From: Patescibacteria group bacterium
GTDB lineage: Bacteria; Patescibacteriota; Patescibacteriia; JACRDY01
DNA: 64,000 nucleotides
Assembly (NCBI GenBank): GCA_041650515.1
Contig: JBAZLA010000001.1
Location: forward strand, 18,710-82,709
Reading direction: 5' to 3'
In this document: positions 1 to 64,000 of the stretch, one piece after another
Position numbering within the stretch: the stretch's first letter is position 1
Layout: every line of letters starts with the position of its first letter
The notes under the pieces: generated by a model
The model's database searches: none
The model's input: only the letters and a program-made list of their open reading frames with translations
Told to the model about the DNA's origin: nothing
Made by a program: the position numbers and the translations under genes

Positions 1-51
1 GCGCCACTTCTTGGCTACTTTAGCTTCTGTTTTTGGATCTACTTTTTCCAT
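1..51 (-). CDS. rpsQ: 30S ribosomal protein S17, N-terminal fragment running off the window edge (MEKVDPKTEAKVAKKWR...)
   Basis: Reverse-complement ATG at 49-51 sits 10 nt downstream of the rpmC stop, in the conserved L16-L29-S17 order. Only 17 aa are visible. Confidence 0.4.
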   Translation of the reverse strand, partial: MEKVDPKTEAKVAKKWR

Positions 52-60
52 ATTTTATCG

Positions 61-294
61 TTATTTAACTTCTGCGGTTTGGGATTTGGCTCCAGTTTTA
101 GACTCTAATTGTCGTTTGTTATTTAATTCGGTTAAAACCCGAGCAATACCCTGTTTAATCGTCCGAACCTCACGAACGTCTTTTAACTGCTTGTTAGCAA
201 CTTTAAATCTTAAATCACGCAACTTTTCTCGGCTAGCAGCTAATAATTTTTGTAGCTCAACCAAGTTCTTCTCTTTTATTTCTTTCATTTTCAT
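61..294 (-). CDS. rpmC: 50S ribosomal protein L29
   Basis: The 77-aa translation (KEIKEKNLVELQKLL...LRFKVANKQL) is a typical L29 and lies immediately downstream of rplP. Confidence 0.9.
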   Translation of the reverse strand: MKMKEIKEKNLVELQKLLAASREKLRDLRFKVANKQLKDVREVRTIKQGIARVLTELNNKRQLESKTGAKSQTAEVK

Positions 295-306
295 ATCGGT
301 AATCTC

Positions 307-711
307 TTATTTACTAATAATTTTAGTCCGAACTGGCAGCTTGTGCCCAGCTAAGGTCAAAGCTTCGGTAGCAATATCCGCCGCCACACCATCTAATTCT
401 AGGATGATCGTTCCTGGCTTAACCACGGCAACATAATGATCAACTGCGCCCTTACCGCCGCCCATCGGCACCTCAGCGCTCTTAGTGGTTATTGGCTTAT
501 CTGGAAAAACCCGAATCCATAGCTTACCACCACGTTTGATAAAATTGCTAACCACCCGACGAGACGCCTCTAACTGGCGCGCCGTCACCCATTTGGTATC
601 AAGCGCCTTTAATCCGAAGGAACCAAAATTCAACGCGATTTTAGAAGTCGCATTGCCCTTGGTCCGGCCCTTTTGCCATTTGCGGTGTTTAACTTTTTTT
701 GGCATTAACAT
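307..711 (-). CDS. rplP: 50S ribosomal protein L16
   Basis: Translation MLMPKKVKHRKWQKGR...GGGKGAVDHYVAVVKPG carries L16 signature motifs. Confidence 0.95.
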   Translation of the reverse strand: MLMPKKVKHRKWQKGRTKGNATSKIALNFGSFGLKALDTKWVTARQLEASRRVVSNFIKRGGKLWIRVFPDKPITTKSAEVPMGGGKGAVDHYVAVVKPGTIILELDGVAADIATEALTLAGHKLPVRTKIISK

Positions 712-749
712 ATTAAATCAAATATCCAAATAACAAATTTAATTAAGGA

Positions 750-1457
750 CTAATTCGCCTTTGGTAAAAAAGGTTTATTACTTTTTTTAAAATTCTCTGG
801 CTTTTCAACTGGCATTTGTTCTTTTAAGACTTCACCTTTATAAATCCAAACCTTTACACCAATAGCACCATAGATCGTCCGGGCAGCTCCTCGAGAATAA
901 TCAATCTCAGCTCGTAAAGTACTAAGTGGCAATTTGCCAGTGGTAAAAGTTTCCTCGCGGGCAATCTCAGCACCATTAAGTCGACCAGCAACAATCACTT
1001 TAACCCCTTGAGCACCAGCTCGCTCCACCCGACTAATTGACGATTTAACAGCCCGACGGAAAGGAATACGTTTTTCTAGGTCGGTAATAATGTCTTGCTG
1101 AACAATCCGGGCTGATAAAGAAGGCTTCGCCACTTCTTTAATATTCAAATTGATAATCATTTTCTGACTACCCAAAAATTGCTTCTTAACCTTTTTCTTC
1201 AGCTCTTCCACGCCCTGACCACCCCGACCGATAATAATACCCGGCTTGCCAGTAGCAATATTAATGTTTAGAGAACCACCCGTCCGTTCGATTACGATCC
1301 GATCCAAAGAAGCATTGCGTAATTCTTTTTCCAAAAATTTGCGAATCTTAATATCCTGCTCCAAGATTGCAGCGTAATTTTTGTCAGCAAACCAGCGTGA
1401 ATTCCAGTTATAATTCTGGCCGAGACGAAAAACTTTTGGATTAACCTTTTTACCCAT
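750..1457 (-). CDS. rpsC: 30S ribosomal protein S3
   Basis: Translation MGKKVNPKVFRLGQNYNWNSRWFA with KH and S3-C domains; conserved position in the operon. Confidence 0.95.
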   Translation of the reverse strand: MGKKVNPKVFRLGQNYNWNSRWFADKNYAAILEQDIKIRKFLEKELRNASLDRIVIERTGGSLNINIATGKPGIIIGRGGQGVEELKKKVKKQFLGSQKMIINLNIKEVAKPSLSARIVQQDIITDLEKRIPFRRAVKSSISRVERAGAQGVKVIVAGRLNGAEIAREETFTTGKLPLSTLRAEIDYSRGAARTIYGAIGVKVWIYKGEVLKEQMPVEKPENFKKSNKPFLPKAN

Positions 1458-1471
1458 AAAATATTAATTAA

Positions 1472-2074
1472 TTACATCCCTGACTTACGACTAAATAAAT
1501 TTTTGATCCGATTGCCGGCGGCTTTCTTAACCGCTCTTTTTTCCAAACTCTGTGGCTCGGCGCGTTTGCCCACTCGACGTTCATCAGACACTTCCGGCTT
1601 GACCTCTCGGCTATCATCATGAATCTCGGACTCAGTTTTCTCATATACTGCTTCACCTTTGGGCTTTTGATTAACTATTTCTAACTTCTTATCAGCCTTA
1701 TCTTGTTTGCCTTTTTCTTTAACTTCATGTTTTTTGGATGGCACCTTCTCGGCCAAAATAATCGACAGGTGGGTAGTTCTCTTTTTGATCGGAGTCGCTC
1801 GACCAAAAGCGCGTGGCCGCCAGCGTTTTAAACTCGGCCCTTGATCGGCGGTGATTTTGGCAATATACAAATTACTCTTTTCTAGTTTAAAATTATGTTC
1901 GGCGTTAGCTAAGGCTGATTTTAATAGTTTTCTAACTGGCCCAGCCGCGGCTTTATTAGTAAAAACTAACTGCGATAAAGCAATATTAACATCTAGCCCC
2001 CGAATCTTATCAATAACCAATCGGGTTTTCTGGGGCGACATTCTTAAATATCTAGCTTTAGCTTTGACTTCCAT
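1472..2074 (-). CDS. rplV: 50S ribosomal protein L22 with a roughly 90-aa Lys/Glu-rich C-terminal extension
   Basis: N-terminal 110 aa (MEVKAKARYLRMSPQKTRLVIDKIRG...) is canonical L22. The tail is low-complexity and charged. Confidence 0.9.
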   Translation of the reverse strand: MEVKAKARYLRMSPQKTRLVIDKIRGLDVNIALSQLVFTNKAAAGPVRKLLKSALANAEHNFKLEKSNLYIAKITADQGPSLKRWRPRAFGRATPIKKRTTHLSIILAEKVPSKKHEVKEKGKQDKADKKLEIVNQKPKGEAVYEKTESEIHDDSREVKPEVSDERRVGKRAEPQSLEKRAVKKAAGNRIKNLFSRKSGM

Positions 2075-2079
2075 AAAAT

Positions 2080-2409
2080 TTATTTACTAGCGGTAGCTGA
2101 AGCAACTTTTTTAACCTCTTGCTCCTTATCAGCCACTGCTTTAGCCTGTTCTTTAGCCATGCGACCACCATGGACTACAAACCTACGGGTTGAGGCAAAC
2201 TCACCTAAGCGGTGACCAACCATATTTTCAACTACTTTAATCTCAACATGGGTTTTGCCATTATGAACACCAAAAACATGACCAATCATCTCCGGTGTAA
2301 TGACCGCTGCCCGCGCCCAGGTTTTGATAACTGTGCCGGGTTTAATCCTGGCCACTTTCTTTAACAAGCGCTCGTCAACGTAAGGGCCTTTTTTTAGTGA
2401 TCTAGCCAT
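2080..2409 (-). CDS. rpsS: 30S ribosomal protein S19
   Basis: Translation [19 protein letters not shown]...[11 protein letters not shown] is canonical S19. Confidence 0.95.
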
Positions 2410-2416
2410 ATTTCAA

Positions 2417-3250
2417 TTATTTTTTACGTCGTTTAAGAATTAATCTGGTCGACCGGCGATTAACTTTACGGGTAGTATGACCCAAGGCTGGTTTGCCCCA
2501 AGGTGTCTTGGGATGTTTCAAACCAATTGGTGAGAGACCCTCACCACCACCATGAGGATGATCGACTGGGTTCATCGCTTTACCACGAACACTCGGTCTA
2601 ATTCCCATCAAACGTTTACGGCCAGCTTTACCAAGCCGCACGTGCCGATGATCAGGATTACTTAAAGTACCAACTGTGGCTAAACACTCTTTAGTGACTA
2701 AACGAACTTCACTTGAAGGTAATTTTAATTGAGCATAAGCACCTTCAACACCCATTAATTGAGCGTAGCTACCAGCCGAGCGAGCTAAACCGCCGCCCTG
2801 ACCAGGATTTAACTCAATATTATGAACCATCAGACCAACTGGAATAAATTCTAAAGGCATACAGTAACCAATCTCTGGTTTAATCGCTTTTTTTGAAGAA
2901 ATAACTAAATCACCGATCTTCAAGCCCTGGGGCACTAGAATATATCTTTTTTCACCATCTTTGTAAAATATCGCGCCAATTCGAGTCGAACGGTTAGGGT
3001 CATATTCAATAGTAGATAATCGGCCTTCAATATCAAATTTATCACGTTTAAAATCAATCTCCCGATAATAGCGCCGAGTGCCGCCACCTTGGTGACGAAC
3101 GGTAATTTTACCGGTATTATTACGACCAGCATTCTTGCGGTTAATTTTGGTTCTCGGTCTCAAGCTCCGCTTAACCGTAACATCACTAAAAGTATCAACC
3201 GATGTCTGACGGCGTGCTGGAGAGGTTGGTTTGTAAATTCTTAAGGCCAT
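2417..3250 (-). CDS. rplB: 50S ribosomal protein L2
   Basis: Translation MALRIYKPTSPARRQ...GGGEG. The supplied ORF extends further 5' (to 3331), but the conserved L2 N-terminus begins at the ATG at 3248-3250. Confidence 0.95.
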   Translation of the reverse strand: MALRIYKPTSPARRQTSVDTFSDVTVKRSLRPRTKINRKNAGRNNTGKITVRHQGGGTRRYYREIDFKRDKFDIEGRLSTIEYDPNRSTRIGAIFYKDGEKRYILVPQGLKIGDLVISSKKAIKPEIGYCMPLEFIPVGLMVHNIELNPGQGGGLARSAGSYAQLMGVEGAYAQLKLPSSEVRLVTKECLATVGTLSNPDHRHVRLGKAGRKRLMGIRPSVRGKAMNPVDHPHGGGEGLSPIGLKHPKTPWGKPALGHTTRKVNRRSTRLILKRRKK

Positions 3251-3267
3251 AATTCTAAATACTGTAT

Positions 3268-3699
3268 TTAAACTCCTTCGTAAACTTGAATTGTTTCCCC
3301 GGCTTTTAAGGTAATAACTGCCTTTTTCCAATCTTTGGTTTTACCAGTGGTTCGACCATAACGAACAGATTTACCCAGCAGTCTTATAATATTAACTTTA
3401 ACCGGTTTGACGCCATATAGAGCCACTATGGCTTTACTGATCTCCACTTTATTAGCCTGTGGTGCAACTTCAAAAACGTATTTACCTAGAGCGCCTAGGT
3501 TACTCACTTTCTCGGTCATGATTGGTCTGAGTAAATAACGATAAGCCTCTTTTGTATCTTCTTTAGAATGTTTAATCTCTTTCTTCTCGACCGGCGCAAC
3601 TGGTTTTTTAATTTCTGGTTTTTCCGTCACAACCTTAGCCGATTGGGCCTCGGTTTTGACTTTTTCGTCTTGCTTTTTAAACTTATTAAAAATTCCCAT
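3268..3699 (-). CDS. rplW: 50S ribosomal protein L23 with a Lys-rich N-terminal extension
   Basis: Core YRYLLRPIMTEKVSNL...VKPVKVNI is L23. The ATG lies 3 nt after the rplD stop. Confidence 0.85.
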   Translation of the reverse strand: MGIFNKFKKQDEKVKTEAQSAKVVTEKPEIKKPVAPVEKKEIKHSKEDTKEAYRYLLRPIMTEKVSNLGALGKYVFEVAPQANKVEISKAIVALYGVKPVKVNIIRLLGKSVRYGRTTGKTKDWKKAVITLKAGETIQVYEGV

Positions 3700-3701
3700 A
3701 T

Positions 3702-4448
3702 TTATTTTGCTTTCGTACGGACAAGTCGAGACTTGCCCCTACTTTCGACTTTCTTACTCGATTGTTTCTTTACTTTCACCATCGCTGGTTTAGCTGCTGG
3801 CTTGGCCTCTAATTTCAAACCTTGGCCGTATATTTTTTCAATCTCCTGCAAGGCCGCTTTAGAAATCAATAAAAACTTATATTTTAACAAATCAACAACA
3901 TTCAAACTATTTGCGCCCAAAGCATAAACTTTTTCTAGATTGTGAACCACCTGAACCAGCTTGGGATCAGTCGAAGCTAGCGCCAAACAAGTTTTTTGAT
4001 TTTTGACCGGTAATTTATTCAAAATTTGGTTTAGTAATTTAGTCTTCATCTCGGCTAGTTCCCACTTATCAACGACCACTAAATTATCGCTCTTGGCTTT
4101 ATCAGATAAAATCATTCGCAAAGCCTTATTCTTCATTTTTTGATTAATCTTAACCTTAAAATTACGTTCTTTGGTCGGACCAAAAGTAATACCGCCGCCC
4201 TTCCAGATTGGTGATCGACTAGAGCCATGACGCGCTCGGCCAGTGCCTTTCTGCTTCCAAGGTTTTTTACCGCCACCGCGAACGTCGCTCCGACCCTTAG
4301 TATGGGCCAAAACTTTTCGGGCGTTTTTTTCTTGAGCGATAACCACTTGGTGAATTACGGCGATATTTGGCTCAATATCAAATAAAACTGGATTTAATTC
4401 AATCTCTTCAACTTTATCACCGGCTAGATTGTAGACTGCTGTTTTCAT
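3702..4448 (-). CDS. rplD: 50S ribosomal protein L4 with a C-terminal Lys-rich tail
   Basis: Translation carries HTKGRSDVRGGGKKPWKQKGTGRAR, an L4 signature. Confidence 0.9.
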   Translation of the reverse strand: MKTAVYNLAGDKVEEIELNPVLFDIEPNIAVIHQVVIAQEKNARKVLAHTKGRSDVRGGGKKPWKQKGTGRARHGSSRSPIWKGGGITFGPTKERNFKVKINQKMKNKALRMILSDKAKSDNLVVVDKWELAEMKTKLLNQILNKLPVKNQKTCLALASTDPKLVQVVHNLEKVYALGANSLNVVDLLKYKFLLISKAALQEIEKIYGQGLKLEAKPAAKPAMVKVKKQSSKKVESRGKSRLVRTKAK

Positions 4449-4462
4449 AAAAATAAAAAAAC

Positions 4463-5098
4463 TTACTTTTTACCAGCTGCTGGTTTAGTCACTCGAATCT
4501 CTAATAAACCGTTCCGAGCGCCTGGTAGTGCTCCCTGGATATAAAGTAAATTCTTAGTCTGATCAATATCAATAATCTTTAAATTTTTGATTGTTACCCG
4601 CTCATCACCCATATGGCCGGCCATTCTTTTGCCTTTAAAAACCCGCTGGGGGCCAGTATCGCCGATTGAGCCAGGCATCCGGTTTTGGTCCTTATGACCA
4701 TGAGTTTTGTTCTGACAATGGAAGTGGTGACGCTTAACTACACCCTGGAAACCTTTACCCTTTGAAGTGCCAACCACCTGAACTACGTCGCCTTGGCTAA
4801 AATTAGCCACTGTTACCTTATCGCCGCGCTTAATTTCGGCTAATTTACTATCATTTTCCGCTCTAAATTCGCATAAATAAGCCAAATTCCCCAAATCTTT
4901 TGTATGACCAGCTTCTGACTTGGTCGGGTGTTTTTTAACTCCAAAACCAAGCTGAACGGCTTCATAAGTATCTTTCTCTTTGGTCCGAACTTGGGTAACC
5001 ACACATGGCCCAGCCAAAACCGCGGTCACCGGAGTAACGGTGCCGTCAGGGCTAAACTTCTGGGTCATGTTCACTTTTTTACCCAAAATCGCTTGCAT
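4463..5098 (-). CDS. rplC: 50S ribosomal protein L3
   Basis: Translation MQAILGKKVNMTQKF...FKGKRMAGHMG. The supplied ORF starts 11 codons earlier (5131); the conserved start is at 5098. Confidence 0.9.
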   Translation of the reverse strand: MQAILGKKVNMTQKFSPDGTVTPVTAVLAGPCVVTQVRTKEKDTYEAVQLGFGVKKHPTKSEAGHTKDLGNLAYLCEFRAENDSKLAEIKRGDKVTVANFSQGDVVQVVGTSKGKGFQGVVKRHHFHCQNKTHGHKDQNRMPGSIGDTGPQRVFKGKRMAGHMGDERVTIKNLKIIDIDQTKNLLYIQGALPGARNGLLEIRVTKPAAGKK

Positions 5099-5640
5099 AA
5101 GGCAAAGAAAAAAGCTAGTAACCTCTATCAATAATTAATTACCAATAAGGGTTACTAGCCTTAGCTTTTAAGGATATTTTTGGCTAAATTTAGCTAAATA
5201 TTTTCCTTTCTTGCCTCTAAAGACTAGCGTAGATTATCGCCTCGTAAGACTAACGTCACGGGGGAATTTGCTCCACTAATCCTCACTGGTAGCCACAGTA
5301 TAAAGCAAGATTAAAATGCTGTCAAGGAATAGTCCACAGTCCACAGTCCAAAACGGCTTTAATAAAGAAAAAACCGCCCCAAAGCGGATTTGTTATTGGC
5401 TCTGCCGACAGCCATCAGCTAACAGCCATCAGCTTATCAAAAACTCCACCATCGGCAGGCTGAAGATGATCTGGCTAAAAGCTAAGTGGGTGTCCGCAGT
5501 ACAGGCGCCACGGCGCTAGACAATGTGAGACTCCCATTACCAGATGATGACCCAGAACATAATCAACCCAAATGTCCGATAGTGAAGCTCGTCTTTATTA
5601 TACTCCTGCTGGTAAAAGGACGTCAACTTTGTTTAGTACA

Positions 5641-6222
5641 CAGTGCACAGTACCTAGTACACAGTTTAGCTAGATTTAATTATTTTTTTAGAACGATCTC
5701 ATCGTCGGGATATTAAGATACGATTGCTAATTAATAAACTAAAAACTATGACCACAAAAAGCTATCGTGACCTAATCGTTTGGCAAAAAAGTCTAAATTT
5801 GGTTTTAGCCACCTATGAATTGACTAAATGTTTCCCCAAAGAAGAACTTTTCGGGCTAACCACCCAAATCCGTCGGGCGGCTATTTCTATTCCTTCAAAC
5901 ATTGCCGAAGGCTACGGCCGCCGGTCTAACGGTGATTTTCGACGATTTCTCTTAATTGCCAAAGGATCCGCCCTAGAATTAGAGACTCAACTGCTAATAG
6001 CCAAGGAGTTAAAACTAACAGAAGACAACAAATTCACCAAAGCTGAATCATTACTAATTGAGGTGGCAAAATTACTTTACTGTTTTGTAAAAAAAATAAA
6101 ATAGGGATAAATACACAGTAACTAACTTCCCGAGTCAATTACAACCCCAGAGTTCCCTAGATAGACTTGGGAAGTTTAGTTTTTTCTAAAGTACTAGGTA
6201 CTGGGTACTAGGTACTAGTCAA
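5641..6222. mobile_element. Inverted-repeat cassette carrying four-helix-bundle gene 1; arms are GTACTAG/GTGCACA-type heptamer arrays
   Basis: Left arm cagtgcacagtacctagtacacag is the reverse complement of the right-arm type gtactaggtactgggtactaggtactag. Confidence 0.6.
5748..6104 (+). CDS. Four-helix-bundle protein of the 23S rRNA intervening-sequence family (TIGR02436-like, Avd-like fold)
   Basis: Translation MTTKSYRDLIVWQKS...IPSNIAEGYGRRS...ALELETQLLIAKEL is a hallmark of the family. ATG at 5748; the ORF finder begins at a TTG at 5724. Confidence 0.8.
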   Translation: MTTKSYRDLIVWQKSLNLVLATYELTKCFPKEELFGLTTQIRRAAISIPSNIAEGYGRRSNGDFRRFLLIAKGSALELETQLLIAKELKLTEDNKFTKAESLLIEVAKLLYCFVKKIK

Positions 6223-6291
6223 TAAAAAAAGGCGGGTGTTTAGTCCGCCAGGAAACGAAACGAATCGCCTCTCAGAAAATAATACTGCGGT

Positions 6292-6606
6292 TTAGGTCCA
6301 AAGCCGCTGGACCTGCCGCTTCAATGCACAGAGCCTCACATCCGGCTGACTACGCCGGAGGTGGTGAATGACACCAATCACGGTGCAAATCGCCGCTTGC
6401 CCGCGACCCGATTGAACCAAAGTCATAAAGGTCCGATGATCAACTTGCTGACCATTAACTTCGACTGGTTCTATTAACCTGCCCTCGATCAGAGCCACTG
6501 TGCCCGGATCGATCTCGATGGCTGGAAGACGACGGTGGCGCTGTTCCCCCGATCCTCTTAAAAGTTGAGAAATCGTGGTGCCACCTTGGGTGCCTGCGTC
6601 GGTCAT
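6292..6606 (-). CDS. Hypothetical 104-aa protein in a GC-rich segment, with a perfect SD (AAGGAGGGG) 6 nt before the ATG; immediately downstream of tRNA-Thr
   Basis: The only protein-like frame in this GC-rich stretch. It has a strong RBS, unlike native genes, and no recognisable family. Confidence 0.45.
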   Translation of the reverse strand: MTDAGTQGGTTISQLLRGSGEQRHRRLPAIEIDPGTVALIEGRLIEPVEVNGQQVDHRTFMTLVQSGRGQAAICTVIGVIHHLRRSQPDVRLCALKRQVQRLWT

Positions 6607-6686
6607 GTGCCCCTCCTTGTGTGCGGCTCATCAAGCCACACGTTTGTTGAACCATTTACTCCCTTGGGGGAGCTACCTACGATCAT

Positions 6687-6758
6687 AGACCCTGACAGGA
6701 TTCGAACCTGTGCGCAACCAGTACCAGTGGCTTGCTCTACCAACTGAGCTACAGGGTC
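6687..6758 (-). tRNA. tRNA-Thr, anticodon GGU
   Basis: Reverse complement folds as a cloverleaf. Acceptor GACCCUG/CAGGGUC, D-arm GCUC-AGUUGGUA-GAGC, anticodon arm AGCCA-CUGGUAC-UGGUU, T-arm ACAGG-UUCGAAU-CCUGU. 72 nt; no encoded CCA. Confidence 0.85.
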
Positions 6759-6762
6759 GTGA

Positions 6763-6869
6763 TAGTACATAGTACGTAGTACTTAGTACTTAGTACATGG
6801 AGTTTGAGACCAACCATTGTTGGGATATGACTCACTATGTACTGTGTACTAAGCACTACGTACTATTTA
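6763..6869. repeat. Long imperfect hairpin whose arms are tandem TAGTAC(N) heptamers (about 35-nt arms, about 33-nt loop), abutting the 5' side of tRNA-Thr
   Basis: Arm 1 is atagtacatagtacgtagtacttagtacttagtacat; the reverse complement of arm 2 is aaatagtacgtagtgcttagtacacagtacatagt. Confidence 0.8.
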
Positions 6870-6871
6870 TC

Positions 6872-6899
6872 AAAAAAACCGCCCTTTCTTTGGCGGCTT
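6872..6899 (-). terminator. Rho-independent terminator downstream of ndk
   Basis: On the minus strand: GCCGCC-AAAGAAAG-GGCGGU followed by UUUUUUU. Confidence 0.6.
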
Positions 6900-7128
6900 A
6901 GCTGTTGATTCTTGGAAACTTTTCCAAAATCTATCCTTGCTGTTTGCTAACCGCCATGCTGGTCTTCTTGTCAACCAAAACCAAAAAGTCCCAGCGAATA
7001 TCAGGGGTCTTAATGATCTGATTGTTCAAGATGGCAGTTAACATATTATTAATTCTATTGTAACAAACTCAAAATATCTGTCAATACAATTTTTACTATG
7101 TCGATTCGATCCCAACTATTCAACGGAC

Positions 7129-7719
7129 CTAGAACATGATGTCCTCTTCCGCTCGCTGATAATCATGAATCTCATTTTTGGGAAACCAATAATCTACTTC
7201 GTGCTCGGCTTCAGTCGGATCGCCAGAAGCGTGGACAATATTGCGGATCGCTCGTTTATCTGAATTGGCCAAAGTCGGCGAATCAACCGAATAGTCGCCA
7301 CGGATTGTTCCCATGTCGGCTTTACTCGGCAGAGTATGACCAGCGATTTTACGTACCATATCAATCGCGTGCAGGCCAGAAATAAGCACCGCCACCATTG
7401 GACCCGAGGTTAGATATTCTACATTCCAATCATAAACCTTGTTGCCAATCTTAAGCGGATCATCAGTGCCAATTTCTTTAATCGGATCTTTGCCATATTT
7501 AGCATAATTCTCCAGCGTTTTATTGCCCATGCCAATTAACCACGCTTCGGTGCCCGGATAATGTTTGCGGGCTTTTTCTTTACTGGCGACTAACATCTTA
7601 AGCGCAATAATTTTTAGACCCCGCTGCTCGATCCGGTGTAAAATATCACCGATCAAACCGCGCTTAACGCCGTCGGGCTTAACCAATAAAACTGTTTTTT
7701 CTTCGCGTGGACTAATCAT
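7129..7719 (-). CDS. ndk: Nucleoside diphosphate kinase with an internal insertion
   Basis: Translation LLVKPDGVKRGLIGDILHRIEQRGLKI...NIVHASG is an NDK signature. Confidence 0.9.
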   Translation of the reverse strand: MISPREEKTVLLVKPDGVKRGLIGDILHRIEQRGLKIIALKMLVASKEKARKHYPGTEAWLIGMGNKTLENYAKYGKDPIKEIGTDDPLKIGNKVYDWNVEYLTSGPMVAVLISGLHAIDMVRKIAGHTLPSKADMGTIRGDYSVDSPTLANSDKRAIRNIVHASGDPTEAEHEVDYWFPKNEIHDYQRAEEDIMF

Positions 7720-7794
7720 ATTTTTGCCAAAAATTAATTTTAAGTTGGCTCTATTATAGCAAAACTAGCCAAAGAGTCAAAATTAAAACCCAAT

Positions 7795-8060
7795 CCCATA
7801 ATTAATACGGTCGGGGGCTGGGGCGGATGCGGCGCGGAGCCGAAGTCTCCGTCTGGTCGATACTGTCCAGGAGACAAGGCGGGTAGACCGGACTGAGGAT
7901 GAACAATGAATCGCGCCTCAAGAGCCCCAGGACTTTTTTGCTACTTTTTTAGTCATAAAAAAGTAGATCATTACGGAGACGAGACAGGGATTCCTCCGCT
8001 TCACCCCGCCTGCGGCGGGGTCCGGTCGGAATGACAATTAAACAACCGATAACCCGCCGG
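7795..8060. repeat. GC-rich structured intergenic repeat, copy A of five
   Basis: Shares gggggctggggcg, aacaatgaatcgcgcct, a ctacttttttagtcataaaaaagtag hairpin, and a ggtcggaatgacaatt end with the copies at 10320, 38515, 42100 and 58888. Confidence 0.7.
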
Positions 8061-8103
8061 ATAGTTTAGATTCTTTTAATCCTCTCCATTTTACACTTAA
8101 ACC

Positions 8104-9414
8104 ATGCGACCAAAACACCTCCGTCTCATTTTAATCATGATCCTAATCATCGTCGCTAGTCTGCGCTACCTTTTTTGGTATCCCAAAATTACTCCCGATC
8201 AACTAGCTTACTATAACGATCAAGGTTCGACCACTTTTATCGGCTTGATAACCAGCGAACCTGAAAAAAATCTCAAAAACACCAAGCTAGTTGTCTCGGG
8301 GCAGGATTTAAAAGGTAAAGTTTTGATCACCACTTATCTCTGGCCAGAATATCATTATGGCGACCAATTAGAAATTAATTGCCGGCTTCAAGCGCCCCAA
8401 CCAATCGAGGATTTTGCTTATGACAAATATCTAGCTAAATCGCAAATTTATTCTCTTTGCTACCAGCCCCAAATCAAACTCCTAGCCCAAAATCAGGGCA
8501 ATCGGTTTTATAGTCAAATTTTAAAAGTGAAAAACCGCCTGGGCCAAACTATTGACCAGAGTTTGCCTAGTCCACAGTCAGCCCTGCTAAAAGCCCTACT
8601 CCTGGGCGACCGTGGCGATCTACCCCCAGAACTTACAGCGGCTTTTAGTCGAGTTAGTTTAACTCATATCATTGCCGTCTCTGGTTCGCACTTGGTAATA
8701 ATTATTGCCGTGTTAATGAATCTACTCTTGGGTCTAGGCCTACGCCGTAAAGTCGCCTTTTATTTTATTGTCTCAATTCTGATTACTTATACTTTGCTAG
8801 TCGGCGCGCCAGCTTCGGCGGTCCGCGCCACGATTATGGGTATTATGACGCTCTTGGCCCAACAAATCGGCCGGCTCAATCGTTCCAGCTGGTCGCTAAT
8901 CCTGACTGCTCTAGTGATGTTAGCCATCAACCCACTGCTGCTATTCTACGACGTTGGCTTCCAACTTTCTTTTCTCTCAGTCTGGGGCCTAATGAGTATC
9001 TCGCCTTTATTAGAAAAGTGGCTAATCAAAGTATCAATCCCCAACTGGTTAGGGTTAAAAGACTCTTTAATTATGACGCTGGCGGCCCAAATCGCCACTT
9101 TGCCATTAATTATTTACCAGTTTGGCCAAGCTTCCCTGGTCGCGCCACTAGCTAACCTATTAATTTTGCCAGCCGTGGAGCTAATTATGATCTTGGGGTT
9201 TGCCGCCACTTTTATCGGTCTAATTAATCTAACACTGGGACAAATCTTATTCTATTTAGAGTGGCCGCTACTACAATATTTTATTAAAACAACAGCCTGG
9301 CTAGCCAGCTGGCACTATTCAGCGCTAACCGGGATAAAAATCGGCTGGTGGTTTTTGATAGCTAGTTATAGAATCATCCTAATTATAAAACACGTAACCC
9401 AACATAAGACATAG
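8104..9414 (+). CDS. comEC: ComEC/Rec2 competence protein, N-terminal membrane channel part (DUF4131 plus Competence domain)
   Basis: Polytopic membrane protein; pairs with the downstream MBL-domain ORF. Confidence 0.8.
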   Translation: MRPKHLRLILIMILIIVASLRYLFWYPKITPDQLAYYNDQGSTTFIGLITSEPEKNLKNTKLVVSGQDLKGKVLITTYLWPEYHYGDQLEINCRLQAPQPIEDFAYDKYLAKSQIYSLCYQPQIKLLAQNQGNRFYSQILKVKNRLGQTIDQSLPSPQSALLKALLLGDRGDLPPELTAAFSRVSLTHIIAVSGSHLVIIIAVLMNLLLGLGLRRKVAFYFIVSILITYTLLVGAPASAVRATIMGIMTLLAQQIGRLNRSSWSLILTALVMLAINPLLLFYDVGFQLSFLSVWGLMSISPLLEKWLIKVSIPNWLGLKDSLIMTLAAQIATLPLIIYQFGQASLVAPLANLLILPAVELIMILGFAATFIGLINLTLGQILFYLEWPLLQYFIKTTAWLASWHYSALTGIKIGWWFLIASYRIILIIKHVTQHKT

Positions 9415-9449
9415 TTAATGACCCCATCCTGTTATATACTTCATATTAC

Positions 9450-10319
9450 GTGTTTTACAAAAACATGAACACCAAAAAAATTATTGCTTATCTATCTATT
9501 CTTCTCGCTCTGCTTGTCACTCTAACAGGCGGATTCTACTATTACCAAGCTAGCCAAATTCTTCGCGTCACCTTCTGTGATGTTGGCCAGGGCGACGCTA
9601 TTTTGATCCAAACGCCCCAACGACAGAATATTCTAATCGACGGCGGACCAGACAACTCGGTCCTCAATTGTTTAGGTAAAAACTTACCATTCTACGATCG
9701 CCAGCTAAGCTTGGTCATTCTTACTCACCCCCACGCCGATCACACCACTGGTTTAATCGAGGTTCTAAATCGCTACCAAGTTAAGCAAGTTTTACTAACT
9801 AAGACGAAATATTCTGATCCTATTTACAACCAACTGTTAAGTTTAATCCAACAAAAAAATATTCCGACCGTTGATCCCGCAAATCAGCCCAATTTTAATC
9901 TCAGCCAAAATATCAACCTGGCGACTCTTTATCCTTTAACCTCTTTAGTAGACCAAACCGTTGATAATATTAATAATACTTCCATCGTTAATAAGCTTAC
10001 TTATCAAAACATTTCCTTTCTATTTATGGGCGATCTAGAGGTGGCGGCCGAAAATGTCTTAATTCTTAATCAACCCAATCTAAAATCTGACGTTCTAAAA
10101 GTCGGCCACCACGGTAGCACCTCTTCCTCGGCGCCAGAATTTTTAAATTTAGTTAAACCCAGAATCGCTATTATCTCGGTCGGGGTAAAAAATACTTACA
10201 GCCTACCCAGTCTACGAACAATTAGGCGGCTAGAGAAACTTGGCAGTCAAGTTATCCAAACCAGCCTAAGTGGTGAGATAACAATCCAAAGTGACGGCCA
10301 AAAATTTTGGCTAAAATAA
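9450..10319 (+). CDS. ComEC C-terminal metallo-beta-lactamase domain protein (split comEC)
   Basis: Carries LTHPHADHTTGL and VGHHGS motifs, with an N-terminal TM anchor. Confidence 0.85.
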   Translation: MFYKNMNTKKIIAYLSILLALLVTLTGGFYYYQASQILRVTFCDVGQGDAILIQTPQRQNILIDGGPDNSVLNCLGKNLPFYDRQLSLVILTHPHADHTTGLIEVLNRYQVKQVLLTKTKYSDPIYNQLLSLIQQKNIPTVDPANQPNFNLSQNINLATLYPLTSLVDQTVDNINNTSIVNKLTYQNISFLFMGDLEVAAENVLILNQPNLKSDVLKVGHHGSTSSSAPEFLNLVKPRIAIISVGVKNTYSLPSLRTIRRLEKLGSQVIQTSLSGEITIQSDGQKFWLK

Positions 10320-10655
10320 AAGCAACCCGAGGAAGACGGCTTTGTCTTATTAGTTATATCGGCCGAATATCATCTTAATCCGTGAGGGTTTGGGGCTGGC
10401 ATGGAGCAAAGTCGAACTTCGACCTCTTCTGATTACACCGAAGAGCGAGGCGGGTTAGTCCGTAGACAGCTAAACAATGAATCGCGCCTTATGAACCCCA
10501 AAGGTTTTTTGGTCCGCCTAGACTTGCTAGGCGAGGCTGGTTACTTTTTTGACTCCAAAAAAGTGACATTTACCTTAATAAATATAGTTACAAAGGATGA
10601 TAATAATTAAAACAATATAAATAAACAAATCGCCCTACAAATACAAAACATTTTA
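10320..10655. repeat. GC-rich structured repeat, copy B, flanked by a 27-bp direct duplication (10307-10333 and 10656-10682) of the comEC 3' end
   Basis: ttggctaaaataaaagcaRcccgagga appears on both sides (26 of 27 identical). The interior shares the aacaatgaatcgcgcct and ttacttttttgactccaaaaaagtgac modules with copy A. Confidence 0.75.
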
Positions 10656-10715
10656 TTGGCTAAAATAAAAGCAGCCCGAGGATACCGGACTGCTTAAATT
10701 TTTCTAATAACTCAA

Positions 10716-11927
10716 TTACTTGGAAGCGCCGCTATAAGCGATTGATCGAACAATTGACCAATCATTAGTGCTACCAGACACCGGGGAGTGACCATAAAGC
10801 TGGCGGAAAATATTAATTGCGTTTTTCTCAGCCACCAACTCGTCGCGATCTGGGCTACGTAGCGCATAGGCCATATAGTGGATCGCCATATCATCAGCCA
10901 TTACCGAGAAAACGGGCAAACGGCGATAAATCTTTACAAATTGAGCAATCGCCCAACGTTCGCGATCTAAATTCCGCTGAACAGTCTTGTGGGCATTACA
11001 CATTCTAGCTACATCTTCCCAATCTAAATCGGTGTTAGGCATGCGACCAAAAACATTCTGAAAATCTAATATCACACCACCACGTTCACGCTCACCTAGG
11101 CTCTTAGCTTGGTCAGTAGTGCCATAAGCAATAAAGTGAACTACTTCCCAACCACCATTAGCACCACTTGGTAGGTGTTTGGTTAGACTAACATAGAGAT
11201 TTAAACCATTTAATTCAGCTTTCAAATCAGGAGTGGCCGGTCGCGCTGGCTGAGCATTACCATTACCAGTACCTTCTGGAGCGGCTGGCGTTGCTGGTGT
11301 TGCTGGAGCAGCCGGAACGGTTGTATCACCAGCGTTAGGTGGGGTTGATGGTAAAGTCGGTGCAGAATAGCTACCACCGCCACCGCCACCGCCGCTACCA
11401 CCACTACTAGTATAAACAGTAGAGCTAGGGACGTTAGAAATAGCACTGTAGTTATCATTATCATCAACTGTATAAATAGCAAAATAGTAGGTGTTACCAG
11501 AACTCAAACTAGTGACCGTTGCTGTATGCGTACCTTGAACAGCAACTGTCTCGCCCAAAGTACCTTCATCTTTATTGGCATCACCGCTACTGGTGGCATA
11601 ATAAAGTTCGTAATTTTCAAAATTATCTAGGTCTGTGCCATCAGCCGCCTCCGTCACTGCTGACCAGTTACAAGAAATTGTGGTACTGGTCGCGCCGTTA
11701 CAAGACAGATTGGTGACTGCCGCTGGAACATCTGAACTAGTTTCAAAACCATAACCATAGGTGTCACTAATCCAGCCGTAGCCGTAGCCAGATTGCTTTT
11801 CCGCGTAGGCATAATTGTAATAACCCGTAGCGGAAACAATAACTACAATCAAAGCCACTAGAAAAAATCTAGTTAAATTCTTTTCTTGTTTAAACCATTT
11901 TTGGGAAGCGCAAATGAGTTCTTTCAT
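10716..11927 (-). CDS. Membrane-anchored surface protein: fibronectin-III-like domain, Gly/Pro/Thr-rich linker and a conserved C-terminal domain of unknown function
   Basis: N-terminal TM, an SGGSGGGGGGGS run and PATPATPAAP repeats. Confidence 0.55.
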   Translation of the reverse strand: MKELICASQKWFKQEKNLTRFFLVALIVVIVSATGYYNYAYAEKQSGYGYGWISDTYGYGFETSSDVPAAVTNLSCNGATSTTISCNWSAVTEAADGTDLDNFENYELYYATSSGDANKDEGTLGETVAVQGTHTATVTSLSSGNTYYFAIYTVDDNDNYSAISNVPSSTVYTSSGGSGGGGGGGSYSAPTLPSTPPNAGDTTVPAAPATPATPAAPEGTGNGNAQPARPATPDLKAELNGLNLYVSLTKHLPSGANGGWEVVHFIAYGTTDQAKSLGERERGGVILDFQNVFGRMPNTDLDWEDVARMCNAHKTVQRNLDRERWAIAQFVKIYRRLPVFSVMADDMAIHYMAYALRSPDRDELVAEKNAINIFRQLYGHSPVSGSTNDWSIVRSIAYSGASK

Positions 11928-12195
11928 CTTCTTCTCCTAATCTACGCCGACCCCCCCATTAATTATTCCTAAAAATAACCAGGAGTGTCAGCCATAGGTA
12001 ATTTATTTTTTATATTTATACATTTATATTATATAACATTTAAATAAATAGAGCAAAGGTAGGCTCCAACACTTTATCCACAGCCACGCTTAAAGTGCAA
12101 CAATCTTTACTAAAATTCGTATTTTAGTTAAAATATTAATACTTTTAGCTAAAATAAGCCCCAAAATTACCATTTTAGGTCTAAAACCTCAAAAA

Positions 12196-13743
12196 ATGAC
12201 TACTAAACTCGCTAAAATTACTTTCGGCCTTTTGCTTTTTATCCTTATTGGCTATGGCTGTCTGTTACGTGTCTATCAATTAGATCAACAATCTTACTGG
12301 ATCGATGAGGGCTATACCCTCAATGCTGTTTTGGCTACTTTAGAACACGGCTACCCGATTCTTGACTCAGGCTATCACTATTCACGCGGCCTGCTTAATA
12401 CTTATCTCATTTCTCTAGCCACTAAAGTTGGCGGTTTTAACCCCTGGGCGACACGCAGCGTCGCCGTAGTTTTTGGCACCGCTTTTATTATCCTAATTTA
12501 TTATTTTACTAAAAAACTGTTTGATAAAAAAACCGCTGTCTTCACTGCTATTTTCGTAACTTTTTCTTACTGGGAGATTGCCTGGAGCCGCCAAGCCCGA
12601 ATGTATATCCAGCTCCAGTTTTTCTTTTTTCTCTCCCTCTATCTATTTTGGCTACTCTTAGAAAAATTTTCTTACAAAAGATTAATTATGCTAATCATCA
12701 GCACGCTGCTGGCGATCCTTAGCCATGCCTTAGGAATAATTTTACTAGCTATTTATATTATTTATCTACTATTGTATAAACTCTATCTTGACCTAGAAAA
12801 AAGGAAAAATAATAAAAAACTGAAAGAAATATTACCCATTTGGTGGGAAGAAATTAAGAATGTTAATATCTGGAAAATATTATCCGTCTTATTTTTGCTA
12901 ATCATACTATTAGCCTATACCCTGCCGCCAGTCTATAAAATTATTGCTAATTTAATATTAAAAAAATCCGACTACGTCGGCGGCGGCTATCAAAATTTTT
13001 TGATTCAAGAAATGAGATGGATTTTGATGCTAACAATGGTTGGCGCGCTGTGGGGTTTAATCAAAAAACAGTCTTTTTTAAATTCGCTGTTTTTAGTCCT
13101 CTCATACTTTGTACCATTTTTATTAATTACTTTGAGTACCGACTTGGGTCATTATCGTTATCTTTTCTTTATTTTGCCAATCTTATATATCTTTGCTGGT
13201 TATCTTATAAAAAACATCACCGAGCTTTTAATCAAACGACCAATTATCAACACTTTTTTATCTTTGCTCCTAGTTGCCATTATTATTAGCAACCAAGGCT
13301 TTGTTCTTTTACCTAAAACCTATTATCCTTTGGAACCCAAAACACCGATGCCTAATTTTAGTGGCGTCTACCAAATTATTAAAACAACCGGCTGGAACAA
13401 TCAATTGACCATTATCTCTCCCTTTCCCCAGATGGATAAAATTTATCTAGGCAAAAGTGATTATTTTTTGCCAATCAGTCTAACCGGAAAGGACAGCTCG
13501 CTAGAACAAGCACTACAACCAAACAAAAGGCAAGAAATATACACTGATGCTTGGGTAATTAATAATGAACAAGAACTAGAACAAATATTACGGAATTACC
13601 ATGGCTATATTATCTTTGATACTCTAGCCGAGGATCGACTTGGCCGCCCGATTATTGATTTAATCAGAAGCCAAATCCACACTAAACTTATCTGGAACGA
13701 CAGTCAAAATAAACAACAAAATATCTGGCTTTGGCAATTTTAA
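12196..13743 (+). CDS. GT-C fold membrane glycosyltransferase (PMT/ArnT family, polyprenyl-phosphate-sugar dependent)
   Basis: Polytopic, with an N-terminal DEGY-type loop motif typical of ArnT/PMT_2 enzymes. Confidence 0.65.
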   Translation: MTTKLAKITFGLLLFILIGYGCLLRVYQLDQQSYWIDEGYTLNAVLATLEHGYPILDSGYHYSRGLLNTYLISLATKVGGFNPWATRSVAVVFGTAFIILIYYFTKKLFDKKTAVFTAIFVTFSYWEIAWSRQARMYIQLQFFFFLSLYLFWLLLEKFSYKRLIMLIISTLLAILSHALGIILLAIYIIYLLLYKLYLDLEKRKNNKKLKEILPIWWEEIKNVNIWKILSVLFLLIILLAYTLPPVYKIIANLILKKSDYVGGGYQNFLIQEMRWILMLTMVGALWGLIKKQSFLNSLFLVLSYFVPFLLITLSTDLGHYRYLFFILPILYIFAGYLIKNITELLIKRPIINTFLSLLLVAIIISNQGFVLLPKTYYPLEPKTPMPNFSGVYQIIKTTGWNNQLTIISPFPQMDKIYLGKSDYFLPISLTGKDSSLEQALQPNKRQEIYTDAWVINNEQELEQILRNYHGYIIFDTLAEDRLGRPIIDLIRSQIHTKLIWNDSQNKQQNIWLWQF

Positions 13744-13795
13744 ATTAATTCGCTATAATAATTCTGCTATATTTTTTATAATTTAATATACTAAA

Positions 13796-15916
13796 ATGTT
13801 TAACCGTAAATCAACTGTTTATTTAATTTTTCCATTATTACTCATAATAAACCTGGTTTGGCTACTAGAAGATAAACAAATAGGATTATTAATTTTATTT
13901 ATTGGTCTACTGATCACTTGGTTAATTTCAGTTTTTTCCGATTTATCCAAAGGAAACAACGAAATTAAATTATTTGCCCAAAAAATAAAAAGATATTACC
14001 AACCACTATTTAAAAGCTTCAAACGTACTAAAAACAAAATAAAGCGTAGTTTAGATAAAGGAACCGCTAAAATTAACGAAACAGAGAAAAGTAAAAAGGA
14101 AAAATTTTCCACCCAATTCCCCCGCCTAAGCCAGAAGTTATTACTCGGAAAGATGCTAGGTTTAATCTATGTTGAAGCACCATATATTATATTATCAACT
14201 CTGTTGATCATCAGCGGAATAATCTTCATTATTTACCCCAATCACTATCTTGGGCTATTTTTCATGGGCATACTCATCTGGGGTAGCTGGCTGAGGAATC
14301 CCCAAATTTTGATTGTTGATAAGAAAGAAAAAATAGAAACCCCAAAAGTTAGAACCGCTTTTCTGATTATAACCTTAGTAATAATATTTATTGTTAGATT
14401 AATATTTATAAATTGGAGTAGCGGCTATGAATTTTTTCACTCTGGCGAATCGGGTTTTAATAGTCTAATCAAAAAATTTGCGGCGGGAGACTGGGGCGTA
14501 CTAGCTCGAAAATCTCAATCTATAATGATCTATTTATTTGGTATTTGGCAGATGATTATTAAAACGCTAAAAATAGATTCTTTAGTTGGACTAAGATTCA
14601 TAATTAATATTGCTACTTTTTTTAATGTTATTCTCACCTGGAAAATCGCTAGCCTGATATTTAGCAAACATCGCTTCAAAAAACCGATTGCCTACTTCAG
14701 CTTAGCCGCTATTGGTTTTAGTTATTTTATTATTTTTTACTCTAATTTAGTCAGGCCAGATATTATAATTTTATTAATTTATAATATATTATTTTATTAT
14801 ATTTTAAAAAAACAGAAGATATCCTTTGCGGTTACCGCTATTATCGCCGGCGTTTGCCTAGCCTTTAAAGGTAGCGGAATGCTTTTAATAATTATCAACT
14901 TGGCACTTTTTATCCTACTAACCTGGCAAAAAGAAAATTATAGAATTATAAAAATTTTATATCCCCGACATATTCTAGCAATAATTAATATCATTTTTAT
15001 CTCGCTTCTGGTCTACTATTTTCTGACCCCCTATCTTTATAATAACCCACTGAGAACCTTCGAGACTATTAATAAGGGGCTAGAACATTTTGGTACCGGC
15101 CATTACGGCCTCTTTCCAACTAATATCTCATTCCAGAGGATGATTCTCGACCGACTAGCAATATTGGGCTGGTCCTTCTCACCTTTTATTCTGCTGGCGA
15201 TACCAGGAGCTATTCTATATTTGGTCAAATGGCTACCAACTTCCATCAATAAAATAAAGGAAGCAACGACCCAAGAATTAATCAAAATTTCCTTGGCTTT
15301 TGGCGTAATAATTTTTCCGCTTTATATCGGTCAACAGGTAATTCAGTTCGGTCGCTATTATTTCCCCCTACTAACACTAATGATAATTTTCGCTAGCTAT
15401 ATCCTATGTGTTACTTTAAGAAATAAATATTTAATCATTCTAGCCTTACTGGCAATATTAGCCTTCAACTTTAGCTTTTATCCTCATCTTTTGAATAATT
15501 CCAGGATTGAGGCTAGCCAACTACTAGCGGAAATACCAAGCCAAAAAATATATCGTCTAATCAATACCTCTCGCCCCTGGCAGTATCCACCGGCAGGTGA
15601 TAAAAAGTACGTCTGGGTAGATAAAATTGGCAAAATACCAGATGGTGGATACCTCATTGTTCCACAACATAGTTACTATAAATTCTATAATTATCTAAAA
15701 AATCCTGAGCTTTATGCTCCAGGTGATTGGTATCCAGATGAAAAACCAGAACAAAAATATTTTAATAACTTCAATAAAATTTTTCAATTGAAACCAGTCA
15801 AAAAAACTGACAAAAAAAATTTCTTTTGGTTTTCCAACGATCAACTTCCCTATGATATCTGGTATATGACTCACCCTAATTACTATATCTATCATATTAA
15901 CCAGCATAATAACTAG
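13796..15916 (+). CDS. Large polytopic membrane protein, probably a second GT-C (PMT_2-like) glycosyltransferase
   Basis: Twelve or more TM segments with PMT_2-like loop composition. Weaker call. Confidence 0.5.
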   Translation: MFNRKSTVYLIFPLLLIINLVWLLEDKQIGLLILFIGLLITWLISVFSDLSKGNNEIKLFAQKIKRYYQPLFKSFKRTKNKIKRSLDKGTAKINETEKSKKEKFSTQFPRLSQKLLLGKMLGLIYVEAPYIILSTLLIISGIIFIIYPNHYLGLFFMGILIWGSWLRNPQILIVDKKEKIETPKVRTAFLIITLVIIFIVRLIFINWSSGYEFFHSGESGFNSLIKKFAAGDWGVLARKSQSIMIYLFGIWQMIIKTLKIDSLVGLRFIINIATFFNVILTWKIASLIFSKHRFKKPIAYFSLAAIGFSYFIIFYSNLVRPDIIILLIYNILFYYILKKQKISFAVTAIIAGVCLAFKGSGMLLIIINLALFILLTWQKENYRIIKILYPRHILAIINIIFISLLVYYFLTPYLYNNPLRTFETINKGLEHFGTGHYGLFPTNISFQRMILDRLAILGWSFSPFILLAIPGAILYLVKWLPTSINKIKEATTQELIKISLAFGVIIFPLYIGQQVIQFGRYYFPLLTLMIIFASYILCVTLRNKYLIILALLAILAFNFSFYPHLLNNSRIEASQLLAEIPSQKIYRLINTSRPWQYPPAGDKKYVWVDKIGKIPDGGYLIVPQHSYYKFYNYLKNPELYAPGDWYPDEKPEQKYFNNFNKIFQLKPVKKTDKKNFFWFSNDQLPYDIWYMTHPNYYIYHINQHNN

Positions 15917-15983
15917 TCCCCGATACCTTACTAACTAAAAAGAGAGCCAATGCTCTCTTTTTTTTGAAAAACCAATCAATTTT

Positions 15984-16853
15984 CTACCATTTCTTTTTAA
16001 AAATAGTAACCAAACCTGGCAAAGATAAAATAAAACCAATGATATAACCAATTAAACTATAAACTACAACAAATTCAATGGAAACTCCTAAAAAGATAAA
16101 CCATAAATATTCCCTCAGCCCATAACCATTAACCGAAACCGGCACCATCAAAGCTAGATGAACCAACGAAGCAAAAAATAATAACCTCAATAAACTAATA
16201 TTATAGCCAACTGTTTTAAACTCAATAAATGATATCAATACTAGTCCAATTGAATAAACAACTGACAAGATAAAGGGCAAAAAAAAGTTTAATTTCCAGA
16301 TCTTCATTAAATATAAATTGACCAATAAAACACCAATAAAGACTAACGCAATAATTATTAGATACAAAACTCTTATTTTAATTAACAACGCTGACACCAA
16401 TAGAACTAAAACTATGGACAACAAACCCAAAAGTCGATCATAAATCGAGGTAGCTAAAGCAACTTTCTTATCGGATATATAAATTAAACGGCCAGTCTCT
16501 TGACCCAAACCACCCGGTAAAATGAAATTGACTAGATTGGAAAAACGATTAATTAAATATAAGTTTAAAAAAGAAATACCGATCCCTTTTTTTCTTAAAA
16601 TAACCAGATAGCGTAAATTATATATTAAGGAAACTAAAAAAGTAACTAGTAGGGCGACAAAAAAATAACCAACATTTATTTTATAAAAAATATAAACTAA
16701 CTTCTGCCAATCAATCAAAGTAACAACATAAAATATAACCAAACAAGAAAAAATGACTTTAGAAATAAAAAATGGGAGGCGATATTTTTCTTTAAAAGCC
16801 TTAAATAGTGACAGTTTTTCAGAAAAATTTATTTGTCTAATTTTTTTTAACAC
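15984..16853 (-). CDS. Flippase-like membrane protein (lysylphosphatidylglycerol-synthase TM region / UPF0104 family)
   Basis: Eight-TM protein of the kind usually encoded next to GT2/GT-C glycosylation genes. Confidence 0.55.
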   Translation of the reverse strand: MLKKIRQINFSEKLSLFKAFKEKYRLPFFISKVIFSCLVIFYVVTLIDWQKLVYIFYKINVGYFFVALLVTFLVSLIYNLRYLVILRKKGIGISFLNLYLINRFSNLVNFILPGGLGQETGRLIYISDKKVALATSIYDRLLGLLSIVLVLLVSALLIKIRVLYLIIIALVFIGVLLVNLYLMKIWKLNFFLPFILSVVYSIGLVLISFIEFKTVGYNISLLRLLFFASLVHLALMVPVSVNGYGLREYLWFIFLGVSIEFVVVYSLIGYIIGFILSLPGLVTIFKKKW

Positions 16854-17637
16854 AAACGTAGATTTGATCCTTAGTAAAGTAATTAACTAAGGGCAGACTT
16901 GAAATAAACAACTCAACATAAAATAAAATCCGTGGCGGTAAGATAACAAAATTTTTGTAACCAGGAAAAAAAGTAAAATGATAAATTTTAATTATTTTAA
17001 ATCCGGTTTCATCTAATAACTTCCTAACTTCGCATTGACTCATAGTGCTAATAATCCGTCGTCGACCTAATCTAAGCGCCGCTAAATCATTCTTCAACGG
17101 CCACCTCATCACTTGATGCAATAGCCAAGCAATTACACCCATCAATGAATACCGATTCATATGATTATTAACCACTAAATAACCATCGCTAGACAGTTTA
17201 TTGTGTAACGCCCGTAATATATTTAAACGATTATTCGGTTCCAGATTAAGAATCAGACGAAAGGCCGTAACCAGCTCAAAATAATCATCCGGCAACGAAC
17301 CGCCGTTTTTAGTAATATCACCAACGATAAATTTGACTTCGGCTGATTTAATACTCTTTTGCGCTTCTTCAACCATCTGCGGCGATAAATCATAGCCAAT
17401 GTACGATCTAAATCTAAAATTTTGCGAGATAAACCTAATTATTCTACCTGTACCACAAGCAAAATCAAGGTAATTTTTATCTTGATTCTGTAGGTCATTA
17501 AAAATCTTGACTAAAAAATATTTTTCTAAATCAAAAATAAAATTCTCGAATCTATTGCCTATCCTTTTATTATAATTTAATCCAGCATCTGAGGATTGAG
17601 AATAAATTTTGGAATAATCTGAGTTGTAACCAATCAT
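16837..17637 (-). CDS. Class I SAM-dependent methyltransferase
   Basis: Motif I LDFACGTGR and motif II/III spacing. Confidence 0.8.
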   Translation of the reverse strand: MIGYNSDYSKIYSQSSDAGLNYNKRIGNRFENFIFDLEKYFLVKIFNDLQNQDKNYLDFACGTGRIIRFISQNFRFRSYIGYDLSPQMVEEAQKSIKSAEVKFIVGDITKNGGSLPDDYFELVTAFRLILNLEPNNRLNILRALHNKLSSDGYLVVNNHMNRYSLMGVIAWLLHQVMRWPLKNDLAALRLGRRRIISTMSQCEVRKLLDETGFKIIKIYHFTFFPGYKNFVILPPRILFYVELFISSLPLVNYFTKDQIYVCVKKN

Positions 17638-17638
17638 A

Positions 17639-18460
17639 TTAAAATGATATTCTATCTATGTTTCTCTTAAGCGCGGCAATAATGATATAAGACCATAATA
17701 ATATATATAAACGCTTTAACCAACTCAGTGGATCCTTGGCCATTGAGTATTTTTTAATATCCTCTAGTCTAGATCTAATAAATATATTTAACTTTTGGCC
17801 AGAAAATTTGCTAGTAGAATTTTCAAAATAACCAGTAAGAAAAGATAAAATTAACGGATAACGTCTAACTAGAAATAAATTATAAAAAATATTATAAGGA
17901 TACAGATTAAATAAAAATCTAGCTAAATCATAATAAGGAGAATTACGATATTGGAACTCATATATTGACGGATCAAAGATAAAAATTTTATCATTCATAA
18001 AACCAACATTTTTATTGTTTAAATCACCATGGCAATAACACAAATCGTCATTAACTTTTGACTGATTGTGCAAAGCGCTCAAATAGCCACCTAAATTATA
18101 AAAAACATCTTTTATCTTATTCTTATTATTAAAAAAATTAAAATTTTTAAGAAGAAAATTATTAAACTTGGTAAAATTAAAACATTCTTGGATATAGAAT
18201 AATTGATCTTTGTTGATATAAACTAATTTAGGAGTTATAACTAACGATGACTTAATATTATCTAGCCTCCCTAGGCCGGCCAGTTCTCGACTAAACATCT
18301 CGTTGGTTGAAATTGGCTCCAATGGATTACTATTTTCCTTATTGAGAAAAAACTTAGCTAAATAACTGGCGTCACCATCATTAAAATAATAAATGTTGGA
18401 AAAATACCCAGAGTGAACCAACTTACTGGGGAATTCTTTTTCTTGGTAATTAATAATCAT
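17639..18460 (-). CDS. Protein-kinase-like phosphotransferase (APH / choline kinase type)
   Basis: CHGDLNNKNV catalytic loop and DxS motif. The start is taken at the internal Met (METMIINYQ) just after the upstream stop. Confidence 0.6.
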   Translation of the reverse strand: MIINYQEKEFPSKLVHSGYFSNIYYFNDGDASYLAKFFLNKENSNPLEPISTNEMFSRELAGLGRLDNIKSSLVITPKLVYINKDQLFYIQECFNFTKFNNFLLKNFNFFNNKNKIKDVFYNLGGYLSALHNQSKVNDDLCYCHGDLNNKNVGFMNDKIFIFDPSIYEFQYRNSPYYDLARFLFNLYPYNIFYNLFLVRRYPLILSFLTGYFENSTSKFSGQKLNIFIRSRLEDIKKYSMAKDPLSWLKRLYILLWSYIIIAALKRNIDRISF

Positions 18461-18467
18461 TGTCTCT

Positions 18468-19790
18468 TTATTTGATTTCACAAACAGTATACAAATATTT
18501 ACCGCTCGGCGTTGGATCAATCTGATCAACAAAATTCCATTTAGTCCGGCAGTCAGCACCCATAAATAATTTAATTTTTTCTTCAATTCCTCGCATCTGG
18601 CTAGAGTTAGCCTCACCAACTATCTTTAACTCTACTAAATTATATTCTTTCTGGATTAATTGAAATTTTTTGATCCAATCTCTAAAAAATAACTGCTGAA
18701 TGATAAAATGAGTATGTTTTAATCCACCACTTTGAGTCTTAAAATAACCTAGGGTCCTACCAACAACATTATGTAAATTTAAATAAGATTTAGTCCGACT
18801 AAAATTATAATAAACCCCCGGTTGCGCTACGTCGCCCACTTCATATCGGATCAACGGCATCGAAAAATTATCCAAACAAGTAACAACTACTCTGCCCATA
18901 CCATCTCTCAAATCACTAATTTCAACTAGATGACGCCAGAAAAAAACTTGTAAATCAGAGTCGATTTTATCCTGAAAAGCAACTGCCCCTAATTCACGTG
19001 AACCGTACTGATTATAAACTGGACAATTGAAAGCCAGCTCAATTGACGATTTTATCTCCGGGTACAATGGACCAATACTAGTGACAATATATTTAGGAGA
19101 ATATAACTTGATATTATTAGCTGAAACAAATTTAGAAAATTCATATGTCGAGTCAACATAAGTCCAATAACTGACCGGTTTGAAGTTATTATTTAGCTCA
19201 ACTAATTCTTTCATTTTGTCAGAAGAAAAATTATAAGAATTTAAGAACCTCCTATTGTAAAGCCAATTTATGCAACGATCTCTAAGAGCTAAATTACCCT
19301 TGATAATATCCCGATCCGAGCCCCAAAGTTTAATTTCCTTGTCGCCTAAAGATTTACCTAATATTTCATTAAAATGAATCTTGGTAGCAATATTACTCTC
19401 ATCATAATAATGATCCTGTAAAAATTTTACCGGCTCACCAGTCGAACCGCCAGAAGTGTTTTGATAAAATTTTCTCTTTTGGTAGTCATCGGAATATAGA
19501 TTAGCTCCTTCTTGACGGATAATATCCTTAGTCAAAAGCGGTATCTGATTAAAGTTATCCAAATTAACCTGACCATTATCAACTACGCCGCTTTCAGACA
19601 AAATCTTATGGTAATAAGGAACGTGGTTATAGGCGTGAAGTAAAATTTCCTTTAATTTATCTTGCTGGTATTGCTGTTGTTTTGCCCCAGACATTTTTTC
19701 GAAACCATGCAGTAATCTCAAATTGGCCGGAATCTTGCTCCCGCTTAAATAAAACAAAAAGTAAATTATCGGCCTACGCCAGTTAAACAT
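18468..19790 (-). CDS. CapK/PaaK-family adenylate-forming enzyme (phenylacetate-CoA-ligase-like), paralog 1
   Basis: TSGGSTGEPVKF P-loop-like motif and PaaK-like length. Confidence 0.7.
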   Translation of the reverse strand: MFNWRRPIIYFLFYLSGSKIPANLRLLHGFEKMSGAKQQQYQQDKLKEILLHAYNHVPYYHKILSESGVVDNGQVNLDNFNQIPLLTKDIIRQEGANLYSDDYQKRKFYQNTSGGSTGEPVKFLQDHYYDESNIATKIHFNEILGKSLGDKEIKLWGSDRDIIKGNLALRDRCINWLYNRRFLNSYNFSSDKMKELVELNNNFKPVSYWTYVDSTYEFSKFVSANNIKLYSPKYIVTSIGPLYPEIKSSIELAFNCPVYNQYGSRELGAVAFQDKIDSDLQVFFWRHLVEISDLRDGMGRVVVTCLDNFSMPLIRYEVGDVAQPGVYYNFSRTKSYLNLHNVVGRTLGYFKTQSGGLKHTHFIIQQLFFRDWIKKFQLIQKEYNLVELKIVGEANSSQMRGIEEKIKLFMGADCRTKWNFVDQIDPTPSGKYLYTVCEIK

Positions 19791-19801
19791 AAAATAAAAA
19801 T

Positions 19802-21097
19802 TTATTTGACTTCGCTATAAGTGTAAAAATATTTCCCACTCTTTGAAGGGTTAATCTGATCAACAAAATTAAAATCCACACAACAATTCTGGCCAAAAAG
19901 AACTTTAATTTTATCCTTTATATTATCAATATCTTGATTGTTCGGTTCGCTAGCCAATACCACGTTGCAAATAATATAACTGCGATCTTTTTGAATCATT
20001 TGAAACTTTTTGATCCAATCTTTAAACCAAAACTGCCTAACTAAAATCCGAGCATTAATTATTTGCCCGCTCTCTGTTTTGAAATGAGAAATGGTTCGAC
20101 CAGTGACATCATCAAAAACTTTGATTAAATTATGATTATTAAAATGGCTAGCGGTGGGCGGAATAGCCGTATCACCAATTTTATATCTGATAATGGGCAT
20201 AGTAAAATTAACTAATAAAGTTACGACTACCTCGCCATCAATAACTTCTAAATAATGCAACGCTGGAAAGCCGTATAGTCCTTTATTTTGCTCAAGCTCA
20301 ATAGCGACACCGCCAACCTCCATTGAACCATATTGATTATAAACTGGGCAATGAAAAGCTTCTTGTGCTACCTGCCGAATCTCGGGGAAAAGGGTGCCGG
20401 CCGTGGAGATAATGAATTTAGGGGAATAAACTGACAAATTATTTTTTTTAATATAATTGGAAATAACATCTAAAGACTCAGCATAAGCCCACATTGAAAC
20501 CGGCTTAACTTTATTGATTGTCGCAATAAAACTAGCTAATTTTTGGTCGTCATATCTAAAAAAATTGAGAATCGTTCGATTGTAAAGAAAATTGATTATT
20601 CTCTCTTTCCAACTTAAAGAATTACGAAAAATATCGCGTTCCGATCCCCAAATTATTATTTCTGGTTCGCCAATTTTTTTGCCATAAATTTCGTGGTAAA
20701 AAATTTTTAAGGCAATACCCACTAACTCCCAATACTCTTGATCCTGTAAAAATTTTACCGGCTCACCAGTCGAACCGCCAGAAGTGTTTTGATAAAATTT
20801 TCTCTTTTGGTAGTCATCGGAATATAAGTTAGCTCCTTCTTGACGGATAATATCCTTAGTCAAAAGCGGTATCCGATTAAAGTTATCCAAATTAACCTGA
20901 CCATTATCAACTACGCCGCTTTCAGACAAAATCTTATGGTAATAAGGAACGTGGTTATAGGCGTGAAGTAAAATTTCCTCCAGTGCCGATCTTTGATCGA
21001 CCAAAGACATCCGACGCAATCTTTTTAAATTATCTGGAACTTTACTGCCAGTAATATACCAGAGGAAATAAATTATTATCTTACGCCAATTAAACAT
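19802..21097 (-). CDS. CapK/PaaK-family adenylate-forming enzyme, tandem paralog 2
   Basis: Shares a roughly 239-bp block, about 99% identical, with paralog 1 (19451-19689 against 20740-20978). Confidence 0.7.
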   Translation of the reverse strand: MFNWRKIIIYFLWYITGSKVPDNLKRLRRMSLVDQRSALEEILLHAYNHVPYYHKILSESGVVDNGQVNLDNFNRIPLLTKDIIRQEGANLYSDDYQKRKFYQNTSGGSTGEPVKFLQDQEYWELVGIALKIFYHEIYGKKIGEPEIIIWGSERDIFRNSLSWKERIINFLYNRTILNFFRYDDQKLASFIATINKVKPVSMWAYAESLDVISNYIKKNNLSVYSPKFIISTAGTLFPEIRQVAQEAFHCPVYNQYGSMEVGGVAIELEQNKGLYGFPALHYLEVIDGEVVVTLLVNFTMPIIRYKIGDTAIPPTASHFNNHNLIKVFDDVTGRTISHFKTESGQIINARILVRQFWFKDWIKKFQMIQKDRSYIICNVVLASEPNNQDIDNIKDKIKVLFGQNCCVDFNFVDQINPSKSGKYFYTYSEVK

Positions 21098-22211
21098 ATA
21101 ATTCTAGATATCTTTTTGCCACTTCTGGCCAACCAAATTTATTAACTATTGCTAAACTTTTAATAGACATATCCGATCTTTCTACCTCACTATTTTTTAA
21201 ACTTTGCAAAGCTTCAAAAATTGCTTTAGTATCACCTTGCTTTACTATTATACCATTATCTCTAACCAATTCATCTGTGCCACCGGTGTTGGTGACCACC
21301 ACCGGCAAACCTGAGGCCATGGCTTCCAAAAGTGTGTTACTCATTCCCTCATTAACTGAGGGCAAAACATAAACATCGCTTTGACGGTAAATCTCCGGTA
21401 ATTGGTCGTGACTGACGGCGCCAAAAAATTTAACACTTTGATCTTGATCCAAATCAACTACCTGTTTTCTGAGTGTAGCTTCTAAATTACCGCCGCCCAC
21501 AATTAATAACTGACAATCATTTTGCTGATTAAGTTTAGCAAAGGCCTCAATTAAATAATTAACGCCCTTGCGGGCGATTAACCGACCAACGTATAGAATA
21601 GTAAACTTGCTATTTTTGGTTTTAGGAACTGACTGAAACAAACCAACCTCGACACCGTTATAAACCACTTCCATCTTCTGCTTGGGTGCAGTTCTCAAAG
21701 CTAATTCCTTTAAACCCTGAGAGTTAGCCACCACTGCTTTAGCTCTTTGCCAAATCCGACGGCTCAACCACCTAAAAAACAATTTATCCAACCAATAGAA
21801 CCGCGAATTATAAAACGGCACGTCGCTACCACGCAAACTAACGATATAGGGTAAACCCAGCTTCATTGCCAGGTAGCCACTAGGAATACCAAAAAAAGCG
21901 TGGACTAAATCATACTTATTTTCTTCGATTAGCTTTTTACTAAACCAATAAGCTTGCCAAGAATAAGAGAGTAAATTAGCGTTGCTTTGGTAGTGGCGGT
22001 CGCCTTGCTTATTAATATCTAGATAATAAACGGTAATATTATCACTCGGTTTTTCTTCCCGATACTCGGCAATTGACGAAGTGACTAAATCAATTTGTAA
22101 ATCATTCTTCCTGGTAAACTCTTTGAGCAAAAAATAGGTGGCATTAGCCGCGCCACCACCAAGAGGAGGAAACTCATAGTTTAAAATCAAAACCCGCATT
22201 TTATCTTTCAA
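21090..22211 (-). CDS. Glycosyltransferase family 4
   Basis: GT-B fold with an EX7E-type C-terminal motif (EALQSLKNSE... region); glycosyltransferase group 1. Confidence 0.85.
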   Translation of the reverse strand: MKDKMRVLILNYEFPPLGGGAANATYFLLKEFTRKNDLQIDLVTSSIAEYREEKPSDNITVYYLDINKQGDRHYQSNANLLSYSWQAYWFSKKLIEENKYDLVHAFFGIPSGYLAMKLGLPYIVSLRGSDVPFYNSRFYWLDKLFFRWLSRRIWQRAKAVVANSQGLKELALRTAPKQKMEVVYNGVEVGLFQSVPKTKNSKFTILYVGRLIARKGVNYLIEAFAKLNQQNDCQLLIVGGGNLEATLRKQVVDLDQDQSVKFFGAVSHDQLPEIYRQSDVYVLPSVNEGMSNTLLEAMASGLPVVVTNTGGTDELVRDNGIIVKQGDTKAIFEALQSLKNSEVERSDMSIKSLAIVNKFGWPEVAKRYLELYV

Positions 22212-23142
22212 TAATTTCTTTAATACTATAAGTGCGATTATTATTGCGATGATATATCTTAACTGAAATATCCGCTAGGATCCCTGAGACAAACAGCTGA
22301 ATACCGAGTAAAATCATAAAGACGCCAACTAGTGGCCAAATGCGACCAGCCAAACTAATAATACCCAATATTCTGAGAATAAATAAAACCAACAAAATAA
22401 CTACACCAACAAAACTCATAGTTAAACCCAGTCCGCCAAAAAGATGCAATGGCCGATTAGAATATTTGCGCCAGAACCAAACTGACAACATATCCAAAAA
22501 ACCTTTAACCACTCGCCCTAGTTTATATTTAGTCACACCATGAATACGCGGCCGATGGTTAACTTTAATTTCAGCCACCCGATAACCTTGCCATTGTAAA
22601 ATAGCCGGAATAAACCGATGCATCTCACCATAGAGATCAACCTTCTCAAAACACTCGCGACGATAGGCTTTGAGCGTGCAGCCGGAATCGTGAATATGAT
22701 CATTAATCAAAACTTTACGTAAACCGTTGGCCCCTCGCGAACAAAATCTTTTCATTAATGAATCTTTTCGCTGCCAGCGCCAGCCCGAAACCACATCATA
22801 ACCTTCATTAACTTTTTGGAGTAAGAGTGGAATATCCGCCGGATCATTTTGTAAATCACCGTCTAATGTAACAACAATCTCGCCCTGAGCCATCTTAATC
22901 CCCGCGTCCAGCGCCGCCGTTTGACCAAAGTTTTTGCGAAAATTAATAATCTTGACTGGCGATAATTTTTTCATTTCATCCAAGCTCTTATCCGAACTGC
23001 CGTCATTAACAAAAATTATTTCAAACGGTTTGCCCAACTGCTGACAAACAGCCAAAATTTGTCGATGGAGCTCAACTACGTTGCCTTCTTCATTATAAAA
23101 AGGCACCACCACCGAGAGATAAATTTTATCTAAATTATCCAT
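22201..23142 (-). CDS. GT2 polyprenyl-phosphate glycosyltransferase (DPM1/ArnC-like) with a C-terminal TM pair
   Basis: VVVPFYNEE ... VNDGSSD ... LDGDLQND motifs. Confidence 0.85.
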   Translation of the reverse strand: MDNLDKIYLSVVVPFYNEEGNVVELHRQILAVCQQLGKPFEIIFVNDGSSDKSLDEMKKLSPVKIINFRKNFGQTAALDAGIKMAQGEIVVTLDGDLQNDPADIPLLLQKVNEGYDVVSGWRWQRKDSLMKRFCSRGANGLRKVLINDHIHDSGCTLKAYRRECFEKVDLYGEMHRFIPAILQWQGYRVAEIKVNHRPRIHGVTKYKLGRVVKGFLDMLSVWFWRKYSNRPLHLFGGLGLTMSFVGVVILLVLFILRILGIISLAGRIWPLVGVFMILLGIQLFVSGILADISVKIYHRNNNRTYSIKEIIER

Positions 23143-23154
23143 AATTTTGGTATT

Positions 23155-24123
23155 TTACTGCCTATTTATTTTATACCAACTGACAAATTTGTCCATGCCC
23201 TCTTCAATCGTCGTTTTGGGCTGATAACCTAACAATTTCTGGGCCTTTCTAATGTCAGCATAGGTAATATCAACGTCGCCCGGCTGCATTGGATATTGCT
23301 TAATATTAGCCTTTTTACCTAACAAACCCTCAACTATGGCAATAAAATGGCTCAACACCACCGGTTGGTTATTACCCAAATTGATTATCTCGTAACCGAA
23401 ATCTTTATCCAAACAGGCCACCACCCCGCTGACAATATCTTGGATATAGGTATAATCACGCTTAGTATCACCTTGACCAAATCTTTTTACTTCCTGACCC
23501 TGATCAATCCACTGGGTAAAAAGATAGGGCGCCATATCGGGACGACCGCGCTCACCATAGACAGTAAAAAAACGCAGGCCGATACAATTTAAACCAAACA
23601 AATGATGGTAGGTGTGAGCCAAAAGTTCCATGGCTTTTTTGGTCGCCGCGTAAGGTGAAATTGGATTATCAACTGGATCGGTTTCGCTAAAAGGAATTTT
23701 TTTGTTATTGCCATAGACTGATGACGACGAGGCAAAGATAAAATCTTTAATACCATTTTGCCGACACATTTCCAAGAGATTAGCTGTGCCCTCGACATTC
23801 ACTTTTTGATAAAGCAATGGATCGGCAATCGATGGCCGAACACCCGCCCGAGCCGCTAGATGAATAACCTTATCAAACTTATTAGTAAAAACCGATTTTA
23901 AAAAATCTAGGTCAGTAATATCGCCACGAAGCAGATGATGATTACTCTTACCTGAATTAATCGCTACATTTTGCTCCTTAAACGCCGGATTATAATAATC
24001 ATTAAAGTTATCCAAACAAAAAACTTCGTGGCCTTGATTAACCAAATAATCACAAACGTGAGAACCAATGAAACCAGCGCCGCCGGTAACTAAAACACGC
24101 ATATTATTAAATCTAAATGTCAA
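23155..24123 (-). CDS. NAD-dependent sugar-nucleotide epimerase, probably a UDP-glucuronate 4-epimerase
   Basis: GGAGFIGSH Rossmann motif and YxxxK. Sits adjacent to ugd. Confidence 0.8.
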   Translation of the reverse strand: MTFRFNNMRVLVTGGAGFIGSHVCDYLVNQGHEVFCLDNFNDYYNPAFKEQNVAINSGKSNHHLLRGDITDLDFLKSVFTNKFDKVIHLAARAGVRPSIADPLLYQKVNVEGTANLLEMCRQNGIKDFIFASSSSVYGNNKKIPFSETDPVDNPISPYAATKKAMELLAHTYHHLFGLNCIGLRFFTVYGERGRPDMAPYLFTQWIDQGQEVKRFGQGDTKRDYTYIQDIVSGVVACLDKDFGYEIINLGNNQPVVLSHFIAIVEGLLGKKANIKQYPMQPGDVDITYADIRKAQKLLGYQPKTTIEEGMDKFVSWYKINRQ

Positions 24124-24227
24124 AATCCCAATGTCAAATCAATATCAAATGATTAAAAGTCAAAAAAAATAATTATTTTGGATTTTGGATTTGATTTGAC
24201 ATTTGACCTTTGGATTTTGGCATTATA
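24124..24227. repeat. Long imperfect AT-rich palindrome between ugd and the epimerase
   Basis: aaatgtcaaaatcccaatgtcaaatcaa ... ttgatttgacatttgacctttggattttggcat. Confidence 0.6.
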
Positions 24228-25514
24228 TTACCTTCCAACACTCAAATATTTAAATCCTAACTTGGCCAATTCCGCCGGATCAAACATATTTCGACCATCA
24301 ATAATCAAGGGGTTTTTTATTAAACTCTTTAACTTCTGCCAATCCGGATTCTTAAACTCGTCCCATTCAGTAATAATTAACAAACAATCAACGTCGGCAG
24401 CGGCAGCGTATTTATCCGAACAGACTTCTACCTTAGGTGACAGATATCTCTGGGCATTAACCGCTGCTTCGGGGTCATAAACTTTAACTTGGGCCTCATT
24501 TTCGATCGCGCGATCAATAATCTCCAGAGCGACTGACTCACGAACATCATCAGTGTTGGGCTTAAATGCTAGCCCCCAAACACCAATTTTTTTGCCCGCT
24601 AAATCGCCAAGTTGATCTTTAATTTTTTGGAACAAAAGCCACTTCTGATTGTTGTTAACTTCAATCACCGCCCGGAGTAATTGGAAGGGATAGCCATGGC
24701 GACCGGCAATCTGATGCAACGCCCGGACGTCTTTAGGGAAACAACTGCCGCCGTAGCCGATACCAGCTTGTAAAAATTTGTGGCCAATCCGACTGTCTAA
24801 GCCCATTCCCTCCGCCACTTTTTCCACATCCGCTCCAACGCTCTCGCAAACATTGGCAATCTCATTAATAAAAGAGATTTTGGTAGCCAAAAAAGCATTA
24901 GAAGCATATTTAATCATCTCCGCGCTCGCTGGCGTGGTAAAAACTTTGGGACAATTAAAATTTTCATAAAGTTTATTCATCAACTCTTCACTCCTTTTTG
25001 AACTACAACCAACAACAATCCGGTCCGGCTGACGAAAATCTTCAATCGCTGAACCCTCGCGCAAAAATTCAGGGTTAGAAACAATATCAAACTCACCAGT
25101 ATAAAATTTGGCAATTTCTTTTCTAACTCGCTGCGCTGTGCCCACCGGCACCGTGCTTTTATCAATTACAACAACGTAATGATCCAAATTTTTACCAATT
25201 GCTTCCGCCGCGGTCATAACTTGGCTTAAATCAGCTTCACCGTTCTCTTTGGGTGGCGTACCCACCGCGATAAAAACTAGCTCGACATCCTTTAAAAAAT
25301 CTTTGAGCGAAGTGGAAAACATCAGCCGACCAGACTCAATATTTCTTTTTAAAATCTCTTCCAAACCCGGCTCAAAAAAAGGCACCTGATTGCTTTGGAG
25401 CTTTTTAATTTTGTTTTCATCAATATCAACGCAAGTCACTTGGTTATCTAGGTCAGCCAAACAAACGCCGGTCACTAAACCGACATAACCAGTACCAATA
25501 ACGACGATTTTCAT
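24228..25514 (-). CDS. ugd: UDP-glucose 6-dehydrogenase
   Basis: Translation MKIVVIGTGYVGLVTGVCLA... with the GGSCFPKD catalytic Cys motif. Confidence 0.9.
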   Translation of the reverse strand: MKIVVIGTGYVGLVTGVCLADLDNQVTCVDIDENKIKKLQSNQVPFFEPGLEEILKRNIESGRLMFSTSLKDFLKDVELVFIAVGTPPKENGEADLSQVMTAAEAIGKNLDHYVVVIDKSTVPVGTAQRVRKEIAKFYTGEFDIVSNPEFLREGSAIEDFRQPDRIVVGCSSKRSEELMNKLYENFNCPKVFTTPASAEMIKYASNAFLATKISFINEIANVCESVGADVEKVAEGMGLDSRIGHKFLQAGIGYGGSCFPKDVRALHQIAGRHGYPFQLLRAVIEVNNNQKWLLFQKIKDQLGDLAGKKIGVWGLAFKPNTDDVRESVALEIIDRAIENEAQVKVYDPEAAVNAQRYLSPKVEVCSDKYAAAADVDCLLIITEWDEFKNPDWQKLKSLIKNPLIIDGRNMFDPAELAKLGFKYLSVGR

Positions 25515-25665
25515 AATTTTAAATAATTAAATCTAAATTCCGACATCCAAACTCGCCAGATACTTATTCTATTTGAGTGCGAATTGATTGATCTTAATGC
25601 CCGGTGACTACGGCTTAATTTTGGCAGTCCTACACTCTGATTCTGATAATGAATCCGCGAATCTG

Positions 25666-25694
25666 TTGACAAATAAATCTTTATCTGTTACTAT
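25666..25694 (+). promoter_or_regulatory. Sigma70-like promoter TTGACA-17-TACTAT driving the small GC-rich gene
   Basis: Consensus -35 element, 17-nt spacer, TACTAT -10 element, then AAGGAGGG SD at 25729-25736. Confidence 0.5.
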
Positions 25695-25740
25695 AAAAAA
25701 TTCTAAATGTCTTTAATTCGTCTAAGATAAGGAGGGCATC

Positions 25741-26019
25741 TTGATACAAGTAGGAAGCACCGTGCGAATAAAGAGTCAGGAGGAGATCCAATCTCTTTGT
25801 GTATGGTCTGACCATTTGCTCTGTGATCCGGATTTGCCTCGGATTGATTTCTGTAGAACTGAGGATATCAGCAGCGGAAGCGTCAAAGCTGAAGGCATGG
25901 AGATTCATTGCGGGAAAACGACAACGATCGCGGCGGAAGACCGGGATGGTGGCTTTCGCTTGGCGATCGATGACAGGCGTCACTGTTGGTCAGCCAAGTG
26001 GCTGGAAGAAGTCGTATAG
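25741..26019 (+). CDS. Hypothetical 92-aa protein on the opposite strand to its neighbours; GC-rich, TTG start, strong SD, own promoter and terminator
   Basis: MIQVGSTVRIKSQEEIQSL... has no family recognised. A self-contained expression unit. Confidence 0.45.
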   Translation: MIQVGSTVRIKSQEEIQSLCVWSDHLLCDPDLPRIDFCRTEDISSGSVKAEGMEIHCGKTTTIAAEDRDGGFRLAIDDRRHCWSAKWLEEVV

Positions 26020-26047
26020 CCTCGCACTCGATGCTCACAACGCCCTT

Positions 26048-26078
26048 GCCTAGATGGAAACGTCTAGGCAATTTTTTA
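26048..26078 (+). terminator. Rho-independent terminator of the 92-aa gene
   Basis: gcctagatggaaacgtctaggc followed by aatttttt. Confidence 0.65.
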
Positions 26079-26109
26079 AATTTTAAAATGCAATAATATC
26101 TAATAAATA

Positions 26110-27369
26110 TTATGTACCGATTTCCCAACTCGTCAAATACTTCCGCTGCGCTGGTGTTAATTTATCAATATTAATCTTCATTGAAGCGAGTTTCATTCTG
26201 GCTACTTTATATTCTAATTCTGTCGGTAGATAGTGAACTTTATCACCCAATTTGCCATGGTTTTTAACAACATATTCCGAAGCTAACGCTTGAGTGGCAA
26301 AACTCATATCCATGACACAAGCCGGATGGCCTTCAGCCGCCGCTAGATTAATTAACCGACCTTCGGCTAACAAATTGATTTTATGGCCATTGCGCAAAGT
26401 GTATTCATCAACAAAGTTACGGACATTTTTACGAACTTTGACCGCCATTTTCTTAAGCGCCGGAATATCAATTTCCACATCAAAATGACCAGAATTGCAA
26501 ACTATCGCCCCGTCTTTCATTATTTTAAAATGCTCCCGACGAAGAACCGCAACATCACCGGTCAGGGTGCAAAACAGATCGCCTATCTTCGCCGCCCGAC
26601 TCATCGACATCACTTCAAAACCATCCATCGCCGCTTCAATGGCTTTAATTTCATCCACCTCAGTGACAATTACTTTGGCGCCCATCCCCCGCGCTCGCGA
26701 GGCAAAGCCGCGGCCGCACCAACCATAACCCGACACCACAACGTACTTGCCAGCCAATAGAATATCAGTCGCCCGGATAATACCATCAACAGTTGATTGG
26801 CCGGTGCCATAGCGATTATCAAACAGATTTTTGGTTTTAGCATCATTAACGGCAATTACTGGCAAAAGCAACCTACCCGCTCGCTCCATCGCTTTTAATC
26901 TGATAACCCCAGTCGTCGTTTCTTCCATACTGCCCAAGATATTCTTGGCCCAATCTCTATAGCCAGAATGCAAAAGCGAAATTAAATCCGCGCCATCATC
27001 CATTGTTACTACTGGCCGATGAACCAAAGCAGCTTTTAAATTTTGATAATAGCTAGCGCGATTTTCACCACAAACCGCAAAAGTGGGAATCTTATATTCT
27101 TTAACCAAGGCCGCTGCGACATCATCTTGGGTGGATAAGGGGTTAGAAGCACAAAGTAAAATATCAGCGCCGCCGGCTTTGAGTGTGCGGACTAAATTAG
27201 CCGTCTCGGCGGTGACATGTAGACAAGCTGACATCCTCTTACCTCGGAGCGGTTTAGTCCGAGAAAAACTGTCTCTAATCTGTTGCAAAACCGGCATATC
27301 GTGGTTGGCCCACTCGATGCGTTTTTTACCAACGCTGGCTAATTTTAAATCTTTGACATGGTACTTCAT
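26110..27369 (-). CDS. ahcY: Adenosylhomocysteinase
   Basis: Full-length SAH-hydrolase signature with an NAD-binding GYGWCGRG motif. Confidence 0.95.
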   Translation of the reverse strand: MKYHVKDLKLASVGKKRIEWANHDMPVLQQIRDSFSRTKPLRGKRMSACLHVTAETANLVRTLKAGGADILLCASNPLSTQDDVAAALVKEYKIPTFAVCGENRASYYQNLKAALVHRPVVTMDDGADLISLLHSGYRDWAKNILGSMEETTTGVIRLKAMERAGRLLLPVIAVNDAKTKNLFDNRYGTGQSTVDGIIRATDILLAGKYVVVSGYGWCGRGFASRARGMGAKVIVTEVDEIKAIEAAMDGFEVMSMSRAAKIGDLFCTLTGDVAVLRREHFKIMKDGAIVCNSGHFDVEIDIPALKKMAVKVRKNVRNFVDEYTLRNGHKINLLAEGRLINLAAAEGHPACVMDMSFATQALASEYVVKNHGKLGDKVHYLPTELEYKVARMKLASMKINIDKLTPAQRKYLTSWEIGT

Positions 27370-27388
27370 AATTTAATGATATTAATGG

Positions 27389-27483
27389 GTAGTATGCAGT
27401 ATGCGGTATACAGTATGCAAGGGTTGAGTGCCACAGTTAGTGAAAAATAAGCCCTGCATACTGCATACTGACCCCTGCATACT
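27389..27483. repeat. Hairpin element with AGTATGC heptamer arms, between ahcY and pfkB
   Basis: gtatgcagtatgcggtatacagtatgcaagggtt ... aagccctgcatactgcatactgacccctgcatac. Confidence 0.8.
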
Positions 27484-27488
27484 AATTT

Positions 27489-28424
27489 TTATAATTTCTC
27501 TTTAAAATTTTCCCGATACCGCTTTCCCAACTCCGACCAAGTAAATGAATGTGTCTGAGTGCCATACTTTTCAACGGTATAAACCGCCACCAACCCGGCT
27601 AACCGACCAGCTTTAGCTAAAGGCCAGCCCATCAACAAACCTTTGATCAAACCCGCCCGATAAGCATCGCCAGCACCAGTCGGGTCGCAGGTATTTTGGG
27701 GTTTAGCTGGAGGAATTTTTATCTTTTTACCTTGATGATAAATCTCCGAGCCTTGGCTACCTTTAGTAATGACTAGAATTTGAGTTAATTGGGCTAAACG
27801 TTTTTGATTAACTCTTAATCGCCGGCTAATCAACTGAATTTCATAATCATTACCAATTAAAACTTTAGATCCCTTAACGGCCGGCTTCAGTTCAACTGCG
27901 CTAAATAATGGCGTCACCTGACCCGGATCAAAAATATAAGGTACTTTTATTCGCCGATAAATTTTAGCATATTCTAACATTCTTGTCTTGTCATCAGGGG
28001 AGATAATGGCTAAATTTGGCTGTTTGACTTTCCTAACTATCGTCGGGTAATTTTTGACTACTGGACCGCCATAAAAAGCCGTCAGCTGGTTATCATCCTG
28101 ATCAGTAATAATCTGCGCCGTGGCGGTTAAATGGCCTCTAACTTTTTTGACCAGAGACAAATCAATCTTTTTACTTTTTAACCAATTTTTATACTTAGTA
28201 AAATCTTCACCAACCACACTAAGAATTGTCGACCGTTCTCTGAGTAAGGACAGATTATAAGCAATATTACCAGCTGTGCCACCAAAGCTTTCTTTTAATC
28301 CTTTAACTACAAAACAAACATTAAGAATATGAATCTTGTTTGGTAAAATATGATCGCCAAAACGACCTGGAAAATCCATTATCCGATCATAAGCGAGCGA
28401 ACCTGAAACTAAAATTTTAGACAT
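27489..28424 (-). CDS. PfkB-family carbohydrate/nucleoside kinase, plausibly an adenosine kinase
   Basis: GG motif and C-terminal DPTGAGDAYRAG anion-hole motif. Confidence 0.8.
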   Translation of the reverse strand: MSKILVSGSLAYDRIMDFPGRFGDHILPNKIHILNVCFVVKGLKESFGGTAGNIAYNLSLLRERSTILSVVGEDFTKYKNWLKSKKIDLSLVKKVRGHLTATAQIITDQDDNQLTAFYGGPVVKNYPTIVRKVKQPNLAIISPDDKTRMLEYAKIYRRIKVPYIFDPGQVTPLFSAVELKPAVKGSKVLIGNDYEIQLISRRLRVNQKRLAQLTQILVITKGSQGSEIYHQGKKIKIPPAKPQNTCDPTGAGDAYRAGLIKGLLMGWPLAKAGRLAGLVAVYTVEKYGTQTHSFTWSELGKRYRENFKEKL

Positions 28425-28430
28425 AAAACC

Positions 28431-28480
28431 GATGTCCGCTGTTCGCTAATGGCTCGCGAAATGCGAACCGCGAACCGCGG
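28431..28480. repeat. Short hairpin with GCGAACCGCGGACAGC-type arms (CGAACCG heptamer family)
   Basis: tgtccgctgttcgc...gcgaaccgcgaaccgcggacagc. Confidence 0.7.
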
Positions 28481-28484
28481 ACAG

Positions 28485-29186
28485 CTATTTAATTAACCCC
28501 TGCTTTCTCAAATATATTTCCGCCCGTTTTAAGTCATCCGGATAGCCGATGGGCAACCAATAATCAGTTTGGACGATTTTAACTGGATAACCATTAACCA
28601 TTTTAACGACTGTTTGTGGCAAGCCAAATTCTTTACCATCCTTAATCGGCGCTAAACTGTATTTAAAAACATTCTCATCCAAAACATAAAGGGCAGAATT
28701 AACTAGGCACTTAGTCCCAGGCATAAGTTCGGTTTCAACAATATCAATCAAATTACCAGCCTCATTAATCATCAAGGCGCCATAATTACGCAATTCTTCC
28801 GCCACAACTTCTTTAGCTAAGATACAGCGCTCTTGCGCTAAACATCGAACGACATCTTTGGCTTGATAAATATCATCCCCCATCAAAACTAAAAAGCGGC
28901 CCTTCAGTAATCCCCGACAACGCCATAGAGCATCGCCGGTACCTAATAATTCTGGCTGAATAACATAACTAATCTGGCGACCATCATATTCATTACCAAA
29001 ATATTTTTTGAGCTGCTCACCCAAATAACCCACCACCAAAATTACTTCATCAATTTCTTTAGGTAATTGCTCAATACTGTAGGCTAACAATGGCTTGCCT
29101 TGCACCGGCAGCATTGGTTTGGGTACTTCGTAAGTTAGGGGCCGCATTCGTACACCGGCACCAGCGGCTAGAATCACTGCTTGCAT
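28485..29186 (-). CDS. Sugar-phosphate nucleotidyltransferase (NTP_transferase family)
   Basis: MQAVILAAGAGVRMRPLT...KPML motif. Confidence 0.85.
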   Translation of the reverse strand: MQAVILAAGAGVRMRPLTYEVPKPMLPVQGKPLLAYSIEQLPKEIDEVILVVGYLGEQLKKYFGNEYDGRQISYVIQPELLGTGDALWRCRGLLKGRFLVLMGDDIYQAKDVVRCLAQERCILAKEVVAEELRNYGALMINEAGNLIDIVETELMPGTKCLVNSALYVLDENVFKYSLAPIKDGKEFGLPQTVVKMVNGYPVKIVQTDYWLPIGYPDDLKRAEIYLRKQGLIK

Positions 29187-32100
29187 TATTTTACTACTAT
29201 ATTAATCAACCGCCCGGGAACAAAAATCACTTTAACTATTTCTTTACCAGTTAAATAACTTTTTACTTTTGTATCCACTAAGACTAACTCTTTAGCCTCG
29301 GTTTCGCTAATATCCGCTTTGACTTGAATATTGGTTCGCATTTTGCCGTTAATCTGGATCACCAAAGTGATTTCTTCTTCCTTAACTAACTCCGGATCAT
29401 ACTTGGGCCAGCTCTGGCAAAAAATACTTTTTTGGTGACCAAGCGTTTGCCACAACTCTTCGGCTAAGTGGGGCGAAAACGGTGCCAAAATTTTTAAAAA
29501 CAATTCCAAATTTTCCTGACTGACTTCTTTGGCTTCTTGAAAACCATTGACCAAAATCATCATGGCCGAAATCGCGGTATTATAGCGCATGTTTTCAATA
29601 TCCTCAGTAACTTTTTTGATTGTTTGATGAACTAATTTGTCGCCTTGTACCTTGCTACTTGTTACTTTTTCTTGAAGCAACCAAACTTTATCCAAAAACC
29701 GCCGCACACCATTAATCCCTTTGGTACTCCAGGGCTTGGTGTCTTCAAGCGGCCCCATAAACATTTCATAGAGTCGCATGCTGTCCGCGCCAAAATCGCG
29801 AACCACATCATCGGGGTTAATCACATTACCACGCGATTTGGACATTTTTTGGCCGTCTTCGCCCAAGATCATGCCTTGGTTGCGAAGTTTGAGAAACGGT
29901 TCAGCAAAATTAATATAACCCAGATCATACAAAACTTTGGTAAAAAACCGCGCATACATCAAATGCAGTACCGCATGTTCCGCTCCGCCAACATAGAGAT
30001 CAACTGGTAGCCATTTATTAATTTCTTTCTGGCTAGCAAACTCTTTTTTGTTCTCTGGATCAGTGTAACGGAAATAATACCAAGATGAACAAACAAAAGT
30101 ATCCATAGTATCGGATTCGCGTTTGGCGGGAGCACCACAAACCGGACATTTAACATTGTGAAATTTTTTAGAATTGACCAACGGCGACTCACCAGTTGGT
30201 TTAAAATCAACATCATCTGGCAATAAAACTGGTAAATCTTTCTCTGGCACCGGGACTAAACCCGAATTAGAGCCTAAAGAAAATTCTTCTAAAATTTCTG
30301 GGAAAGACAACATTCCCACCCGGCGATTAGAATGACCACGGTTATTAAATATTCTCACCCGGGCGCCCAAAGGCTGATAATCTTTTTCGACCGCTAACGG
30401 AATATAAGGATCGTTGTCTGAAAGATAAATAACAATTTCTTTGGCTAGTTTTTTTACTCGGACTAAATCAATTTTAGCTTGATTAAAATGCTTGGCCGCC
30501 TCAATACTATTCACCTCGGCACCGGCCGTTCGCATATTGCTCCAATTCTCCTCACTCTGAGACGGACCGGTCGGCGCGACTAAAATTAATTTTTCTATTG
30601 GTAAACCAGTTACCTGAATATATTGGCAAACAGCCGGGGCGCTCAGGCTGTGAGCGACGATAAAAATTTTATCTTCTTTTTTAAAATTGAGACTCTGCAG
30701 CGCCGCCACCCACTCGGCAATTGTCGGCACGCTAGCATTAGGCAAAATTGGAATTAAAACTTCATAGCCGCTATTTTCTAGTTGCTCTTTGAGCCAAGGA
30801 AACCAATTATCGTTAGCGTGAGCATTAAGACCGTGGGTTAATAAAACCTTAGGTTTTTTCTGAGCACAATGATCACAATAAATCATCGGGATGGGCGCGC
30901 CCCAATAGCGCTGGCGCGATACCAGCCAATCGCGAAGTTTGTACTGCGTTTTTAACTGACCACCGACTTTTTGCGTAATTTTTTTCTTGGCTTCTTCACT
31001 GGTTAAACCATCAAACTCGCCGGAATTAATCATGGTGCCAGTGCCAACCCAACACTTATAAGCTAAATCGCTACTTAAATGGCCATAAGCGCCCGGGCTG
31101 GCCATGCCAGATTCTATCGGACTGGCTGCCATTAAACTTTCTGGTTTAATCACTTCAATTATCGGCAAACTAAATTTTTTGGCGAACTCATAGTCTCGTT
31201 CATCGTGCGCCGGCACCGCCATGATTGCTCCAGTGCCATAGCCAGTCAAGACATAATCAGCCACAAAAATCGGTATTTCTTTATTGGTTGCCGGATTGAT
31301 GGCTCTAATACCCTTTAATTCCACACCGGTCTTGGCTTTAGCTAAATCGGTTCTTTCGATTTCATTCTTCTTTTGGGCCAACTTAATGTATTGCTCAACT
31401 TCTTCCCAATTTTTAATTGCCAATTTTAAATTATTAATCAAACCATGCTCTGGCGCCAGCACCATATAAGTTACGCCAAAAAGTGTATCCGGCCGCGTGG
31501 TAAAAACTTTAATTTTTACTGGTTCGCGAACCGCGGACAGCGAACCGCGGACAGCGAATTCTAACTCTGCTCCCTCACTCCGGCCGATCCAATTTTTTTG
31601 CATCAGCTTAATCGGCTCGGGCCAATCAATTGTATCCAAATCATTGAGCAGTCTATCAGCATACTGAGTCACTTTAAAAAACCACTGCTCTAGGTCTTTT
31701 TGCACCACTTCGTTGTGACAACGTTCGCATTGACCGGCGACCACCTGCTCATTAGCTAGTACTGTCTGACAAGAATTACACCAATTAACTTTGGCTTTCT
31801 TTTTGTAAGCTAAACCGTTTTTATAGAGCAACAAAAAAAACCACTGCGTCCATTTGTAATATGCTGGATCAGAAGTTTTAATTTCGCGTGACCAGTCATA
31901 ACTCAGGCCCAGCGACTGGATCTGGCGTCGAAAAGTTTCAACACTTTTGTCAGTCGTTATCTGTGGATGAACTTTTTGCTTGATGGCAAAATTTTCCGCT
32001 GGTAGGCCAAAAGCATCCCAACCCATCGGGTGTAAGACATCATAACCATTGAGTCGCAGATAACGGGAATAAATATCCGTCGCGGTGTAACCCTCAGGAT

Positions 32101-32251
32101 GACCAACGTGTAAACCAGCGGCTGACGGATAAGGAAACATATCCAAAATATATTTTTTCTTTTGGGGACTCTTGGGCGCTTGGTTAATTTTCTCCTTAGC
32201 CCAATATTTCTGCCACTTGGCTTCTATCTCTTGATGAATATACTTATCCAT
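29186..32251 (-). CDS. leuS: Leucyl-tRNA synthetase carrying an inserted alpha/beta-hydrolase domain (YdeN/RBBP9 family, about 210 aa) in the zinc-knuckle region
   Basis: HVGH (HIGH) motif, TTRPDT editing motif, KMSKS motif. The insert VLLTHGLNAHANDNWFPWL...IVAHSLSAPA...LVAPTGP lies between CDHC and VPVPEKDLPVLLP. Confidence 0.95.
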   Translation of the reverse strand: MDKYIHQEIEAKWQKYWAKEKINQAPKSPQKKKYILDMFPYPSAAGLHVGHPEGYTATDIYSRYLRLNGYDVLHPMGWDAFGLPAENFAIKQKVHPQITTDKSVETFRRQIQSLGLSYDWSREIKTSDPAYYKWTQWFFLLLYKNGLAYKKKAKVNWCNSCQTVLANEQVVAGQCERCHNEVVQKDLEQWFFKVTQYADRLLNDLDTIDWPEPIKLMQKNWIGRSEGAELEFAVRGSLSAVREPVKIKVFTTRPDTLFGVTYMVLAPEHGLINNLKLAIKNWEEVEQYIKLAQKKNEIERTDLAKAKTGVELKGIRAINPATNKEIPIFVADYVLTGYGTGAIMAVPAHDERDYEFAKKFSLPIIEVIKPESLMAASPIESGMASPGAYGHLSSDLAYKCWVGTGTMINSGEFDGLTSEEAKKKITQKVGGQLKTQYKLRDWLVSRQRYWGAPIPMIYCDHCAQKKPKVLLTHGLNAHANDNWFPWLKEQLENSGYEVLIPILPNASVPTIAEWVAALQSLNFKKEDKIFIVAHSLSAPAVCQYIQVTGLPIEKLILVAPTGPSQSEENWSNMRTAGAEVNSIEAAKHFNQAKIDLVRVKKLAKEIVIYLSDNDPYIPLAVEKDYQPLGARVRIFNNRGHSNRRVGMLSFPEILEEFSLGSNSGLVPVPEKDLPVLLPDDVDFKPTGESPLVNSKKFHNVKCPVCGAPAKRESDTMDTFVCSSWYYFRYTDPENKKEFASQKEINKWLPVDLYVGGAEHAVLHLMYARFFTKVLYDLGYINFAEPFLKLRNQGMILGEDGQKMSKSRGNVINPDDVVRDFGADSMRLYEMFMGPLEDTKPWSTKGINGVRRFLDKVWLLQEKVTSSKVQGDKLVHQTIKKVTEDIENMRYNTAISAMMILVNGFQEAKEVSQENLELFLKILAPFSPHLAEELWQTLGHQKSIFCQSWPKYDPELVKEEEITLVIQINGKMRTNIQVKADISETEAKELVLVDTKVKSYLTGKEIVKVIFVPGRLINIVVK

Positions 32252-32253
32252 AA

Positions 32254-32514
32254 TTAGTTTAATTCCTGCTCCGCTTGTCTTAATTCTGCTAAACGTTTTT
32301 TGATCGCCTCAACATCATGCGGCTTAATGATATAATGATCAGGCATTTCTATGTCCTGAAAAATTACTTCAGCTTTATCAGCTAAATCAGGTAAATGCCG
32401 AACTAACTCTGTTTGGAGTTGAGATTTGGGCATATTAACAATTTCCATTAAAAACCGCTCCTGGGGACTTATTTTTTCGGTGTCACGGCCAGTTTCAGCA
32501 GTAGACATATTCAT
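32254..32514 (-). CDS. Hypothetical 86-aa protein upstream of leuS
   Basis: ORF only. Tightly coupled to leuS with a 2-nt gap. Confidence 0.35.
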   Translation of the reverse strand: MNMSTAETGRDTEKISPQERFLMEIVNMPKSQLQTELVRHLPDLADKAEVIFQDIEMPDHYIIKPHDVEAIKKRLAELRQAEQELN

Positions 32515-32583
32515 ATGATTAAAATAAGAATTAATTTATCTAAAATAAGCTAAATTTTAGCCTTAAATAAGAGTATTATTAGT

Positions 32584-33210
32584 TTAGCGGTTTTTAGCCT
32601 TTTTTGCAACCTCTTTAATCGGCCGAAAGCACTGGCGATGCAAGGGGCAAAGGCCGTATTTTTGGATCATTTCCTGATGAAGCTTGGTGCCATAACCTTT
32701 GTGCTGCTCAAAGCCGTATTCTGGGTATATTTTGGCTAAATTTAGCATTAAATCATCACGATAAACCTTGGCAATAATCGAAGCGGCCGCAACTGAAATC
32801 GAAACTTGATCCCCGCGAACCACGACTTTAAACGGCGTCCGAAAAGCAATCCGGCCAACATAGTCGGTCAAAATATAGTCGGGCTTAATTTGTAGGTTCT
32901 GGATTGCCCGCTTCATCGCGGTTTTATTAGCCATTTGCAAGCCCAGTTGATCAATTTCTTGGCTGCTGACTTCACCAATCGCCCAGGCAAGGCAATTCTC
33001 TTTTAGCCAACTACTTAGCTCTTGCCGCCGCTTTGGGGTTAATCGTTTAGAATCGCGAATTTCTTCACTAACAAAATTAGGAACATCTAAAATTATGGCG
33101 CCAGCCACCAACGGACCCGCCCATGGCCCCCGGCCCGCTTCATCAATGCCAGCGATCAAAGAATAACCTTGGCTGAGTAATTCGTTTTCGAGTTGGAAGG
33201 TTGGATTCAT
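32584..33210 (-). CDS. rnhB: Ribonuclease HII
   Basis: GIDEAGRGP active-site motif. Confidence 0.9.
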   Translation of the reverse strand: MNPTFQLENELLSQGYSLIAGIDEAGRGPWAGPLVAGAIILDVPNFVSEEIRDSKRLTPKRRQELSSWLKENCLAWAIGEVSSQEIDQLGLQMANKTAMKRAIQNLQIKPDYILTDYVGRIAFRTPFKVVVRGDQVSISVAAASIIAKVYRDDLMLNLAKIYPEYGFEQHKGYGTKLHQEMIQKYGLCPLHRQCFRPIKEVAKKAKNR

Positions 33211-33302
33211 GGTTAGATTATAACAAGAAAGCCAAAAAACAAAAAAGTAAAAAATGCGGGAATAAAAAATGGGAGGCGGACGACCGCGCTCCCGGGATGC
33301 AC

Positions 33303-33845
33303 TTATTCGGCTTTTTTGCTCAGGGTGATCCTCTTACACCCCTTGATGGCCGTGAGCCGATGGCGGCGTGGGATGGTCTTGGTGACCTTGTTTAGGACAG
33401 CCTCAAACTGCCCGGTGTCCCTGCCAACGCAACGGATAAAGGCCAGGTCATGATTCGCGACGAGTGTTCCAGCATCAACATCCAACACTGCCGCGAAAGT
33501 CAACACCGCCTCAAGCGGTATATCCTGCCAATCAGTAGATTCTCTCTCAATTGGAGAATCAGCTTCAAATTCCTCGGTGATGGTGGCGATCAAATCACCT
33601 CGAAGCACTGCCCAAAAAACAAAACCATCACCCAGTTTAGCTTCGATGCCAGCGTCGTCGAGAAGACGACAAAAATTTTCCACCTCTCGGAAGGTCAAAC
33701 TGCCGTACTTGTAACCCACTGACTTCACCGACGGCAAACCTTCCTGATCAGCCAAAAAGGCTAAAATCCTACGGCCGTGAGCTTTTGCCACTCTCGCCAG
33801 CTCTTCCAAATCCGCCAAACGGTAGTCTCTCCGATACTCTCTCAT
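33303..33845 (-). CDS. Hypothetical 180-aa protein; GC-rich, strong SD (AAAGGAGGA), own terminator
   Basis: Composition is clearly different from its neighbours. No family recognised. Confidence 0.45.
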   Translation of the reverse strand: MREYRRDYRLADLEELARVAKAHGRRILAFLADQEGLPSVKSVGYKYGSLTFREVENFCRLLDDAGIEAKLGDGFVFWAVLRGDLIATITEEFEADSPIERESTDWQDIPLEAVLTFAAVLDVDAGTLVANHDLAFIRCVGRDTGQFEAVLNKVTKTIPRRHRLTAIKGCKRITLSKKAE

Positions 33846-34013
33846 AGCATCCTCCTTTCCGACTAGTTGCCGGAAATCCGATTTGCCACCTACCCGGTAG
33901 CTGGGATCTGCTTTGTTTGAGCAGTATATTTATTCCTAACACAAATAATATAAAAAGTCAATGATAACAAAAAAACAAGATTTGTTCTCTTGCTTTCTTA
34001 TTTTCTTGTTTTT

Positions 34014-34304
34014 TTATTCTTTTTTCTCCGCACTAGCAATAATTGAATCAAAAAATTTTTCTACTGAATCATCGCCAAAAAAATCAACTTTTGATTTTAT
34101 CCCATCACATCCACTACCAATTAACACATGAAAAGCCAAGTAATCGCGAGCATCAGAATATTTAGCCAATAAGTCTCTAGCCAAATCATCAAATTTCGTC
34201 TGAGCTTCTTTGCGACCAATCATGTCACAAATCCGCTCATTCTTTGTCTTGAGATGCTCTAACATCATTTGTTGTTCTAACTCGGGATTTTCTGGATTAG
34301 TCAT
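34014..34304 (-). CDS. Hypothetical 96-aa acidic protein immediately downstream of gdhA
   Basis: ORF only. Confidence 0.35.
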   Translation of the reverse strand: MTNPENPELEQQMMLEHLKTKNERICDMIGRKEAQTKFDDLARDLLAKYSDARDYLAFHVLIGSGCDGIKSKVDFFGDDSVEKFFDSIIASAEKKE

Positions 34305-34308
34305 ATAT

Positions 34309-35634
34309 CTAATAGCCTCTAATTTTCATTGCTACCGCCACCCGCTTGATGCCCAAAATAAAAGCAGCGGTGCGCAGATCAATTTTCTTTTCTTTGGCGA
34401 TTGATTCAACACTAATAAAAGCTTTATCCATGACTACTTTTAGCCGTTTAGCCACTTCTTCTTCACTCCAATTTTCCCGATGCAGGTTTTGCAACCACTC
34501 AAAATAAGAAACCGTCACCCCGCCCGCATTAACCAAAACATCGGGGACAACAATTATCCCCCGCTTGTTTAATTTAACATCCGCTTCGGGCGTGGTTGGG
34601 CCATTGGCAATTTCCAAAATTACTTTAGCTTTGATCTTGCCGGCGTTTTGGGCCGTAATCTGATTTTCCAACGCCGCCGGGATCAAAATATCACACGGCA
34701 TTTCTAAAAGCTTGGCGCTAGCCATATGTTTATGTTCCACTTCATCACAAACCGAACCAGTGCAGTAATAACCATCAACCAAGCCTTTTTGTTTTTTAAT
34801 CTTCATTGTGCTTTCTGGGTGGAAAGAATCACCATTGGGTGAGTAGATACCGCCTTTAGAATCAGCTAAGCCAACTACACGGTAGCCAGCTCGATTAACC
34901 AGCTGAGCAATATGATAACCGGCATTACCAAAACCTTGGATAATCACTCGCAAACCACCTTTTGACTTTCGTACGGGCAAGTCGCGACTTGCCCCTGCTT
35001 TCATTTTCTTAACCACGTTTTCTAAAACATAGAACGCACCCTGAGCTGTCGCCGTATCGCGACCAAGCGACCCGCCGATTTCTACCGGTTTGCCGGTCAC
35101 AACGGCTGGTACTGGATAACCTTTAATTTTGGAGAACTCATCCATGATCCAAGCCATAATCTGCGGATTAGTATAAACATCGGGCGCCGGCACATCTTTA
35201 AGCGGGCCAATATATTCCTGAATCGCCTGAACATAGCCTCGAGTCATCCGTTCCAGCTCGCCAACGGACATTTTTTTGGGATCAACTTTGATCCCGCCTT
35301 TACCGCCGCCAAAGGGGATATCCACCACGGCGCATTTGACCATCATCCAAAAAGCCAAGGCCTTAACCTCATTAATATCCGATTGCGGATAATAACGGAT
35401 GCCACCCTTAAACGGACCACGAGCATCATTATACTGCACCCGATAGCCTTCAAAATTCTTGATCTGGCCATTATCCATCTTAACTGGCACAGTAAAATGT
35501 AACGCTCGCTTGGGTGAACGAAGTTTATCCAAAATCTCCGGATCAAGATCAAGATATTTGGCAGCCAAGTCTAGTTGTTTTAAAGCGTTGGTAAATGGGT
35601 TGGCAGTTCGCGGTTCGCGGTTCGCGGTTCGCAT
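34309..35634 (-). CDS. gdhA: Glutamate dehydrogenase
   Basis: Lys-Gly active-site region KGGIRY...GGGKGG. The first 12 codons, starting at the ATG at 35632-35634, lie within the (GCGAACC)n repeat and encode RTANREPRTANP. Confidence 0.9.
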   Translation of the reverse strand: MRTANREPRTANPFTNALKQLDLAAKYLDLDPEILDKLRSPKRALHFTVPVKMDNGQIKNFEGYRVQYNDARGPFKGGIRYYPQSDINEVKALAFWMMVKCAVVDIPFGGGKGGIKVDPKKMSVGELERMTRGYVQAIQEYIGPLKDVPAPDVYTNPQIMAWIMDEFSKIKGYPVPAVVTGKPVEIGGSLGRDTATAQGAFYVLENVVKKMKAGASRDLPVRKSKGGLRVIIQGFGNAGYHIAQLVNRAGYRVVGLADSKGGIYSPNGDSFHPESTMKIKKQKGLVDGYYCTGSVCDEVEHKHMASAKLLEMPCDILIPAALENQITAQNAGKIKAKVILEIANGPTTPEADVKLNKRGIIVVPDVLVNAGGVTVSYFEWLQNLHRENWSEEEVAKRLKVVMDKAFISVESIAKEKKIDLRTAAFILGIKRVAVAMKIRGY

Positions 35635-36120
35635 ATACAAAGTTTAGAAAATTTTAATATTGAATATTTTATACTAGTTTTATTAACTAATTAGCAAATA
35701 CAACTTTATGATGATTAAATCATACAAAGACCTACTCGTCTGGCAGGTAGGAATTGAGCTAGTAATAGCTACCTATGAGCTAACAGAGCAATTCCCGAAA
35801 AAAGAACAATTTGGACTAACCTCGCAGATTAGAAGAGCCTCAATCTCTATCCCATCTAATGTCGCCGAGGGTTATCAACGTAAAACTGATGGGGAACTTT
35901 TACGTTTCTTATTGATTGCTCTCGGTTCGGCCTCTGAACTAGAAACTCAACTTTTTTTAGCCAAAAAATTGAAAATGACATCCGAGGAATACTTTCTAAG
36001 AATAGATAATTTGTTAACACGAGTACTCCAGCTTACCAACTCTTTTATCAATAAACTACGCAAGGATACCGGGCGAACAGCGAACCGCGGCCAGCGAACC
36101 GCGGCCAGCGAACCGCAACA
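35595..36120. mobile_element. Inverted-repeat cassette carrying four-helix-bundle gene 2; left arm (GCGGTTC)x3-4, right arm (CAGCGAACCGCGGC)x3
   Basis: The flanks are reverse-complementary heptamer arrays. The cargo gene is antisense to both neighbours. Confidence 0.65.
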
Positions 36121-36133
36121 AACTAACCGCTGA
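35708..36133 (+). CDS. Four-helix-bundle protein of the 23S rRNA IVS family, copy 2
   Basis: MMIKSYKDLLVWQVG...IPSNVAEGYQRKT...ASELETQLFLAKKL is paralogous to the 5748..6104 product. The C-terminal 20 aa are encoded by the flanking repeat. Confidence 0.8.
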   Translation: MMIKSYKDLLVWQVGIELVIATYELTEQFPKKEQFGLTSQIRRASISIPSNVAEGYQRKTDGELLRFLLIALGSASELETQLFLAKKLKMTSEEYFLRIDNLLTRVLQLTNSFINKLRKDTGRTANRGQRTAASEPQQTNR

Positions 36134-37328
36134 CCTTTAAATATTGCTCCAGCCCCCGGGCAAACACCATCATCGCTTCTTTTAACTCCTTAGTATTCAA
36201 AACGTAAGCGATTCTAATTTCATTTTGGCCTTTGCCCGGCGTGGAATAAAAATCCTCGGCTGGCGTGACCATTACTGTTTTACCTTGATAATTAAATTTG
36301 GTCAACAGCCATTTGACTAAATCCTCACTATTTCGGACTGGCAACCCGACTATCAGATAAAAGGTGGCTTCCGGCTGGAATAAAGTTAACCCCGGTATTT
36401 TCTCAAGTTCACCATAAACAACATCGCGACGCCGGCGGTATTCTAAATTAAGCTTTTTAATATACTGCTTGCTATTTTTCAATACAGGCACAAAAGCCAA
36501 CTGCTCTAACGTGGGTGAAGAAAGCCGCGCCTGAGCGAATTTTAAAATATTAGCCATCAGCTCTTTATTCGACGAAATTAAACAGCCAACGCGAGAGCCA
36601 CAAGCCGAAAACTTTTTAGACACGCTGTCAGTAACAATCACCTGCTGACGAACGGCTGGAAAGTCCAACAAACTCGGTGCTCGCTGGCCAATAAAAGTTA
36701 GCTCACGGTAGGTTTCGTCAGCGATAATAAACAACCCGCGCTTTTTAGCAACTTTGACTAAAACACTTAATTCTTTTTTGCTGTAAATCCGGCCAGTCGG
36801 ATTATTAGGATTGATAATTACAATTGCTTTGGTCCGACGGGTAATCTTTTTTCTCAACTCCGCCGCGCTGGGTAGACTAAAATTATTATCTAGTTTTAAA
36901 GTGATCGGCACCAGCTTTACCCCAGTCATTTTGGCAAAACTTTTGTAGCTAGAATAACCTGGCTCAAAAATAATTATTTCATCACCCGGATCAGCCACGG
37001 CCAGCAAACTAAAAATAATTGCCTCACTGCCGCCAGTGGTGATCATAATATCTTCGGTCTTAACTCTGATTCCCCAATCAGCATAAAACTTTTGCCAGGC
37101 TTGCCGCGCGGTTAGGTAACCCAGTGATGGCGCGTAAGGAATTAATCTGTCTTTTTTCTGAAGTTTCAAAATCTCTTGCCAAACCGAAACCGGTGGCAAA
37201 ATATCGGGCTGACCAATATTAAGCTTAAAAATCTTAAGCCCTTTTTTTTCGGCTGCCTCAGCTAGGGGCAAAAATTTACGGATTGGCGAAGCAATGGTTT
37301 GTCGTGCCCGTTTAGAAGTTTGTAACAT
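36123..37328 (-). CDS. Class I/II PLP-dependent aminotransferase (Asp/Ala aminotransferase-like)
   Basis: NPNNPTG ... SVSKKFSACGSRVG carries the Lys-containing motif. Confidence 0.85.
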   Translation of the reverse strand: MLQTSKRARQTIASPIRKFLPLAEAAEKKGLKIFKLNIGQPDILPPVSVWQEILKLQKKDRLIPYAPSLGYLTARQAWQKFYADWGIRVKTEDIMITTGGSEAIIFSLLAVADPGDEIIIFEPGYSSYKSFAKMTGVKLVPITLKLDNNFSLPSAAELRKKITRRTKAIVIINPNNPTGRIYSKKELSVLVKVAKKRGLFIIADETYRELTFIGQRAPSLLDFPAVRQQVIVTDSVSKKFSACGSRVGCLISSNKELMANILKFAQARLSSPTLEQLAFVPVLKNSKQYIKKLNLEYRRRRDVVYGELEKIPGLTLFQPEATFYLIVGLPVRNSEDLVKWLLTKFNYQGKTVMVTPAEDFYSTPGKGQNEIRIAYVLNTKELKEAMMVFARGLEQYLKVSG

Positions 37329-37338
37329 ATCTATTATA

Positions 37339-37432
37339 AAGTATGCGGCATACAGTATTTAGCATGCAGACGTCGGATACCACCGTTCCTAAAAAATGAT
37401 CCCTACATACTGCATACCGCATACTGTATACT
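37339..37432. repeat. Hairpin element with AGTATGC heptamer arms, between the aminotransferase and trxB
   Basis: agtatgcggcatacagtat...tacatactgcataccgcatactgtatac. Confidence 0.8.
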
Positions 37433-38393
37433 ATTTTTTCTTCTTGCCCCAATCAGGCAAAATCGTCTTACCAGTGGTTTTGGAAATATAATTAGAAGCA
37501 GCCAGCGCGGCTTTGGCACCATCGCCAGCGGCGATAACAATCTGTTTGTAAGGCGAAGTGGTTACATCACCCGCCGCAAAAATACCCGCTTGATTAGTCT
37601 GACCTCGCTCATCAACAATAATTTGGCCGGCTTCAGTAAGATCAATTAAACCTTTTAGCCAATCGGTTTTGGCAATATGTCCGATCTCCAAAAAAGTTCC
37701 ATCGACGGCCAACTCAAAATCAGCTTTTTGACCGGTTTTATCCTGAATAACAATTTTTTCTAATTTTTTATCACCTTTAAATCCAACTATATCAACGTCC
37801 AAAATCTTCTCTAGATTATCAAAAGTATCTAAACGTTCAACCAAAATAGAGTCGGCGACAAAAACTTCGCGCCGATGGAGTAGATAAACTTTTTTAGCGA
37901 TTTTGGTTAGCTCAATTACCGCCCCAATAGCTGAATTACCGCCCCCGACCACCGCTACTGTCTTACCCTTGTAGAACGGCGCATCACAAGTGGCACAAAA
38001 AGAAATACCCCGGCCCTTAAATTGTTCCTCGCCAGTAACGCCCAAACCACGGGGCGTCAAACCAAAAGCCAAAATAATCGCTACAGTGGTAAACTCTCCC
38101 GTATTGGTTCTGACTTGATAACCACCATCAATCAGCTCAATCTTTGTCACTTGGTCAAAAACAAACTGGCCGCCAAATTTTTCCACCTGCTGACGCATTT
38201 TAGTGATCAACTCTGGTCCAGAAATAAGGTCTAGGCCTGGATAATTCTCAATCTCGTGAGTCATCGCTACTTGGCCACCAAGGTCTTGAGCGATAATTAG
38301 CGTCTTTAGCTCTTTGCGTAAAGTATAAACCGCGGCGGTCAAACCCGCTGGCCCACCGCCAATAATTATCACTTCATATCGAATATTAGACAT
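37431..38393 (-). CDS. trxB: Thioredoxin-disulfide reductase
   Basis: GGGPAG FAD motif, CATCD redox site and GGGNSA NADPH motif. Confidence 0.9.
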   Translation of the reverse strand: MSNIRYEVIIIGGGPAGLTAAVYTLRKELKTLIIAQDLGGQVAMTHEIENYPGLDLISGPELITKMRQQVEKFGGQFVFDQVTKIELIDGGYQVRTNTGEFTTVAIILAFGLTPRGLGVTGEEQFKGRGISFCATCDAPFYKGKTVAVVGGGNSAIGAVIELTKIAKKVYLLHRREVFVADSILVERLDTFDNLEKILDVDIVGFKGDKKLEKIVIQDKTGQKADFELAVDGTFLEIGHIAKTDWLKGLIDLTEAGQIIVDERGQTNQAGIFAAGDVTTSPYKQIVIAAGDGAKAALAASNYISKTTGKTILPDWGKKKK

Positions 38394-38514
38394 ACAAAAA
38401 ATTTAATGTTAGTAATAAGCAGTTTACTACATTTAACCTTTTAATTCAAGAATTCAGCGATTTTTGGGCATCCCAAAGGTTCTCTACGAATATAACGCCT
38501 CAAAGTTCTAAATC

Positions 38515-38745
38515 CATTTGGGGTCTGGGGCGCCCGCCTACCCGCTTCGACTCGAATCGGGGCGAGGACTCGACATCTAGTCGAGGCTGGGATGCGGAGC
38601 GGAGGAATGACAACCACACAAAACCTGCTCTAAGTCATTCATTACACTCAGAATAAACTCCGTCGAAGGGGTCGGGATGACAATAAAAATAAAGTCGGTG
38701 AAATTTACCCTGGATGAGTACAGCGAAGCAAAACTGGTCGTAACA
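38515..38745. repeat. GC-rich structured repeat, copy C
   Basis: gggtctggggcgcccgcctacccgc...ggcgaggactcg...ggaggaatgacaacc...ggggtcgggatgacaat. Confidence 0.65.
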
Positions 38746-38754
38746 ACAATAACA

Positions 38755-38780
38755 AAAAAGCGGCTCAACACCGCTTTTTA
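38755..38780 (-). terminator. Rho-independent terminator after trxA; symmetric, so potentially bidirectional
   Basis: aaaaagcggctcaacaccgcttttt. Confidence 0.65.
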
Positions 38781-38796
38781 AACCTTGAAGCGTTCT

Positions 38797-39123
38797 TTAT
38801 TTAACAATCTTTTCCAACTTCTCCCGGAGAGCTTCTTTAGATTGAACACCAATCATCCGCTCGATTTCCTTACCTTGATTAAAAATAATTAAAGTCGGCA
38901 CTGACATCACGCCATATTTTTCTGCCGTCTGCGGGGCTTGGTCAACATCGAGTTTAGCAATCTTAACCTGCTTATCTGCCAGCTCTTTAGCTAATTCATC
39001 AACAATCGGCCCTAACATCTGACAAGGCCCACACCAAACTGCAAAAAAATCAATTAACACTGGCACGGTCGATTTGAGCACTTCGGCCTCAAAATTATTA
39101 TCAGTTAAATTTATTTCGGACAT
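38797..39123 (-). CDS. trxA: Thioredoxin
   Basis: WCGPC active site. Confidence 0.9.
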   Translation of the reverse strand: MSEINLTDNNFEAEVLKSTVPVLIDFFAVWCGPCQMLGPIVDELAKELADKQVKIAKLDVDQAPQTAEKYGVMSVPTLIIFNQGKEIERMIGVQSKEALREKLEKIVK

Positions 39124-39173
39124 ACTTTTAGCAATTAATAATTAGTAACTAAAAATAGTTTAGCCGCTAACCA

Positions 39174-41174
39174 CTACTTTACCCGCTTCTCAATTCTTTC
39201 CTCGCTGTAAACTTCCAGGATATCGCCAACCATTAGCTCCGTTTTGCCTTCAAGCCTGATACCACAATCTGAGCCGCGCTCAACGTCTTTGACTTCTTCT
39301 TTACCAGCCTGCAGGCCGACAACGCGCAGCCGTTCCAAATCAAGGTCATTGCGCTTGAGCCGGACTTTAGCGCCGTTCTCTATTTTACCATTTTTTACCT
39401 TGCCGCCAATAATCTGATTATTTTTTACTTTCTTAAAAATCGCTAGAACTTCAACCTTGCCCATCTCTATCTCCCGAATCTCCACCTCAATCATCGAGTT
39501 AAGTCGCTCTTTAACTAAGTCTAAAAGTTCATAAATAATTTTGAAAGTTTTAACTTCAATATGTTTTTCTTTAGCAATCTCCACCGCAATCGGCTGAACC
39601 AAAACGTTAAACCCCAACACTAAAGCATCCTGGCCCTCAGCTTGTAAAACATCGGTCTCGGTGATATTACCTAACCCTCGACCAATAACTTTGTAGTTTA
39701 ATCCTTCAGGAAACTCCAGTTTTTCCAAAGACTCAACGATCGCTTCGGCCGAACCCAGGACATCAGTTTTTAAAATAAGTTTTAATACTTTACTTTTTTT
39801 GTCTTCTTCCTCGTCCGACTGGCTAGTCGACACCGCTGCTTTTGGTTCAGCCGGAGCAACCCTCTTGTTTTTTCTAACTTCCAGACTCTTGGTTTCGGTG
39901 ACTATCTCAATAATATCACCAACTTGCGGCGGCAATTTCCAGCCCAAAATCTTGACCGGCATACCCGGCGGCGCTTTGGTGACATCTTTACCTTGCCAAT
40001 CGCGCATCGCCCGCACTTTACCATAAAAAACACCGCCAACACTTAGAACATCATTAACCTGTAAAGTGCCACACTTAACTAACGCTGTACCAACTGCCCC
40101 TTCATTACGATCCAAATGGGCCTCAATCACCACGCCAACAGCTAACCGATCATAATCAGCGGTCATCTTGTCCTTCTCCATATCAGCAACTAAAAGAATA
40201 GTTTCCAAAAGCTGATCAATGTTCTGGCGCTGTTTAGCCGAAATCGGCACGCAGACCACCTGACCGCCCCAATCCTCAGGCAATAAATTTTCCCGCGCTA
40301 AATCTTGCTTAACTTTTTCAATATTGGCTTCGGGCTTATCAATTTTATTGATCGCTACCACAAAAGGTATCTTAACCGCTTGGATAATTCTAATAGCCTC
40401 AATCGTTTGCGGCTTAATCCCATCATCAGCCGCCACCACCAAAATAGCCACATCCGCTACCTTGGCGCCACGCGACCGCATGGAGGTAAAAGCTTCGTGA
40501 CCGGGCGTATCAATGAACGTAATCGCCCGACCATTTTTAGTTGCCTGATAAGCACCAATATGTTGGGTGATACCACCAAACTCTTTATCAACCACATTAG
40601 TTTGTCTAATTGCATCGAGTAATTTAGTCTTGCCGTGATCAACGTGGCCCATTACCACGACGATTGGCGGCCGCGGTCGCAGATTGCTCTGATCACCGGC
40701 CGCTAAAATTTCTTTTAATTTATCGTCATTAGATAAATCAGCTAATTCATCAGGCGCCTCGGTTTTTTCTACTTTGAGGCCCAAATCTTCAGCAATGATG
40801 GCTGCCGTGTCAAAATCAATTCGCTCGTTAAGCGTCGCTAAAATGCCGTTACCCATTAATTCTTTAATCACCTGATTGATTGGCAAACCAATCTTCTCGG
40901 CAAACTCTTTAACGGTTAAAATTGCCGGCAAAACAATCGGCCCACTCTGTTCCATCTGCTGTTTGCGTTCTTCTATTTGTTTTTGCTTGAGCTCAGCTAA
41001 TTTTTTGGCCTCATAGGCGCGATAGAGCCGGGGCCATTCTTTAAGAATTTTTTGGGCCACCCGCGGATCAATCTTAATCGCCCGCTGACCAATATCAAAA
41101 CCAAACTGCGGCAACAGCTCGAATAATTCTTTAGTATTGACTCTTAATTTGCGGGCTAATTCAGTAACATTCAT
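39174..41174 (-). CDS. infB: Translation initiation factor IF-2
   Basis: GHVDHGKT, DTPGH and NKID G-domain motifs plus C-terminal beta-barrels. Confidence 0.95.
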   Translation of the reverse strand: MNVTELARKLRVNTKELFELLPQFGFDIGQRAIKIDPRVAQKILKEWPRLYRAYEAKKLAELKQKQIEERKQQMEQSGPIVLPAILTVKEFAEKIGLPINQVIKELMGNGILATLNERIDFDTAAIIAEDLGLKVEKTEAPDELADLSNDDKLKEILAAGDQSNLRPRPPIVVVMGHVDHGKTKLLDAIRQTNVVDKEFGGITQHIGAYQATKNGRAITFIDTPGHEAFTSMRSRGAKVADVAILVVAADDGIKPQTIEAIRIIQAVKIPFVVAINKIDKPEANIEKVKQDLARENLLPEDWGGQVVCVPISAKQRQNIDQLLETILLVADMEKDKMTADYDRLAVGVVIEAHLDRNEGAVGTALVKCGTLQVNDVLSVGGVFYGKVRAMRDWQGKDVTKAPPGMPVKILGWKLPPQVGDIIEIVTETKSLEVRKNKRVAPAEPKAAVSTSQSDEEEDKKSKVLKLILKTDVLGSAEAIVESLEKLEFPEGLNYKVIGRGLGNITETDVLQAEGQDALVLGFNVLVQPIAVEIAKEKHIEVKTFKIIYELLDLVKERLNSMIEVEIREIEMGKVEVLAIFKKVKNNQIIGGKVKNGKIENGAKVRLKRNDLDLERLRVVGLQAGKEEVKDVERGSDCGIRLEGKTELMVGDILEVYSEERIEKRVK

Positions 41175-41246
41175 TAAGGCTGGATTATTTTAAATTAAGT
41201 ATAAATAAGTTTATCTTGTTTGCAGTGATAAGTCAATTAAGATATT

Positions 41247-41945
41247 ATGAGAACGAATATGTTTATACTTATCAATAAACCCGCCGGTTGGACATCGCAT
41301 GACGTGATTGGCCGGCTGCGCCGGATTACTGGCGAAAAACGCATTGGCCACGCCGGCACGCTTGACCCCTTTGCCACCGGTCTTTTGATTGTGGCCATTA
41401 GTCGCGAATCAACCAAACAAATCGATCAATTTGTAAAACTAAACAAAGAATATCTAGCCACAATTAAACTCGGCGCGACTACTGATACTTATGATAAAAC
41501 TGGAAAGATACAGAAAAGCAAAGAAGCAATAAAACAAGAAAACAAAAATATTAAAAAGGCTTTAGAATCGTTCATTGGCCCCCAGTTGCAGATCCCGCCA
41601 ATGTTTAGCGCCAAAAAAGTAAACGGCAAAAAACTCTACGAATTGGCCCGACGAGGCAAGGAAATTGAGAGAAAACCGAGCCAGATTAATATTACTGATT
41701 TAGAAATTATTGACTATCACTGGCCGGATTTGAAAATTAAAGTTAACTGCTCCTCTGGCACCTATATCCGCAGCTTGGCCCATGATCTGGGAATTAAGCT
41801 GGGTTGCGGCGGGTATTTAGAAGAATTAACTCGAACTAAAATTGGTAATTTTGATTTAAAAAATGCAATTACTCTAGATAAATTAACACCGGAAAACTGG
41901 CAAACGCTAGTTCATAGTACAGAGTACACAGTACCCAGTATCTAA
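41247..41945 (+). CDS. truB: tRNA pseudouridine(55) synthase
   Basis: HAGTLDP catalytic Asp motif. The last roughly 10 codons overlap an AGTACAN heptamer array. Confidence 0.9.
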
Positions 41946-42026
41946 ATTCCCTCTTTTTTATTATAATACCCCATTCCTTAAGAAAACTGGGGGTATTAGT
42001 ATCTATGTATTATGTACTCTGTATGG
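41913..42026. repeat. Heptamer-arm hairpin (AGTACAG/AGTACAC units) spanning the truB 3' end
   Basis: catagtacagagtacacagtacccagtatc ... gtattagtatctatgtattatgtactctgtatgg. Confidence 0.6.
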
Positions 42027-42030
42027 AGTT

Positions 42031-42062
42031 TACCCTGAGCAAAGCGAAGGGTACTATTTTTA
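42031..42062 (+). terminator. Rho-independent terminator of truB
   Basis: taccct-gagcaaagcga-agggta followed by ctattttt. Confidence 0.6.
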
Positions 42063-42099
42063 TAAATGAAGAAGGACCTTTCGCGTGGTTAGCTAGGGT

Positions 42100-42235
42100 C
42101 CTTCGTTAATGGCATTTTGGCCGTGAACGCTGGCCCGCCTAGACTCGCGTCTGGCGAGGCTGGGAAGCGTTTCTGGCACTGGACTAAGCTCAGCAAGCGG
42201 GGGCTGAACTCAGACCGAGTAGGTGCCGCTGTGAT
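42100..42235. repeat. GC-rich structured repeat, copy D
   Basis: ggcccgcctagactcgcgtctggcgaggctgg is shared with copies B and C. Confidence 0.6.
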
Positions 42236-43089
42236 CAGGGCACCGACGGCGGAACAATGGAAAAGCCGATGGTCCAGTACGTTCTCTGATAGTACTGTTT
42301 GTCGGGTTCCTGTTCCGTGGTTGGCATGTCCTCGTTGAAACCGCGGAGACGGCGATAGGCCTCGCGGTTGTCCGGATCGGTGTAATGGGCGACGTCAACG
42401 AGTGCGCCGCCCCACAACCGTAGCCTCCAGCCCGTGCTGGGATAAGCCAGGTTGAACCCGATGGTCGGACCGACGAGAAATTTCCACCCCTCGTCGTCCG
42501 GAAGAAACTTGCAGGCGGTCTCCTCGTCGATCACGTCGTGATCGACGCGTTCGAGGATGGCGCGCTCGCTGGCCGTTTGGTAGTGGTACCATCTGGCCAT
42601 GACGCCGAGGAAGGCAATGCGGTGGATCTCGTACCCCGAGCGGGCTTCGAGCAGGATCCGCTCCAAGGGCTCGTTGCCGTAATCGGGCATGTAGTGCCCG
42701 TCCACGGCGAATTCAAACCCATGAGTGGTCACGAAGACTCCCGGATGGAGATCAAACGTGACTGCCATGGCGCCAGCGCCGCCCACCCCGCCGAAGAGGT
42801 GGACATTGAGGATTCCGCTGAACCCGCGATAGACCATTCCCAGGCCACCTTGGGTCAACGGATATGCCCCATCCAGGTCGAAGTACATCGGATCATCCCA
42901 GTTATGAGAGATGACGACCCGACCTTCGAGGGCCAACGCGACGTTGTGCGGCCCATCCTTGGACAGGTAATACATCGCGTCAATGTCCGCGATGATCGGG
43001 CCGGCCTTCTCGCTCTCGGCGTGGGCGATGGTGGCGGTGAACAGGATGGACAACAGGACGATACAGACGATACAAATGATGCGTTTCAT
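42235..43089 (-). CDS. Secreted beta-rich protein, possibly outer-membrane-barrel-like, with a signal peptide; GC-rich, strong SD (AAGGAG)
   Basis: MKRIICIVCIVLLSILFTATIAHA signal peptide. The mature part is Gly/Tyr/Trp/Asp-rich with alternating hydrophobicity. Estimated at about 60% GC against about 40% in the flanks, by eye. Confidence 0.5.
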   Translation of the reverse strand: MKRIICIVCIVLLSILFTATIAHAESEKAGPIIADIDAMYYLSKDGPHNVALALEGRVVISHNWDDPMYFDLDGAYPLTQGGLGMVYRGFSGILNVHLFGGVGGAGAMAVTFDLHPGVFVTTHGFEFAVDGHYMPDYGNEPLERILLEARSGYEIHRIAFLGVMARWYHYQTASERAILERVDHDVIDEETACKFLPDDEGWKFLVGPTIGFNLAYPSTGWRLRLWGGALVDVAHYTDPDNREAYRRLRGFNEDMPTTEQEPDKQYYQRTYWTIGFSIVPPSVP

Positions 43090-43099
43090 GGGTTGCTCC

Positions 43100-43363
43100 T
43101 TATCGCTTTTCGGTGATAGTGTCGTCAGATTCGATCTTTCTTACCCGGACTATGACTAACCGGGTAATAGCCATAACGGCCAGGCTGATGCCCAACCAGA
43201 TTGCCGCGTCGGCCCGCTGCCCGCTGATAAAAATCAGTCGCAGCAGGTGCTGGAACGCGCACGGGAACATCAGAACGAATATGACCCAACAAATTTGGGC
43301 AGTGATTCTCAAAAACATGACTTGCCTCCGTTGATTCGTGTGATTCGTGTTATCTTTGAACAA
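43100..43363 (-). CDS. Small (87-aa) two-TM membrane protein, co-oriented with the secreted-protein gene; GGAGG SD
   Basis: ORF with an SD 6 nt upstream, in a GC-rich context. Confidence 0.4.
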   Translation of the reverse strand: MFKDNTNHTNQRRQVMFLRITAQICWVIFVLMFPCAFQHLLRLIFISGQRADAAIWLGISLAVMAITRLVIVRVRKIESDDTITEKR

Positions 43364-43573
43364 ACCTGACGGTTTGTCCGTTTTTTCCGCTATATGTAAG
43401 CAGATTCAAAATCTGCCTATTGGAAGGTACAATCACCCTCGCTTTAGCCTGAAATGGCTAATTTGAGTGTGACAATATATAATAGCATAGTTTGAGATAA
43501 AAGTCAATGAAAACCACCAAAAAACAGCTTAATTTAGCTATTTTTTGGGTTTTGACAGCCTAAAATAGCAACG

Positions 43574-43687
43574 GTGCGGGCCCAATCCCGGACACCCCCT
43601 CCTAACCTCCCCCTTTGCAGGGGGAGGGCCGGTCTCCTCCCCTGCTAAGGGGAGGAACAAGGTGGGGTGTCCGGGATTGGGCCTGCA
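43574..43687. repeat. Palindromic multi-hairpin GC element (25-nt outer inverted repeat enclosing cctcccccTTTGCAgggggagg and ctcctccccTGCTAAggggaggaa hairpins)
   Basis: Outer arms gtgcgggcccaatcccggacacccc / ggggtgtccgggattgggcctgcac. Related to the element at 56758-56878. Confidence 0.75.
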
Positions 43688-43702
43688 CCGACGTTAGCAT
43701 TT

Positions 43703-43726
43703 CAAAAAACGGTCCTTTCGGGCCGT
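43703..43726 (-). terminator. Rho-independent terminator of purH; A-run/hairpin/T-run, possibly bidirectional
   Basis: aaaaaacggtcctttcgggccgt. Confidence 0.55.
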
Positions 43727-43757
43727 CTACTGTGTACTGGGTACTCGGTACTATGGA
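43727..43757. repeat. Tandem heptamer array (GTACTGN)x4 between the purH stop and its terminator
   Basis: ctactgtgtactgggtactcggtactatggac. Confidence 0.7.
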
Positions 43758-43762
43758 CTAAA

Positions 43763-45331
43763 TTAATGTTTAAACGCCCTAATCCCAGTGAAAACCATCA
43801 CCAAACCCTGTTCATCCGCCGCTTTGATTACTGTTTCGTCATTAATCGACCCACCCTGTTGGGCGATAACCGCCACACCGGCTTTAGCAATCAATTCGAT
43901 ACTATCAGGAAATGGAAAAAAACTATCTGAACAAAGCACGCTGCCTTTAACCTTATCACCAGCTTTTTTAATCGCAATCTCCACCGAATCAACTCGCGAC
44001 ACCTGACCGCAACCCACGCCGAGCGTGGTTTTATTTTGGGAGATTAAAATAGCGTTAGAATTCATATTCTTCATCACTTGCCAGTTAAATAATATTTCCT
44101 CAATCTGGGCTTTAGTCGGTTGATTTTCAGTTACTACCTTCAAGTCCTCTTTTTTCAAATGATAAGTGTCATAATCTTGAATCAACATCCCACCCTCTAC
44201 TTGCCGCAGGTTTAAACCGATCTTTTCTGATTTAATTTCTCCCAGCTCAAGAATTCTAATATTCTTTTTTTGCTGCAAAATTTCTAGCGCCCCAGCTTCG
44301 TAGCTTGGCGCCATCACTATTTCGGCAAACACTTTATTGATCGCTTCAGCGATTTTTTTGGTTAGTGGCCGGTTGAGCGCGATTACCCCGCCAAAAGCCG
44401 ACTTACTATCCGCGTCATAAGCTTGCTGAAAAGCAATATCAATATTTTGGTGGACTGATACGCCGCAGGGGTTACCATGTTTAACCACCACCGCCACTGG
44501 CTCAATAAATTCTTTAACAATATTTAGAGTGCGATCGGCATCAACAATATTATTAAACGACAATTCTTTGCCGTGCAAAATTTTAGCGTTAATCACATTA
44601 CAGCCACTATTATCAATCTCTTTATACGCCGCGGCGGCTTGATGCGGGTTTTCACCATAACGACAGTCATAAAACTTTTGATAATTTAAATTGAGTTGAG
44701 CGGGAAATTTGCTATCGGTCACCGGCCACCGGCCACCGGCTGATAGATAATTATAAATTGTTGAATCATAAAGCGCCGTATGAGCAAAAGCGCGTTGCAT
44801 CAATTGCTCACGCAGTTCATAGCTCAAGCCGCCTTTAGTTTTGAGCTCGGCCAACACTTCCGCGTAGTCCGCCGGATCAACCACCACGCCAACCCAGCCA
44901 CAATTCTTGGCCGCGGCGCGCACCATGGTCGGTCCGCCAATATCAATATTTTCAATCACTTCATCCAAACTAACGCCGGACTTCTTAATCACTTGCGAAA
45001 ATGGATAGAGATTAACCACCACTAGATCAATAAATTCGATCCCCTGACTTTTGGCCACGACTTGGTGCTCTTTATTGTCGCGCAAGGCTAAAATGCCACC
45101 GTGAATCTTGGGGTGCAAGGTTTTGACCCGACCGTCCATCATCTCGGGAAAACCAGTGTAGTCGCTGACTTCTTTAACCTTGATTTTAGCTTCTTTTAAT
45201 TTTTTAAATGTCCCGCCGGACGACAAAATCTCCACGCCCATCTTATCTAGCTCTTGAGCGAACTCGACTATGCCGGTCTTATCAAAAACTGAGATAAGAG
45301 CGCGTTTGATTTGAACTAGTGATTGATTCAT
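43763..45331 (-). CDS. purH: Bifunctional AICAR transformylase / IMP cyclohydrolase
   Basis: MGS-like and AICARFT domains. Contains an in-frame (CACCGGC)x3 array at 44710-44730, encoding GGRWPVT. Confidence 0.95.
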   Translation of the reverse strand: MNQSLVQIKRALISVFDKTGIVEFAQELDKMGVEILSSGGTFKKLKEAKIKVKEVSDYTGFPEMMDGRVKTLHPKIHGGILALRDNKEHQVVAKSQGIEFIDLVVVNLYPFSQVIKKSGVSLDEVIENIDIGGPTMVRAAAKNCGWVGVVVDPADYAEVLAELKTKGGLSYELREQLMQRAFAHTALYDSTIYNYLSAGGRWPVTDSKFPAQLNLNYQKFYDCRYGENPHQAAAAYKEIDNSGCNVINAKILHGKELSFNNIVDADRTLNIVKEFIEPVAVVVKHGNPCGVSVHQNIDIAFQQAYDADSKSAFGGVIALNRPLTKKIAEAINKVFAEIVMAPSYEAGALEILQQKKNIRILELGEIKSEKIGLNLRQVEGGMLIQDYDTYHLKKEDLKVVTENQPTKAQIEEILFNWQVMKNMNSNAILISQNKTTLGVGCGQVSRVDSVEIAIKKAGDKVKGSVLCSDSFFPFPDSIELIAKAGVAVIAQQGGSINDETVIKAADEQGLVMVFTGIRAFKH

Positions 45332-45376
45332 AGATATTACTGTTCGCTAACTGCGATTTGTTTAAATTACTATTTA

Positions 45377-45892
45377 TTAATATCGTTTTTTATACTCACT
45401 CAAATGAAACAACAAAGATGAAGTAAAATTATTGTTTAATTTTGCTTCCAACTTCAGTTTATCAGTATCAACAAAAAAACATCTCGCCACTTCGTTCGGA
45501 TCAGGTCTAAATGGACCAGAGTCGACTATTCTAAAAACAGTGTGTAGCTCATGTTCTTGATCATTCTTATACTGTACTTTATACAACTCTTCAAATCTAA
45601 CATCTTTAAAAGGCTTTTTACTACTATATAACTCTTCCCAATACTCTCGTTGTGCCCCCACTAAATAAGTTTCCCCTGCTGCCACATGGCCACCGGGGAA
45701 ACAAAATTTACCTGGATTGGATCCCTTAGTAGCGCTACGTTTAGTAACTAGAATCTTCTTGAGAGAATCATCTTCAAAAACTAAAAGAGCGCTTCCTCGA
45801 TGGAGCAGATAATCAGCATGACATTTAGACCTTAACGCCTGACCAGTTACCTGGTCGTTCTGGTTGACAACATCAACTAATTCGTCGGACAT
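45377..45892 (-). CDS. NUDIX hydrolase
   Basis: Nudix box GGHVAAGETYLVGAQREYWEELY. Confidence 0.8.
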   Translation of the reverse strand: MSDELVDVVNQNDQVTGQALRSKCHADYLLHRGSALLVFEDDSLKKILVTKRSATKGSNPGKFCFPGGHVAAGETYLVGAQREYWEELYSSKKPFKDVRFEELYKVQYKNDQEHELHTVFRIVDSGPFRPDPNEVARCFFVDTDKLKLEAKLNNNFTSSLLFHLSEYKKRY

Positions 45893-45897
45893 AATTA

Positions 45898-46851
45898 TTA
45901 TTTAACGCAATCTTTTAGAATTTTAAACACCTTCTTACTAGCATCCATTTCTGCTTCGACGCCTATCGGCAATATAGTACTCGGACATTTGTGCCCAAAC
46001 TCATAAATCTTTAATATCGGAAAATTATAATCTTTAGTTATATCCAATAAAATATTCTCAAAAAGTATTCTACCACCATCGGGACGAAACTCCTTTTGTT
46101 GGTGATCGAGATGATAATAATCACCAACGATAATCCCATTAATTTTATCAAAAATTCCCGCTTGCTTGTACTGAGTCAATAGCCAGATTGATTTTTTGAT
46201 ATTTATATCATACTCCTCCATTAATAAAATAGAATCTCTAACATCAGGAAAATATTTGGTGCCAAGAAGTTTTAAAAAACAAATAATATTACCGCCCAAC
46301 ATTTTTCCCGTCGCTTTGCCCTGGCGGACAGTTTGCCATTTGGATATTTGACCAACATTTAAATCACCATCAATCAATCTTTTTTTAAACTCGTCTTGAG
46401 AAAATTTAGAATCAAAATATTCATTTTTATTACCCACCTTAGCATCGGGACCGTGCATCGTGACTAGCCCCGTCATTTTATAAATCGCGTTAAGAAAAAC
46501 CGTGTTGTCGCTCAACCCGATAAATATTTTAGGATTGTTTTTTATCATTGTAAAATCTAAATAATCCAGAACTTGATTAGCCGTATTACCGCCCGTGGCA
46601 CACCAAATAGCCTGGACCCTATGATCAGCAAAAAATTTATTAATATCATCCGCCTTTTCTTGTGGAGTACCAGCGGAAATACCATATTTATCAATCTTTC
46701 TGGCATTTTTGCCCCAAACAGCATTCAACCCAAAATCTTGCTTAAGTATATTAATGGCATTATCAACCAATTTTTCTTTACCTTTATTTAAAAAACTAGA
46801 AGGACAAACCAAACCTATAGTATCACCTCTTTTTAATCTTTTCGCTAACAT
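45898..46851 (-). CDS. LD-carboxypeptidase (peptidase S66, LdcA-like)
   Basis: GDTIGLVCPSS ... AIWCATGGNTAN motifs. The start is taken at the internal Met MLAKRLKRGD. Confidence 0.75.
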   Translation of the reverse strand: MLAKRLKRGDTIGLVCPSSFLNKGKEKLVDNAINILKQDFGLNAVWGKNARKIDKYGISAGTPQEKADDINKFFADHRVQAIWCATGGNTANQVLDYLDFTMIKNNPKIFIGLSDNTVFLNAIYKMTGLVTMHGPDAKVGNKNEYFDSKFSQDEFKKRLIDGDLNVGQISKWQTVRQGKATGKMLGGNIICFLKLLGTKYFPDVRDSILLMEEYDINIKKSIWLLTQYKQAGIFDKINGIIVGDYYHLDHQQKEFRPDGGRILFENILLDITKDYNFPILKIYEFGHKCPSTILPIGVEAEMDASKKVFKILKDCVK

Positions 46852-46856
46852 AAATA

Positions 46857-47531
46857 TTATTTTAATCCGTCTATCCACTGATCAAATCTTCCACCGACTT
46901 CTTCCAGATGTCCGTTAAAATCATGATCACCGCCTTTTATAATATGCATTTCTTTCGGCCCGGACAGTTTATTAAATAACATCTGCTGGTGCGCTGGCGA
47001 AACAATCTTATCACTATCGCCAACTAGCATCAAAACAGGCATAGTGAGCTGGTCGGCCTTGGGCAATAAATCATATTTTAGCCGATCAACCGCATGCGAC
47101 CAGGGCAGTTTTCTAACTTGGCCAGGGACGGTCGTGCTTTCCCTAATCTGCCAGCCGCTCTCTTCCCAGTCTTTAAGTTGCTCCGGCGTGTACATTTCCA
47201 GGCTTAGTTTACCAGAAACCATGCTAGATATTAGGGCCAAGACTCTGACTTTGGTTGGATTATTCTCGGCATAAAAGCCAACACACAGACCACCCATGCT
47301 GCTGCCGGCTAAACAAAAAGGCTCTTGATACCACGATTGGGTCTTAGCCCAATTTATTACATCTTCCAAATCTTCATAGTAATTAGTCACCGTGGCGTCT
47401 TCATAATTGCCATCGCTTTCACCACAGGAATTGGTAGAATCAAAGCGCACTACGGTGTAACCGTTATTTCGGGATGCTTTTGCAAAAGTAGCCACCATCG
47501 GTCGTTCTTTAAATCCGCCCAAACCGTGCAT
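46857..47531 (-). CDS. Alpha/beta hydrolase (GSSMGG nucleophile elbow). The 5' end is probably frameshifted, with an N-terminal roughly 30 aa in another frame at about 47535-47619
   Basis: An upstream frame encodes MEKMNIQNRHGQKVVVLVEEAQDQKGLALL, which would join to MHGLGGFKE after a 1-nt shift in a T3 run. Confidence 0.65.
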   Translation of the reverse strand: MHGLGGFKERPMVATFAKASRNNGYTVVRFDSTNSCGESDGNYEDATVTNYYEDLEDVINWAKTQSWYQEPFCLAGSSMGGLCVGFYAENNPTKVRVLALISSMVSGKLSLEMYTPEQLKDWEESGWQIRESTTVPGQVRKLPWSHAVDRLKYDLLPKADQLTMPVLMLVGDSDKIVSPAHQQMLFNKLSGPKEMHIIKGGDHDFNGHLEEVGGRFDQWIDGLK

Positions 47532-47623
47532 AATAAAGCTAGGCCTTTTTGATCTTGCGCCTCTTCAACCAGAACAACCACTTTTTGCCCATGACGATTT
47601 TGAATATTCATTTTCTCCATATA

Positions 47624-48202
47624 TTACTCTTTGGCCCAAAAATCAATATTAAAATCTTTTAGCTTCTCCACTATACTGGCGATTGGCAACCCGACGATGG
47701 CATAAAAATCACCTTCCATTTTATCGATCAACAGACCACCAATCTCCTGTAGGGCATAAGCACCCGCTTTATCCAATATACCACTATGCTGCAAATAACT
47801 ATCAACTATCTTGTCATCTAACTTTTTAAAATAAACTTTTGCTTGGCTAAAATCAGAAAATTCTTGGCTGTCTCTAATAAGACTAAACCCAGTGTACACC
47901 AGATGACTTCGGCCGCTTAGTTTCTGCAACATGACTTTAGCCTCGGCAATATCGCGCGGTTTACCAATTACTTCGTTGCCTAAAACAACAATCGTGTCAC
48001 CGCCCAGTACTACCCGACCGGGATTTTTAGCAGCCACGGTTCGAGCTTTGCCTAAAGATAAAAATTTAACTAGCTCTGATGGCTCTAAATTCAGAGTCAT
48101 ATCTTCTTCGTAGTCGCTCGGTATTACTTCAAAATCGATGCCCATTTTCTCTAAGACCATCTGCCGCCGGGGCGAGATTGAGGCTAAGATGATCTTATCC
48201 AT
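47624..48202 (-). CDS. maf: Maf-like nucleoside triphosphate pyrophosphatase
   Basis: MDKIILASISPRRQ...GGDTIV motifs. Confidence 0.9.
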   Translation of the reverse strand: MDKIILASISPRRQMVLEKMGIDFEVIPSDYEEDMTLNLEPSELVKFLSLGKARTVAAKNPGRVVLGGDTIVVLGNEVIGKPRDIAEAKVMLQKLSGRSHLVYTGFSLIRDSQEFSDFSQAKVYFKKLDDKIVDSYLQHSGILDKAGAYALQEIGGLLIDKMEGDFYAIVGLPIASIVEKLKDFNIDFWAKE

Positions 48203-48208
48203 AATAAT

Positions 48209-48823
48209 TTATTTAATCACCACCTGGCCATCAACAACGTTGATTTTACCTTCAGCAAAAAGCCGAACGGCTCGACAAATTACATCTTGCTCGGCCGCCT
48301 GGACTTTGTTTTTGAGTGACTCAACAGTTTCATCGGACGCGACATCAACTTCTTGCTGCAAAATAATTGGCCCAGCATCAGCTTGCTCGGTAATAAAATG
48401 CAAAGTACAGCCGGTTTTTTTAACGCCAGCCTTGAGTACTTCTTCGTGGACATTCTTATCCATACCGCCAGCAAAAGCGGGCAAAAGCGACGGATGAATG
48501 TTCATGGTTTTATTACCCCAAGCATCCACAAACGACTTGGATAAAAAGCGCATATAGCCGATTAGTAGAACCAGATCAATTTTTTTCTCGGCCAACACCC
48601 TTATTAATTCGCGATCAAACTCCTCGCGGCTCTTGCCGGTGCCATTAATAAAAATCGCTTCGATATTATTTTGCCCAGCTCGGGCTAGGGCGCCCGAGTC
48701 AGCTTTATTGGAAATAAAACAAACAACCTCAGCTGGAATTTTACCGGCCTGAGTTTCTATAATTAACTGCTGCGAGGAAGTGGCATTAGTGGAGGCTAAG
48801 ATAGCGACCCGCAGTTTAGACAT
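48209..48823 (-). CDS. purN: Phosphoribosylglycinamide formyltransferase
   Basis: Formyl_trans_N fold with the NIHPSLLP motif. Confidence 0.9.
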   Translation of the reverse strand: MSKLRVAILASTNATSSQQLIIETQAGKIPAEVVCFISNKADSGALARAGQNNIEAIFINGTGKSREEFDRELIRVLAEKKIDLVLLIGYMRFLSKSFVDAWGNKTMNIHPSLLPAFAGGMDKNVHEEVLKAGVKKTGCTLHFITEQADAGPIILQQEVDVASDETVESLKNKVQAAEQDVICRAVRLFAEGKINVVDGQVVIK

Positions 48824-48883
48824 ATTTAATAAAATTTTTAAATCTATTTAATATCCAATATTCCACACTATTAATAGGGTTGT

Positions 48884-48952
48884 GGGCCTACGCCTGGCGG
48901 CGATATTTAGGGTTGACTCCTGAATACGGGGGTTCGATTCCCCCTGGGTCCA
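48884..48952 (+). other. tRNA-like fragment: intact T-arm (GGGGG-TTCGATT-CCCCC) and acceptor strand with a GGGCCTA 5' partner, but no canonical D-arm or anticodon arm (69 nt); probably a tRNA 3'-half remnant or integration scar
   Basis: gggcctacg...acgggggttcgattccccctgggtcca. No cloverleaf could be completed. Confidence 0.4.
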
Positions 48953-48960
48953 CGCCCCGA

Positions 48961-48990
48961 TTGACAAAGTGATAAAACTAACGATATAAT
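48961..48990 (+). promoter_or_regulatory. Near-perfect sigma70 promoter TTGACA-18-TATAAT with no plus-strand gene downstream
   Basis: ttgacaaagtgataaaactaacgatataat. Confidence 0.5.
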
Positions 48991-48997
48991 AATGATG

Positions 48998-49050
48998 GAG
49001 TCAACCTTGAATACCGCTCAAATCCCCGGCAACGGGGATTTGTTTTGTTT
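48998..49050 (+). ncRNA. Candidate roughly 50-nt small RNA bounded by the consensus promoter and a strong terminator
   Basis: Transcribed region gagtcaaccttgaataccgctc, then terminator aatccccggcaacggggatt plus tgttttgtttt (49021-49050). Its 5' part is reverse-complementary to gttgactcc in the upstream tRNA-like fragment. Confidence 0.3.
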
Positions 49051-50360
49051 TAGCTTTTTAACTCTTCAATATGATCAACCCGCTTTTGCAGTAATGCAGC
49101 CGTACCAATATCTTTTCGATAAAAAATTTTACCCTTGACCGCGGCCACACCAGACTGAGCGATCCTTTCGGCGTCAGCTAAAGTACCAGCCACACCCACC
49201 ATCGCTACCGCGCGCGAACCAGTCATTATCATTTGACCATTTTGTTCCTCAACTGAACCTAAATACATTTTAACGTTTCGAGGAACTGAGCTTAAATCAA
49301 TTGGCTCGCCTTTAAGTGGCGCATCGGGATAACCCTCGGGCACAACATATTTACACACCGTCGCCTGTTCGGAAAATTCTAACTTGATTTTACCTAAAGT
49401 GCCACTAATAATCCGCTGGCAGACTTCTACCAAATCGCTAGCCAGAATCGGCATAATATTCTCGGCCTCGGGATCGCCAAACCGGGCGTTATACTCAATC
49501 AACCGTACGCCATCTTTGGTCACAATAAAACCGCCGTACATTACACCTTTATAAAATTTTCCAGTTTCTTGTTTTATCGCCGCGGCCATCTGACGCGTGA
49601 TCTCTAAACCGACGTTAACATCTTCTGTCTTTAAAAACGGTAATAAATGGTTGGCGTCAGTGTATGAACCCATGCCGCCGGTATTTGGTCCTTGGTCGCC
49701 ATCATAAGCCCGCTTGTGATCCTGGGCCGGTGGCGTCGCTAGTACTGTTACTCCATCAGTTAAACACTGCAAAGAAAATTCTTCACCAACAAATTTTTCT
49801 TCAACCACCACGGCGCCATCTTCTTTAATACATTCCACGGCGTAGTCAAAGCCATCATCAATCCCTTGCAAATGTTCGCCAACTACTTTAACGCCTTTAC
49901 CGCCATGCAAACCATCGGCCTTGACTACAAACTGACCACCGAGCGACTGCATAAATTCTTTGATGCCAATAGTGGACTTAAAAACCTGATAGCGTGGATT
50001 GCCCGGGATATTATATTTTTTCATCAGATTGCGCGTAAATGATTTGGAAGTTTCTAGTTGCGCTAATTCTTGATATGGACCGACGGATGGGATACCGGCT
50101 TTTTCTAAGGCATCAACGACGCCAGTCGAAAGCGGCGCTTCGGGACCCATGATGCTAAAATTAATTTGATTATCCTGAGCAAATTTAACAATTTTATCCA
50201 ATTCGCTATATTTACCAACCTCAAACTTCTCCGACAACGAGATTAAACCCGGATTGCGGCTGGATAAATAAGTAAATAATTTAATATTTTGAGGCGAACG
50301 CTTGAGCGCTTCGGCTATCGCGTGCTCCCGGGCGCCATTACCCACGAGTAGAATATTCAT
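49050..50360 (-). CDS. purD: Phosphoribosylamine-glycine ligase
   Basis: ATP-grasp fold, full-length PurD. Confidence 0.95.
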   Translation of the reverse strand: MNILLVGNGAREHAIAEALKRSPQNIKLFTYLSSRNPGLISLSEKFEVGKYSELDKIVKFAQDNQINFSIMGPEAPLSTGVVDALEKAGIPSVGPYQELAQLETSKSFTRNLMKKYNIPGNPRYQVFKSTIGIKEFMQSLGGQFVVKADGLHGGKGVKVVGEHLQGIDDGFDYAVECIKEDGAVVVEEKFVGEEFSLQCLTDGVTVLATPPAQDHKRAYDGDQGPNTGGMGSYTDANHLLPFLKTEDVNVGLEITRQMAAAIKQETGKFYKGVMYGGFIVTKDGVRLIEYNARFGDPEAENIMPILASDLVEVCQRIISGTLGKIKLEFSEQATVCKYVVPEGYPDAPLKGEPIDLSSVPRNVKMYLGSVEEQNGQMIMTGSRAVAMVGVAGTLADAERIAQSGVAAVKGKIFYRKDIGTAALLQKRVDHIEELKS

Positions 50361-50377
50361 ATTCGTAACATATACAT

Positions 50378-50474
50378 TAGTATGCAGGGATAAGTATGTA
50401 GTATGCAGGGGTTAATCCCCACGAATGGCGGGGCCTAAACCCTGCATACTACATACTATATACTAGATACTGAC
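50378..50474. repeat. Hairpin element with AGTATGC heptamer arms, between purD and purF
   Basis: agtatgcagggataagtatgtagtatgcaggggtt ... aaccctgcatactacatactatatactagatact. Confidence 0.8.
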
Positions 50475-51968
50475 CTAAAACATCATCTGCTCATTAAGCG
50501 GGATTTTATCTTGTTTAGCCTTATCGGCTGAACGCTCTTCTTCAATCTGCTGTAAGACCTTTTCATCAACATCGCCAGTTGGGTATTCACCACTAAAGCA
50601 GGCTGTGCAGAGTTTAATAATTTTATGATCGCCTTTACGAGTAACCGCCTCAACTAAATCACTTAAATCCTGATAAATCAAAGCATCAGCGCCAATACTT
50701 TTACAGATTTCTTCTTCGTTTAGATTATTAGCAACAAATTCCGCCCGGGTCGGCATATCAATGCCATAGACACACGGCCAGCGTAAGGCTGGCGCGGTCG
50801 AAGCCAGATAAACTTTTTTGGCACCATGTTTACGCACCAGACTAACAATCTGCTGTGAAGTATTACCACGAACGATACTGTCATCAACAATCAAAACATT
50901 CTTATCATTAATCTCTAGATCAATCGGCGATAGTTTGTGACGGACTGATTTTTTACGTTCAGCCTGACCAGGCATAATAAAGGTGCGGCCAATAAACTGA
51001 TTTTTGACTAAACCTTCAGTATAACGGACACCCAGATTATGGGCACAAGACAACGCCGCCACATTAGCCGTCGAGGGTGCAGGTATTACTACATCAATCG
51101 GCAAGTCGGGGTAGAGTTTCCTGATTTTATTAGCTAAATTTTGGCCCATGCGCAGCCGTGCTCGATGAACGCTCACCCGATCCAACATGGCATCCGGTCG
51201 CGCGAAATAGACATACTCAAAAATACAAGGTCGGCGTTCTTTCTGACCAACAATCTTGCTGTGGACTTCGTGTTTGGTATCAATGAAGATCACCTCACCT
51301 GGCTCAACATCACGAACATACTCAAACCCCAAAATATTAAACATCGTGTTTTCGGAAGCAAAAATATATTCGATTTGAAAATCTTTTTCCCGTTTACCCA
51401 TCACTAGTGGCTTGATGCCATAAGGATCGCGAAAAACCAACAAACCTTTATTAGCAATATAAGCTACCGAAGAATAAGCACCTTTAGCTCTTCTATAAAT
51501 CGTTTCCACGGCTTTAAAAACATCAGCCTCAAAATTTTTACCATTATTCCGGCGCAGACCATCTGCGAGAAGATTAAGCAAAATTTCGGCGTCACAGTTA
51601 GAGTTAACATGACGGAGATCTTTCTCACTTAGTTCTTGCTTTAACTGAGTAAAATTATGGAGGTTGCCATTATGAGCTAAGGTGATACCATAGGGCGACT
51701 CAACATAGAACGGCTGAGCGTCTTCATAATTATTTCCACCAACAGTAACGTAACGAACATGACCAATACCCACATTACCTTTAAGCCGCATAACGTCTTT
51801 CTCCCGAAAAATATCACGCACTAAACCCAACCCTTTTTTCATATGAAACTGACCATCAAAAGTACAGATGCCACAAGCATCTTGACCGCGATGTTGTAAA
51901 GCTAAAAGACCATCATAGATATCAACCACTGCGTCTTTATTAGCCATGATCCCGACGATACCACACAT
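50475..51968 (-). CDS. purF: Amidophosphoribosyltransferase
   Basis: N-terminal MCGIVGI nucleophile plus a PRTase domain. Confidence 0.95.
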   Translation of the reverse strand: MCGIVGIMANKDAVVDIYDGLLALQHRGQDACGICTFDGQFHMKKGLGLVRDIFREKDVMRLKGNVGIGHVRYVTVGGNNYEDAQPFYVESPYGITLAHNGNLHNFTQLKQELSEKDLRHVNSNCDAEILLNLLADGLRRNNGKNFEADVFKAVETIYRRAKGAYSSVAYIANKGLLVFRDPYGIKPLVMGKREKDFQIEYIFASENTMFNILGFEYVRDVEPGEVIFIDTKHEVHSKIVGQKERRPCIFEYVYFARPDAMLDRVSVHRARLRMGQNLANKIRKLYPDLPIDVVIPAPSTANVAALSCAHNLGVRYTEGLVKNQFIGRTFIMPGQAERKKSVRHKLSPIDLEINDKNVLIVDDSIVRGNTSQQIVSLVRKHGAKKVYLASTAPALRWPCVYGIDMPTRAEFVANNLNEEEICKSIGADALIYQDLSDLVEAVTRKGDHKIIKLCTACFSGEYPTGDVDEKVLQQIEEERSADKAKQDKIPLNEQMMF

Positions 51969-52050
51969 AATATAGTAAATTTAAGAATTAAGATTCAAGA
52001 TCAAAGAAAAATTAACATCCTTAGATCGTAAATTTTGAATCCTAAATTTA

Positions 52051-53424
52051 CTATTTAACCAACCTCTTTACTAACTCAACTGATAAACCAATATATGTCT
52101 CCGGGGTTAGCTCTAATAACTTTTCTTTCTCTTTTTTATCAATCTCTAAACCCTTAATGAACTGGCACATTATTTCTTTTGTCACTTTCTCGCCCCGCGT
52201 TAGTTCTTTCAACTTTTCATACGGTTTCTGATAGCCAAGCTTACGCAGAGTGGTTTGGACGGCTTCAGCTAGAACTTCCCAATGGTTATCTAGCTCAACC
52301 CGAATACTCTTGGTATCAACCTCTAATTTTTCTAAACCAGTCAAAGTATTTTGATAAGCAACTAAACTATAAGCTAAAGCCACACCCTGATTACGTGAAA
52401 CAGTACTGTCGGTTAAATCGCGCTGCAACCGGCTAACCGGCAGTTTATCCGCCATAAACCGCAGTAGGCTATTGGCTAACCCCAGATTACCTTCGCTGTT
52501 TTCAAAATTAATCGGATTGACCTTGTGGGGCATAGTTGAAGAGCCAACTTCGCCGGCTTTCTTGTGTAGCTTAAAAACACCACGGCTAATATAGAGCCAC
52601 ATATCTTGATCCAAGTCTTTGACTATATTATTAGTCCGAGCAATGGCATCATACATCATCGCACTAACATCGTGTGATTCAATCTGGGTGGTAAGTAAAT
52701 TGGGGTTAAAACCCAGCAACTTAATAAAACGCTCAGAAAATTTGAGCCAATCAACCTGCGGGTAAACTAAATTAGCCGCCGCGTAATTACCCACGGCGCC
52801 ATTAAGTTTACCTTCTAATTTAATTGCTCGCAGCTGGTCTAGACTGCGCGACAAACGAGAATAAAATACGGCCATTTCTTTACCCAGAGTCGTTGGTGTC
52901 GCGGGCTGGCCATGGGTTAGGGCTAATAACGCCACACCACGGTTGGCCTGAGCTAATCTTTTGATTACTTTTAAAATATCCTCAATAGCTGGAATAATCT
53001 CTTTTTCTACTCCGTTCCGGAGCATCAAAGTATAAGCTAAATTATTAACATCTTCGCTAGTTAGGCCAAAATGAACAAACTCTAAATTCTTGGTTATTTT
53101 TAGCGCGGTCAATTTTTCTTTAATAAAATATTCCACTGCCTTAACATCATGATTAGTGGTTTTCTCAATCTCCTTGATTCGTTCCGCGTCGGCTAGACAA
53201 AACTTAATATACAAGTTGACTATTTTTTTAGTCTCCTGACTATTATACCTTTTAACTTCTTTGATCTGTGGTTCCCGACCCAAGGCTAATAAATATTCAA
53301 CTTCAACCAACACTCGATATTTCATTAAAGCACCTTCACAAAAATAACCAGCTAATTTACCGATTTGATTAGCATAGCGGCCATCAAGGGGAGAAATTGT
53401 CTGAAGCGAATTTAAGGTCGACAT
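52051..53424 (-). CDS. purB: Adenylosuccinate lyase
   Basis: Lyase_1 fold with the SSTMPHKVNP signature. Confidence 0.95.
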   Translation of the reverse strand: MSTLNSLQTISPLDGRYANQIGKLAGYFCEGALMKYRVLVEVEYLLALGREPQIKEVKRYNSQETKKIVNLYIKFCLADAERIKEIEKTTNHDVKAVEYFIKEKLTALKITKNLEFVHFGLTSEDVNNLAYTLMLRNGVEKEIIPAIEDILKVIKRLAQANRGVALLALTHGQPATPTTLGKEMAVFYSRLSRSLDQLRAIKLEGKLNGAVGNYAAANLVYPQVDWLKFSERFIKLLGFNPNLLTTQIESHDVSAMMYDAIARTNNIVKDLDQDMWLYISRGVFKLHKKAGEVGSSTMPHKVNPINFENSEGNLGLANSLLRFMADKLPVSRLQRDLTDSTVSRNQGVALAYSLVAYQNTLTGLEKLEVDTKSIRVELDNHWEVLAEAVQTTLRKLGYQKPYEKLKELTRGEKVTKEIMCQFIKGLEIDKKEKEKLLELTPETYIGLSVELVKRLVK

Positions 53425-53433
53425 ATATTCTAA

Positions 53434-53883
53434 TTAAAATTTAGCCTTCATCTTTTTAATCGCCGCGTTGGTTTTCGTTTTTAACTTTTTATCGGCTAAA
53501 CCCAAAATGCGAATCGCGGCCAAAGCGGCGTTAGCCGGATCAAGCACCATCAAGACCGGAGTATCAGAGGGCATCTGCAAAGTTGAATGCATATTTAATA
53601 AACAATCTTCTTTGGATTTAAACGGCGGACAGGCAATCACCGGATGGATTGAATTAGCCGCCACCACACCGGACAGACCATTGGACCGGCCGGCAATCGT
53701 AATATAGCAAATCGCTTCATCACTCGTATTATGTTTTCTAATAATAGCTAAGACTTTCTCCGGCACTTTATGCGCCGAAGCCACGTGTAGAGCGTGTTTA
53801 ACGCCAAATTGGTTTAAAACGGAAATAATTTTTTGGGCGTGCTCTTTATCAGACTCACTGCCCATGATTATTGGGACTAACAT
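53434..53883 (-). CDS. purE: N5-CAIR mutase / PurE
   Basis: IIMGSESD ... AGRSNGL motifs. Confidence 0.9.
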   Translation of the reverse strand: MLVPIIMGSESDKEHAQKIISVLNQFGVKHALHVASAHKVPEKVLAIIRKHNTSDEAICYITIAGRSNGLSGVVAANSIHPVIACPPFKSKEDCLLNMHSTLQMPSDTPVLMVLDPANAALAAIRILGLADKKLKTKTNAAIKKMKAKF

Positions 53884-53895
53884 AAGTTTAAAAAA

Positions 53896-54384
53896 TTAAT
53901 TGATTTCTTCAAAATCACCGGTTTTAGTATTTTTGGTTACCTTACCGCCGACAAAACATTTACCATTCATAGTGACATAAGCGCCGAAGGGTAATGTTTG
54001 GACAAAAGCCATAGCACAGCCTAGATTAAATAAACCATCAGAACTACCAAAGGCGTATGGCGACATTGCCCCAGTCAAAACAATAGTCTTGTCCTTAACA
54101 TTCTCGTTCAAAAGCCTGGCTGTATCTTCCATATGGCTAGTGCCGTGGGTAACAATAATTTTATCCTCCGGGCATTCTTTGCATTGCTTCACAATTAATT
54201 GCTGATCTTCGGCAGTCATATTTAGACTATCGATCAACATTAAATTCTTAACCTCAACCTCAATGCGGCATCTGCCCCGAACTAACATCTGGGGTAAGTG
54301 AGTTTCTTTAAAGACCAATTTTTCCGTTATCTCATCATATTCCTTATCAAAAGTCCCGCCGGTAACAAAAATTTTGATTTTCAT
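53896..54384 (-). CDS. Single-domain L-asparaginase-like protein (N-terminal catalytic domain only, 162 aa) embedded in the pur cluster
   Basis: VTGGTFD (Thr nucleophile), THGTSHMEDTA and LTGAMSP motifs of the asparaginase/GatD family. No C-terminal domain. Confidence 0.55.
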   Translation of the reverse strand: MKIKIFVTGGTFDKEYDEITEKLVFKETHLPQMLVRGRCRIEVEVKNLMLIDSLNMTAEDQQLIVKQCKECPEDKIIVTHGTSHMEDTARLLNENVKDKTIVLTGAMSPYAFGSSDGLFNLGCAMAFVQTLPFGAYVTMNGKCFVGGKVTKNTKTGDFEEIN

Positions 54385-54431
54385 AGATTTTGATTAAATT
54401 CGCTGATTAAAGAACTCTAAATGAATCTTCA

Positions 54432-55409
54432 TTATACCTTACCGAAGTACTTCCGTAAATTCTGCTCTAGCCGCTGATTGGTATCTAAACCGGCGATTGG
54501 AAATTCAAAATTTTGGCCGGTTAATTTTTCATAAATATCAATATAGCGATAAGATAATTCAATCACTAAATCGTCCGGCGCTTCGGGCAAAACTTCGTCT
54601 TTGTACGGATCACAGTGCTCGCGAAACCACAACCGTAAAAATTCTTTATCAAAATATTCTGGCTCTTGGCCGGCCTTAACCCGTTCTTCGTAGCTATTTA
54701 AAACCCACCAACGCGATGAATCCGGCGTATGAATCTCGTCAACCAAAATTATCTGGCCATCAGACGTTTTACCAAACTCATATTTAGTATCCACCAAAAT
54801 TAAACCAGCTTTAGCCGCTAATTCCTGCCCGCGCGCAAAAAGCTGACGAGTGTAATCTGCCGCTTTATCCCAATCTTCTTGGCTCATTAGACCTTCGCTG
54901 ATAATTTCGGCTGACGAAATTTTGCGATCATGCTCATCTGATTTAGTCGTCGGTGTAATCAGCGGCTGATCAAATTTTTGATTTTTCTTTAAACCATCAG
55001 GCAAAACATTGCCACAAAATTGCCGTTCACCTTTTCCATAGGCCGTCCAAACTGCCGTGCTGGTCACACCGGTTAAATAACCGCGAATTACAAACTCCAC
55101 GGGAAAAATTTGGCACTTTTTACCCACTGTGACGTTGGGATCAGGCACAGCAAAAACGTGATTTGGCACAATATCTCTAGTTTGTTCGAACCACCAGGCT
55201 GAGGTTAAATTTAAAACTTGGCCTTTAAATGGCACCGAAGCCAAAATCCGATCAAAAGCTGACTGCCGATCGGTGGTAACTAGAACTAATTTATCCCCCA
55301 AATCATAAGTATCGCGCACTTTGCCGCGACGTTTACTACCTAGCCACGACAAATCTGTCTCAGTTAGACAATTTTTTAGACTGGCTTTGATTAGTTCCTT
55401 CTTATTCAT
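54432..55409 (-). CDS. purC: SAICAR synthetase (long form)
   Basis: GKVRDTYDLGDKLVLVTTDRQSAFD motif. Confidence 0.9.
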   Translation of the reverse strand: MNKKELIKASLKNCLTETDLSWLGSKRRGKVRDTYDLGDKLVLVTTDRQSAFDRILASVPFKGQVLNLTSAWWFEQTRDIVPNHVFAVPDPNVTVGKKCQIFPVEFVIRGYLTGVTSTAVWTAYGKGERQFCGNVLPDGLKKNQKFDQPLITPTTKSDEHDRKISSAEIISEGLMSQEDWDKAADYTRQLFARGQELAAKAGLILVDTKYEFGKTSDGQIILVDEIHTPDSSRWWVLNSYEERVKAGQEPEYFDKEFLRLWFREHCDPYKDEVLPEAPDDLVIELSYRYIDIYEKLTGQNFEFPIAGLDTNQRLEQNLRKYFGKV

Positions 55410-55421
55410 AATTCGTAATTC

Positions 55422-56750
55422 TTAATTCGTAATTATTTTCTGTATTTCCTGTGAATAAGGATTAGCTAAAATATTTTTTTGAATTACTTCTTGAATCTTA
55501 TTTTCTGGACCAGTTAATTGCCATAGGGTGCGCTTGGTGACCCTACCCACACCTTTAATACCCAGCCGCTCGGTCAAGGTCCCGAGTTTACTTTGGCCAA
55601 TCACATCATCTTTATATTTAACTAAATAATTGGCCGCCTGATTCACTATTTCGGCTTGATCTATATCTGACCAACTACCATCTTTATTAAATTTTTTAAG
55701 TCCAGCGGGAAATTTAACGTAAGCAATTTCCTTACTGGTATTAAGCAGTTCATTTGATAAAATAATTTCCTTGATGAGCTGTCGACTGTTGGCTGTTGGC
55801 TGTTGGCTAAGCTCAACTTCCCAGTGACTTTTCTTTTTAATATCAACATCGGTATAACCTAGACGTTTAACCGCGCTATCCAGCGTCCGCGCCTCATTAT
55901 CAGTAATAATTAAATCCACAAAAATCTCCACCGAGTTCGGCGCCGGTTGATAAACCGACAACTCACTAACCTCTTTAGGCTGGTATTCTAACTTTTGACT
56001 TTTGACTTTTGACTTTTGACTTATATATTCCCGCAAGCTCTCAAAAATACACTGCCCGTCAGCCGTCCGCTCGGGGTGCGGCATAATCGCCATGACATTA
56101 CCCACGGGATTGCAAACAGCGGCTAAATTGTAAATCGCGCCATTGGGGTTAGTGGGAAAATCTTCTTTAATCTGACCCTGCTCGTCACAGTAGCGCCAAA
56201 CAGTCTGACCGTTCTGAATCAATTCTTGGAGTAAACTTTCTTCCATCATAAACCGACCTTCACCATGAGCCACCGGTAAACGAAAACGATGTTCTTTTTC
56301 TATATTATAGTTAAAAGCACAGCGACCCTTGGGCACGTCATTCTTAATATTAACCCAGGTGTTATAGAAACCAGTTCCCAGCACTTTGCCGTCTTGGATC
56401 CGTTTATTAACTGCCAGTGCCGCGGCTAATTTCTCGCCGGTCACTCCTGGCACTAAGCCAGATTCCAGAACAATCTGAGCACCATTACAAATCCCTAATA
56501 CTGGCTTACCCTTAACGGCTTGCGACTTAATCACCGCCATCAATGGATCAAGCGAGGCAATCATTCCCGACCGCACCCGGTCTTCATAACTAAAACCGCC
56601 GGGGATGATATAACCGTCGTAATTATCTAGTTTGCTATAATCATCATTCCAACGAAAAAACTCACCCTGCATGCCCGCAGCGTTAACCGCCCGCCGAGTT
56701 TCATACTCGCAGTTTAGACCGGGAAATTGAATTATGGCAATTTTGATCAT
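55422..56750 (-). CDS. purQ: FGAM synthase PurQ (glutaminase) fused to C-terminal PurS-like domain(s)
   Basis: N-terminus IKIAIIQFPGLNCEY with the GICNGAQ Cys motif. C-terminus VEIFVDLIITDNEARTLDSAVKRLGY...ANPYSQE is PurS-like. The linker is encoded by a (CTTTTGA)x4 array. The true start is the ATG at 56750; the supplied ORF runs on into the palindromic element. Confidence 0.85.
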   Translation of the reverse strand: MIKIAIIQFPGLNCEYETRRAVNAAGMQGEFFRWNDDYSKLDNYDGYIIPGGFSYEDRVRSGMIASLDPLMAVIKSQAVKGKPVLGICNGAQIVLESGLVPGVTGEKLAAALAVNKRIQDGKVLGTGFYNTWVNIKNDVPKGRCAFNYNIEKEHRFRLPVAHGEGRFMMEESLLQELIQNGQTVWRYCDEQGQIKEDFPTNPNGAIYNLAAVCNPVGNVMAIMPHPERTADGQCIFESLREYISQKSKVKSQKLEYQPKEVSELSVYQPAPNSVEIFVDLIITDNEARTLDSAVKRLGYTDVDIKKKSHWEVELSQQPTANSRQLIKEIILSNELLNTSKEIAYVKFPAGLKKFNKDGSWSDIDQAEIVNQAANYLVKYKDDVIGQSKLGTLTERLGIKGVGRVTKRTLWQLTGPENKIQEVIQKNILANPYSQEIQKIITN

Positions 56751-56757
56751 ATCTTTA

Positions 56758-56878
56758 GTCCCTCCCCTTTCTAAGGGGAGGGCAGGTGGGGTTGGCCGAG
56801 GTTTCGGTGGTAGTTCTAAGATAATTACCACCTTAGTCTCCGGCAACCTCCCCTAGCCCCTCCTTGGAAAGGAGGGGA
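56758..56878. repeat. Palindromic multi-hairpin GC element, second copy of the 43574 family
   Basis: ccctccccTTTCTAaggggaggg and ccccTCCTTGGAAAggagggg hairpins, and shared aaggggaggNcaRggtggggt. Confidence 0.7.
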
Positions 56879-56882
56879 ATAT

Positions 56883-57899
56883 TTAAATAATATTTACTTT
56901 CCCACTACCTTTTACCACCTCACCCAGTTCGTAACTATTAATATCTCTAAACTCTAATTTCGTTTCTTTATCAACTATCAAAACCAAACCAATACCCATA
57001 TTAAAAACGTGATACATCTCCGATTCTATAACATTGCCAGTCTGCTGGATTAGGTCAAAAATTGGTAATACTGGCCAGCTACCTTTTTTAATCTGAACAT
57101 CAACCCCAGTAGGTAAAGTCCGGGGAATATTCTCAACAAACCCGCCGCCAGTGATATGAGCCATACCTTTGATTTGATCTAAAACCGACAAAATATACTT
57201 AGTATAATTAATGTGCGGCGCTAATAAAGCTTCACCAACGGTGACGTTTAAGCCTGCTGGTTGATCAGTAACTTTAAACCCGCCGACTTCAAGCAACACT
57301 TTGCGGGCTAGTGAATAGCCATTGGTGTGAAGTCCTGACGAAGGCAAACCAATCAGTTTATCACCGGGTTTAATGTTCCTGCCATCAATAATTTGTGATT
57401 TTTCAACAATGCCCATAATACAACCGGCAATATCATGTTCACCCGGCAAATAAACTCCGGGCATCTCGGCTGTCTCGCCGCCGATTAAAGAAACTCCAGC
57501 CTCGCAGCATTCGTCCACCATGCCTTTAATAATTTGCTCAAAAATATCTGGGCTTAATTTAGCCGTGGCGACGTAATCCAAAAAAGTTAAAGGTTTGGCG
57601 CCCTGAACTAAAATATCATCACAACAATGCGCCACAATATCCCGGCCAACCGTATCGTATTTCTGCATCAGCTGCGCCACTTTAAGCTTGGTACCCACAC
57701 CGTCGACTGATTGAACTAACACTGGTTCTTTATAATCTTTAGCTATTTGGCTCAGATCAAACATCGCGCCAAAAGTGCCTAAACCCGTCACCACACCAGC
57801 ACCAAAAGTAGTTTTGACCATGTCTTTTATCCGCCGAACACTCTCGTTACCAGCATCAATATCCACTCCGGCGTCTTTGTAAGAAATTGTTTTAGACAT
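56883..57899 (-). CDS. purM: AIR synthetase
   Basis: AIRS and AIRS_C domains; DAGVDIDAG N-terminal motif. Confidence 0.95.
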   Translation of the reverse strand: MSKTISYKDAGVDIDAGNESVRRIKDMVKTTFGAGVVTGLGTFGAMFDLSQIAKDYKEPVLVQSVDGVGTKLKVAQLMQKYDTVGRDIVAHCCDDILVQGAKPLTFLDYVATAKLSPDIFEQIIKGMVDECCEAGVSLIGGETAEMPGVYLPGEHDIAGCIMGIVEKSQIIDGRNIKPGDKLIGLPSSGLHTNGYSLARKVLLEVGGFKVTDQPAGLNVTVGEALLAPHINYTKYILSVLDQIKGMAHITGGGFVENIPRTLPTGVDVQIKKGSWPVLPIFDLIQQTGNVIESEMYHVFNMGIGLVLIVDKETKLEFRDINSYELGEVVKGSGKVNII

Positions 57900-57900
57900 A

Positions 57901-58887
57901 TTATAATAGTTCTTTGATCTCCTTAATTATATTTTCATCAACTTCTAAGTAACCTTTCTTTAAATTTTCTTTTCTAATTCTAGCGCTTTGTTCACCGGGC
58001 AGAAATATTTCCTTGACTCCCGGCGCTTTGCGCGAATTTTTCACTTCCTTAATTAACTTTTTGATCTCTCCGCCAAATTCGCCCAGTGGTATAAATACCT
58101 GCGGATCAAAACAGAAAAACAAAAATCCACGGGTAGTATTGGGTTCAATTTTAAACATACTACGGGTTAATATCTCCATCATTAATCCTAAAGCATATCC
58201 TTTATGACCGTCCCGGCCATCCAGGGGCAACAAAGCGGTAACGAGGTTTGGATCGGTTGTCAGCTGGCCATCTTTATCCAAGGCAGTATCGGTCGGTATT
58301 TTTTGGCCTATTTTAGCCGCTAAACGCACTTTACGCATGGCGATCTTAGACGTGGCAATATCCATCACAACCGGCGCATCTTTAGCCGGTATGCCGATAG
58401 CAATCGGGTTAGTACTTAAGACGGCATCGATCCCGCCCACTGGCGCTACTAACGGTCCGCCGCCATAATTAAAAACAAAACCAACTAGATTATTTTCCGC
58501 CATCATTTGCGCGTAAGTTCCCGGGACTAGATAAGAATGCATATTATAAATTCCCATCATGGCTATGCCATTCTGGCGAGCTTTCTCCATTAAAACCGGC
58601 ACATATTGCTTGCAAACTATCTGACCCAAGTTTTTCTGACCATCAATATATAAATAACTTTCCGTCTCTTTAATAATTTTTGCCTCGCCCTCGGGTTCAA
58701 TCTTTTTGGCCACAAAACCTTTGAATGAATTAAGGCCATGGCAAGTCCGGCCAGATATTTCATTACCCAAACACTCATCAACTACTGTTTCAGCGTCTTG
58801 GGCGCTCAGACCTTTCTTGATTAAAACCGCCAGACACATCTTTTTTATTTCTTCAATTTTGATCTTCATAAATGTCGCTGTTCGCAA
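57901..58887 (-). CDS. Ldh_2-family (malate / L-lactate / sulfolactate-type) NAD(P)H dehydrogenase
   Basis: Length and motifs (HGLNSF...GGGP...) fit PF02615. Confidence 0.7.
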   Translation of the reverse strand: MRTATFMKIKIEEIKKMCLAVLIKKGLSAQDAETVVDECLGNEISGRTCHGLNSFKGFVAKKIEPEGEAKIIKETESYLYIDGQKNLGQIVCKQYVPVLMEKARQNGIAMMGIYNMHSYLVPGTYAQMMAENNLVGFVFNYGGGPLVAPVGGIDAVLSTNPIAIGIPAKDAPVVMDIATSKIAMRKVRLAAKIGQKIPTDTALDKDGQLTTDPNLVTALLPLDGRDGHKGYALGLMMEILTRSMFKIEPNTTRGFLFFCFDPQVFIPLGEFGGEIKKLIKEVKNSRKAPGVKEIFLPGEQSARIRKENLKKGYLEVDENIIKEIKELL

Positions 58888-59020
58888 TTTGTTGTTTTGT
58901 CATCCCGAGCGAAGTCGAGGGATCTAATCTAAAGTACCAGCCAAAGTTTAATATCATTTTAGATTCCTCCACTCCCTCGATGGTCATCGGGGTCGGTCGG
59001 AATGACATTTTAATAAACGG
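58888..59020. repeat. GC-rich structured repeat, copy E, with long imperfect inverted arms
   Basis: gtcatcccgagcgaagtcgagggatctaatctaaa ... tttagattcctccactccctcgatggtcatcggggtcggtcggaatgac. The 3' module matches copy A. Confidence 0.7.
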
Positions 59021-59024
59021 CAAA

Positions 59025-61376
59025 CTATAATTTACTTCTTAACCCCTCCAGCCAAACTCGGGCCATTGTTGAAATATCTAAATTAATCCAATCATTAATT
59101 TTAAACTGACCATCAGCTGTGGTCTGACCCAGCTTCTGGGCTTGAACACCAAATTGGTTCATGATATCTTTAAACTTTTTTTCATCACTGACTTCGCAAA
59201 CAAACCCACCCGTTTCGGAAAATAGAAACTCAAAATTTTTGACTTTTGACTTTTGACTTTTGACTTCTATTCCCATCCGCTTTTCTCCGTGTCCGCCAAA
59301 ACACATCTCCGCTAATGTCGTCACTATTCCACCATCAGAAATATCGTGGCAAGCATTCACCACGCCCTGACTAATACTCTCCGCCACCGCCCAAATCTGA
59401 TTTTGGACCTGGGTAAAATCCGGTTTGGGTAGATTAGCCCCGAGCTCACCAATCAAATCATAAAGCACTGAACCGCCGAGCTCATCTTTTCTTTCACCAA
59501 CTAAATAAATCGCGCTACCCGGTTTTTTAAACTCCATGGTGACGGCTTGATTATAATCAGCTAACCGACCAACACAAGCAATAATCGGCGACGGCGCCAC
59601 GCTACCATTTTTTGATTCATTATAAAAACTAACATTACCCGAAATAATTGGGACAGCATTTTCTGGATATTCTTTGAGGTGTATACCTTTGCACGCCTCG
59701 GCCACGCCTTTGGTGCCTTGGACAAACTCCCACATCTGCTCGGGCTTTTCAGGATTACCAAAACAAAGACAATCCGTAATACATTGTGGTGTCGCGCCCA
59801 CCGCCGCCACATTGCGCATGGCTTCACAAACCGCGTTGGCACCGCACCAATAAGCATCAATCAGGCCATAACGGGGGTTGTGATCAACGGCTAGTGCCAT
59901 ACCCACTTTTTTGATCTCGTCAGGCCATTCTGGCTCTAAAAATGGCGCCAAAACACCGGCATCAGCTTGGCCCGACTCAATAATAGTTTGGCCTTGAACC
60001 TGCTTATCATATTGCTCATAAACTGCTAGGCGCGAGGCCACATTCTCGTGGGCCAAAACGTCTAGAACAGTTTTATTCAAATCTAAATTAGCTAATTTGC
60101 TAGAATCTGGTTCGGTCAAATTTTTCGTCCCCGGCAAATACTCGCGATTGTAAAGCAGACCTTCAGTCACCTGCTTACTTGGCGCATCAACTATTTTGGT
60201 GCCTTGATAATAGACCACATAATTACCATTGGTCACTTTGCCAATCACTGACGCCTGCGCGCCTTCGGATACTTTAGGCAGCGCCCAGCGCTCATTATAA
60301 TGAGAAACAATTAACGACGTAACATCAGGATGAGCTACCCACATAAACCGTTCTTGTGTTTCGGAACATAAAACCACCGATGGGTGTAAACCAGCCATCG
60401 AAATATGAACTTTTTCTAAATCAATATCCGCTCCCATCCCGGCACTATCCACTAGCTCAACCGAAGCACAACAAACACCGCCGGCGCCTAAATCTTTAAA
60501 ACCAACTTTAGCTAACAAATTTTTTTCTTTCAAAATTTTAAAAAGTTCGTAGGTGCTCTCAAGTAAATGACGTTTTAAAAAAGCATTGGGCTCCTGCACT
60601 GCGCCTTTATTTTGTTCTTTCTGCGTTTCGTCCAGCTCGAGTGAAGCAAACGATGCGCCACCAAAGCCAGAATTATCAGTCGGCTTGCCAACCAAAATGA
60701 TGTCATAACCTAGACTGTCTTTTGGCGCGCGAGAATGAATAACGTCGGATTCTCTTATCACCCCAATTGAGACAACGTTTACCAAACAATTGTCATTATA
60801 TGATGGATGGTAATATAGATCGCCAGCAATATTGGGTACGCCAATCGGGTTGCCATAGCCAGCAATGCCGCTAACCACGCCATCGTGAATCCATTTAGTT
60901 TTGTGAGTTTTAATATCGCCAAAACGAAGCGGATCAGCGCAAGCAATTACCTTGCCACCCATACAGATAACATCGCGGACAATACCGCCAATGCCGGTAG
61001 CCGCGCCTTCGTAGGGCACAATCTGCGAGGGATGGTTATGACTTTCATGAGAAATAATAATGCCATAACGATCACCATTGTTATCGCGAGCGATTTCAAT
61101 AATCCCCGAGTCCTCTTGTGGCCCAAGAATAACATTTGGCGCATCAGTGACAAACTGCTTAAGATGGGGCCGGGAACTTTTATATGAACAATGCTCGCTG
61201 CCTTCAATCCCCCAAACAACGGCTTCAGTCAGGGTTGGCGGTCGCTTAAGAATCTCAGTCTCAACTTTGCGCGCTTCAGCCACAGTTAAAGCAATGCCGT
61301 ATTTTTTTAGCATTTGTTTTACCTCATCATCCGAGTATTTGCTGAATTCGAGAATTGTTTCTTGAAATTGACTCAT
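59025..61376 (-). CDS. purL: FGAM synthase II (PurL, small form)
   Basis: Two AIRS and AIRS_C repeats. Contains an in-frame (TTTTGAC)x4 array at 59236-59267, encoding EVKSQKSKVK. Confidence 0.95.
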   Translation of the reverse strand: MSQFQETILEFSKYSDDEVKQMLKKYGIALTVAEARKVETEILKRPPTLTEAVVWGIEGSEHCSYKSSRPHLKQFVTDAPNVILGPQEDSGIIEIARDNNGDRYGIIISHESHNHPSQIVPYEGAATGIGGIVRDVICMGGKVIACADPLRFGDIKTHKTKWIHDGVVSGIAGYGNPIGVPNIAGDLYYHPSYNDNCLVNVVSIGVIRESDVIHSRAPKDSLGYDIILVGKPTDNSGFGGASFASLELDETQKEQNKGAVQEPNAFLKRHLLESTYELFKILKEKNLLAKVGFKDLGAGGVCCASVELVDSAGMGADIDLEKVHISMAGLHPSVVLCSETQERFMWVAHPDVTSLIVSHYNERWALPKVSEGAQASVIGKVTNGNYVVYYQGTKIVDAPSKQVTEGLLYNREYLPGTKNLTEPDSSKLANLDLNKTVLDVLAHENVASRLAVYEQYDKQVQGQTIIESGQADAGVLAPFLEPEWPDEIKKVGMALAVDHNPRYGLIDAYWCGANAVCEAMRNVAAVGATPQCITDCLCFGNPEKPEQMWEFVQGTKGVAEACKGIHLKEYPENAVPIISGNVSFYNESKNGSVAPSPIIACVGRLADYNQAVTMEFKKPGSAIYLVGERKDELGGSVLYDLIGELGANLPKPDFTQVQNQIWAVAESISQGVVNACHDISDGGIVTTLAEMCFGGHGEKRMGIEVKSQKSKVKNFEFLFSETGGFVCEVSDEKKFKDIMNQFGVQAQKLGQTTADGQFKINDWINLDISTMARVWLEGLRSKL

Positions 61377-61435
61377 CTTTAACTTGATTTTTTAGAAAAA
61401 TTTGCTAAGGTTCTAATTAATCATTGGAGGGGCAC

Positions 61436-61696
61436 ATGATAGTCATCAAAGGATTGTTGCTAGCCATCGGAATAGTCGCCAGTGTCGCCATACTATATGT
61501 GGTGGCCATTCGGCCAAAAAAGACAGTACCCCGCTGGAGTGGTGTGGTCATTCTCATCGGCGGAATTGCCTTAATTGGACTGGCATTCCTGCTCGAAAAA
61601 GATTCAACCATACACCTTTCCACCTGTAGCGGCATAATCGGCGTAATCTTCACCCTCGGAGGAGGCATCCACACTCTTTTCTGGGGTAAAGATTAA
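61436..61696 (+). CDS. Small (about 86-aa) three-TM membrane protein on the opposite strand, with SD GGAGGGG and its own terminator
   Basis: ATG at 61436 is preceded by ggaggggcac, the same 14-nt context as the 6292..6606 gene. Terminator actacc-atcccaa-cggtagt plus T7 at 61695-61723. Confidence 0.45.
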   Translation: MIVIKGLLLAIGIVASVAILYVVAIRPKKTVPRWSGVVILIGGIALIGLAFLLEKDSTIHLSTCSGIIGVIFTLGGGIHTLFWGKD

Positions 61697-61720
61697 ACTA
61701 CCATCCCAACGGTAGTTTTT

Positions 61721-61723
<3 letters not shown>
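61695..61723 (+). terminator. Rho-independent terminator; overlaps the purA stop and is probably bidirectional
   Basis: aaactaccatcccaacggtagttttttt. Confidence 0.6.
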
Positions 61724-63040
<1,317 letters not shown>

Positions 63041-63081
63041 TTACATCCTGCAGAGACGACTCGCGAGTTGCCTCTACAAGT

Positions 63082-63972
63082 TTATTTTAATTTAATTAGG
63101 CTACATGTCTCGGCCACCCGAACCGTATTAGCTAATAATTTCGCCACTGTCACCGGCCCAACCCCACCGGGAGTTGGCGTTACCAGACTAGCTTTTTTAT
63201 TGACAGTTTCAAACTCAATATCGCCATACATCTGGCCATCAACAAAACAAACGCCAGCATCAATCACCACCGCCCCTTCCCTAATCATCTCGCCGGTTAG
63301 TAAATTGTGTTTACCTACACCAGTAAAAATAATATCAGCATTTTTGGTAAACACTGACAGATCGGGTGTTGATCGGTTGCAAATTGATAGTGTCACTGGC
63401 TCATGCGCTAACATTGATGAGAGCGGCTTACCAATTAGTTCGCCCCGCCCCAGCATCACTACATATTTACCGATCCAGTCGATTTGATGATATTTCAAAA
63501 ATTCCAACATCGCGCTCGGTGTCGGCGGCAAAACCGTACTCTGGTTAAATAAAAGTTTACCCAAATTAAAAAAAGTCAAACAATCAACATCAACCTCGGG
63601 GTTGATACAATTGATGACCTTTTTACTAGCAATGTGTGCCGGTAGCGGCAATTGAACAATCAAGCCGGACAATTTATTCTCCGTCTGTATTTTTTGAATC
63701 TGACCAATCAGCGCCTCGGTCGTAATCGTAGTAGGGAATTCATAAAGCAAAAAATTAATCCCCACCTCGGCGCAAGCTTTACCTTTGTTGCGGACATAAG
63801 TCTGCGATGGTTTATCCTCACCAACCAAGACAACAGCCAGGCTAACTTCTATTCCTTGTTCGTTTAAAAGGGCCACCCGTTTTTTAAGGTCGGCCAAAAT
63901 TTCAGCAGCAATTTTTTTACCATCGGCAACAATCGCCATGCAGTTTAATTTATTGGCTAAGAACGCCTTCAT
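63082..63972 (-). CDS. folD: Methylenetetrahydrofolate dehydrogenase / cyclohydrolase
   Basis: THF_DHG_CYH domains. The conserved start is probably the internal Met MAIVADGKKIA at 63939. Confidence 0.9.
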   Translation of the reverse strand: MKAFLANKLNCMAIVADGKKIAAEILADLKKRVALLNEQGIEVSLAVVLVGEDKPSQTYVRNKGKACAEVGINFLLYEFPTTITTEALIGQIQKIQTENKLSGLIVQLPLPAHIASKKVINCINPEVDVDCLTFFNLGKLLFNQSTVLPPTPSAMLEFLKYHQIDWIGKYVVMLGRGELIGKPLSSMLAHEPVTLSICNRSTPDLSVFTKNADIIFTGVGKHNLLTGEMIREGAVVIDAGVCFVDGQMYGDIEFETVNKKASLVTPTPGGVGPVTVAKLLANTVRVAETCSLIKLK

Positions 63973-64000
63973 TATAGAATAAAATTAGCCAAAAGCCAAG

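Follow-up and report, generated by a model that had tools for sequence, protein, structure and literature searches.

The locus at positions 5634-6222 of the stretch of Patescibacteria DNA analysed here (64,000 nt, hereafter the window) is probably a free-standing copy of the cassette that is called an ORF-bearing intervening sequence (IVS) when it resides in 23S rRNA, a reading to which we give a probability of about 0.55. Such a cassette is composed of a four-helix-bundle (4HB) gene of the PF05635/TIGR02436 family held between two foldback arms, each made of 3-6 tandem units of 7-8 nt and inverted relative to the other. An earlier note on the same DNA had likened the locus to rRNA IVSs, and the parallel is borne out by the same protein family, by terminal inverted repeats and, as in Coxiella, by heptamers located before the ORF.

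Architecture of the Locus

The inverted tandem-heptamer arms noticed earlier around the 4HB gene (Table 1) were confirmed. The left array (5634-5666) reads TAGTACAC AGTGCAC AGTACCT AGTACAC AGT and the right one (6190-6222) reads AGTACTAG GTACTGG GTACTAG GTACTAG TC, and Tandem Repeats Finder delimits period-7 arrays at 5635-5665 and 6191-6218. When aligned as reverse complements, the arms agree at 23/27 positions, and their Smith-Waterman score of 34 compares with 26.4 and 30.8 for the 95th and 99th percentiles of the control, taken from the flanks of 117 genes. When the flanks were folded as RNA, a check proposed in the earlier note, the arm-arm duplex reached -38.8 kcal/mol (z -8.8; shuffled controls -11.8 +/- 3.0), with -34.6 for the opposite strand, and in the fold of 5620-6240 the arms formed the closing stem of both the minimum-free-energy and the centroid structures. 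Part of this complementarity is due to the palindromic AGTACT core common to a whole family of arrays in this genome, and more than 20 heptamer arrays occur across the window, so that they are not peculiar to this locus.

A profile search of the gene product, also suggested at the outset, gave matches to PF05635 (1.3e-39; 135.1 bits, cutoff 33.8), TIGR02436 (3.1e-38; 130.4 bits, cutoff 24) and NF008911 (148.7 bits, cutoff 137), whereas the Avd models stayed below their cutoffs. In an alignment of 38 homologues, the invariant residues W12, Q13, P30, Q40, R43, S50, N51, E54, G55 and R58, among others, are kept in this protein. The solved homologue PDB 2GSC matches it at 3.1e-24, and the two solved homologues both crystallise with five chains. 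Another homologue, P0002, is 81% identical; its location on a contig was not found. Upstream of the gene lies a promoter-like leader, whose TTTAGA is invariant in the alignment of five related cassettes described below; a promoter scan scored the leader under its threshold and did not list it. Downstream, the internal hairpin followed by a U-run is probably the terminator of the 4HB transcript.

On one flank of the cassette rplC ends at ~5098-5131, and on the far side a GC-rich block (6260-6680) is followed by tRNA-Thr (6687-6758, minus strand) and ndk. The placement between rplC and tRNA-Thr given in the earlier note is thus right as to the flanks but not as to adjacency with the tRNA, from which the cassette is separated by the GC-rich block and by a minus-strand terminator at 6225-6250. 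A location outside any rRNA was upheld by an Rfam search of the whole window at the gathering threshold, with tRNA-Thr as the sole match, and a relaxed search (E <= 5) over 5100-7150 again returned tRNA-Thr only, the arms and the GC-rich block matching no RNA family; a known structured RNA was accordingly discarded as the source of either. The reading as an anti-phage defence system was also ruled out, since neither 4HB protein of the window matches any PADLOC model.

A Second Cassette and Dispersed Gene-Less Hairpins

A search for additional cassettes yielded a second one in the window, at 35598-36116, built on a different heptamer, which makes the 4HB gene multi-copy. Its protein scores 119.8 bits against the family profile, and the final ~23 codons of its gene run through its own 3' arm. 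The arms of both cassettes pair despite their different heptamers. Moreover, the window holds at least seven gene-less heptamer hairpins in gene spacers versus two cassettes, and the array families correspond, AGTAC with cassette 1 and GCGAACC with cassette 2.

Table 1. Cassettes, gene-less hairpins and related features in the window.
Feature	Position	Strand	Description
Cassette 1, 5' arm	5634..5666		~4.5 tandem heptamers, AGTACNN type
Cassette 1, promoter-like leader (putative)	5687..5716	+	TTTAGA 5687-5692, 18-nt spacer, TATTAA 5711-5716
Cassette 1, 4HB gene	5748..6104	+	118 aa; PF05635/TIGR02436; all family-invariant residues present
Cassette 1, internal hairpin and U-run	6120..6186	+	17 bp; -21.8 kcal/mol, z only -1.9; inside the 3' arm
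Cassette 1, 3' arm	6190..6222		~4 tandem heptamers, GTACTNG type
Gene-less heptamer hairpin, AGTAC family	6762..6869		adjoins tRNA-Thr; z -9.6
Gene-less heptamer hairpin, AGTATGC family	27390..27484		occupies the spacer between two co-directional genes
Short gene-less hairpin, GCGAACC family	28440..28485		unit identical to cassette 2 arms
Cassette 2, 5' arm	35598..35632		(GGTTCGC)n
Cassette 2, second 4HB gene	35708..36133	+	58% identity to the 4HB gene of cassette 1; lies in antisense, with gdhA and an aminotransferase gene on either side
Cassette 2, 3' arm	36073..36116		(GCGAACC/GCGGCCA)n
Gene-less heptamer hairpin, AGTATGC family	37332..37433		operon spacer
AGTAC-family arms	41908..43760		1.8 kb of non-4HB cargo (58% GC) between arms at 41908-41940 and 43728-43760, which are 29/33 complementary
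Gene-less heptamer hairpin, AGTATGC family	50380..50471		operon spacer
Gene-less heptamer hairpin, AATTAAG type	51972..52054		operon spacer

Foldback Arms as the Packaging of a Whole Family

Far from being an oddity of one locus, this packaging is standard for the whole 4HB family, in which inverted arrays of 7-8-nt units occur at ~80% of 128 loci from many phyla and viral contigs. The family itself is large, 7,980 of 8,000 scored candidates having passed E <= 1e-5. When 77 loci, each species being represented by a single genome, were scored for inverted repeats in their flanks, the median was 32 in comparison with 19 for the 117 control genes, and 82% exceeded the 95th percentile of the control (Mann-Whitney p = 3e-25); the result was replicated on viral contigs, where 39 of 51 loci lay above the control threshold. 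The best array period was 7 in 40-44 of 63 arms and 8 in 16-17 of them. Arms match their own partners much better than those of other loci (median 31 vs 15), and the score with the own partner beat all 12 random partners in 64 of 79 loci. They closely hug the ORF, with median distances of 19 nt from the end of the 5' arm to the ATG and of 8 nt from the stop to the 3' arm, and their purine polarity is fixed (49 loci vs 4). A role of TAG heptamers as three-frame stop codons was considered, TAG being the commonest trinucleotide in 5' arms, but was dropped as a general explanation because many arms, cassette 2 included, contain no stop.

Most cassettes of the genome sample (61/79) are co-directional with both neighbours, at gaps of ~70 and ~46 nt, and they split classic operon pairs such as sdhA/sdhB, the two halves of tkt, pheS/pheT, leuA/leuB, hisA/hisF and hydB/hydA. 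The two copies of the window (W1 and W2) are members of a small antisense clade of Patescibacteria: together with L003, L006 and L170, all are antisense to their neighbours and have a conserved leader in common.

These observations are consistent with the following model. In most bacteria, the cassette is inserted in sense within a few dozen bases between operon genes, with no room for a promoter, so that it is most likely transcribed with the host RNA. The arms can then pair as a stem of 25-45 bp, with the gene in its loop and the two host segments rejoined at its base and, by extension from the RNase III site of rRNA copies, this stem may insulate or excise the cassette in operon transcripts. 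In the Patescibacteria sub-clade, the gene runs against its neighbours and has gained a promoter-like leader, placed after the 5' arm and ahead of the start codon; in cassette 1 a probable terminator of the gene is also present within the 3' arm. Pairing of these arms would be confined to DNA or to read-through RNA of the host, and we interpret them as a retained insulator or as the boundary of the insert. The whole is best regarded as a foldback repeat family with the 4HB gene as its usual coding cargo, whose gene-less copies, corresponding to the cassette arms, fill other operon spacers of the source genome.

Tests for an RNA Helix and for Mobility

Selection on the arms as an RNA helix was tested in two ways. 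On the sense strand, G·U mismatches between arms did not outnumber A·C ones (36 vs 52, p = 0.11), and variant units were not mirrored between paired arms (26 loci, median mid-p 0.46); a first permutation of unit order was weakly positive, biased by the delimitation of the arms, and its unbiased version was null. With neither G·U excess nor mirroring, the arms look like two inverted arrays of one unit and not like a base-by-base helix, and since no test showed selection on such a helix, excision and mobility are putative. Cleavage by RNase III is known from rRNA copies only, in other organisms (PMC4990558), and the 64 kb of the window show no rnc signature, which says little about the whole genome. 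In the case of cassette 1, the leader and the terminator both lie inside the arms, so that the 4HB mRNA should lack both arms. The description as hairpin-excised is therefore unproven, and doubtful for the own mRNA of cassette 1, whose gene is moreover antisense to its neighbours.

The suggestion that the cassette is possibly mobile has gained support from the many different host operons in which it is found and from a pair of filled and empty sites. In L179, the hydB-like and hydA-like genes overlap, with neither heptamers nor a hairpin, whereas in L177 an arm-4HB-arm cassette lies between them; arms and gene are thus present or absent together. As the flanking proteins of the two genomes are only ~65% identical, no target-site duplication can be discerned. 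At the locus of the window, the cassette is absent from the rplC region of all 80 relatives examined (at most 63% identical), which keep the canonical tuf-rpsJ-rplC order, so that the region is rearranged in the source organism and provides no precise empty site. The two available assemblies of this organism are identical, heptamer number included. Copies on Nostoc plasmids were discarded as a guide to the ends of the element, being passengers beside an ISL3 transposase that have lost the 5' arm. The earlier note had named, as evidence that would speak against it, flanks unable to pair or a single-copy gene in synteny with heptamer-free relatives; instead, the flanks pair, the 4HB gene is multi-copy and its relatives are also armed.

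Alternative Explanations

The alternative that survives best, which we consider rather unlikely, shifts the emphasis from the stem to the protein. As in RAYT/REPIN systems, the arms would be terminal repeats of a foldback mobile element, acting at the level of DNA or of a single strand, and the 4HB protein would be a trans-acting factor that forms pentamers, recognises the AG-N5 unit and maintains or spreads gene-bearing and gene-less hairpins alike, the RNA stem being a by-product. This would account for the recurrence of cassette units in gene-less hairpins scattered elsewhere in a genome, as seen for AGTAC and GCGAACC in the window, for the gene-less hairpins near L011, L038, L040 and L073 that carry the unit of the respective cassette, and for the Xanthomonas gene XCC0516, which carries the GGGAATC unit, a repeat with 186 arrays and 70 inverted pairs genome-wide. 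Moreover, tandem units that keep their register and polarity are more readily understood as an array bound by a protein than as a plain stem, which would need neither AG-register units nor fixed purine polarity, and the joint gain or loss of arms and gene, the null outcome of both helix tests, the highly conserved polar residues of the family and the five-chain crystals of its solved homologues point in the same direction. However, outside the Avd of diversity-generating retroelements (DGRs), neither catalysis nor binding of nucleic acids is known for 4HB proteins, the cassette has no linked recombinase, target-site duplications were not seen, and in Flavobacterium cassettes keep their synteny over many species. 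The AGTATGC family of the window and the L003 hairpin are, in addition, without a 4HB copy in view, and proteins 58-85% identical accompany quite different units, so that direct recognition would rest on little beyond the AG register.

That the association is incidental seems improbable to us. The heptamer hairpins would be generic REP-like mRNA stabilisers or terminators of the lineage, in whose loop the 4HB gene landed or to which it preferentially homes, and the arms would play no part in the biology of the gene. The predominance of gene-less hairpins over cassettes in the window and the unrelated GC-rich cargo between the AGTAC-family arms at 41908-43760 are in keeping with this idea, as are the IS110-family elements of Geobacter inserted at fixed distances into paired arrays of operon spacers and the cross-pairing of source-genome arms, which match other arrays as well as they match their own partner. 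It is difficult to reconcile with arms that hug the ORF at ~80% of loci over many phyla and that are also found on rRNA IVS copies, with the single empty site, which has no hairpin, and with the rarity of gene-less periodic hairpins near 4HB loci, where 466 kb of flanks contained 22 matches, several of them overlapping.

A DGR remnant or satellite, with the 4HB protein acting as Avd for a reverse transcriptase from another locus and with heptamer arrays as template or target, shares the Avd fold family and would suit CPR genomes, which often carry DGRs, and was nevertheless rejected as highly improbable because the matches to Avd profiles are weak and far under cutoff (NF033474, 17.9 vs 80 bits; PF22296, 21.8 vs 40 bits), most family members lie in housekeeping operons with no reverse transcriptase nearby, a crude motif search of the 64 kb found no RT-like ORF (only RNase HII and a methyltransferase matched) and no TR/VR-like direct repeat exists within 14 kb of cassette 1, the sole direct repeat of at least 40 nt in 1-20000 being paralogous gene ends at ~18.5 and ~19.8 kb. 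Both searches agree with the absence of a reverse transcriptase and of a TR/VR pair reported in the earlier note.

Implications

Two separate puzzles date from ~1990, the ORF-bearing intervening sequences of rRNA and the heptamer repeats of bacteria. The free-standing IVS-type cassette would unify them, the 4HB gene normally travelling as a foldback cassette in transcribed spacers, whether of operons or of rRNA. To our knowledge, no function is known for the 4HB or 'S23p' family, which is extremely common. A bolder proposal, which we regard as speculative and on the unlikely side, is that foldback repeats made of tandem heptamers have their trans-acting partner in the PF05635 proteins: like TRAP on (G/U)AG repeats, such a protein would form a ring that follows the periodic AG-N5 register, and would maintain, regulate or spread selfish 'spacer-dwelling' elements, with rRNA IVSs, STRRs, GGGAATC pairs and Geobacter sites as one class. 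If true, proteins and repeats would here form a system that equals RAYT/REPIN in generality and is mechanistically unrelated to it. For annotation, operons are interrupted by cassettes, and the arrays may pass for regulator sites or CRISPR-like repeats.

Comparison with Known Systems

The closest known counterparts of cassette 1 are the 23S rRNA IVSs of Leptospira and of Coxiella burnetii (S23p), with a PF05635 protein and terminal inverted repeats. They are inserted at helix 9, 25 or 45 of the rRNA, whereas cassette 1 occupies a spacer between protein genes, and they are transcribed from the host unit, in contrast to the antisense clade of the window with its putative leader and terminator inside the arms. 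In the Coxiella IVS, tandem heptamers whose number varies between strains lie directly upstream of the PF05635 ORF, and the 5' cut of RNase III falls at the first heptamer of a 28-bp stem (PMC4990558).

The Avd of DGRs belongs to one superfamily of small, basic four-helix-bundle proteins with the product of cassette 1, which differs in scoring under the Avd cutoffs and in being accompanied in the window by neither a reverse transcriptase nor a TR/VR pair. Avd is pentameric. In RAYT/REPIN systems, a small gene likewise lies between inverted short repeats that are dispersed as hairpins, a situation met in the window and in Xanthomonas. RAYT is an HUH/Y1 transposase, whereas the 4HB protein has no known enzymatic motif, its Pfam and NCBIfam matches being only to 4HB families, and a REP is a single palindrome, unlike the arrays of tandem 7-8-mers seen here. 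Eukaryotic FB foldback transposons and MITEs have terminal inverted repeats of tandem sub-repeats, and the likeness extends to the variable number of short units and to the many non-coding and few gene-bearing copies; the cassettes are bacterial, however, with tiny arms (25-45 nt) and with no transposase or target-site duplication seen.

In the openly accessible full-text literature, no description of arms plus a 4HB gene was found outside the Coxiella IVS. Paired heptamer or octamer arrays have been described as the STRRs of cyanobacteria, the GGGAATC pairs of Xanthomonas and the 'global regulator sites' of Geobacter metallireducens (PMC4692102, PMC2700814). They comprise the same kind of repeat, in convergent pairs within operon spacers such as nifD/nifK and fliP/fliQ, and these papers draw no link to the 4HB family, whereas in the cassettes the array pair encloses a 4HB gene. 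Both are found together in Xanthomonas, where the start of XCC0516, which encodes the homologue solved as 2GSC, is overlapped by a GGGAATC array, 6 nt from bccP.

Architecture of the cassette and its relatives in the window

The gene of the four-helix-bundle (4HB) family, first found in intervening sequences (IVS) of 23S rRNA, is bracketed by inverted arms of tandem heptamers (cassette 1), as the earlier note had correctly read from the sequence. Tandem Repeats Finder reported a period-7 array in each arm. As reverse complements the arms agree at 23/27 positions and reach a Smith-Waterman score of 34; equivalent scoring of flanks from 117 control genes gave 26.4 as the 95th percentile and 30.8 as the 99th. 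The predicted RNA duplex of the arms reaches -38.8 kcal/mol (-11.8 +/- 3.0 for shuffled arms) and that of the opposite strand -34.6 kcal/mol. The folding and profile searches that the note had proposed agreed with it: in the fold of 5620-6240 the arms are the closing stem of both the minimum-free-energy and the centroid structures, and the ORF matches PF05635 (1.3e-39) and TIGR02436 (3.1e-38), with Xanthomonas XCC0516 (PDB 2GSC, 3.1e-24) as a solved homologue of the protein. The window, part of a 472-kb contig of a Patescibacteria MAG, holds no rRNA, and the cassette is indeed a non-ribosomal one.

The suggested search for further cassettes was also productive, since tblastn with the cassette 1 protein revealed a second 4HB copy in the window (58% identical; PF05635 at 7e-35) between gdhA and an aminotransferase gene. 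Its arms are built on a different heptamer unit, equally inverted, and also close the fold (duplex -57.6 kcal/mol). Arrays of this kind also form hairpins without a gene, of which the window has at least seven; most of them occupy precisely the whole spacer that separates two co-directional genes. The arrays belong to cross-pairing genome-wide families, AGTAC (cassette 1), AGTATGC and GCGAACC (cassette 2). AGTAC-type arms (29/33 complementary) additionally surround a 1.8-kb, 58% GC block without 4HB gene, which lies between truB and purH, has a hairpin with 52-nt arms and encodes two ORFs without Pfam matches, the longer with a signal-peptide-like N-terminus; these are foldback arms with a cargo that is non-4HB and apparently foreign. 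In-frame arrays also occur inside long ORFs, namely leuS (GCGAACC type), purL, and a C-terminal extension that is fused to purQ, ~200 aa long and without Pfam match; intragenic heptamer elements of similar kind have been reported from a Geobacter genome (PMC2700814).

The 2 kb upstream of rplC are a lineage-specific patchwork of arrays, cassette 1, a GC-rich block and tRNA-Thr. The usual upstream tuf-rpsJ is missing (rplC in the 4463-5700 region); the order tuf-rpsJ-rplC is kept in the closest relative (L088, 4428-5001), the sole one whose ORFs were read, and a 4HB gene within 5 kb of rplC was found in 0/80 relatives (L3 at most 63% identical). The GC-rich block (55-60% GC, genome ~42%), directly 3' of the minus-strand tRNA-Thr, ends at a terminator-like hairpin with a T-run, gave no Rfam match at E <= 5, and has an ORF with no Pfam or PADLOC match; the block may have come from outside by integration at the tRNA, or it may be an RNA of unknown type. 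A strong sigma-70-like site lies just outside the 5' arm of cassette 1, directed away from the cassette and toward rplC, and there is a second such site.

Features of the window and of comparison loci (L-numbers, contigs from other genomes)
Feature	Position	Strand	Remark
Sigma-70-like site, second	5325-5297		
Sigma-70-like site	5597-5626	minus	TTGACG, 18-nt spacer, TATAAT; 11/12 matches
Cassette 1 5' arm, tandem heptamers	5634-5666		TAGTACAC AGTGCAC AGTACCT AGTACAC AGT
Cassette 1 4HB gene	5748-6104		
Cassette 1 hairpin and U-run	6120-6186		17 bp
Cassette 1 3' arm, tandem heptamers	6190-6222		AGTACTAG GTACTGG GTACTAG GTACTAG TC
Terminator-like hairpin and T-run	6250-6225		
GC-rich block	6260-6680		
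ORF in GC-rich block	6292-6606	minus	
tRNA-Thr	6687-6758	minus	
Gene-less hairpin	6762-6869		
Gene-less hairpin	27390-27484		
Gene-less hairpin	28440-28485		
In-frame array	31518-31562		
Cassette 2 arm	35598-35632		(GGTTCGC)n
Cassette 2 4HB gene	35708-36133		
Cassette 2 arm	36073-36116		(GCGAACC...)n
Gene-less hairpin	37332-37433		
AGTAC-type arm of 1.8-kb block	41908-41940		
Gene-less hairpin	41908-42024		
ORF in 1.8-kb block	42235-43089	minus	
ORF in 1.8-kb block	43121-43321	minus	
Hairpin in 1.8-kb block	43572-43690		GC-rich
AGTAC-type arm of 1.8-kb block	43728-43760		
Gene-less hairpin	50380-50471		
Gene-less hairpin	51972-52054		
In-frame array	55778-55808		
In-frame array	55991-56022		
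In-frame array	59237-59266		
Gene-less hairpin beside 4HB cassette	L003 8167-8292		
Gene-less hairpin beside 4HB cassette	L038 4603-4721		
Gene-less hairpin beside 4HB cassette	L040 2871-2985		
Gene-less hairpin beside 4HB cassette	L073 1102-1305		

A cassette common to the protein family

The locus is no curiosity but one copy of a family-wide cassette. Each ORF's upstream 250 nt were scored against its downstream 250 nt, read as the reverse complement, in 80 loci that encode 4HB relatives, with one genome per species (Bacteroidota, Acidobacteriota, Patescibacteria, Proteobacteria, Planctomycetota, Clostridia and others). The median arm score was 32, compared with 19 for control genes of the same loci (Mann-Whitney p = 3e-25), and 82% of the 4HB loci passed the control 95th percentile, as did 39/51 in an independent sample of viral contigs. 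Arm autocorrelation at lags 7 and 14 is 0.49 and 0.45, respectively, over a background of ~0.25, and the best period among 63 arms is 7 in 40-44 and 8 in 16-17. The commonest 5'-arm dinucleotide is AG (16.5%), and the purine-richer arm is the 5' one in 49 loci and the 3' one in 4, an asymmetry absent from both window cassettes, where the 3' arm is slightly richer (0.52 vs 0.58; 0.46 vs 0.59). The arms sit close to the gene, with medians of 19 nt from 5' arm end to ATG and 8 nt from stop to 3' arm, and they match each other far better (median 31) than arms of other loci (15), 64/79 loci beating all 12 random partners. The unit differs by species at one orthologous Flavobacterium locus (PRiA4_ORF3|4HB|NA37; AAGGTTCA type vs GAGTAGCT type).

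Gene-less periodic hairpins adjoin 4HB cassettes in other phyla too, often with the unit of the cassette arms. Cassettes may also be closely packed: L174 has two that alternate with T4SS pilin genes (1557-3372), two lie within 10 kb in L177 (1-120; 9877-10317), and tandem duplicates occur in Flavobacterium (L064 and L074, about 3000-4400). Plasmids alpha and gamma of Nostoc PCC 7120 encode an identical 4HB protein, WP_010994075.1 (L168, NC_003276 1279-6620; L169, NC_003267 12591-17932), with only the 3' arm, (CTCTGCC)n, retained. Since an ISL3 transposase gene precedes the gamma copy and an inverted match to part of the locus follows its 3' arm, this copy is read as an IS passenger.

Insertion into operons

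A strong sense bias is found in operon spacers, the 4HB gene being co-directional with both neighbours in 61/79 loci. The gaps to the neighbours (medians ~70 nt and 46 nt) are mostly taken up by the arms and leave no room for a promoter in the co-directional cassettes. Classic operon pairs are split, such as sdhA|sdhB in 9-10 Bacteroidota loci, transketolase halves, pheS|pheT, leuA|leuB, hisA|hisF, yicC|gmk and gmk|nadD, and cas1 adjoins one cassette.

Relatives of the window's ndk neighbourhood included a filled/empty pair, with flanking proteins 63-84% identical. In the empty Kuenenbacteria contigs (L179-L181) a hydB-like gene and the next hydrogenase gene overlap by 10 nt and no heptamers are present, while in the filled ones (L177/L178) the junction of these genes reads TAA-agt-(AGTTATC AATTATC AGATATC AATTATC A)-ATG...4HB...TAA-tg-(TTGATAAT TGATATC TGACAAC TGATAAT)-15 nt-ATG. 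With the empty site free of heptamers, this pair indicates, for its own locus at least, joint gain or loss of arms and gene.

An antisense clade in Patescibacteria

The window locus is an antisense, putatively self-promoted, unusual variant of the family-wide foldback cassette. The five closest homologues examined (both window copies, L003, L006 and L170; 58-68% identity) are all antisense to both neighbours, more distant Patescibacteria copies being in sense orientation. Their alignment revealed a shared 80-100-nt AT-rich leader from 5' arm to ATG, in which TTTAGA is invariant and is followed ~17-18 nt downstream by a TATAAT-like hexamer; a TTAAnTAATAA box is also present. The hexamer pair scores under the threshold of the promoter scan tool, and it is conservation that suggests a promoter. 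In cassette 1, a hairpin with U-run also lies inside the 3' arm, so that with both signals within the arms the gene's own transcript probably lacks both arms, and DNA or read-through RNA from the host would be the only places where they could pair. When X-gene-rc(X) is reverse-complemented the arms are still X and rc(X), and inverting the enclosed segment spares them as well; sense and antisense cassettes are therefore indistinguishable from outside. We infer that the antisense clade is a flipped derivative forced to acquire a promoter.

Possible mechanisms

In operonic cassettes, pairing of the arms would insulate the insert or excise it from the host transcript. As the equivalent stem of the rRNA copies is cut by RNase III (PMC4990558), excision by this enzyme is plausible by analogy, and mobility of the cassettes is plausible too. 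Two results count against a simple RNA helix: the sense strand has no excess of G·U over A·C mismatches (36 vs 52), and variant units do not follow a mirrored order in the two arms when the arrays are delimited without reference to the alignment (26 loci, median mid-p 0.46, Wilcoxon p = 0.57). Arm complementarity thus comes from two inverted arrays of one unit. This finding, like the AG register of the units, the fixed purine polarity of the arms and the sharing of units across the genome, leaves some room for a model of protein plus repeat that we regard as unlikely, in which a ring-forming 4HB protein would recognise the arrays by analogy with RAYT/REPIN systems. Two observations weaken the idea of incidental insertion of 4HB genes into generic hairpins: arms accompany the gene in ~80% of loci across phyla, and the empty site has no hairpin. 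A diversity-generating retroelement is ruled out as far as the window allows.

Comparison with known heptamer repeats and intervening sequences

The foldback 4HB cassette appears to be previously undescribed as such: a full-text literature search returned no description of arms plus 4HB gene as a general architecture, and other literature or database notes may hold one. Single pieces have been published. XCC0516 of Xanthomonas campestris, the crystallised homologue of the cassette 1 protein, has its start codon overlapped by a GGGAATC array, 6 nt from bccP (supplementary table, PMC4692102), and this genome has 186 such arrays with 70 inverted pairs (PMC4692102); the searched text and tables of that paper contain no discussion of the link. 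In Geobacter metallireducens, paired heptamer/octamer arrays in operon spacers (nifD|nifK, fliP|fliQ|fliR) were considered putative regulator sites, into which IS110-family elements insert (PMC2700814). On the ribosomal side, CPR rRNA insertions sometimes encode the 4HB protein (PMC11270868).

Altogether, the finding joins rRNA intervening sequences, a very large protein family of unknown function and bacterial heptamer repeats, and leads to direct experiments. The IVS analogy drawn in the earlier note was apt. The 23S IVS of Coxiella burnetii carries the same ORF; its terminal inverted repeats pair into a closing stem of 28 bp, and RNase III cuts this IVS in vitro. Directly before the ORF are 2 or 3 tandem heptamers (GACAGAT), depending on the strain, the first of which begins at the 5' RNase III site (PMC4990558). 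The cassette thus resembles the Coxiella rRNA IVS in its 4HB ORF, in its closing inverted-repeat stem and in the tandem heptamers before the ORF.

Follow-up and report, generated by a model that had tools for sequence, protein, structure and literature searches.

The segment 6686→6224 on the minus strand of the window, the 64,000-nucleotide stretch of Patescibacteria DNA analyzed here, may be a lineage-specific, probably acquired small protein-coding gene that is co-transcribed with tRNA-Thr. We give this reading about an even chance of being right. The segment is GC-rich, about 460 bp long and compositionally foreign-looking, and it carries an open reading frame of 104 amino acids (ORF104) that is preceded by a Shine-Dalgarno (SD) sequence. 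The frame and the SD sequence together are remarkable, whereas the frame alone is not.

Layout of ORF104 and its proposed transcription unit

ORF104 lies at 6606→6292 on the minus strand, begins with ATG, ends with the stop codon TAA at 6294-6292 and is listed in GenBank as the hypothetical protein WC480_00145. The initial annotation placed a 104-aa frame at 6292-6606 and named no strand; the frame is present there and is read from the minus strand. The frame translation contains in-frame TGA TGA eight codons 5' of the ATG, and no earlier start is therefore available to the frame. The SD-type sequence AAGGAGGGG, which was recognized from the sequence and from the shuffle test, occupies 6618→6610 on the minus strand and is followed by CAC and then by the ATG. 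A canonical SD sequence with a spacer of four nucleotides had been claimed for this gene. The canonical SD sequence ahead of the ATG is indeed there, whereas the spacing must be corrected, since 3 nt separate AAGGAGGGG from the ATG and it is the end of GGAGG that lies 4 nt away. An open frame, a start codon, a ribosome-binding site and a terminator, by which a coding gene is recognized, are all found for ORF104. Its product would be basic, with 12 Arg and 1 Lys compared with 9 Asp and Glu residues.

Upstream of the frame, tRNA-Thr with the anticodon GGU is encoded at 6758→6687 on the minus strand. It was found by ARAGORN and by the Rfam family RF00005 (65.5 bits), and its CCA end is not encoded. 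Both methods agree that it is the sole tRNA in the 64-kb window. On the same strand, 80 nt separate the 3' end of the tRNA from the ATG of ORF104, and two hairpins are predicted in this spacer. The hairpin GCUCCC-CCAA-GGGAGU at 6658..6673 (minus strand) appears in both the MFE and the centroid fold. The second hairpin, at 6621..6641 (minus strand), is supported by the fold and the sequence, has a stem of 8-9 bp (GUGUGGCU...AGCCGCAC) and ends 2 nt before the SD sequence, and its loop contains the in-frame TGA TGA stops. No T-run follows either of the two hairpins in the 80-nt spacer. One hairpin loop contains a hammerhead-like 'UGAUGAG'; a hammerhead was considered and rejected, as the motif has neither a GAAA partner nor an Rfam match.

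Sequence scans found no promoter-like site between tRNA-Thr and ORF104 and no consensus promoter ahead of tRNA-Thr. A terminator-like element was recognized from fold and sequence at 6249→6224 on the minus strand, where a 5-bp all-G/C stem (GGCGG/CCGCC) with a 9-nt loop is followed by T7. This element sits 43 nt past the stop codon of ORF104 and was overlooked by the terminator scan because its loop exceeds the limit of 8 nt set for that scan. Co-transcription of tRNA-Thr and ORF104, which the initial annotation proposed, fits this arrangement at the level of sequence: the two share a strand, no promoter-like site and no hairpin with a T-run lies between them, and a hairpin with T7 follows the frame. 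The thrU-tyrU-glyT-thrT-tufB operon of E. coli is a tRNA-mRNA co-transcription unit. The locus resembles this operon in that a tRNA-Thr is followed by a frame on the same strand, with nothing promoter-like and no T-run hairpin in between and with a terminator at the end. In contrast to the E. coli operon, it contains a 104-aa orphan and not tuf downstream, has one tRNA and not four, and is known from sequence alone.

Coding potential, base composition and SD usage

To assess how often such a frame arises by chance, the 464-nt stretch was dinucleotide-shuffled 20,000 times. A frame of 104 aa or longer was present in 14% of the shuffles (p = 0.14), indicating that length alone is not significant. 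GGAGG was found 4-10 nt before the longest ORF in 0.8% of the shuffles, and both an ORF of at least 104 aa and GGAGG were found in 0.13% (p = 0.0013). Among the six frames of the stretch, that of ORF104 scores highest when the host codon model is applied, and with the island model it shares the top score with one plus-strand frame. Its in-frame score is close to 0 bits per codon, compared with +0.15 to +0.39 for host genes. GC at the first, second and third codon positions is 0.65, 0.47 and 0.55, respectively; positions 2 and 3 are flat, and G at position 2 reaches 0.26 compared with 0.16-0.20 in real genes of the window. GC3 is lower than GC1, a pattern that genes from donors of higher GC do not usually show. 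The amino-acid composition (Arg 11.5%, one Lys, no Tyr and one Phe) is that of random stop-free sequence of 55% GC. Single-sequence AlphaFold2 prediction of ORF104 gave a pLDDT of 45.8, which is too low for a fold search; such a low value counts for little with an orphan.

The GC content is 55.6% in ORF104 and 54.4% in 6230-6690, compared with 41.2% in the window. Calculated over 300 nt, GC peaks at 0.563 at the locus, between the 95th (0.497) and 99th (0.59) percentiles. The impression in the initial annotation that the ORF is GC-richer than its surroundings is thus confirmed by the windowed calculation. With a GC-rich island defined by a peak of at least 0.547 per 300 nt, the locus is one of the four main islands in the window, and in two others raised GC likewise goes together with orphan genes that are preceded by an SD sequence. 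The SD-led genes of these islands include an orphan at 42235-43089, with a GC3 of 0.78 and a signal-peptide-like N-terminus, an orphan at 33303-33845, which has both a promoter and a terminator of its own and scores positive for codon use in frame, and an ORF of 72 aa at 43100-43318. GC-rich patches that are free of genes are also seen near the locus, at 5365-5590 and 7800-8050.

An SD core of at least 5 nt at a usable distance is present ahead of 4 of the 52 long ORFs in the window and missing from the remaining 48. AGGAGG is under-represented in the window, with 10 occurrences compared with 20.6 ± 4.5 expected from dinucleotide shuffles. The absence of SD sequences from most native genes, noted earlier, is therefore supported both by the 48 of 52 long ORFs without one and by an AGGAGG frequency of half that expected. 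The two best SD sequences among the four stand ahead of GC-rich orphan genes. The host seems not to rely on SD sequences; therefore, the SD site of ORF104 may be inert. A second copy of the 11-mer CAAGGAGGGGC of this SD site, at 56856-56866, belongs to a perfect hairpin between genes and is no SD there. A literature search on SD use in Patescibacteria found nothing relevant. ORF104 resembles orphan genes on acquired, compositionally atypical DNA in that it has no homologue, a GC content 14 points above that of the genome and an SD sequence in an SD-poor genome. It differs from them in that no donor was found, GC3 is not raised, and its composition is nearer to random than that of the genes in the other islands.

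Relatives and genomic neighborhood

An exhaustive phmmer search of ORF104 against 1.84 billion representative proteins retrieved only ORF104 itself, as did a search of 5.8 billion clusters. Overall, nothing like ORF104 was found among about 15 billion known proteins. Matches were absent from Pfam, NCBIfam, PADLOC and PDB, and nothing below E 0.01 was obtained when PHROGs was included; the weak PHROGs match was phrog_5430, of unknown function, at E 0.045. The profile-HMM searches of the 104-aa product that had been proposed earlier were run and thus gave no family match, with this PHROGs value as the best. The other five frames of the stretch did not match Pfam, and ORF104 had no match in JGI metagenomes or IMG/VR. 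Comparison with phages and plasmids by blastn and tblastn gave nothing below E 0.3, the one phage match by tblastn at E 0.3 being at chance level. Exact patterns taken from the tRNA and from the hairpin were not found in viral contigs.

The neighboring ndk gene is 81-82% identical to those of Kuenenbacteria and others, and neither tRNA-Thr nor similar DNA lies beside ndk in these relatives (81% in Kuenenbacteria). The closest L3 protein is 67% identical in the whole collection and 63% identical in JGI metagenomes. This deep lineage is in effect represented by a single genome. The corresponding loci of 97 relatives gave no match to the element by nhmmer or blastn, and in none of them does a tRNA precede rplC. 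In relatives too, rplC is separated from rpsJ by unrelated genes, indicating that the region upstream of rplC is a variable spot in the clade. A second contig with ORF104 is 100% identical, with no substitutions.

Within 10 kb of the locus lie ndk, comEC, a lactamase-fold gene, an fn3 gene, a 23S-rRNA-IVP gene and ribosomal-protein genes. The IVP gene encodes a four-helix-bundle protein on the other strand at 5724-6104 and has a strong match to 23S_rRNA_IVP (1.6e-39) and a weak match to bAvd (2.5e-4). This gene, together with about 590 nt of gene-free DNA carrying promoter-like and terminator-like sites of its own, separates ORF104 from rplC. The placement of the small gene between tRNA-Thr and the ribosomal-protein operon, given in the initial annotation, therefore holds on the tRNA side, where ORF104 follows tRNA-Thr, and not on the other, where the IVP gene and the 590 nt intervene. 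A DGR template beside the bAvd-like IVP gene was considered and rejected, as no reverse transcriptase is among the Pfam-labelled genes and no repeat in the 64 kb touches 6230-6690. The genes tuf and rpsJ normally lie between tRNA-Thr and rplC. A remnant of tuf or rpsJ was likewise rejected: the C-terminal half of EF-Tu, compared by tblastn with 6690→5140, gave a best E of 1.1 in this 1.5-kb search space. No frame of the stretch matched the Pfam families GTP_EFTU or Ribosomal_S10.

The unit is bracketed by repeats. The ndk terminator at 6899→6876 precedes a heptamer-repeat hairpin at 6766..6869, which is located between this terminator and tRNA-Thr. The hairpin is composed of two inverted GTAC-type arrays with arms of 33 nt, 88% complementary, and a loop of 38 nt, and its folding z is about -8. 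On the other side, an array of four GTACTAG heptamers at 6191..6222 adjoins the terminator of the ORF104 unit and is the inverted partner of 5629-5660 across the IVP gene. Taken with its T-run, this array (6191-6230) is a 40-nt direct repeat, 75% identical, of 6839-6878, and it is this pair that brackets the unit. The 40-nt repeat consists of a T-run, TTGAY and GTAC-type heptamers, and further members of the family are found at 43728 and 50447. Period-7 arrays are present in many spacers. A literature search on heptamer repeats found nothing relevant.

Alternative readings and significance

The stretch could instead be a new structured non-coding RNA of about 430 nt, co-transcribed with tRNA-Thr and freed by tRNA processing, in which the ORF is incidental; we regard this as unlikely. 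Stable RNAs typically stand out by their high GC when the genome is AT-rich, the stretch is co-oriented with tRNA-Thr and has a terminator at its end, ORF104 is an orphan, several stable hairpins are predicted, and the gene-free patches at 5365-5590 and 7800-8050 are also GC-rich. GOLLD and ROOL are large GC-rich bacterial non-coding RNAs that often lie beside tRNAs. The stretch is similar to these RNAs, and to RNase P RNA, tmRNA and SRP RNA, in being GC-rich, several hundred nucleotides long and beside a tRNA, with a terminator at the end. Unlike them, it has no covariance match, contains no tmRNA and folds no better than mRNAs. The structural-RNA scan suggested in the initial annotation, which would have set the gene reading aside had it found such an RNA, returned no covariance-model match besides the tRNA. 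Among the Rfam 15 families tested, which include RNase P RNA, tmRNA, SRP RNA, 6S, GOLLD, ROOL, ribozymes and introns, only the tRNA reached the gathering threshold, and ARAGORN found no tmRNA. When the filters were relaxed and E values up to 10 were admitted over 6100-6950, only mir-678 (E 9.7) and STnc390 (E 6.8) fell inside the element, both at chance level; the microRNA-model matches near the element are the heptamer-repeat hairpin upstream of tRNA-Thr. The folding z is -2.0 for 6686→6255 and -1.2 for ORF104 alone, and it ranges from -2.1 to +0.1 in sliding windows, with the core of the ORF near 0. Control coding sequences of similar length in the window have z values from -0.3 to -4.1, so the stretch is within the range of mRNAs, and its antisense strand folds about equally (z -1.9). 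Thermodynamics thus gives no support for a special structure in the stretch. An RNA would also be one with no homologous DNA in the loci of 97 relatives, and it leaves unexplained why the only long frame has an SD sequence placed precisely ahead of its first ATG.

ORF104 may also be a chance open frame in 460 bp of non-functional DNA, either decaying acquired scrap or a long tRNA 3' trailer, with the SD-like run as a coincidence or relic. This explanation is doubtful. In its favor, ORFs of at least 104 aa occur in 14% of the shuffles, the amino-acid and codon-position composition fits random stop-free sequence, no homologue was found, the pLDDT is 46, the 11-mer containing AAGGAGGGG is also present in a non-SD hairpin elsewhere, and in relatives the junction ahead of rplC varies and gathers unrelated genes. 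However, the joint probability of the ORF and the SD sequence is 0.0013, and the earliest start codon past the in-frame stops is an ATG that is correctly spaced from the SD. The genome is also compact, with few spacers of this length, and the other SD-led GC-rich genes in the window look truly coding. The initial annotation pointed to the tRNA as a classic integration hotspot, and the stretch could on that account be what remains of a mobile element, either an integrative island or a prophage, that was inserted at the tRNA-Thr 3' end through site-specific recombination. Its position immediately 3' of the tRNA, its atypical composition and its foreign-looking SD sequence would suit such an element, as they suit known tRNA-adjacent islands and prophage remnants, and the weak match to PHROG 5430 (E 0.045) may be added. 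In contrast to those islands, the stretch is only about 460 bp long and has no integrase, no att-type repeat and no phage or plasmid similarity. Integrase, excisionase and transposase genes are absent within 10 kb, and the 3' end of the tRNA, searched in the 64 kb as a 20-mer with 3 mismatches and a 13-mer with 2 mismatches, is found only in the tRNA itself. Phages, IMG/VR and plasmids gave no match save the chance-level tblastn match (E 0.3), and the flanking 40-nt direct repeat belongs to the dispersed heptamer-repeat family and is not a target duplication. The hotspot role thus finds no support at this locus, where no second tRNA 3' end was seen in the 64 kb, and a mobile-element remnant is very improbable. 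An abrupt change in GC could finally indicate an assembly chimera or a contaminant in the contig, to which we assign almost no weight. Both junctions are identical in the ENA megahit k141 contig (472 kb) and in a Logan contig of 8.4 kb that is independent of it; since these contigs were assembled separately, the junction is not an assembly artefact.

When these readings were weighed by rough likelihoods, the best explanation was a real, or recently real, small gene, a judgment that we hold with evenly divided confidence. Under this explanation, one transcript would span tRNA-Thr and ORF104, as suggested by the lack of promoter-like and terminator-like sites between them and by the hairpin with T7 after the frame. 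From general tRNA biology, RNase P and a 3'-processing nuclease would then free the tRNA. The leftover mRNA would begin near the hairpins at 6673-6658 and 6641-6621, the second of which may protect its 5' end. Translation from the ATG by way of AAGGAGGGG is predicted from these sequence features and would give a basic protein of 104 aa. The segment may have come from an SD-using donor of higher GC and may not yet have drifted to the composition of the host. A donor origin is proposed because the segment combines an SD sequence with high GC, two features that the host does not use, and the other GC-rich, SD-led orphan genes of the window point in the same direction.

It is improbable, in our estimate, that the stretch is an undescribed stable RNA of 430 nt from the tRNA-Thr co-transcript or a gene that arose de novo from the tRNA trailer. 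Under these readings, the SD-like run would either belong to the RNA or be the change by which the frame became translatable in the first place. Either reading, if true, would add modestly but genuinely to the knowledge of Patescibacteria.

As a small gene, ORF104 alone matters little; it is a further small ORF that defies annotation in the genome of a candidate phylum and is already hypothetical in GenBank. Native genes in the window lack SD sequences and the clearest SD sequences precede GC-rich orphans; therefore, an SD sequence together with high GC may flag recently acquired DNA in such lineages. If the SD-led orphan genes are expressed, how an SD-independent host translates them becomes a question.

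Heptamer arrays and the IVP gene

Short period-7 tandem arrays of three to six copies each lie within or beside many intergenic spacers of the window. They were found at 5331-5350, 5404-5434, 5635-5665, 6191-6218, 6762-6866, 27391-27470, 28455-28479, 31525-31558, 35598-35632, 36073-36116, 37406-37432, 41916-42024, 43728-43752, 50445-50471, 55404-55434, 55778-55808, 55991-56022, and 59237-59266. The heptamer unit varies between arrays (AGTACAC/GTACTAG, AGTATGC, CGCGAAC, ACTTTTG, AGTCCAC, GCTGTTG, and ATTCGTA), and inverted pairing of arrays is frequent, forming long hairpins that adjoin terminators and promoters. Heterocystous cyanobacteria carry heptamer repeats known as STRR, of which these arrays are reminiscent. 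To our knowledge, no such heptamer arrays have been reported in Patescibacteria.

One inverted pair (5629-5660 and 6191-6222; 32 nt, 81% complementary) flanks a gene for a 23S-rRNA-IVP four-helix-bundle protein (5724-6104, plus strand; Pfam, 1.6e-39), whose bAvd match is weak. This arrangement is similar to a stem-flanked intervening-sequence cassette, but the array-bracketed gene sits outside any rRNA gene.

GC-rich islands, orphan genes, and structured spacers

A GC-rich island of up to 63% GC occupies 42060-43510 on the minus strand, with GTAC-type heptamer arrays on its flanks and a consensus promoter of its own (43506->43475). It holds two orphan ORFs led by Shine-Dalgarno (SD) sites, both on the minus strand, one of 72 aa (43100-43318) and one of 284 aa (42235-43089), the latter with a GC3 of 0.78 and a signal-peptide-like N-terminus. 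Neither had a match in Pfam, NCBIfam, PHROGs, PADLOC, phages, or plasmids. Directly past the purH terminator and ahead of the island promoter lies a GC-rich near-palindrome (43572-43690; 52-nt arms, 81% complementary) in which CCCCTCC/GGAGGGG runs are abundant. A further orphan gene of 180 aa and 51% GC (33303-33845, minus strand), with an AAGGAGG SD, a promoter-like site of its own, and a strong terminator, is located between the genes for glutamate dehydrogenase and RNase HII.

The 11-mer CAAGGAGGGGC occurs both in the ribosome-binding site of ORF104, the 104-aa orphan ORF following tRNA-Thr, and in a hairpin with a perfect 9-bp stem, CCCCTCCTT-TCC-AAGGAGGGG (56850-56880, minus strand), between purM and a purQ-like gene. 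For the ORF downstream of this hairpin, the true start probably lies further downstream than the listed TTG, given that residue 35 is the first of the amidotransferase domain.

GC-rich stretches in the 385-nt divergent ndk/comEC spacer (7720-8103) fold well on the plus strand, with folding z-scores against shuffled sequence of -2.0 for 7795-7945, which ends in T6, and -4.5 for 7940-8103. Neither stretch matched Rfam.

The rplC upstream region and a paralogous pair

Upstream of rplC (4463-5131, minus strand), rpsJ is missing, and in the closest relatives (loci L095 and L099; L3 64% identical) unrelated genes likewise part rplC from tuf-rpsJ. In place of rpsJ, rplC has a 160-nt leader and a second promoter-like site (TTGACA-17-TATACT, ~5325->5295) ahead of it. 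A near-consensus promoter (TTGACG-18-TATAAT, 5626->5597) opens the gene-free stretch 5365-5626 on the minus strand, which a hairpin with a T-run closes (~5395->5365). Together they would produce a predicted RNA of ~225 nt, with a folding z-score of -2.8 and no matching Rfam family. Two heptamer/14-mer arrays lie inside this stretch.

Two adjacent paralogous genes of 440 and 431 aa (18468-21097, minus strand) share a 248-nt stretch (19404-19651 and 20732-20979) at 98% identity, whereas the remainder is 73-77% identical. This difference suggests recent gene conversion between them.

Insertions in tRNA clusters of relatives

In a Kuenenbacteria relative (locus L004), an AT-rich 580-nt insert with small ORFs (469-1048), unrelated to the ORF104 element, separates two tRNA-Ala genes, whereas the same two genes adjoin in another relative (L002). 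This comparison shows that, in this group, insertions do enter tRNA clusters.

Follow-up and report, generated by a model that had tools for sequence, protein, structure and literature searches.

The closest described counterparts of the element analysed here are short intergenic repeats and small-RNA genes of several kinds. NIMEs of Neisseria consist of RS units bounded by dRS3 (ATTCCC-N8-GGGAAT), BIMEs are found in enterobacteria, and the Correia element and ERIC exemplify MITEs. The dRS3 link is described by Di Nocera et al. (2013, PMC3733652), who also give the marks of the CGTC-tagged REPs: a CGTC or TGTC tag, a stem whose first two pairs are A-T, a unit of 20-40 bp, a stem of 8-9 bp and a loop of 4-5 nt. 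The concept of the REPIN comes from PMC3116915. According to PMC12288879, the ssr9 copies that go with ISPpu9 inserted in REPs are multicopy small-RNA genes travelling with mobile DNA. A literature search returned no description of such repeats in Patescibacteria. Here we analyse a stretch of DNA found directly after the competence gene comEC in a genome of this group, and conclude that its insertion and the accompanying duplication are real, and that this stretch represents, in decayed form, a new family of structured cassettes with a narrow distribution.

The window, i.e. the whole stretch of 64,000 nucleotides that was analysed, comes from a Patescibacteria MAG, in which it lies on a contig of 472,517 bp (ENA ERZ27247363 k141_1064255); the GC content is ~42%, and the host lineage belongs to the candidate phyla radiation. 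The competence gene is divided into two open reading frames (ORFs), one with the Competence domain (8104-9414) and one with the metallo-beta-lactamase (MBL) domain (9465-10319), and the same split is seen in relatives. The nearest MBL homologue outside the organism itself is only 56% identical, which indicates that the lineage is thinly sampled. Downstream, a gene with an fn3 domain (10716-11927, minus strand) is convergent with comEC-MBL. Exact-protein matches of comEC, MBL and the fn3 gene belong to the same strain only, and its contigs break inside repeats. No transposase, integrase or reverse transcriptase was found among the Pfam-scanned genes (41 of the roughly 60 larger ORFs of the window) or among the precomputed Pfam labels of the genes in the loci L001 and L131. 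The presence of Avd-like four-helix-bundle genes led us to consider a DGR, which was rejected, as no reverse transcriptase was found and NCBIfam assigns these genes to TIGR02436 and not to Avd.

According to the original prediction, an element has been inserted at the 3' end of comEC with a 27-bp target duplication, the repeat includes the comEC stop codon, and the genuine terminator lies only after the second repeat; all of this is borne out. The direct repeat, TTGGCTAAAATAAAAGCA[A/G]CCCGAGGA, is found on the plus strand at 10307-10333 (DR1) and 10656-10682 (DR2), with 26 of 27 positions identical and a spacing of 349 bp, and its edges are sharp, the similarity ending abruptly on both sides. 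DR1 comprises the last codons of comEC-MBL together with its TAA stop (the ORF ends at 10319) and has no partner arm downstream. DR2 supplies the T/A tract, the 5' arm and the loop of an intrinsic, bidirectional terminator (10669-10695) common to the convergent comEC-MBL (plus strand) and fn3-domain (minus strand) genes, and a consensus scan also reports 10669-10695 as the terminator of the convergent fn3-domain gene. For the hairpin, folding energies of -13.2 kcal/mol (plus strand) and -19.6 kcal/mol (minus strand, z -5.5) are predicted, compared with -4.5 kcal/mol (z +0.4) for the unfolded sequence 3' of DR1, and the complementary arm is present after DR2 only. Since the repeat is completed into a terminator only at DR2, about 322 bp have entered that terminator, a single bidirectional unit directly after the comEC-MBL stop codon that is now split by the inserted segment 10334-10655. 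The duplicated 27 bp carry this stop codon as well as the 5' arm of the hairpin and its T/A tract, so that both the end of comEC-MBL and the terminator of the fn3 gene have been kept. The stop codon requires DR1 and the terminator requires DR2, which explains why both copies have been retained. Functional need does not explain why the 14 non-coding bases of DR1 still match DR2 almost perfectly, and this preservation argues for a recent event.

The insert, hereafter copy B, comprises in order ~15 nt of unassigned sequence, an AT-rich block, three modules termed M1, M2 and HP, and an AT-rich filler. The AT-rich, promoter-like 5' flank block (10345-10383, plus strand) is homologous to the block upstream of another copy of the element, F (alignment score 25.5, versus 14.4 +/- 2.6 in shuffles), and collinear with short blocks upstream of copies C and A. 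M1-B (10384-10510, plus strand) is a partly degenerate version of a ~125-nt structured unit with a T-run at its end, and three of its 18 long-range pairs, located in P1/P2', are broken. It is followed by M2 (10511-10539, plus strand), a 29-nt palindrome GGTCCGCCTAGACTTGCTAGGCGAGGCTG that is nested in B and does not occupy that position in A or F, and by HP-B (10540-10567, plus strand), a conserved hairpin of the form GUUAC-U6-loop-A6-GUGAC. The remaining 87 nt (10569-10655), AT-rich and similar neither to the other copies nor to comEC/MBL, occupy the place of the GC-rich M3 module, so that the conserved 3' end of the family is absent from B. Unrelated filler (15 + 77 nt) separates the recognisable element from both repeats. 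The single-sequence fold of B is no better than that of shuffles (z -0.2), consistent with its degeneracy. A 69-aa ORF at 10401-10610 has neither a Pfam match nor a counterpart in the other copies, in agreement with the earlier view that these carry no ORF. Copy B belongs to a dispersed family of cassettes, of which it is a partly degenerate representative truncated at the 3' end, and it is probably non-functional or decaying.

The full cassette consists of an AT-rich 5' block, the ~125-nt M1, the HP hairpin and a GC-rich M3 ending with GGTCGG(A/G)ATGACA. In copy A, located between the ndk promoter and comEC, M1 (7812-7941, plus strand) is well preserved and followed, as in B but without M2, by the conserved A/U hairpin HP-A (7941-7966, plus strand), and then by M3-A (7975-8036, plus strand), a GC-rich hairpin block that ends with GGTCGGAATGACA and represents the conserved 3' end of the cassette. 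The homology of M3-A to M3 of copy F is reflected in a score of 43.5, versus 17.1 +/- 2.8 in shuffles, and the HP hairpin follows M1 in every copy. M1-A and M1-B differ strongly in the 5' half, with 46% of aligned columns identical. When the window is searched with a profile of the unit common to A and B, these two are the only matches. A scan of JGI metagenomes with the 17-mer AACAATGAATCGCGCCT, which is shared by A and B only, returned 46 loci, just one of which (L078) matches the whole A+B profile (E 1e-22). The RecR encoded in this locus is identical to RecR on the 472-kb contig, which places the copy found there, F, in the same genome: it lies ~270 kb away on this contig, in the interval that separates rplU from the recR terminator, and has the module order of A (M1, HP, M3). 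A profile of A, B and F revealed copy G (E 6e-12) between glyA and dnaB of a different organism, whose RecR is 68% identical, and a covariance model revealed copy H (30 bits, E 1e-6), much more divergent than G, in the recR-rplU slot of that same organism, i.e. in the same place as F.

Altogether, four members of the family (A, B, C and F) were found in this genome, of which 85 kb were examined, and two (G and H) in one relative, all of them units of 200-300 nt, multicopy and without a conserved ORF. M1 is absent from the comEC loci of relatives. A scan of GTDB representatives with the pattern GGCGGG-N(10-30)-CAATGAATCGCGCC gave 37 matches, all of them single chance hits and most apparently in unrelated GC-rich genomes, and the 33 matches among viral contigs were likewise all due to chance. 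A comparison with empty sites, suggested earlier, could be completed for F, whose slot is empty in other relatives (recR-rplU spacers of 46 and 139 bp, versus 378 bp here). For B no comparable site was found, because the synteny differs: in the nearest relatives MBL is followed by ndk or by a RAYT-like gene, and the MBL-fn3 junction has no equivalent. Copy F, and H in the relative, both near recR, may represent the resident gene, in which case A, B, C and G would be secondary.

The window had been proposed to contain five family members, A to E, with shared modules. Of these, A, B and a rearranged C do form one cassette family, while D consists of M2 only and E is a REPIN-like doublet. C (38520-38682, plus strand) starts with the 13-mer GGGGTCTGGGGCG, identical to that of F and G, includes positions 7-20 of M1 and retains GGGTCGGGATGACA as its 3' end; nested palindromes resembling M2 have taken the place of the interior. 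D (42132-42163, plus strand) is a second M2 palindrome without M1, forming part of a hairpin just 3' of a foreign gene (58% GC) for a 284-aa secreted protein, in a 1.8-kb island of 58% GC. E (58898-59007) has no M1 either: an AT-rich core is enclosed by two TGTC-tagged palindromes of the M3 type in inverted orientation, the whole forms a single long hairpin (-42.5 kcal/mol, z -4.3), and this genome contains another copy of E (L078, 573-718). Modules are shared between some of the five elements, but none is common to all of them: apart from the 17-mer of A and B, CCGCCTAGACT / GGCGAGGCTGG occur in B and D, and with one mismatch in C, and GGTCGGAATGACAWT occurs in A and E, and with one mismatch in C. 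Aligning the copies, which had been recommended as a check, confirms A-B as a true homologous unit; the other pairs have only words of 11-15 nt in common in an all-versus-all blastn of intergenic regions.

The M3 and M4 units are 35-55 nt long, with outer stems of 5 bp, internal loops and nested hairpins. They begin with a TGTC or CGTC head and a stem that starts with A-T, as in TGTC-AT-CCCGAGC...GGG-AT (left end of E), TGTC-AT-TCCGACC...GGA-AT (M3) and CGTC-AT-CCTGAGC...AGG-AT (locus L131, 5182), and eight CGGRATGACA cores were counted in 85 kb. A RAYT-like gene was found only in the nearest relative, where it adjoins comEC-MBL; it scores 26.4 bits with Pfam Y1_Tnp, above the cut-off, and 66.5 bits with NCBIfam, below the cut-off of 80 bits. 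The proposed five-member family therefore lumps together at least three kinds of repeats, which co-occur as a mosaic resembling NIMEs or BIMEs.

The idea of a GC-rich, structured, repeated element, and the consensus structure proposed as a check on it, are both substantiated by the five copies of M1 (A, B and F of this genome, G and H of the relative), which yield a covarying P1/P2'/P3 fold. In P1 the 5' and 3' ends of M1 pair over 8 bp (UCUGGGGC with GCCCCAGA), and a T-run follows. A symmetric 3x3 purine-rich loop separates P1 from P2', which has seven pairs around a conserved C-U mismatch (UGCGGCGC with GCGCCUCA), and the P3 hairpin has a different stem in each copy and an apex of 10 to 62 nt. 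The junction sequences GGGUA and AACAAUGAAUC are invariant in the three copies of this genome and have diverged in G and H. In a MAFFT alignment of four copies, 93% of the cells are paired and five of the 18 pairs exhibit double-sided changes, versus 1.5 +/- 1.0 in shuffles, only one in 500 of which reaches five. With all five copies, in an alignment that was fitted to the model and comprises few, related sequences, 94% of the cells are paired and eight of the 18 pairs (13 cells) are double-changed, a result reached by none of 500 shuffles. Sliding the partner strand by 1-3 columns lowers the pairing to 28-57%, and the minimum-free-energy fold of F alone recovers P1, the loop, P2' and P3. In HP the outer GUUAC...GUAAC is kept and the U6:A6 core is replaced in G by CCCGUA:UACGGG. 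The covariation, the slide test, the fold of F and the changes in HP together indicate that selection probably acts on the structure formed by M1 and HP, for which a small RNA is the simplest interpretation, as far as five related sequences can tell. We regard M1 as a candidate for an independently transcribed small RNA; promoter calls are weak.

The Rfam search that had been recommended revealed no known small-RNA family: with Rfam 15 at the gathering level only tRNA-Thr was reported, and at permissive thresholds there was nothing credible at E up to 10 for A-B or up to 5 for G. ARAGORN gave no match. The tmRNA, SRP RNA, 6S RNA, RNase P RNA and hammerhead were rejected as candidates in view of the variable apex, the missing core motifs and the silence of the Rfam models. 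A guide RNA was rejected as well, as the insert and the reconstructed empty site share complementarity of at most 7 nt and same-strand matches of at most 8 nt, which is the chance level. No recombinase gene is adjacent to the insert.

Taken as a whole, the observations on copy B are best explained if a dispersed small-RNA cassette, truncated at its 3' end, was inserted into the comEC-MBL terminator in an irregular duplicative event, an explanation that we favour with moderate confidence. The likeliest route would be a template switch during replication or repair, or a capture during gap repair, at the hairpin-forming terminator, in which part of an existing cassette would be copied along with filler and synthesis would be re-primed 27 bp upstream; it is the irregularity of B that suggests a template switch. 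As DR1 is near-perfect and M1-B already degenerate, B would have been copied from a donor that had diverged before and that we have not seen; in the DNA examined, neither a donor of B nor one of its filler was found.

The irregularity also bears on the strongest competitor of such a duplicative insertion, namely a non-autonomous transposon whose ends would be the 5' block/GGGGTCTGGGGCG and GGTCGGRATGACA, mobilised by a transposase encoded elsewhere through a long staggered cut that leaves a 27-bp target-site duplication. Long and variable target duplications are known for IS1634-type elements. The dispersal of the copies over unrelated loci whose orthologous sites are empty in relatives speaks for a transposon, and so do the conserved 5' and 3' termini and variable interiors of A, C and F, which would fit an element recognised by a transposase, the recurrence of the 3' motif of the cassette in the inverted ends of E, and the RAYT-like gene beside comEC-MBL in the nearest relative. 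Against it, the duplication is found at B only: around A and F there are no flanking repeats of note of 8 nt or more, just AT-rich chance matches of 7-14 nt. Moreover, the 3' terminus is missing from B, whose recognisable part is separated from both repeats by filler, no transposase was seen in the 85 kb examined (of a contig of 472 kb), and transposition by Y1/RAYT enzymes leaves no target duplication. Clean transposition is made unlikely by the flanking of B alone among A, B and F, by the missing end, by the filler at both repeats and by the lack of a transposase, integrase or reverse transcriptase among the scanned genes, and we consider the transposon an unlikely source of B.

The 27-bp repeats at the 3' end of a gene, with their sharp edges, are also typical of the att cores of integrases, and would fit a remnant flanked by att sites (CIME-like) or a Campbell-type integration, in which a small circle carrying the 27-mer would have recombined with the identical chromosomal 27 bp, either through a site-specific recombinase or through RecA at a minimal homology. 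We consider this improbable, as the insert and the window yielded neither an integrase nor a remnant of one, the 27-mer lacks an internal dyad and a dif-like architecture, no third copy of its core is found in the 85 kb of the genome that could be read, and the insert measures only 322 bp.

A more far-reaching reading, which we regard as a long shot, makes M1 itself the active part of a mobile cassette: it might belong to an undescribed class of structured RNAs restricted to a small lineage of Patescibacteria, e.g. a ribozyme or a protein-recruiting RNA, which would drive its own copying into terminator hairpins and leave long target duplications as its footprint. Very doubtful, too, is the interpretation of M1 as a cis-acting leader, a riboswitch or attenuator possibly encoding a leader peptide (MNRAS...), that controls the downstream gene, in the case of A comEC. 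The position of A between the ndk promoter and comEC and of G upstream of dnaB would be appropriate for a leader, as would the junction-type architecture with its invariant junction nucleotides and the T-run after P1; in A and F an AUG is preceded by GAGGA, and the differences between F and G in the first nine codons are all synonymous. However, only A and G have a downstream gene on the same strand, the genes next to B, F and H being convergent; the ORF stops after five codons in B and is missing from H, coding cannot account for the compensatory changes on the 5' strand, and no riboswitch of Rfam is matched. Finally, a tandem duplication of the A-comEC-MBL block with later deletion of the second comEC, which would have left B and the last 27 bp, accords with the direct orientation of A and B on both sides of comEC-MBL and with the family-like 5' block in the left flank of B, but it is hardly credible and already largely refuted, as the filler of B resembles neither comEC/MBL nor the region downstream of A, blastn matches B to F (72% over 131 nt) and reports no match to A, and the 46% identity of M1-A and M1-B implies an age at odds with that of the 96% identical 27-mer.

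We regard the insert as a genuine, rather ordinary example of intergenic repeat DNA, whose family is new but belongs to an established type of intergenic repeat or small-RNA element. Genomes of the candidate phyla radiation are small and usually treated as repeat-poor. The present one carries layered intergenic repeats, with a covarying, RNA-like unit of ~125 nt, TGTC-tagged palindromes, a nesting 29-nt palindrome and heptamer-repeat hairpins. Such repeats remodel gene ends, short-read assemblies break at them (the loci L002, L132 and L138 end inside copies of M1), and gene prediction turns them into small proteins, of which the 69-aa ORF of B is an example. A new Rfam-type motif could reasonably be proposed for M1. 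If transcribed, M1 would join a very short list of lineage-specific small RNAs suggested for Patescibacteria, with a limited biological yield as long as a function or mobility is not demonstrated.

Unlike a guide RNA such as the bridge RNA of IS110, the insert has no complementarity to its target beyond the chance level and no adjacent recombinase. With MITEs, the class named in the original prediction, the cassettes have in common that they are small, ORF-less, repeated, structured and gene-adjacent and may carry promoters or terminators; inverted ends and folding into one hairpin are seen in E. Nevertheless, the designation MITE-like cannot be upheld: A, B and F have no terminal inverted repeats, their 5' end (the AT-rich block/GGGGTCTGGGGCG) differing from their 3' end (GGTCGGRATGACA), which B even lacks, there is no fixed short target duplication among them, and no parental IS was seen in 85 kb. 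With the CGTC-tagged REPs and with REPINs, M3 and M4 share the TGTC or CGTC start and the A-T start of the stem, E is an inverted doublet within a longer hairpin, and a RAYT-like gene occurs in a close relative. Unlike the REPs, M3 and M4 are longer and more complex, with nested hairpins, and fall outside the size and stem length of that class; there are only eight core motifs in 85 kb, and M1, like B itself, is no REP. The comparison with ssr9 and ISPpu9 reveals no IS110-type recombinase nearby and no complementarity between RNA and insertion site here, but a common pattern of several paralogous, structured small-RNA copies per genome, beside palindromic repeats and terminators. Compared with NIMEs and BIMEs, M1 is distinct as a 125-nt unit with long-range covarying helices and an apparently low copy number. 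On the other hand, the stems of the type ATTCC...GGAAT and ATCCC...GGGAT found here recall dRS3, and, as in NIMEs and BIMEs, short GC-rich palindromic modules are combined in an order that varies from one intergenic site to another, nested within each other and located at gene ends and terminators.

The cassette can grow by accretion of palindromes. This follows from the relative that carries copy G (locus L128), where additional GC-rich hairpin modules continue for about 430 nt beyond this copy (L128 3626-4060); they include repeated CCCCGTAGAGGC...TTTTACGGGG units and terminate in GCCGAGTAAGACAAT, similar to the end of M3, the GC-rich block at the 3' end of the cassette.

Three copies of the cassette contain a short ORF at the conserved AACAAUGAAUC motif: copy A (window 7915-8034), copy F (8225-8335 of L078, a metagenome locus from the same genome) and copy G (L128 3586-3630). 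It starts with the AUG of the motif (GUG in copy G), preceded by GAGGA in copies A and F, and encodes MNRAS(G/R)AP... Copies F and G differ at five positions in the first nine codons, by four synonymous changes and the replacement of AUG by GUG, and these changes are also explained by compensatory base pairs. In copy B the ORF is terminated by a stop after 5 codons, and in copy H, from the same relative as G, it is absent.

Another structured, unannotated region is located at window 48878-49045 (+). It exhibits a perfect tRNA-like T-arm, GGGGGTTCGATTCCCCC, a long-range pairing of 10 bp between GGTTGACTCC and GGAGTCAACC, and a terminator. ARAGORN made no call in this region, and Rfam returned only sub-threshold matches, to the tmRNA T-arm, mascRNA and YrlA (16.6 bits).

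Short tandem arrays with a 7-nt period are also present at about 25 places in the window, with 3-6 copies each of diverse units (GTACTAG, AGTATGC, CGCGAAC/GCGGACA, ACTTTTG and ATTCGTA among many), mostly in intergenic regions or at gene ends. Examples are found at 5331-5350, 5635-5665, 6191-6218, 6762-6866, 27391-27470, 28455-28479, 31525-31558, 35598-35632, 36073-36113, 37406-37432, 41916-41940, 43728-43752, 50445-50471, 55404-55434, 55991-56022 and 59237-59266. Many form inverted pairs, resulting in long hairpins with arms composed of heptamers; to our knowledge, hairpins of this kind have not been described. Two of them carry a GC-rich insert in the loop, namely element E2 (the second copy of element E, in L078) and a 1.8-kb island at window 41946-43762 (58% GC vs 42% in the genome), enclosed by heptamer-repeat arms at 41915-41940 and 43735-43760. 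The island, which was probably acquired horizontally, comprises a single ORF of 284 aa with a signal-peptide-like N-terminus and no match in Pfam or NCBIfam, and a 52-nt inverted repeat (43572-43690).

A 42-nt intergenic repeat, TTTTGCTTTCGTACGGACAAGTCGAGACTTGCCCCTAC, is present in three copies in the same genome (window 3705-3746 and 34961-35002, L078 2129-2164), 83-88% identical to one another. The ORF of leucyl-tRNA synthetase (window 29186-32251 (-), 1021 aa) includes a repeat with a 14-nt period at 31525-31558 and a Ser_hydrolase domain at residues 470-655. Two genes encode 23S-rRNA-intervening-sequence/four-helix-bundle proteins (TIGR02436; window 5748-6104 and 35708-36133) that weakly resemble Avd, and no reverse transcriptase was found near either of them.

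No gene resembling a RAYT (REP-associated tyrosine transposase) follows comEC-MBL, the metallo-beta-lactamase part of the split competence gene, in the window. Such a gene, encoding 183 aa, is located directly 3' of comEC-MBL and followed by ndk in the nearest relative (L006 3470-4021), and is also found at loci L007-L009. The L006 gene scores 66.5 bits against the NCBIfam REP-associated tyrosine transposase model, below its 80-bit cut-off, and 26.4 bits against Pfam Y1_Tnp, above the cut-off.

What the first reader, a model, noticed from the sequence alone, without database searches (positions are those of the whole stretch)
25560..26105. Self-contained foreign-looking expression unit: consensus promoter, SD, TTG-start 92-aa ORF and terminator, antisense to the glycan and ahcY operons
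TTGACA-17-TACTAT, AAGGAGGG, a 92-aa ORF and a strong hairpin with T-run terminator are packed into about 450 bp. The unit is GC-richer than its flanks, on the opposite strand to every neighbour. The unit fits small accessory genes such as a toxin or antitoxin, an anti-defence gene or a phage moron.
Basis: seen in the sequence. Interest (0 to 1): 0.6.

Follow-up and report, generated by a model that had tools for sequence, protein, structure and literature searches.

The report
Inserted small SH3-like orphan gene cassette
A real, self-contained 92-codon gene of unknown function sits in a candidate-phyla-radiation (CPR) bacterial genome as an inserted block of about 470 bp, with a decayed copy of the neighbouring gene's end on its far side, and it encodes a very rare small protein with a probable SH3-like fold.

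Summary
The + strand carries a TTGACA-17-TGnTACTAT promoter, an AAGGAGGG ribosome-binding site, a TTG-start 92-aa ORF (25741-26019) and a strong hairpin plus T6 terminator. All of it lies in the 595-bp gap between ugd and ahcY, which are both on the - strand.

The ORF is a real gene. Its only relatives among billions of proteins are a tandem gene pair in a Candidatus Kerfeldbacteria genome (29-34% identity over the full length).

Profile comparison and a moderate-confidence model suggest an SH3-like barrel. It is distantly like Mind-bomb SH3 repeats (PF18346) and small phage proteins, but it falls below Pfam's threshold.

The unit does look foreign:
- It is GC-richer than the genome.
- Its synonymous codon usage is in the lowest 1.6% of native windows.
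- It has a strong Shine-Dalgarno (SD) site in a genome where only 4 of 48 genes have one.

The new finding is a decayed copy of the last ~105 nt of ahcY at 25533-25640, ending 18 nt before the ugd start codon. The cassette therefore lies between the working ahcY end and a displaced one, like e14 in E. coli icd, although no integrase remains.

No evidence supports a toxin, antitoxin or anti-defence role. Interest is moderate to low.

The parts
25666..25694 (+). Sigma-70-type promoter: -35 TTGACA (25666-25671), 17-nt spacer, extended -10 TGtTACTAT (25686-25694)
   Evidence: scores it 10 of 12 with TG. One search shows it is one of only 5 TTGACA-N16-18-TANNNT sites in the window. It is a consensus match only; there are no transcript data.
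25729..25736 (+). Shine-Dalgarno sequence AAGGAGGG, with 4 nt (25737-25740) between it and the start codon
   Evidence: Sequence. One search finds AAGGAGG only 5 times in 128 kb. Three of these sit just upstream of the starts of GC-rich orphan ORFs, and only 4 of 48 long ORFs have an SD core of 5 nt or more.
25741..26019 (+). Coding sequence of the 92-aa protein (TTG start, TAG stop). It is acidic (pI 4.9) and soluble, with no signal peptide or membrane segment evident.
   Evidence: One search lists the ORF. Gene callers of three sources called the same ORF. Homologues P0002 and P0004 align from residue 1 to the end. One search gives pI and hydropathy.
26046..26077 (+). Intrinsic terminator: 11-bp stem, GAAA loop, T6 tail. 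It works for the + strand only.
   Evidence: One search gives -17.6 kcal/mol and z = -5.6. On the - strand it is -12.5 kcal/mol with no T run.
25533..25640 (-). Decayed duplicate of the last ~105 nt of ahcY, with two in-frame stops. It ends in TAG at 25535-25533, 18 nt upstream of the ugd ATG.
   Evidence: nhmmer with profiles of ahcY 3' ends from 79 other genomes gives E 2.1e-5 and 1.3e-5, ungapped and in register. In-register identity to the 79 ends is 0.50, against 0.257 +/- 0.031 for random windows. An independent pairwise scan finds the same coordinates. One search gives the blastn hit to L008.
26110..26214 (-). Functional 3' end of ahcY, the counterpart of the relic. Together they form a diverged direct repeat flanking the cassette.
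   Evidence: 58% identity to the relic over 105 nt and 73% over the last 33 nt.
25641..26109 (.). The inserted block (about 470 bp) between the two ahcY ends. It contains only the promoter, SD, ORF and terminator.
   Evidence: Inferred from the boundary of the relic (alignment reaches 25636, envelope 25647) and the ahcY stop codon at 26110.
24228..25514 (-). ugd (UDP-glucose 6-dehydrogenase), first gene of the glycan-synthesis cluster. It is given for context and is divergent from the cassette.
   Evidence: Pfam UDPG_MGDP_dh domains.
26110..27369 (-). ahcY (S-adenosylhomocysteine hydrolase), given for context. It is convergent with the cassette.

Best explanation
The unit is a genuine single-gene cassette with its own transcription signals. 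It was inserted by recombination at the 3' end of ahcY, in a Patescibacteria (CPR) genome where ahcY once ran directly into ugd (stop codon, 18 nt, start codon).

The insertion left a working ahcY end on one side and the displaced, now decayed end on the other. This is the arrangement seen where prophage e14 or phage 21 sits in the E. coli icd gene. Here only a moron-like cargo gene remains and there is no integrase.

The gene encodes a 92-aa acidic cytoplasmic protein. It belongs to a tiny family known only from CPR bacteria (three proteins). The family probably folds as an SH3-like beta-barrel and is distantly related to Mind-bomb SH3 repeats and to small phage proteins.

By inference only, it acts as a small protein- or peptide-binding accessory factor rather than an enzyme. 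It is dispensable for the flanking pathways.

What is shown and what is inferred:
- Shown: the sequence signals, coding status, family membership, composition bias and the ahcY relic.
- Inferred with moderate support: the fold.
- Inferred weakly: a mobile-element origin and a binding function.
For: Expression signals.

Coding status:
- An exhaustive phmmer search of 1.84 billion representatives finds P0002 over its full length (E 3.5e-4).
- P0002's tandem neighbour P0004 is a third member.
- The three proteins are 29-34% identical to each other.
- 16 columns are invariant, including G5, C20, C57, G58, W83, W87 and L88.

Fold:
- hhalign of the family against 9 SH3_15 repeats gives probability 85% and E 5.8e-6 over the full length.
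- The family HMM hits 7 SH3_15 repeats in one register.
- The AlphaFold2 model from 3 sequences has pLDDT 68 and pTM 0.60, and shows one helix plus beta-strands.
- Foldseek hits are almost all SH3-like. The best TM-score is 0.53, to MIB1 MZM-REP 4xi6. Phage proteins annotated 'Mind bomb SH3 repeat' come up with probability about 1.0.
- All three family members hit phrog_7488 weakly at the same profile positions.

Foreignness:
- GC 0.505 against a genome mean of 0.416.
- Synonymous codon score in the lowest 1.6% of native 91-codon windows.
- Strong SD in an SD-poor genome.
- The Kerfeldbacteria homologues show the same GC and SD contrast with their neighbours.

Insertion scar.

Variable site: relatives carry metK, a PD-(D/E)XK gene, a zeta toxin gene or unknown small ORFs directly after ahcY, and never this ORF.

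Analogy with e14, icd and the icdC pseudogene: PMC13626634.
Against: - The cassette contains no integrase, no transposase and no identical att core.
- The two ahcY ends are only 58% identical. The event is therefore old, or the two ends come from different lineages. In that case the persistent atypical composition needs explaining.
- The GC excess is only about 1.8 SD.
- The Kerfeldbacteria homologues are co-directional with their neighbours and show no flanking scar.
- None of the three family proteins reaches Pfam's SH3_15 threshold.
- The model has only moderate confidence, and no Foldseek match reaches E 0.01.
- There are no expression data and no conserved gene neighbourhood, so the proposed function rests on fold analogy alone.
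- All three available copies of the locus are 100% identical, so selection cannot be measured.
Confidence: 0.6

Rival explanations
1. The cassette was already resident at the end of the ahcY operon, and the glycan island is the newcomer. In this view a donor fragment starting inside a donor's ahcY 3' end, followed by ugd and the glycan genes, was inserted downstream of the cassette. The relic would then mark the island's edge rather than the cassette's insertion.
For: The glycan cluster is lower in GC than the rest of the window (0.28-0.40 for genes at 12196-24123), as is usual for exchanged polysaccharide loci. No relative has ahcY followed by ugd. Relatives carry assorted small accessory genes directly after ahcY, one of them on the opposite strand (L009). 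The relic is no closer to the resident ahcY end (0.58) than to that of L008 (0.60).
Against: This does not explain the cassette's own atypical codon usage and SD. It needs an illegitimate join exactly at the cassette's edge. ugd itself has ordinary composition (GC 0.424).
Confidence: 0.25
2. The product is a toxin, an antitoxin or an anti-defence protein.
For: It is small and acidic (pI 4.9; 4.1 for P0002). It has its own promoter and terminator. It resembles small phage proteins of unknown function at fold level. The site after ahcY holds a zeta toxin gene in one relative (L004).
Against: There is no adjacent partner gene. There is no hit in PADLOC, Pfam or NCBIfam. No defence or phage genes lie within 9 kb. 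There is no homologue in 50,697 phage genomes or 2.9 million viral contigs.
Confidence: 0.1
3. The main role is at the RNA or transcription level. Convergent transcription from the cassette, together with its hairpin, would insulate the ugd glycan operon from ahcY read-through or regulate it by antisense. The ORF would be secondary.
For: ahcY has no - strand terminator with a T run. A promoter-like site at 26136-26109 on the - strand would send transcripts antisense through the ORF towards ugd. The unit is the only + strand gene in about 20 kb.
Against: The protein sequence is conserved in Kerfeldbacteria, where the genes are co-directional with their neighbours. There is no Rfam match. The leader is not unusually structured (z = -0.2).
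Confidence: 0.08
4. The ORF is spurious or newly arisen from non-coding spacer and is not a conserved gene.
For: Its codon usage is atypical, and about as poor as that of the antisense 100-aa ORF. There is no hit in any family library.
Against: Full-length homologues exist in a different CPR lineage. The start positions align, and Gly, Cys and Trp positions are invariant. tblastn of those homologues hits only this frame of the window.
Confidence: 0.03

Closest known systems
Mind bomb SH3 repeat domain (Pfam PF18346, SH3_15), the REP repeats of MIB1 and repeats of plant KEG; also small phage proteins carrying that annotation
   Same: The length and order of elements match: an N-terminal strand (V-G-x-x-V-x-I), a short helix, M-x-x-x-G-K-x-G/T-x-I, then a beta-hairpin ending in a conserved Trp. 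hhalign gives probability 85% over the full length. The family HMM hits 7 repeats in register. The model's best TM-score is to MIB1 4xi6, and it also matches 60-70-aa phage proteins annotated SH3_15. In MIB1 these repeats are substrate-recognition modules (PMC11701565).
   Different: The proteins fall below Pfam's gathering score (no hit for the window protein; 12.2 bits against a cut-off of 24 for P0002). The H-G-G-x-N loop is replaced by a variable insert of 15-30 residues. The invariant Gln of the nine repeats used for comparison and the Leu before G-K are both Cys here. W-N-P becomes W-x-x-x-W-L. The protein is a single stand-alone bacterial domain, not a repeat inside a eukaryotic E3 ligase or kinase.
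Integration of prophage e14 or phage 21 into the 3' end of E. coli icd, which leaves the icdC pseudogene
   Same: A functional gene end lies on one side of the inserted DNA. A displaced, non-functional copy of the same C-terminal coding segment lies on the other side, in direct orientation and next to the original downstream DNA (PMC13626634).
   Different: The insert is only about 470 bp and holds one cargo gene. It has no integrase or excisionase, and no identical core sequence can be recognised. The two ends are 58% identical and the relic carries stop codons, so the event is old or the ends are heterologous.
Phage morons (independent promoter-ORF-terminator units inserted between genes; from my own knowledge of the term as used for lambdoid phages)
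   Same: A single ORF has its own promoter and intrinsic terminator. Its composition differs from the flanks, and it is inserted between two genes that were once adjacent.
   Different: It lies in a bacterial chromosome between housekeeping and glycan genes, not inside a recognisable prophage. No phage homologue was found by sequence.
Hypothetical proteins PIY96060.1 and PIY96061.1 of Candidatus Kerfeldbacteria bacterium CG_4_10_14_0_8_um_filter
   Same: They are the only true family members: 29-34% identity over the full length, with the same invariant residues. They are also GC-richer and SD-led among SD-less neighbours, and are followed by a strong terminator.
   Different: They are 77 aa and lack the insert at residues 26-40. 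They occur as a tandem pair, co-directional with neighbours between an amino-acid-kinase-family gene and rplJ, with no flanking relic.

Membership tests
Pfam PF18346 SH3_15 (Mind bomb SH3 repeat) | Score at or above the Pfam gathering threshold (24 bits) | tested here: not met
   The window protein has no hit even at E <= 10. P0002 scores 12.2 bits, E 0.23. P0004 has no hit.
Pfam PF18346 SH3_15 (Mind bomb SH3 repeat) | Full-length profile-to-profile similarity to bona fide repeats | tested here: met
   hhalign of A3 against 9 repeats of P0003 gives probability 85.4%, E 5.8e-6 and 62 aligned columns spanning both profiles. The family HMM hits 7 repeats at profile positions 45-85, 28.6 bits in total. 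This is moderate support only.
Pfam PF18346 SH3_15 (Mind bomb SH3 repeat) | SH3-like beta-barrel fold | tested here: inconclusive
   The model has pLDDT 68 and pTM 0.60 from a 3-sequence alignment. Foldseek hits are nearly all SH3-like, but the best E-values are 0.2 against PDB and 0.014 against BFVD. TM-score to 4xi6 is 0.53.
Pfam PF18346 SH3_15 (Mind bomb SH3 repeat) | Signature residues: Gln in the helix, the H-G-G-x-N loop, and W-N-P at the end | tested here: not met
   In the alignments, Gln is Cys, the H-G-G loop is replaced by a variable insert, and W-N-P becomes W-[AS]-x-x-W-L.
Gene-3'-end-targeting integrative element (e14 or phage 21 at icd type) | Functional gene end and displaced pseudo-end as direct repeats flanking the insert | tested here: met
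   nhmmer hits only 26195-26111 (E 3e-14) and 25618-25535 (E 2e-5), same strand and in register.
Gene-3'-end-targeting integrative element (e14 or phage 21 at icd type) | Integrase or recombinase gene inside the insert | tested here: not met
   The insert is about 470 bp and holds only the 92-aa ORF. No recombinase appears among the called genes within 10 kb.
Gene-3'-end-targeting integrative element (e14 or phage 21 at icd type) | Identical att core at both junctions | tested here: not met
   No exact repeat longer than about 10 nt links the two junctions. The ends are 58-73% identical. Decay could have erased a core.
Phage moron | Own promoter and terminator around a single ORF, with composition unlike the flanks | tested here: met
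   (consensus-level signals; no transcript data).
Phage moron | Located within a phage or prophage genome | tested here: not met
   The flanking genes are ahcY, pfkB, a nucleotidyltransferase (NTP_transferase) gene and leuS on one side, and ugd, an epimerase and glycosyltransferases on the other. There are no viral homologues.
Type II toxin-antitoxin module | Two adjacent co-transcribed small genes, one of them related to a known toxin or antitoxin family | tested here: not met
   The unit holds a single ORF. There is no Pfam, NCBIfam or PADLOC hit.
Known anti-phage defence or anti-defence proteins | Match to a PADLOC model, or location in a defence island | tested here: not met
   No PADLOC hit. 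The neighbours are metabolic and glycan genes. Anti-defence families were not searched specifically.

The most novel reading that the evidence does not exclude
The cassette would be a minimal mobile (or CPR-phage-derived) gene unit. Its product, a stand-alone bacterial relative of the eukaryotic Mind-bomb SH3 repeat, would bind and modulate a specific host or phage protein. It would also be one example of a wider class seen in this window: GC-rich, codon-atypical orphan genes that carry strong SDs in a genome whose native genes start translation without one. That would imply two translation-initiation regimes in a single CPR cell.
Probability: 0.12. Interest if true: 0.6.

Novelty: new member of a known kind. 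Interest (0 to 1): 0.35.

Why it matters
The result itself is modest. It shows that a small orphan gene in an uncultivated CPR bacterium is real. It also shows that the gene belongs to a previously unrecognised family of three proteins with a probable SH3-like fold, and that it sits at a recombination scar where one ahcY end was displaced and a functional end retained.

It could matter in three ways:
1. It gives a dated footprint of gene gain in a streamlined CPR genome, where such events are rarely visible.
2. It suggests that Mind-bomb-type SH3 repeats have stand-alone bacterial and phage relatives.
3. The contrast between SD-led, GC-rich orphan genes and SD-less native genes offers a simple marker for acquired genes in these lineages. 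It also raises the question of how those genes are translated.

Tried and rejected
- **RNA element.** Rfam gave no credible hit at E <= 10 on 25000-26700, and only the tRNA at gathering score on the whole window. The window has one tRNA, far away. The leader fold is not unusual.
- **Antisense 100-aa ORF (25681-25983, - strand).** It has no homologues. The family's tblastn hits fall only in the + frame. Rejected.
- **Family libraries.** Pfam, NCBIfam and PADLOC gave nothing. PHROGs gave only a weak phrog_7488 hit of unknown function.
- **Word-indexed protein searches.** Three searches found only the protein itself and the Kerfeldbacteria pair.
- **Viral and phage collections.** Viral contigs and phage genomes gave nothing or noise at E about 8.
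- **PDB sequence search.** The only hit was Trm5 (MJ0883), E 0.79, treated as chance.
- **Structure prediction.** Single-sequence AlphaFold2 was useless (pLDDT 33).
- **Selection test across strains.** Not possible, because the three copies of the locus are 100% identical.
- **Short AT-rich direct repeat D1 (25507-25523 and 26071-26087).** Judged to be chance in low-complexity sequence.
- **Similar relics next to other genes.** Only the ahcY relic and the tandem CapK paralogues stand out. The Kerfeldbacteria locus has no flanking relic.
- **Viral relatives of the three other GC-rich orphans.** None found.
- **DNA-binding regulator of the divergent ugd operon.** Rejected as unlikely. The protein is acidic, and its homologues are not next to glycan genes.
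- **Literature on SD usage in Patescibacteria.** Nothing relevant found.

Full report
**1. Observation**

The window region 25515-26109 is a 595-bp gap between ugd (24228-25514, - strand) and ahcY (26110-27369, - strand). The + strand carries these elements in order:

| Element | Coordinates |
|---|---|
| -35 box TTGACA | 25666-25671 |
| Spacer | 17 nt |
| Extended -10, TGtTACTAT | 25686-25694 |
| SD, AAGGAGGG | 25729-25736 |
| TTG start | 25741 |
| TAG stop | 26017-26019 |
| 11-bp hairpin | 26046-26071 |
| T6 run | follows the hairpin |

The hairpin folds at -17.6 kcal/mol (z = -5.6). It is weaker on the other strand and has no T run there, so it terminates the + strand gene and not ahcY.

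Promoter-like sites as a class are not enriched locally: 8 were found against 6.0 +/- 2.5 expected. The strict pattern TTGACA-N16-18-TANNNT occurs only five times in the whole window.

**2. Organism**

The best relatives of AhcY and of the adjacent PfkB-family kinase are Patescibacteria (CPR) genomes: an unnamed Patescibacteria group bacterium at 77%, then Buchananbacteria, Falkowbacteria and others.

The same locus is found, 100% identical, in an ENA assembly and in a Logan assembly. These copies carry no information on selection.

**3. It is a real gene**

Word-indexed searches of 5.8 billion protein clusters found only the protein itself.

An exhaustive phmmer search of 1.84 billion representatives found two further hits:
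- P0002, 77 aa, aligned over its full length (E 3.5e-4).
- P0003, a eukaryotic kinase with many repeats (E 6.9e-4).

P0002 lies in a Candidatus Kerfeldbacteria contig, immediately followed by a paralogue, P0004 (NCBI PIY96060.1 and PIY96061.1, both annotated 'hypothetical').

The three proteins are 29-34% identical to one another. Their N-termini align, which confirms the TTG start. Sixteen columns are invariant, including G5, V8, E15, I16, C20, M53, C57, G58, T61, G71, R73, D77, W83, W87 and L88.

tblastn of the Kerfeldbacteria proteins against the window hits only this frame. The antisense 100-aa ORF and a non-coding reading are therefore rejected.

An HMM of the family finds no further member in about 0.89 Mb of related loci, in JGI metagenome contigs beyond the same Kerfeldbacteria organism, or in IMG/VR.

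**4. Fold and remote relationship**

P0003 contains nine Pfam SH3_15 (PF18346, Mind bomb SH3 repeat) domains, and P0002 touches the same model weakly (12.2 bits). The evidence for a distant relationship is:

- Profile-profile comparison of the family with nine of those repeats gives probability 85% and E 5.8e-6 over the full length.
- The family HMM hits seven repeats in one register.
- The single-sequence AlphaFold2 model was useless (pLDDT 33). With the three-sequence alignment the model reaches pLDDT 68 and pTM 0.60. It has a first strand, a helix at 13-22, a disordered insert at 21-36 and five to six further strands.
- Foldseek against PDB gives no significant match, but the list is dominated by SH3-like domains: the SH3b domain of NlpC/P60 proteins, classical SH3, Tudor, the ferredoxin-thioredoxin reductase variable chain and PetP. 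The highest query TM-score (0.53) is to MIB1 MZM-REP, 4xi6.
- Against BFVD, the top matches are 50-100-aa phage proteins, several annotated 'Mind bomb SH3 repeat domain'. Probability is about 1.0, but E is only 0.014-0.08.
- All three family members hit phrog_7488 (unknown function) at the same profile positions, with E 0.31, 0.028 and 0.007.

The family does not reach Pfam's threshold and lacks the H-G-G-x-N and W-N-P signatures. I therefore treat it as a new sequence family within the SH3-like superfamily and not as a member of PF18346. In MIB1 these repeats recognise substrates (PMC11701565).

The proteins are acidic (pI 4.1-6.2) and hydrophilic. This argues against DNA binding or membrane insertion.

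**5. Foreign-looking features**

- **GC content.** GC is 0.505 and GC3 is 0.538, against 0.416 +/- 0.050 and 0.398 +/- 0.076 for 48 long ORFs.
- **Codon usage.** Scored against the genome's own preferences, synonymous codon usage falls in the lowest 1.6% of 1,302 native 91-codon windows.
- **SD usage.** The genome is SD-poor. Only 4 of 48 long ORFs have an SD core of 5 nt or more. Genes with unambiguous starts (ahcY, ugd, leuS) are preceded by AT-rich runs. AAGGAGG occurs five times in 128 kb. Three of those occurrences sit just upstream of the starts of GC-rich, codon-atypical orphan ORFs: this one, 6292-6606 and 33303-33845.
- **Same contrast in Kerfeldbacteria.** P0002 has GC 0.504 with GAGGTGGA upstream, and P0004 has GGGAGA upstream. 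Their SD-less neighbours have GC 0.41-0.45. The pair is also followed by a terminator with a 17-bp stem.

**6. The insertion scar (new)**

A blastn of the spacer against the related loci gave an unexpected hit. Window 25515-25573 matched the 3' end of ahcY in L008.

*Profile searches.* A nucleotide profile of the last 90 nt of ahcY from 79 other genomes hits only two places in the 64-kb window:
- the real ahcY end, 26195-26111 (E 3e-14);
- 25618-25535 on the same strand (E 2.1e-5), ungapped and in register.

A 360-nt profile extends the second hit to 25636-25534 but no further.

*Translation.* The relic reads ...AKIKP\*SPGIKINQFALK\*NKYLASLDVGI\*. The real end reads ...ARMKLASMKINIDKLTPAQRKYLTSWEIGT\*.

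*Statistics.* The relic's in-register identity to the 79 ends averages 0.50. Random windows give 0.257 +/- 0.031, with a maximum of 0.381 in 2,000 trials. A blind pairwise scan of every gene end in the window against its downstream 2 kb recovers exactly the same coordinates (0.589). Apart from the tandem CapK paralogues, it is the only outlier.

*Interpretation.* The relic's stop codon (25535-25533) lies 18 nt before the ugd ATG. ahcY was therefore once followed directly by ugd. The block of about 470 bp between the real ahcY stop and the relic (about 25641-26109) contains only the promoter, SD, ORF and terminator.

This arrangement matches that of prophage e14 in E. coli, where icd extends into the prophage and an icdC C-terminal pseudogene lies at the far end (PMC13626634). 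Here there is no integrase and no recognisable att core. The two ends are only 58% identical (73% over the last 33 nt), so the event is old or the ends are heterologous.

An alternative reading cannot be excluded with the data at hand. In it, the glycan island brought the ahcY fragment with it and was joined next to a cassette that was already there.

**7. Synteny**

The pfkB-ahcY pair is conserved across CPR relatives. What follows ahcY varies:
- metK in many relatives;
- a small variable gene and then comEC in the closest ones (a PD-(D/E)XK_3 gene in L008; unknown ORFs of 126-138 aa in L003 and L009, on the opposite strand in L009);
- a zeta-toxin gene in L004.

None has ugd or this ORF. The position after ahcY is therefore a variable spot that collects accessory genes.

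**8. Mechanism**

- **Shown:** a gene with consensus signals for independent expression, a conserved protein, atypical composition, and location between a functional and a displaced ahcY end.
- **Inferred with moderate support:** an SH3-like barrel.
- **Inferred weakly:** the protein acts by binding a partner protein or peptide, as SH3-like modules do, and it came in with a mobile element or phage of which nothing else remains.

The invariant pair C20/C57 replaces Gln and Leu of the SH3_15 repeats. It might form a disulfide or a metal site, but this is untested.

A secondary consequence is possible. The cassette now separates ugd from ahcY transcription, and a TAGAAT hexamer (25571-25566, - strand) inside the relic could serve as a new -10 for ugd. 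This is speculation.

**9. Comparison and novelty**

The unit works like a moron, but it is not in a prophage. The scar resembles e14 in icd, but there is no recombinase. The fold resembles SH3_15, but the family fails the Pfam test. There is no support for a toxin-antitoxin, defence or anti-defence assignment.

It is best filed as a new member of known kinds: an acquired orphan accessory gene, and a small SH3-like protein. Interest is moderate to low. The most useful by-products are the insertion scar and the link between SD use and atypical composition among this genome's orphan genes.

Noticed in passing
window-wide; examples at 24228-25514, 26110-27369, 29186-32251: The genome is SD-poor. 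Only 4 of 48 long ORFs have an SD core of 5 nt or more upstream, and most start codons follow AT-rich runs. AAGGAGG occurs only 5 times in 128 kb.
   Followed up: partly
window 6292-6606 (-), 33303-33845 (-), 42235-43089 (-): Three more GC-rich (0.56, 0.52, 0.60), SD-led, codon-atypical orphan ORFs with no credible Pfam, PHROG or viral-contig match. Pfam was run only on the last two. 42235-43089 has GC3 0.775. Together with the 92-aa gene they form a class of foreign-looking genes. None has a flanking gene-end relic.
   Followed up: partly
window 29186-32251 (-): The leucyl-tRNA synthetase (1021 aa) carries an inserted PF06821 Ser_hydrolase (alpha/beta hydrolase) domain between its synthetase halves, according to precomputed Pfam hits.
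   Followed up: no
window about 6868-7084 (-): Possible unannotated small RNA. A near-consensus promoter TTGACA-16-TGtTACAAT (7084-7057) and a terminator (6899-6876) bracket about 180 nt. This stretch folds at -57.8 kcal/mol (z = -4.2) and has no Rfam match. It lies upstream of tRNA-Thr (6687-6758).
   Followed up: partly
window 12196-24123: The glycan-synthesis cluster is lower in GC than the rest of the window (0.28-0.40 against about 0.42-0.45). It contains tandem CapK-like paralogues (18468-19790 and 19802-21097) whose ends still match each other at about 65%. It may itself be an exchanged island.
   Followed up: no
L004 7316-8020; L008 7413-7853; L009 4024-4404; L003 7338-7783: In related CPR genomes the slot immediately after ahcY holds different accessory genes: a zeta toxin, a PD-(D/E)XK_3 nuclease, and unknown small ORFs (one antisense). 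Many others have metK there.
   Followed up: partly
window 56849-56877: Near-perfect hairpin CCCCTCCTT-GGA-AAGGAGGGG between two - strand genes. It accounts for two of the five AAGGAGG occurrences.
   Followed up: no
window 35708-36133 (+): This is the only other + strand gene called by the source annotation between about 16 and 40 kb. It encodes a 141-aa protein of the 23S_rRNA_IVP family (PF05635) and overlaps the start of the aminotransferase gene by 11 nt.
   Followed up: no
L084 6001-6486 (Candidatus Kerfeldbacteria): The only homologues form a tandem pair of 77-aa genes between an amino-acid-kinase-family gene and rplJ. They are followed by a terminator with a 17-bp stem and then an 11-of-12 promoter for rplJ. 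One strain variant differs by a Pro-to-Thr change in P0002.
   Followed up: partly
window 26136-26109 (-): A promoter-like site TTGACG-16-CATAAT overlaps the ahcY stop codon. If active, it would send - strand transcripts antisense through the 92-aa gene towards ugd.
   Followed up: no
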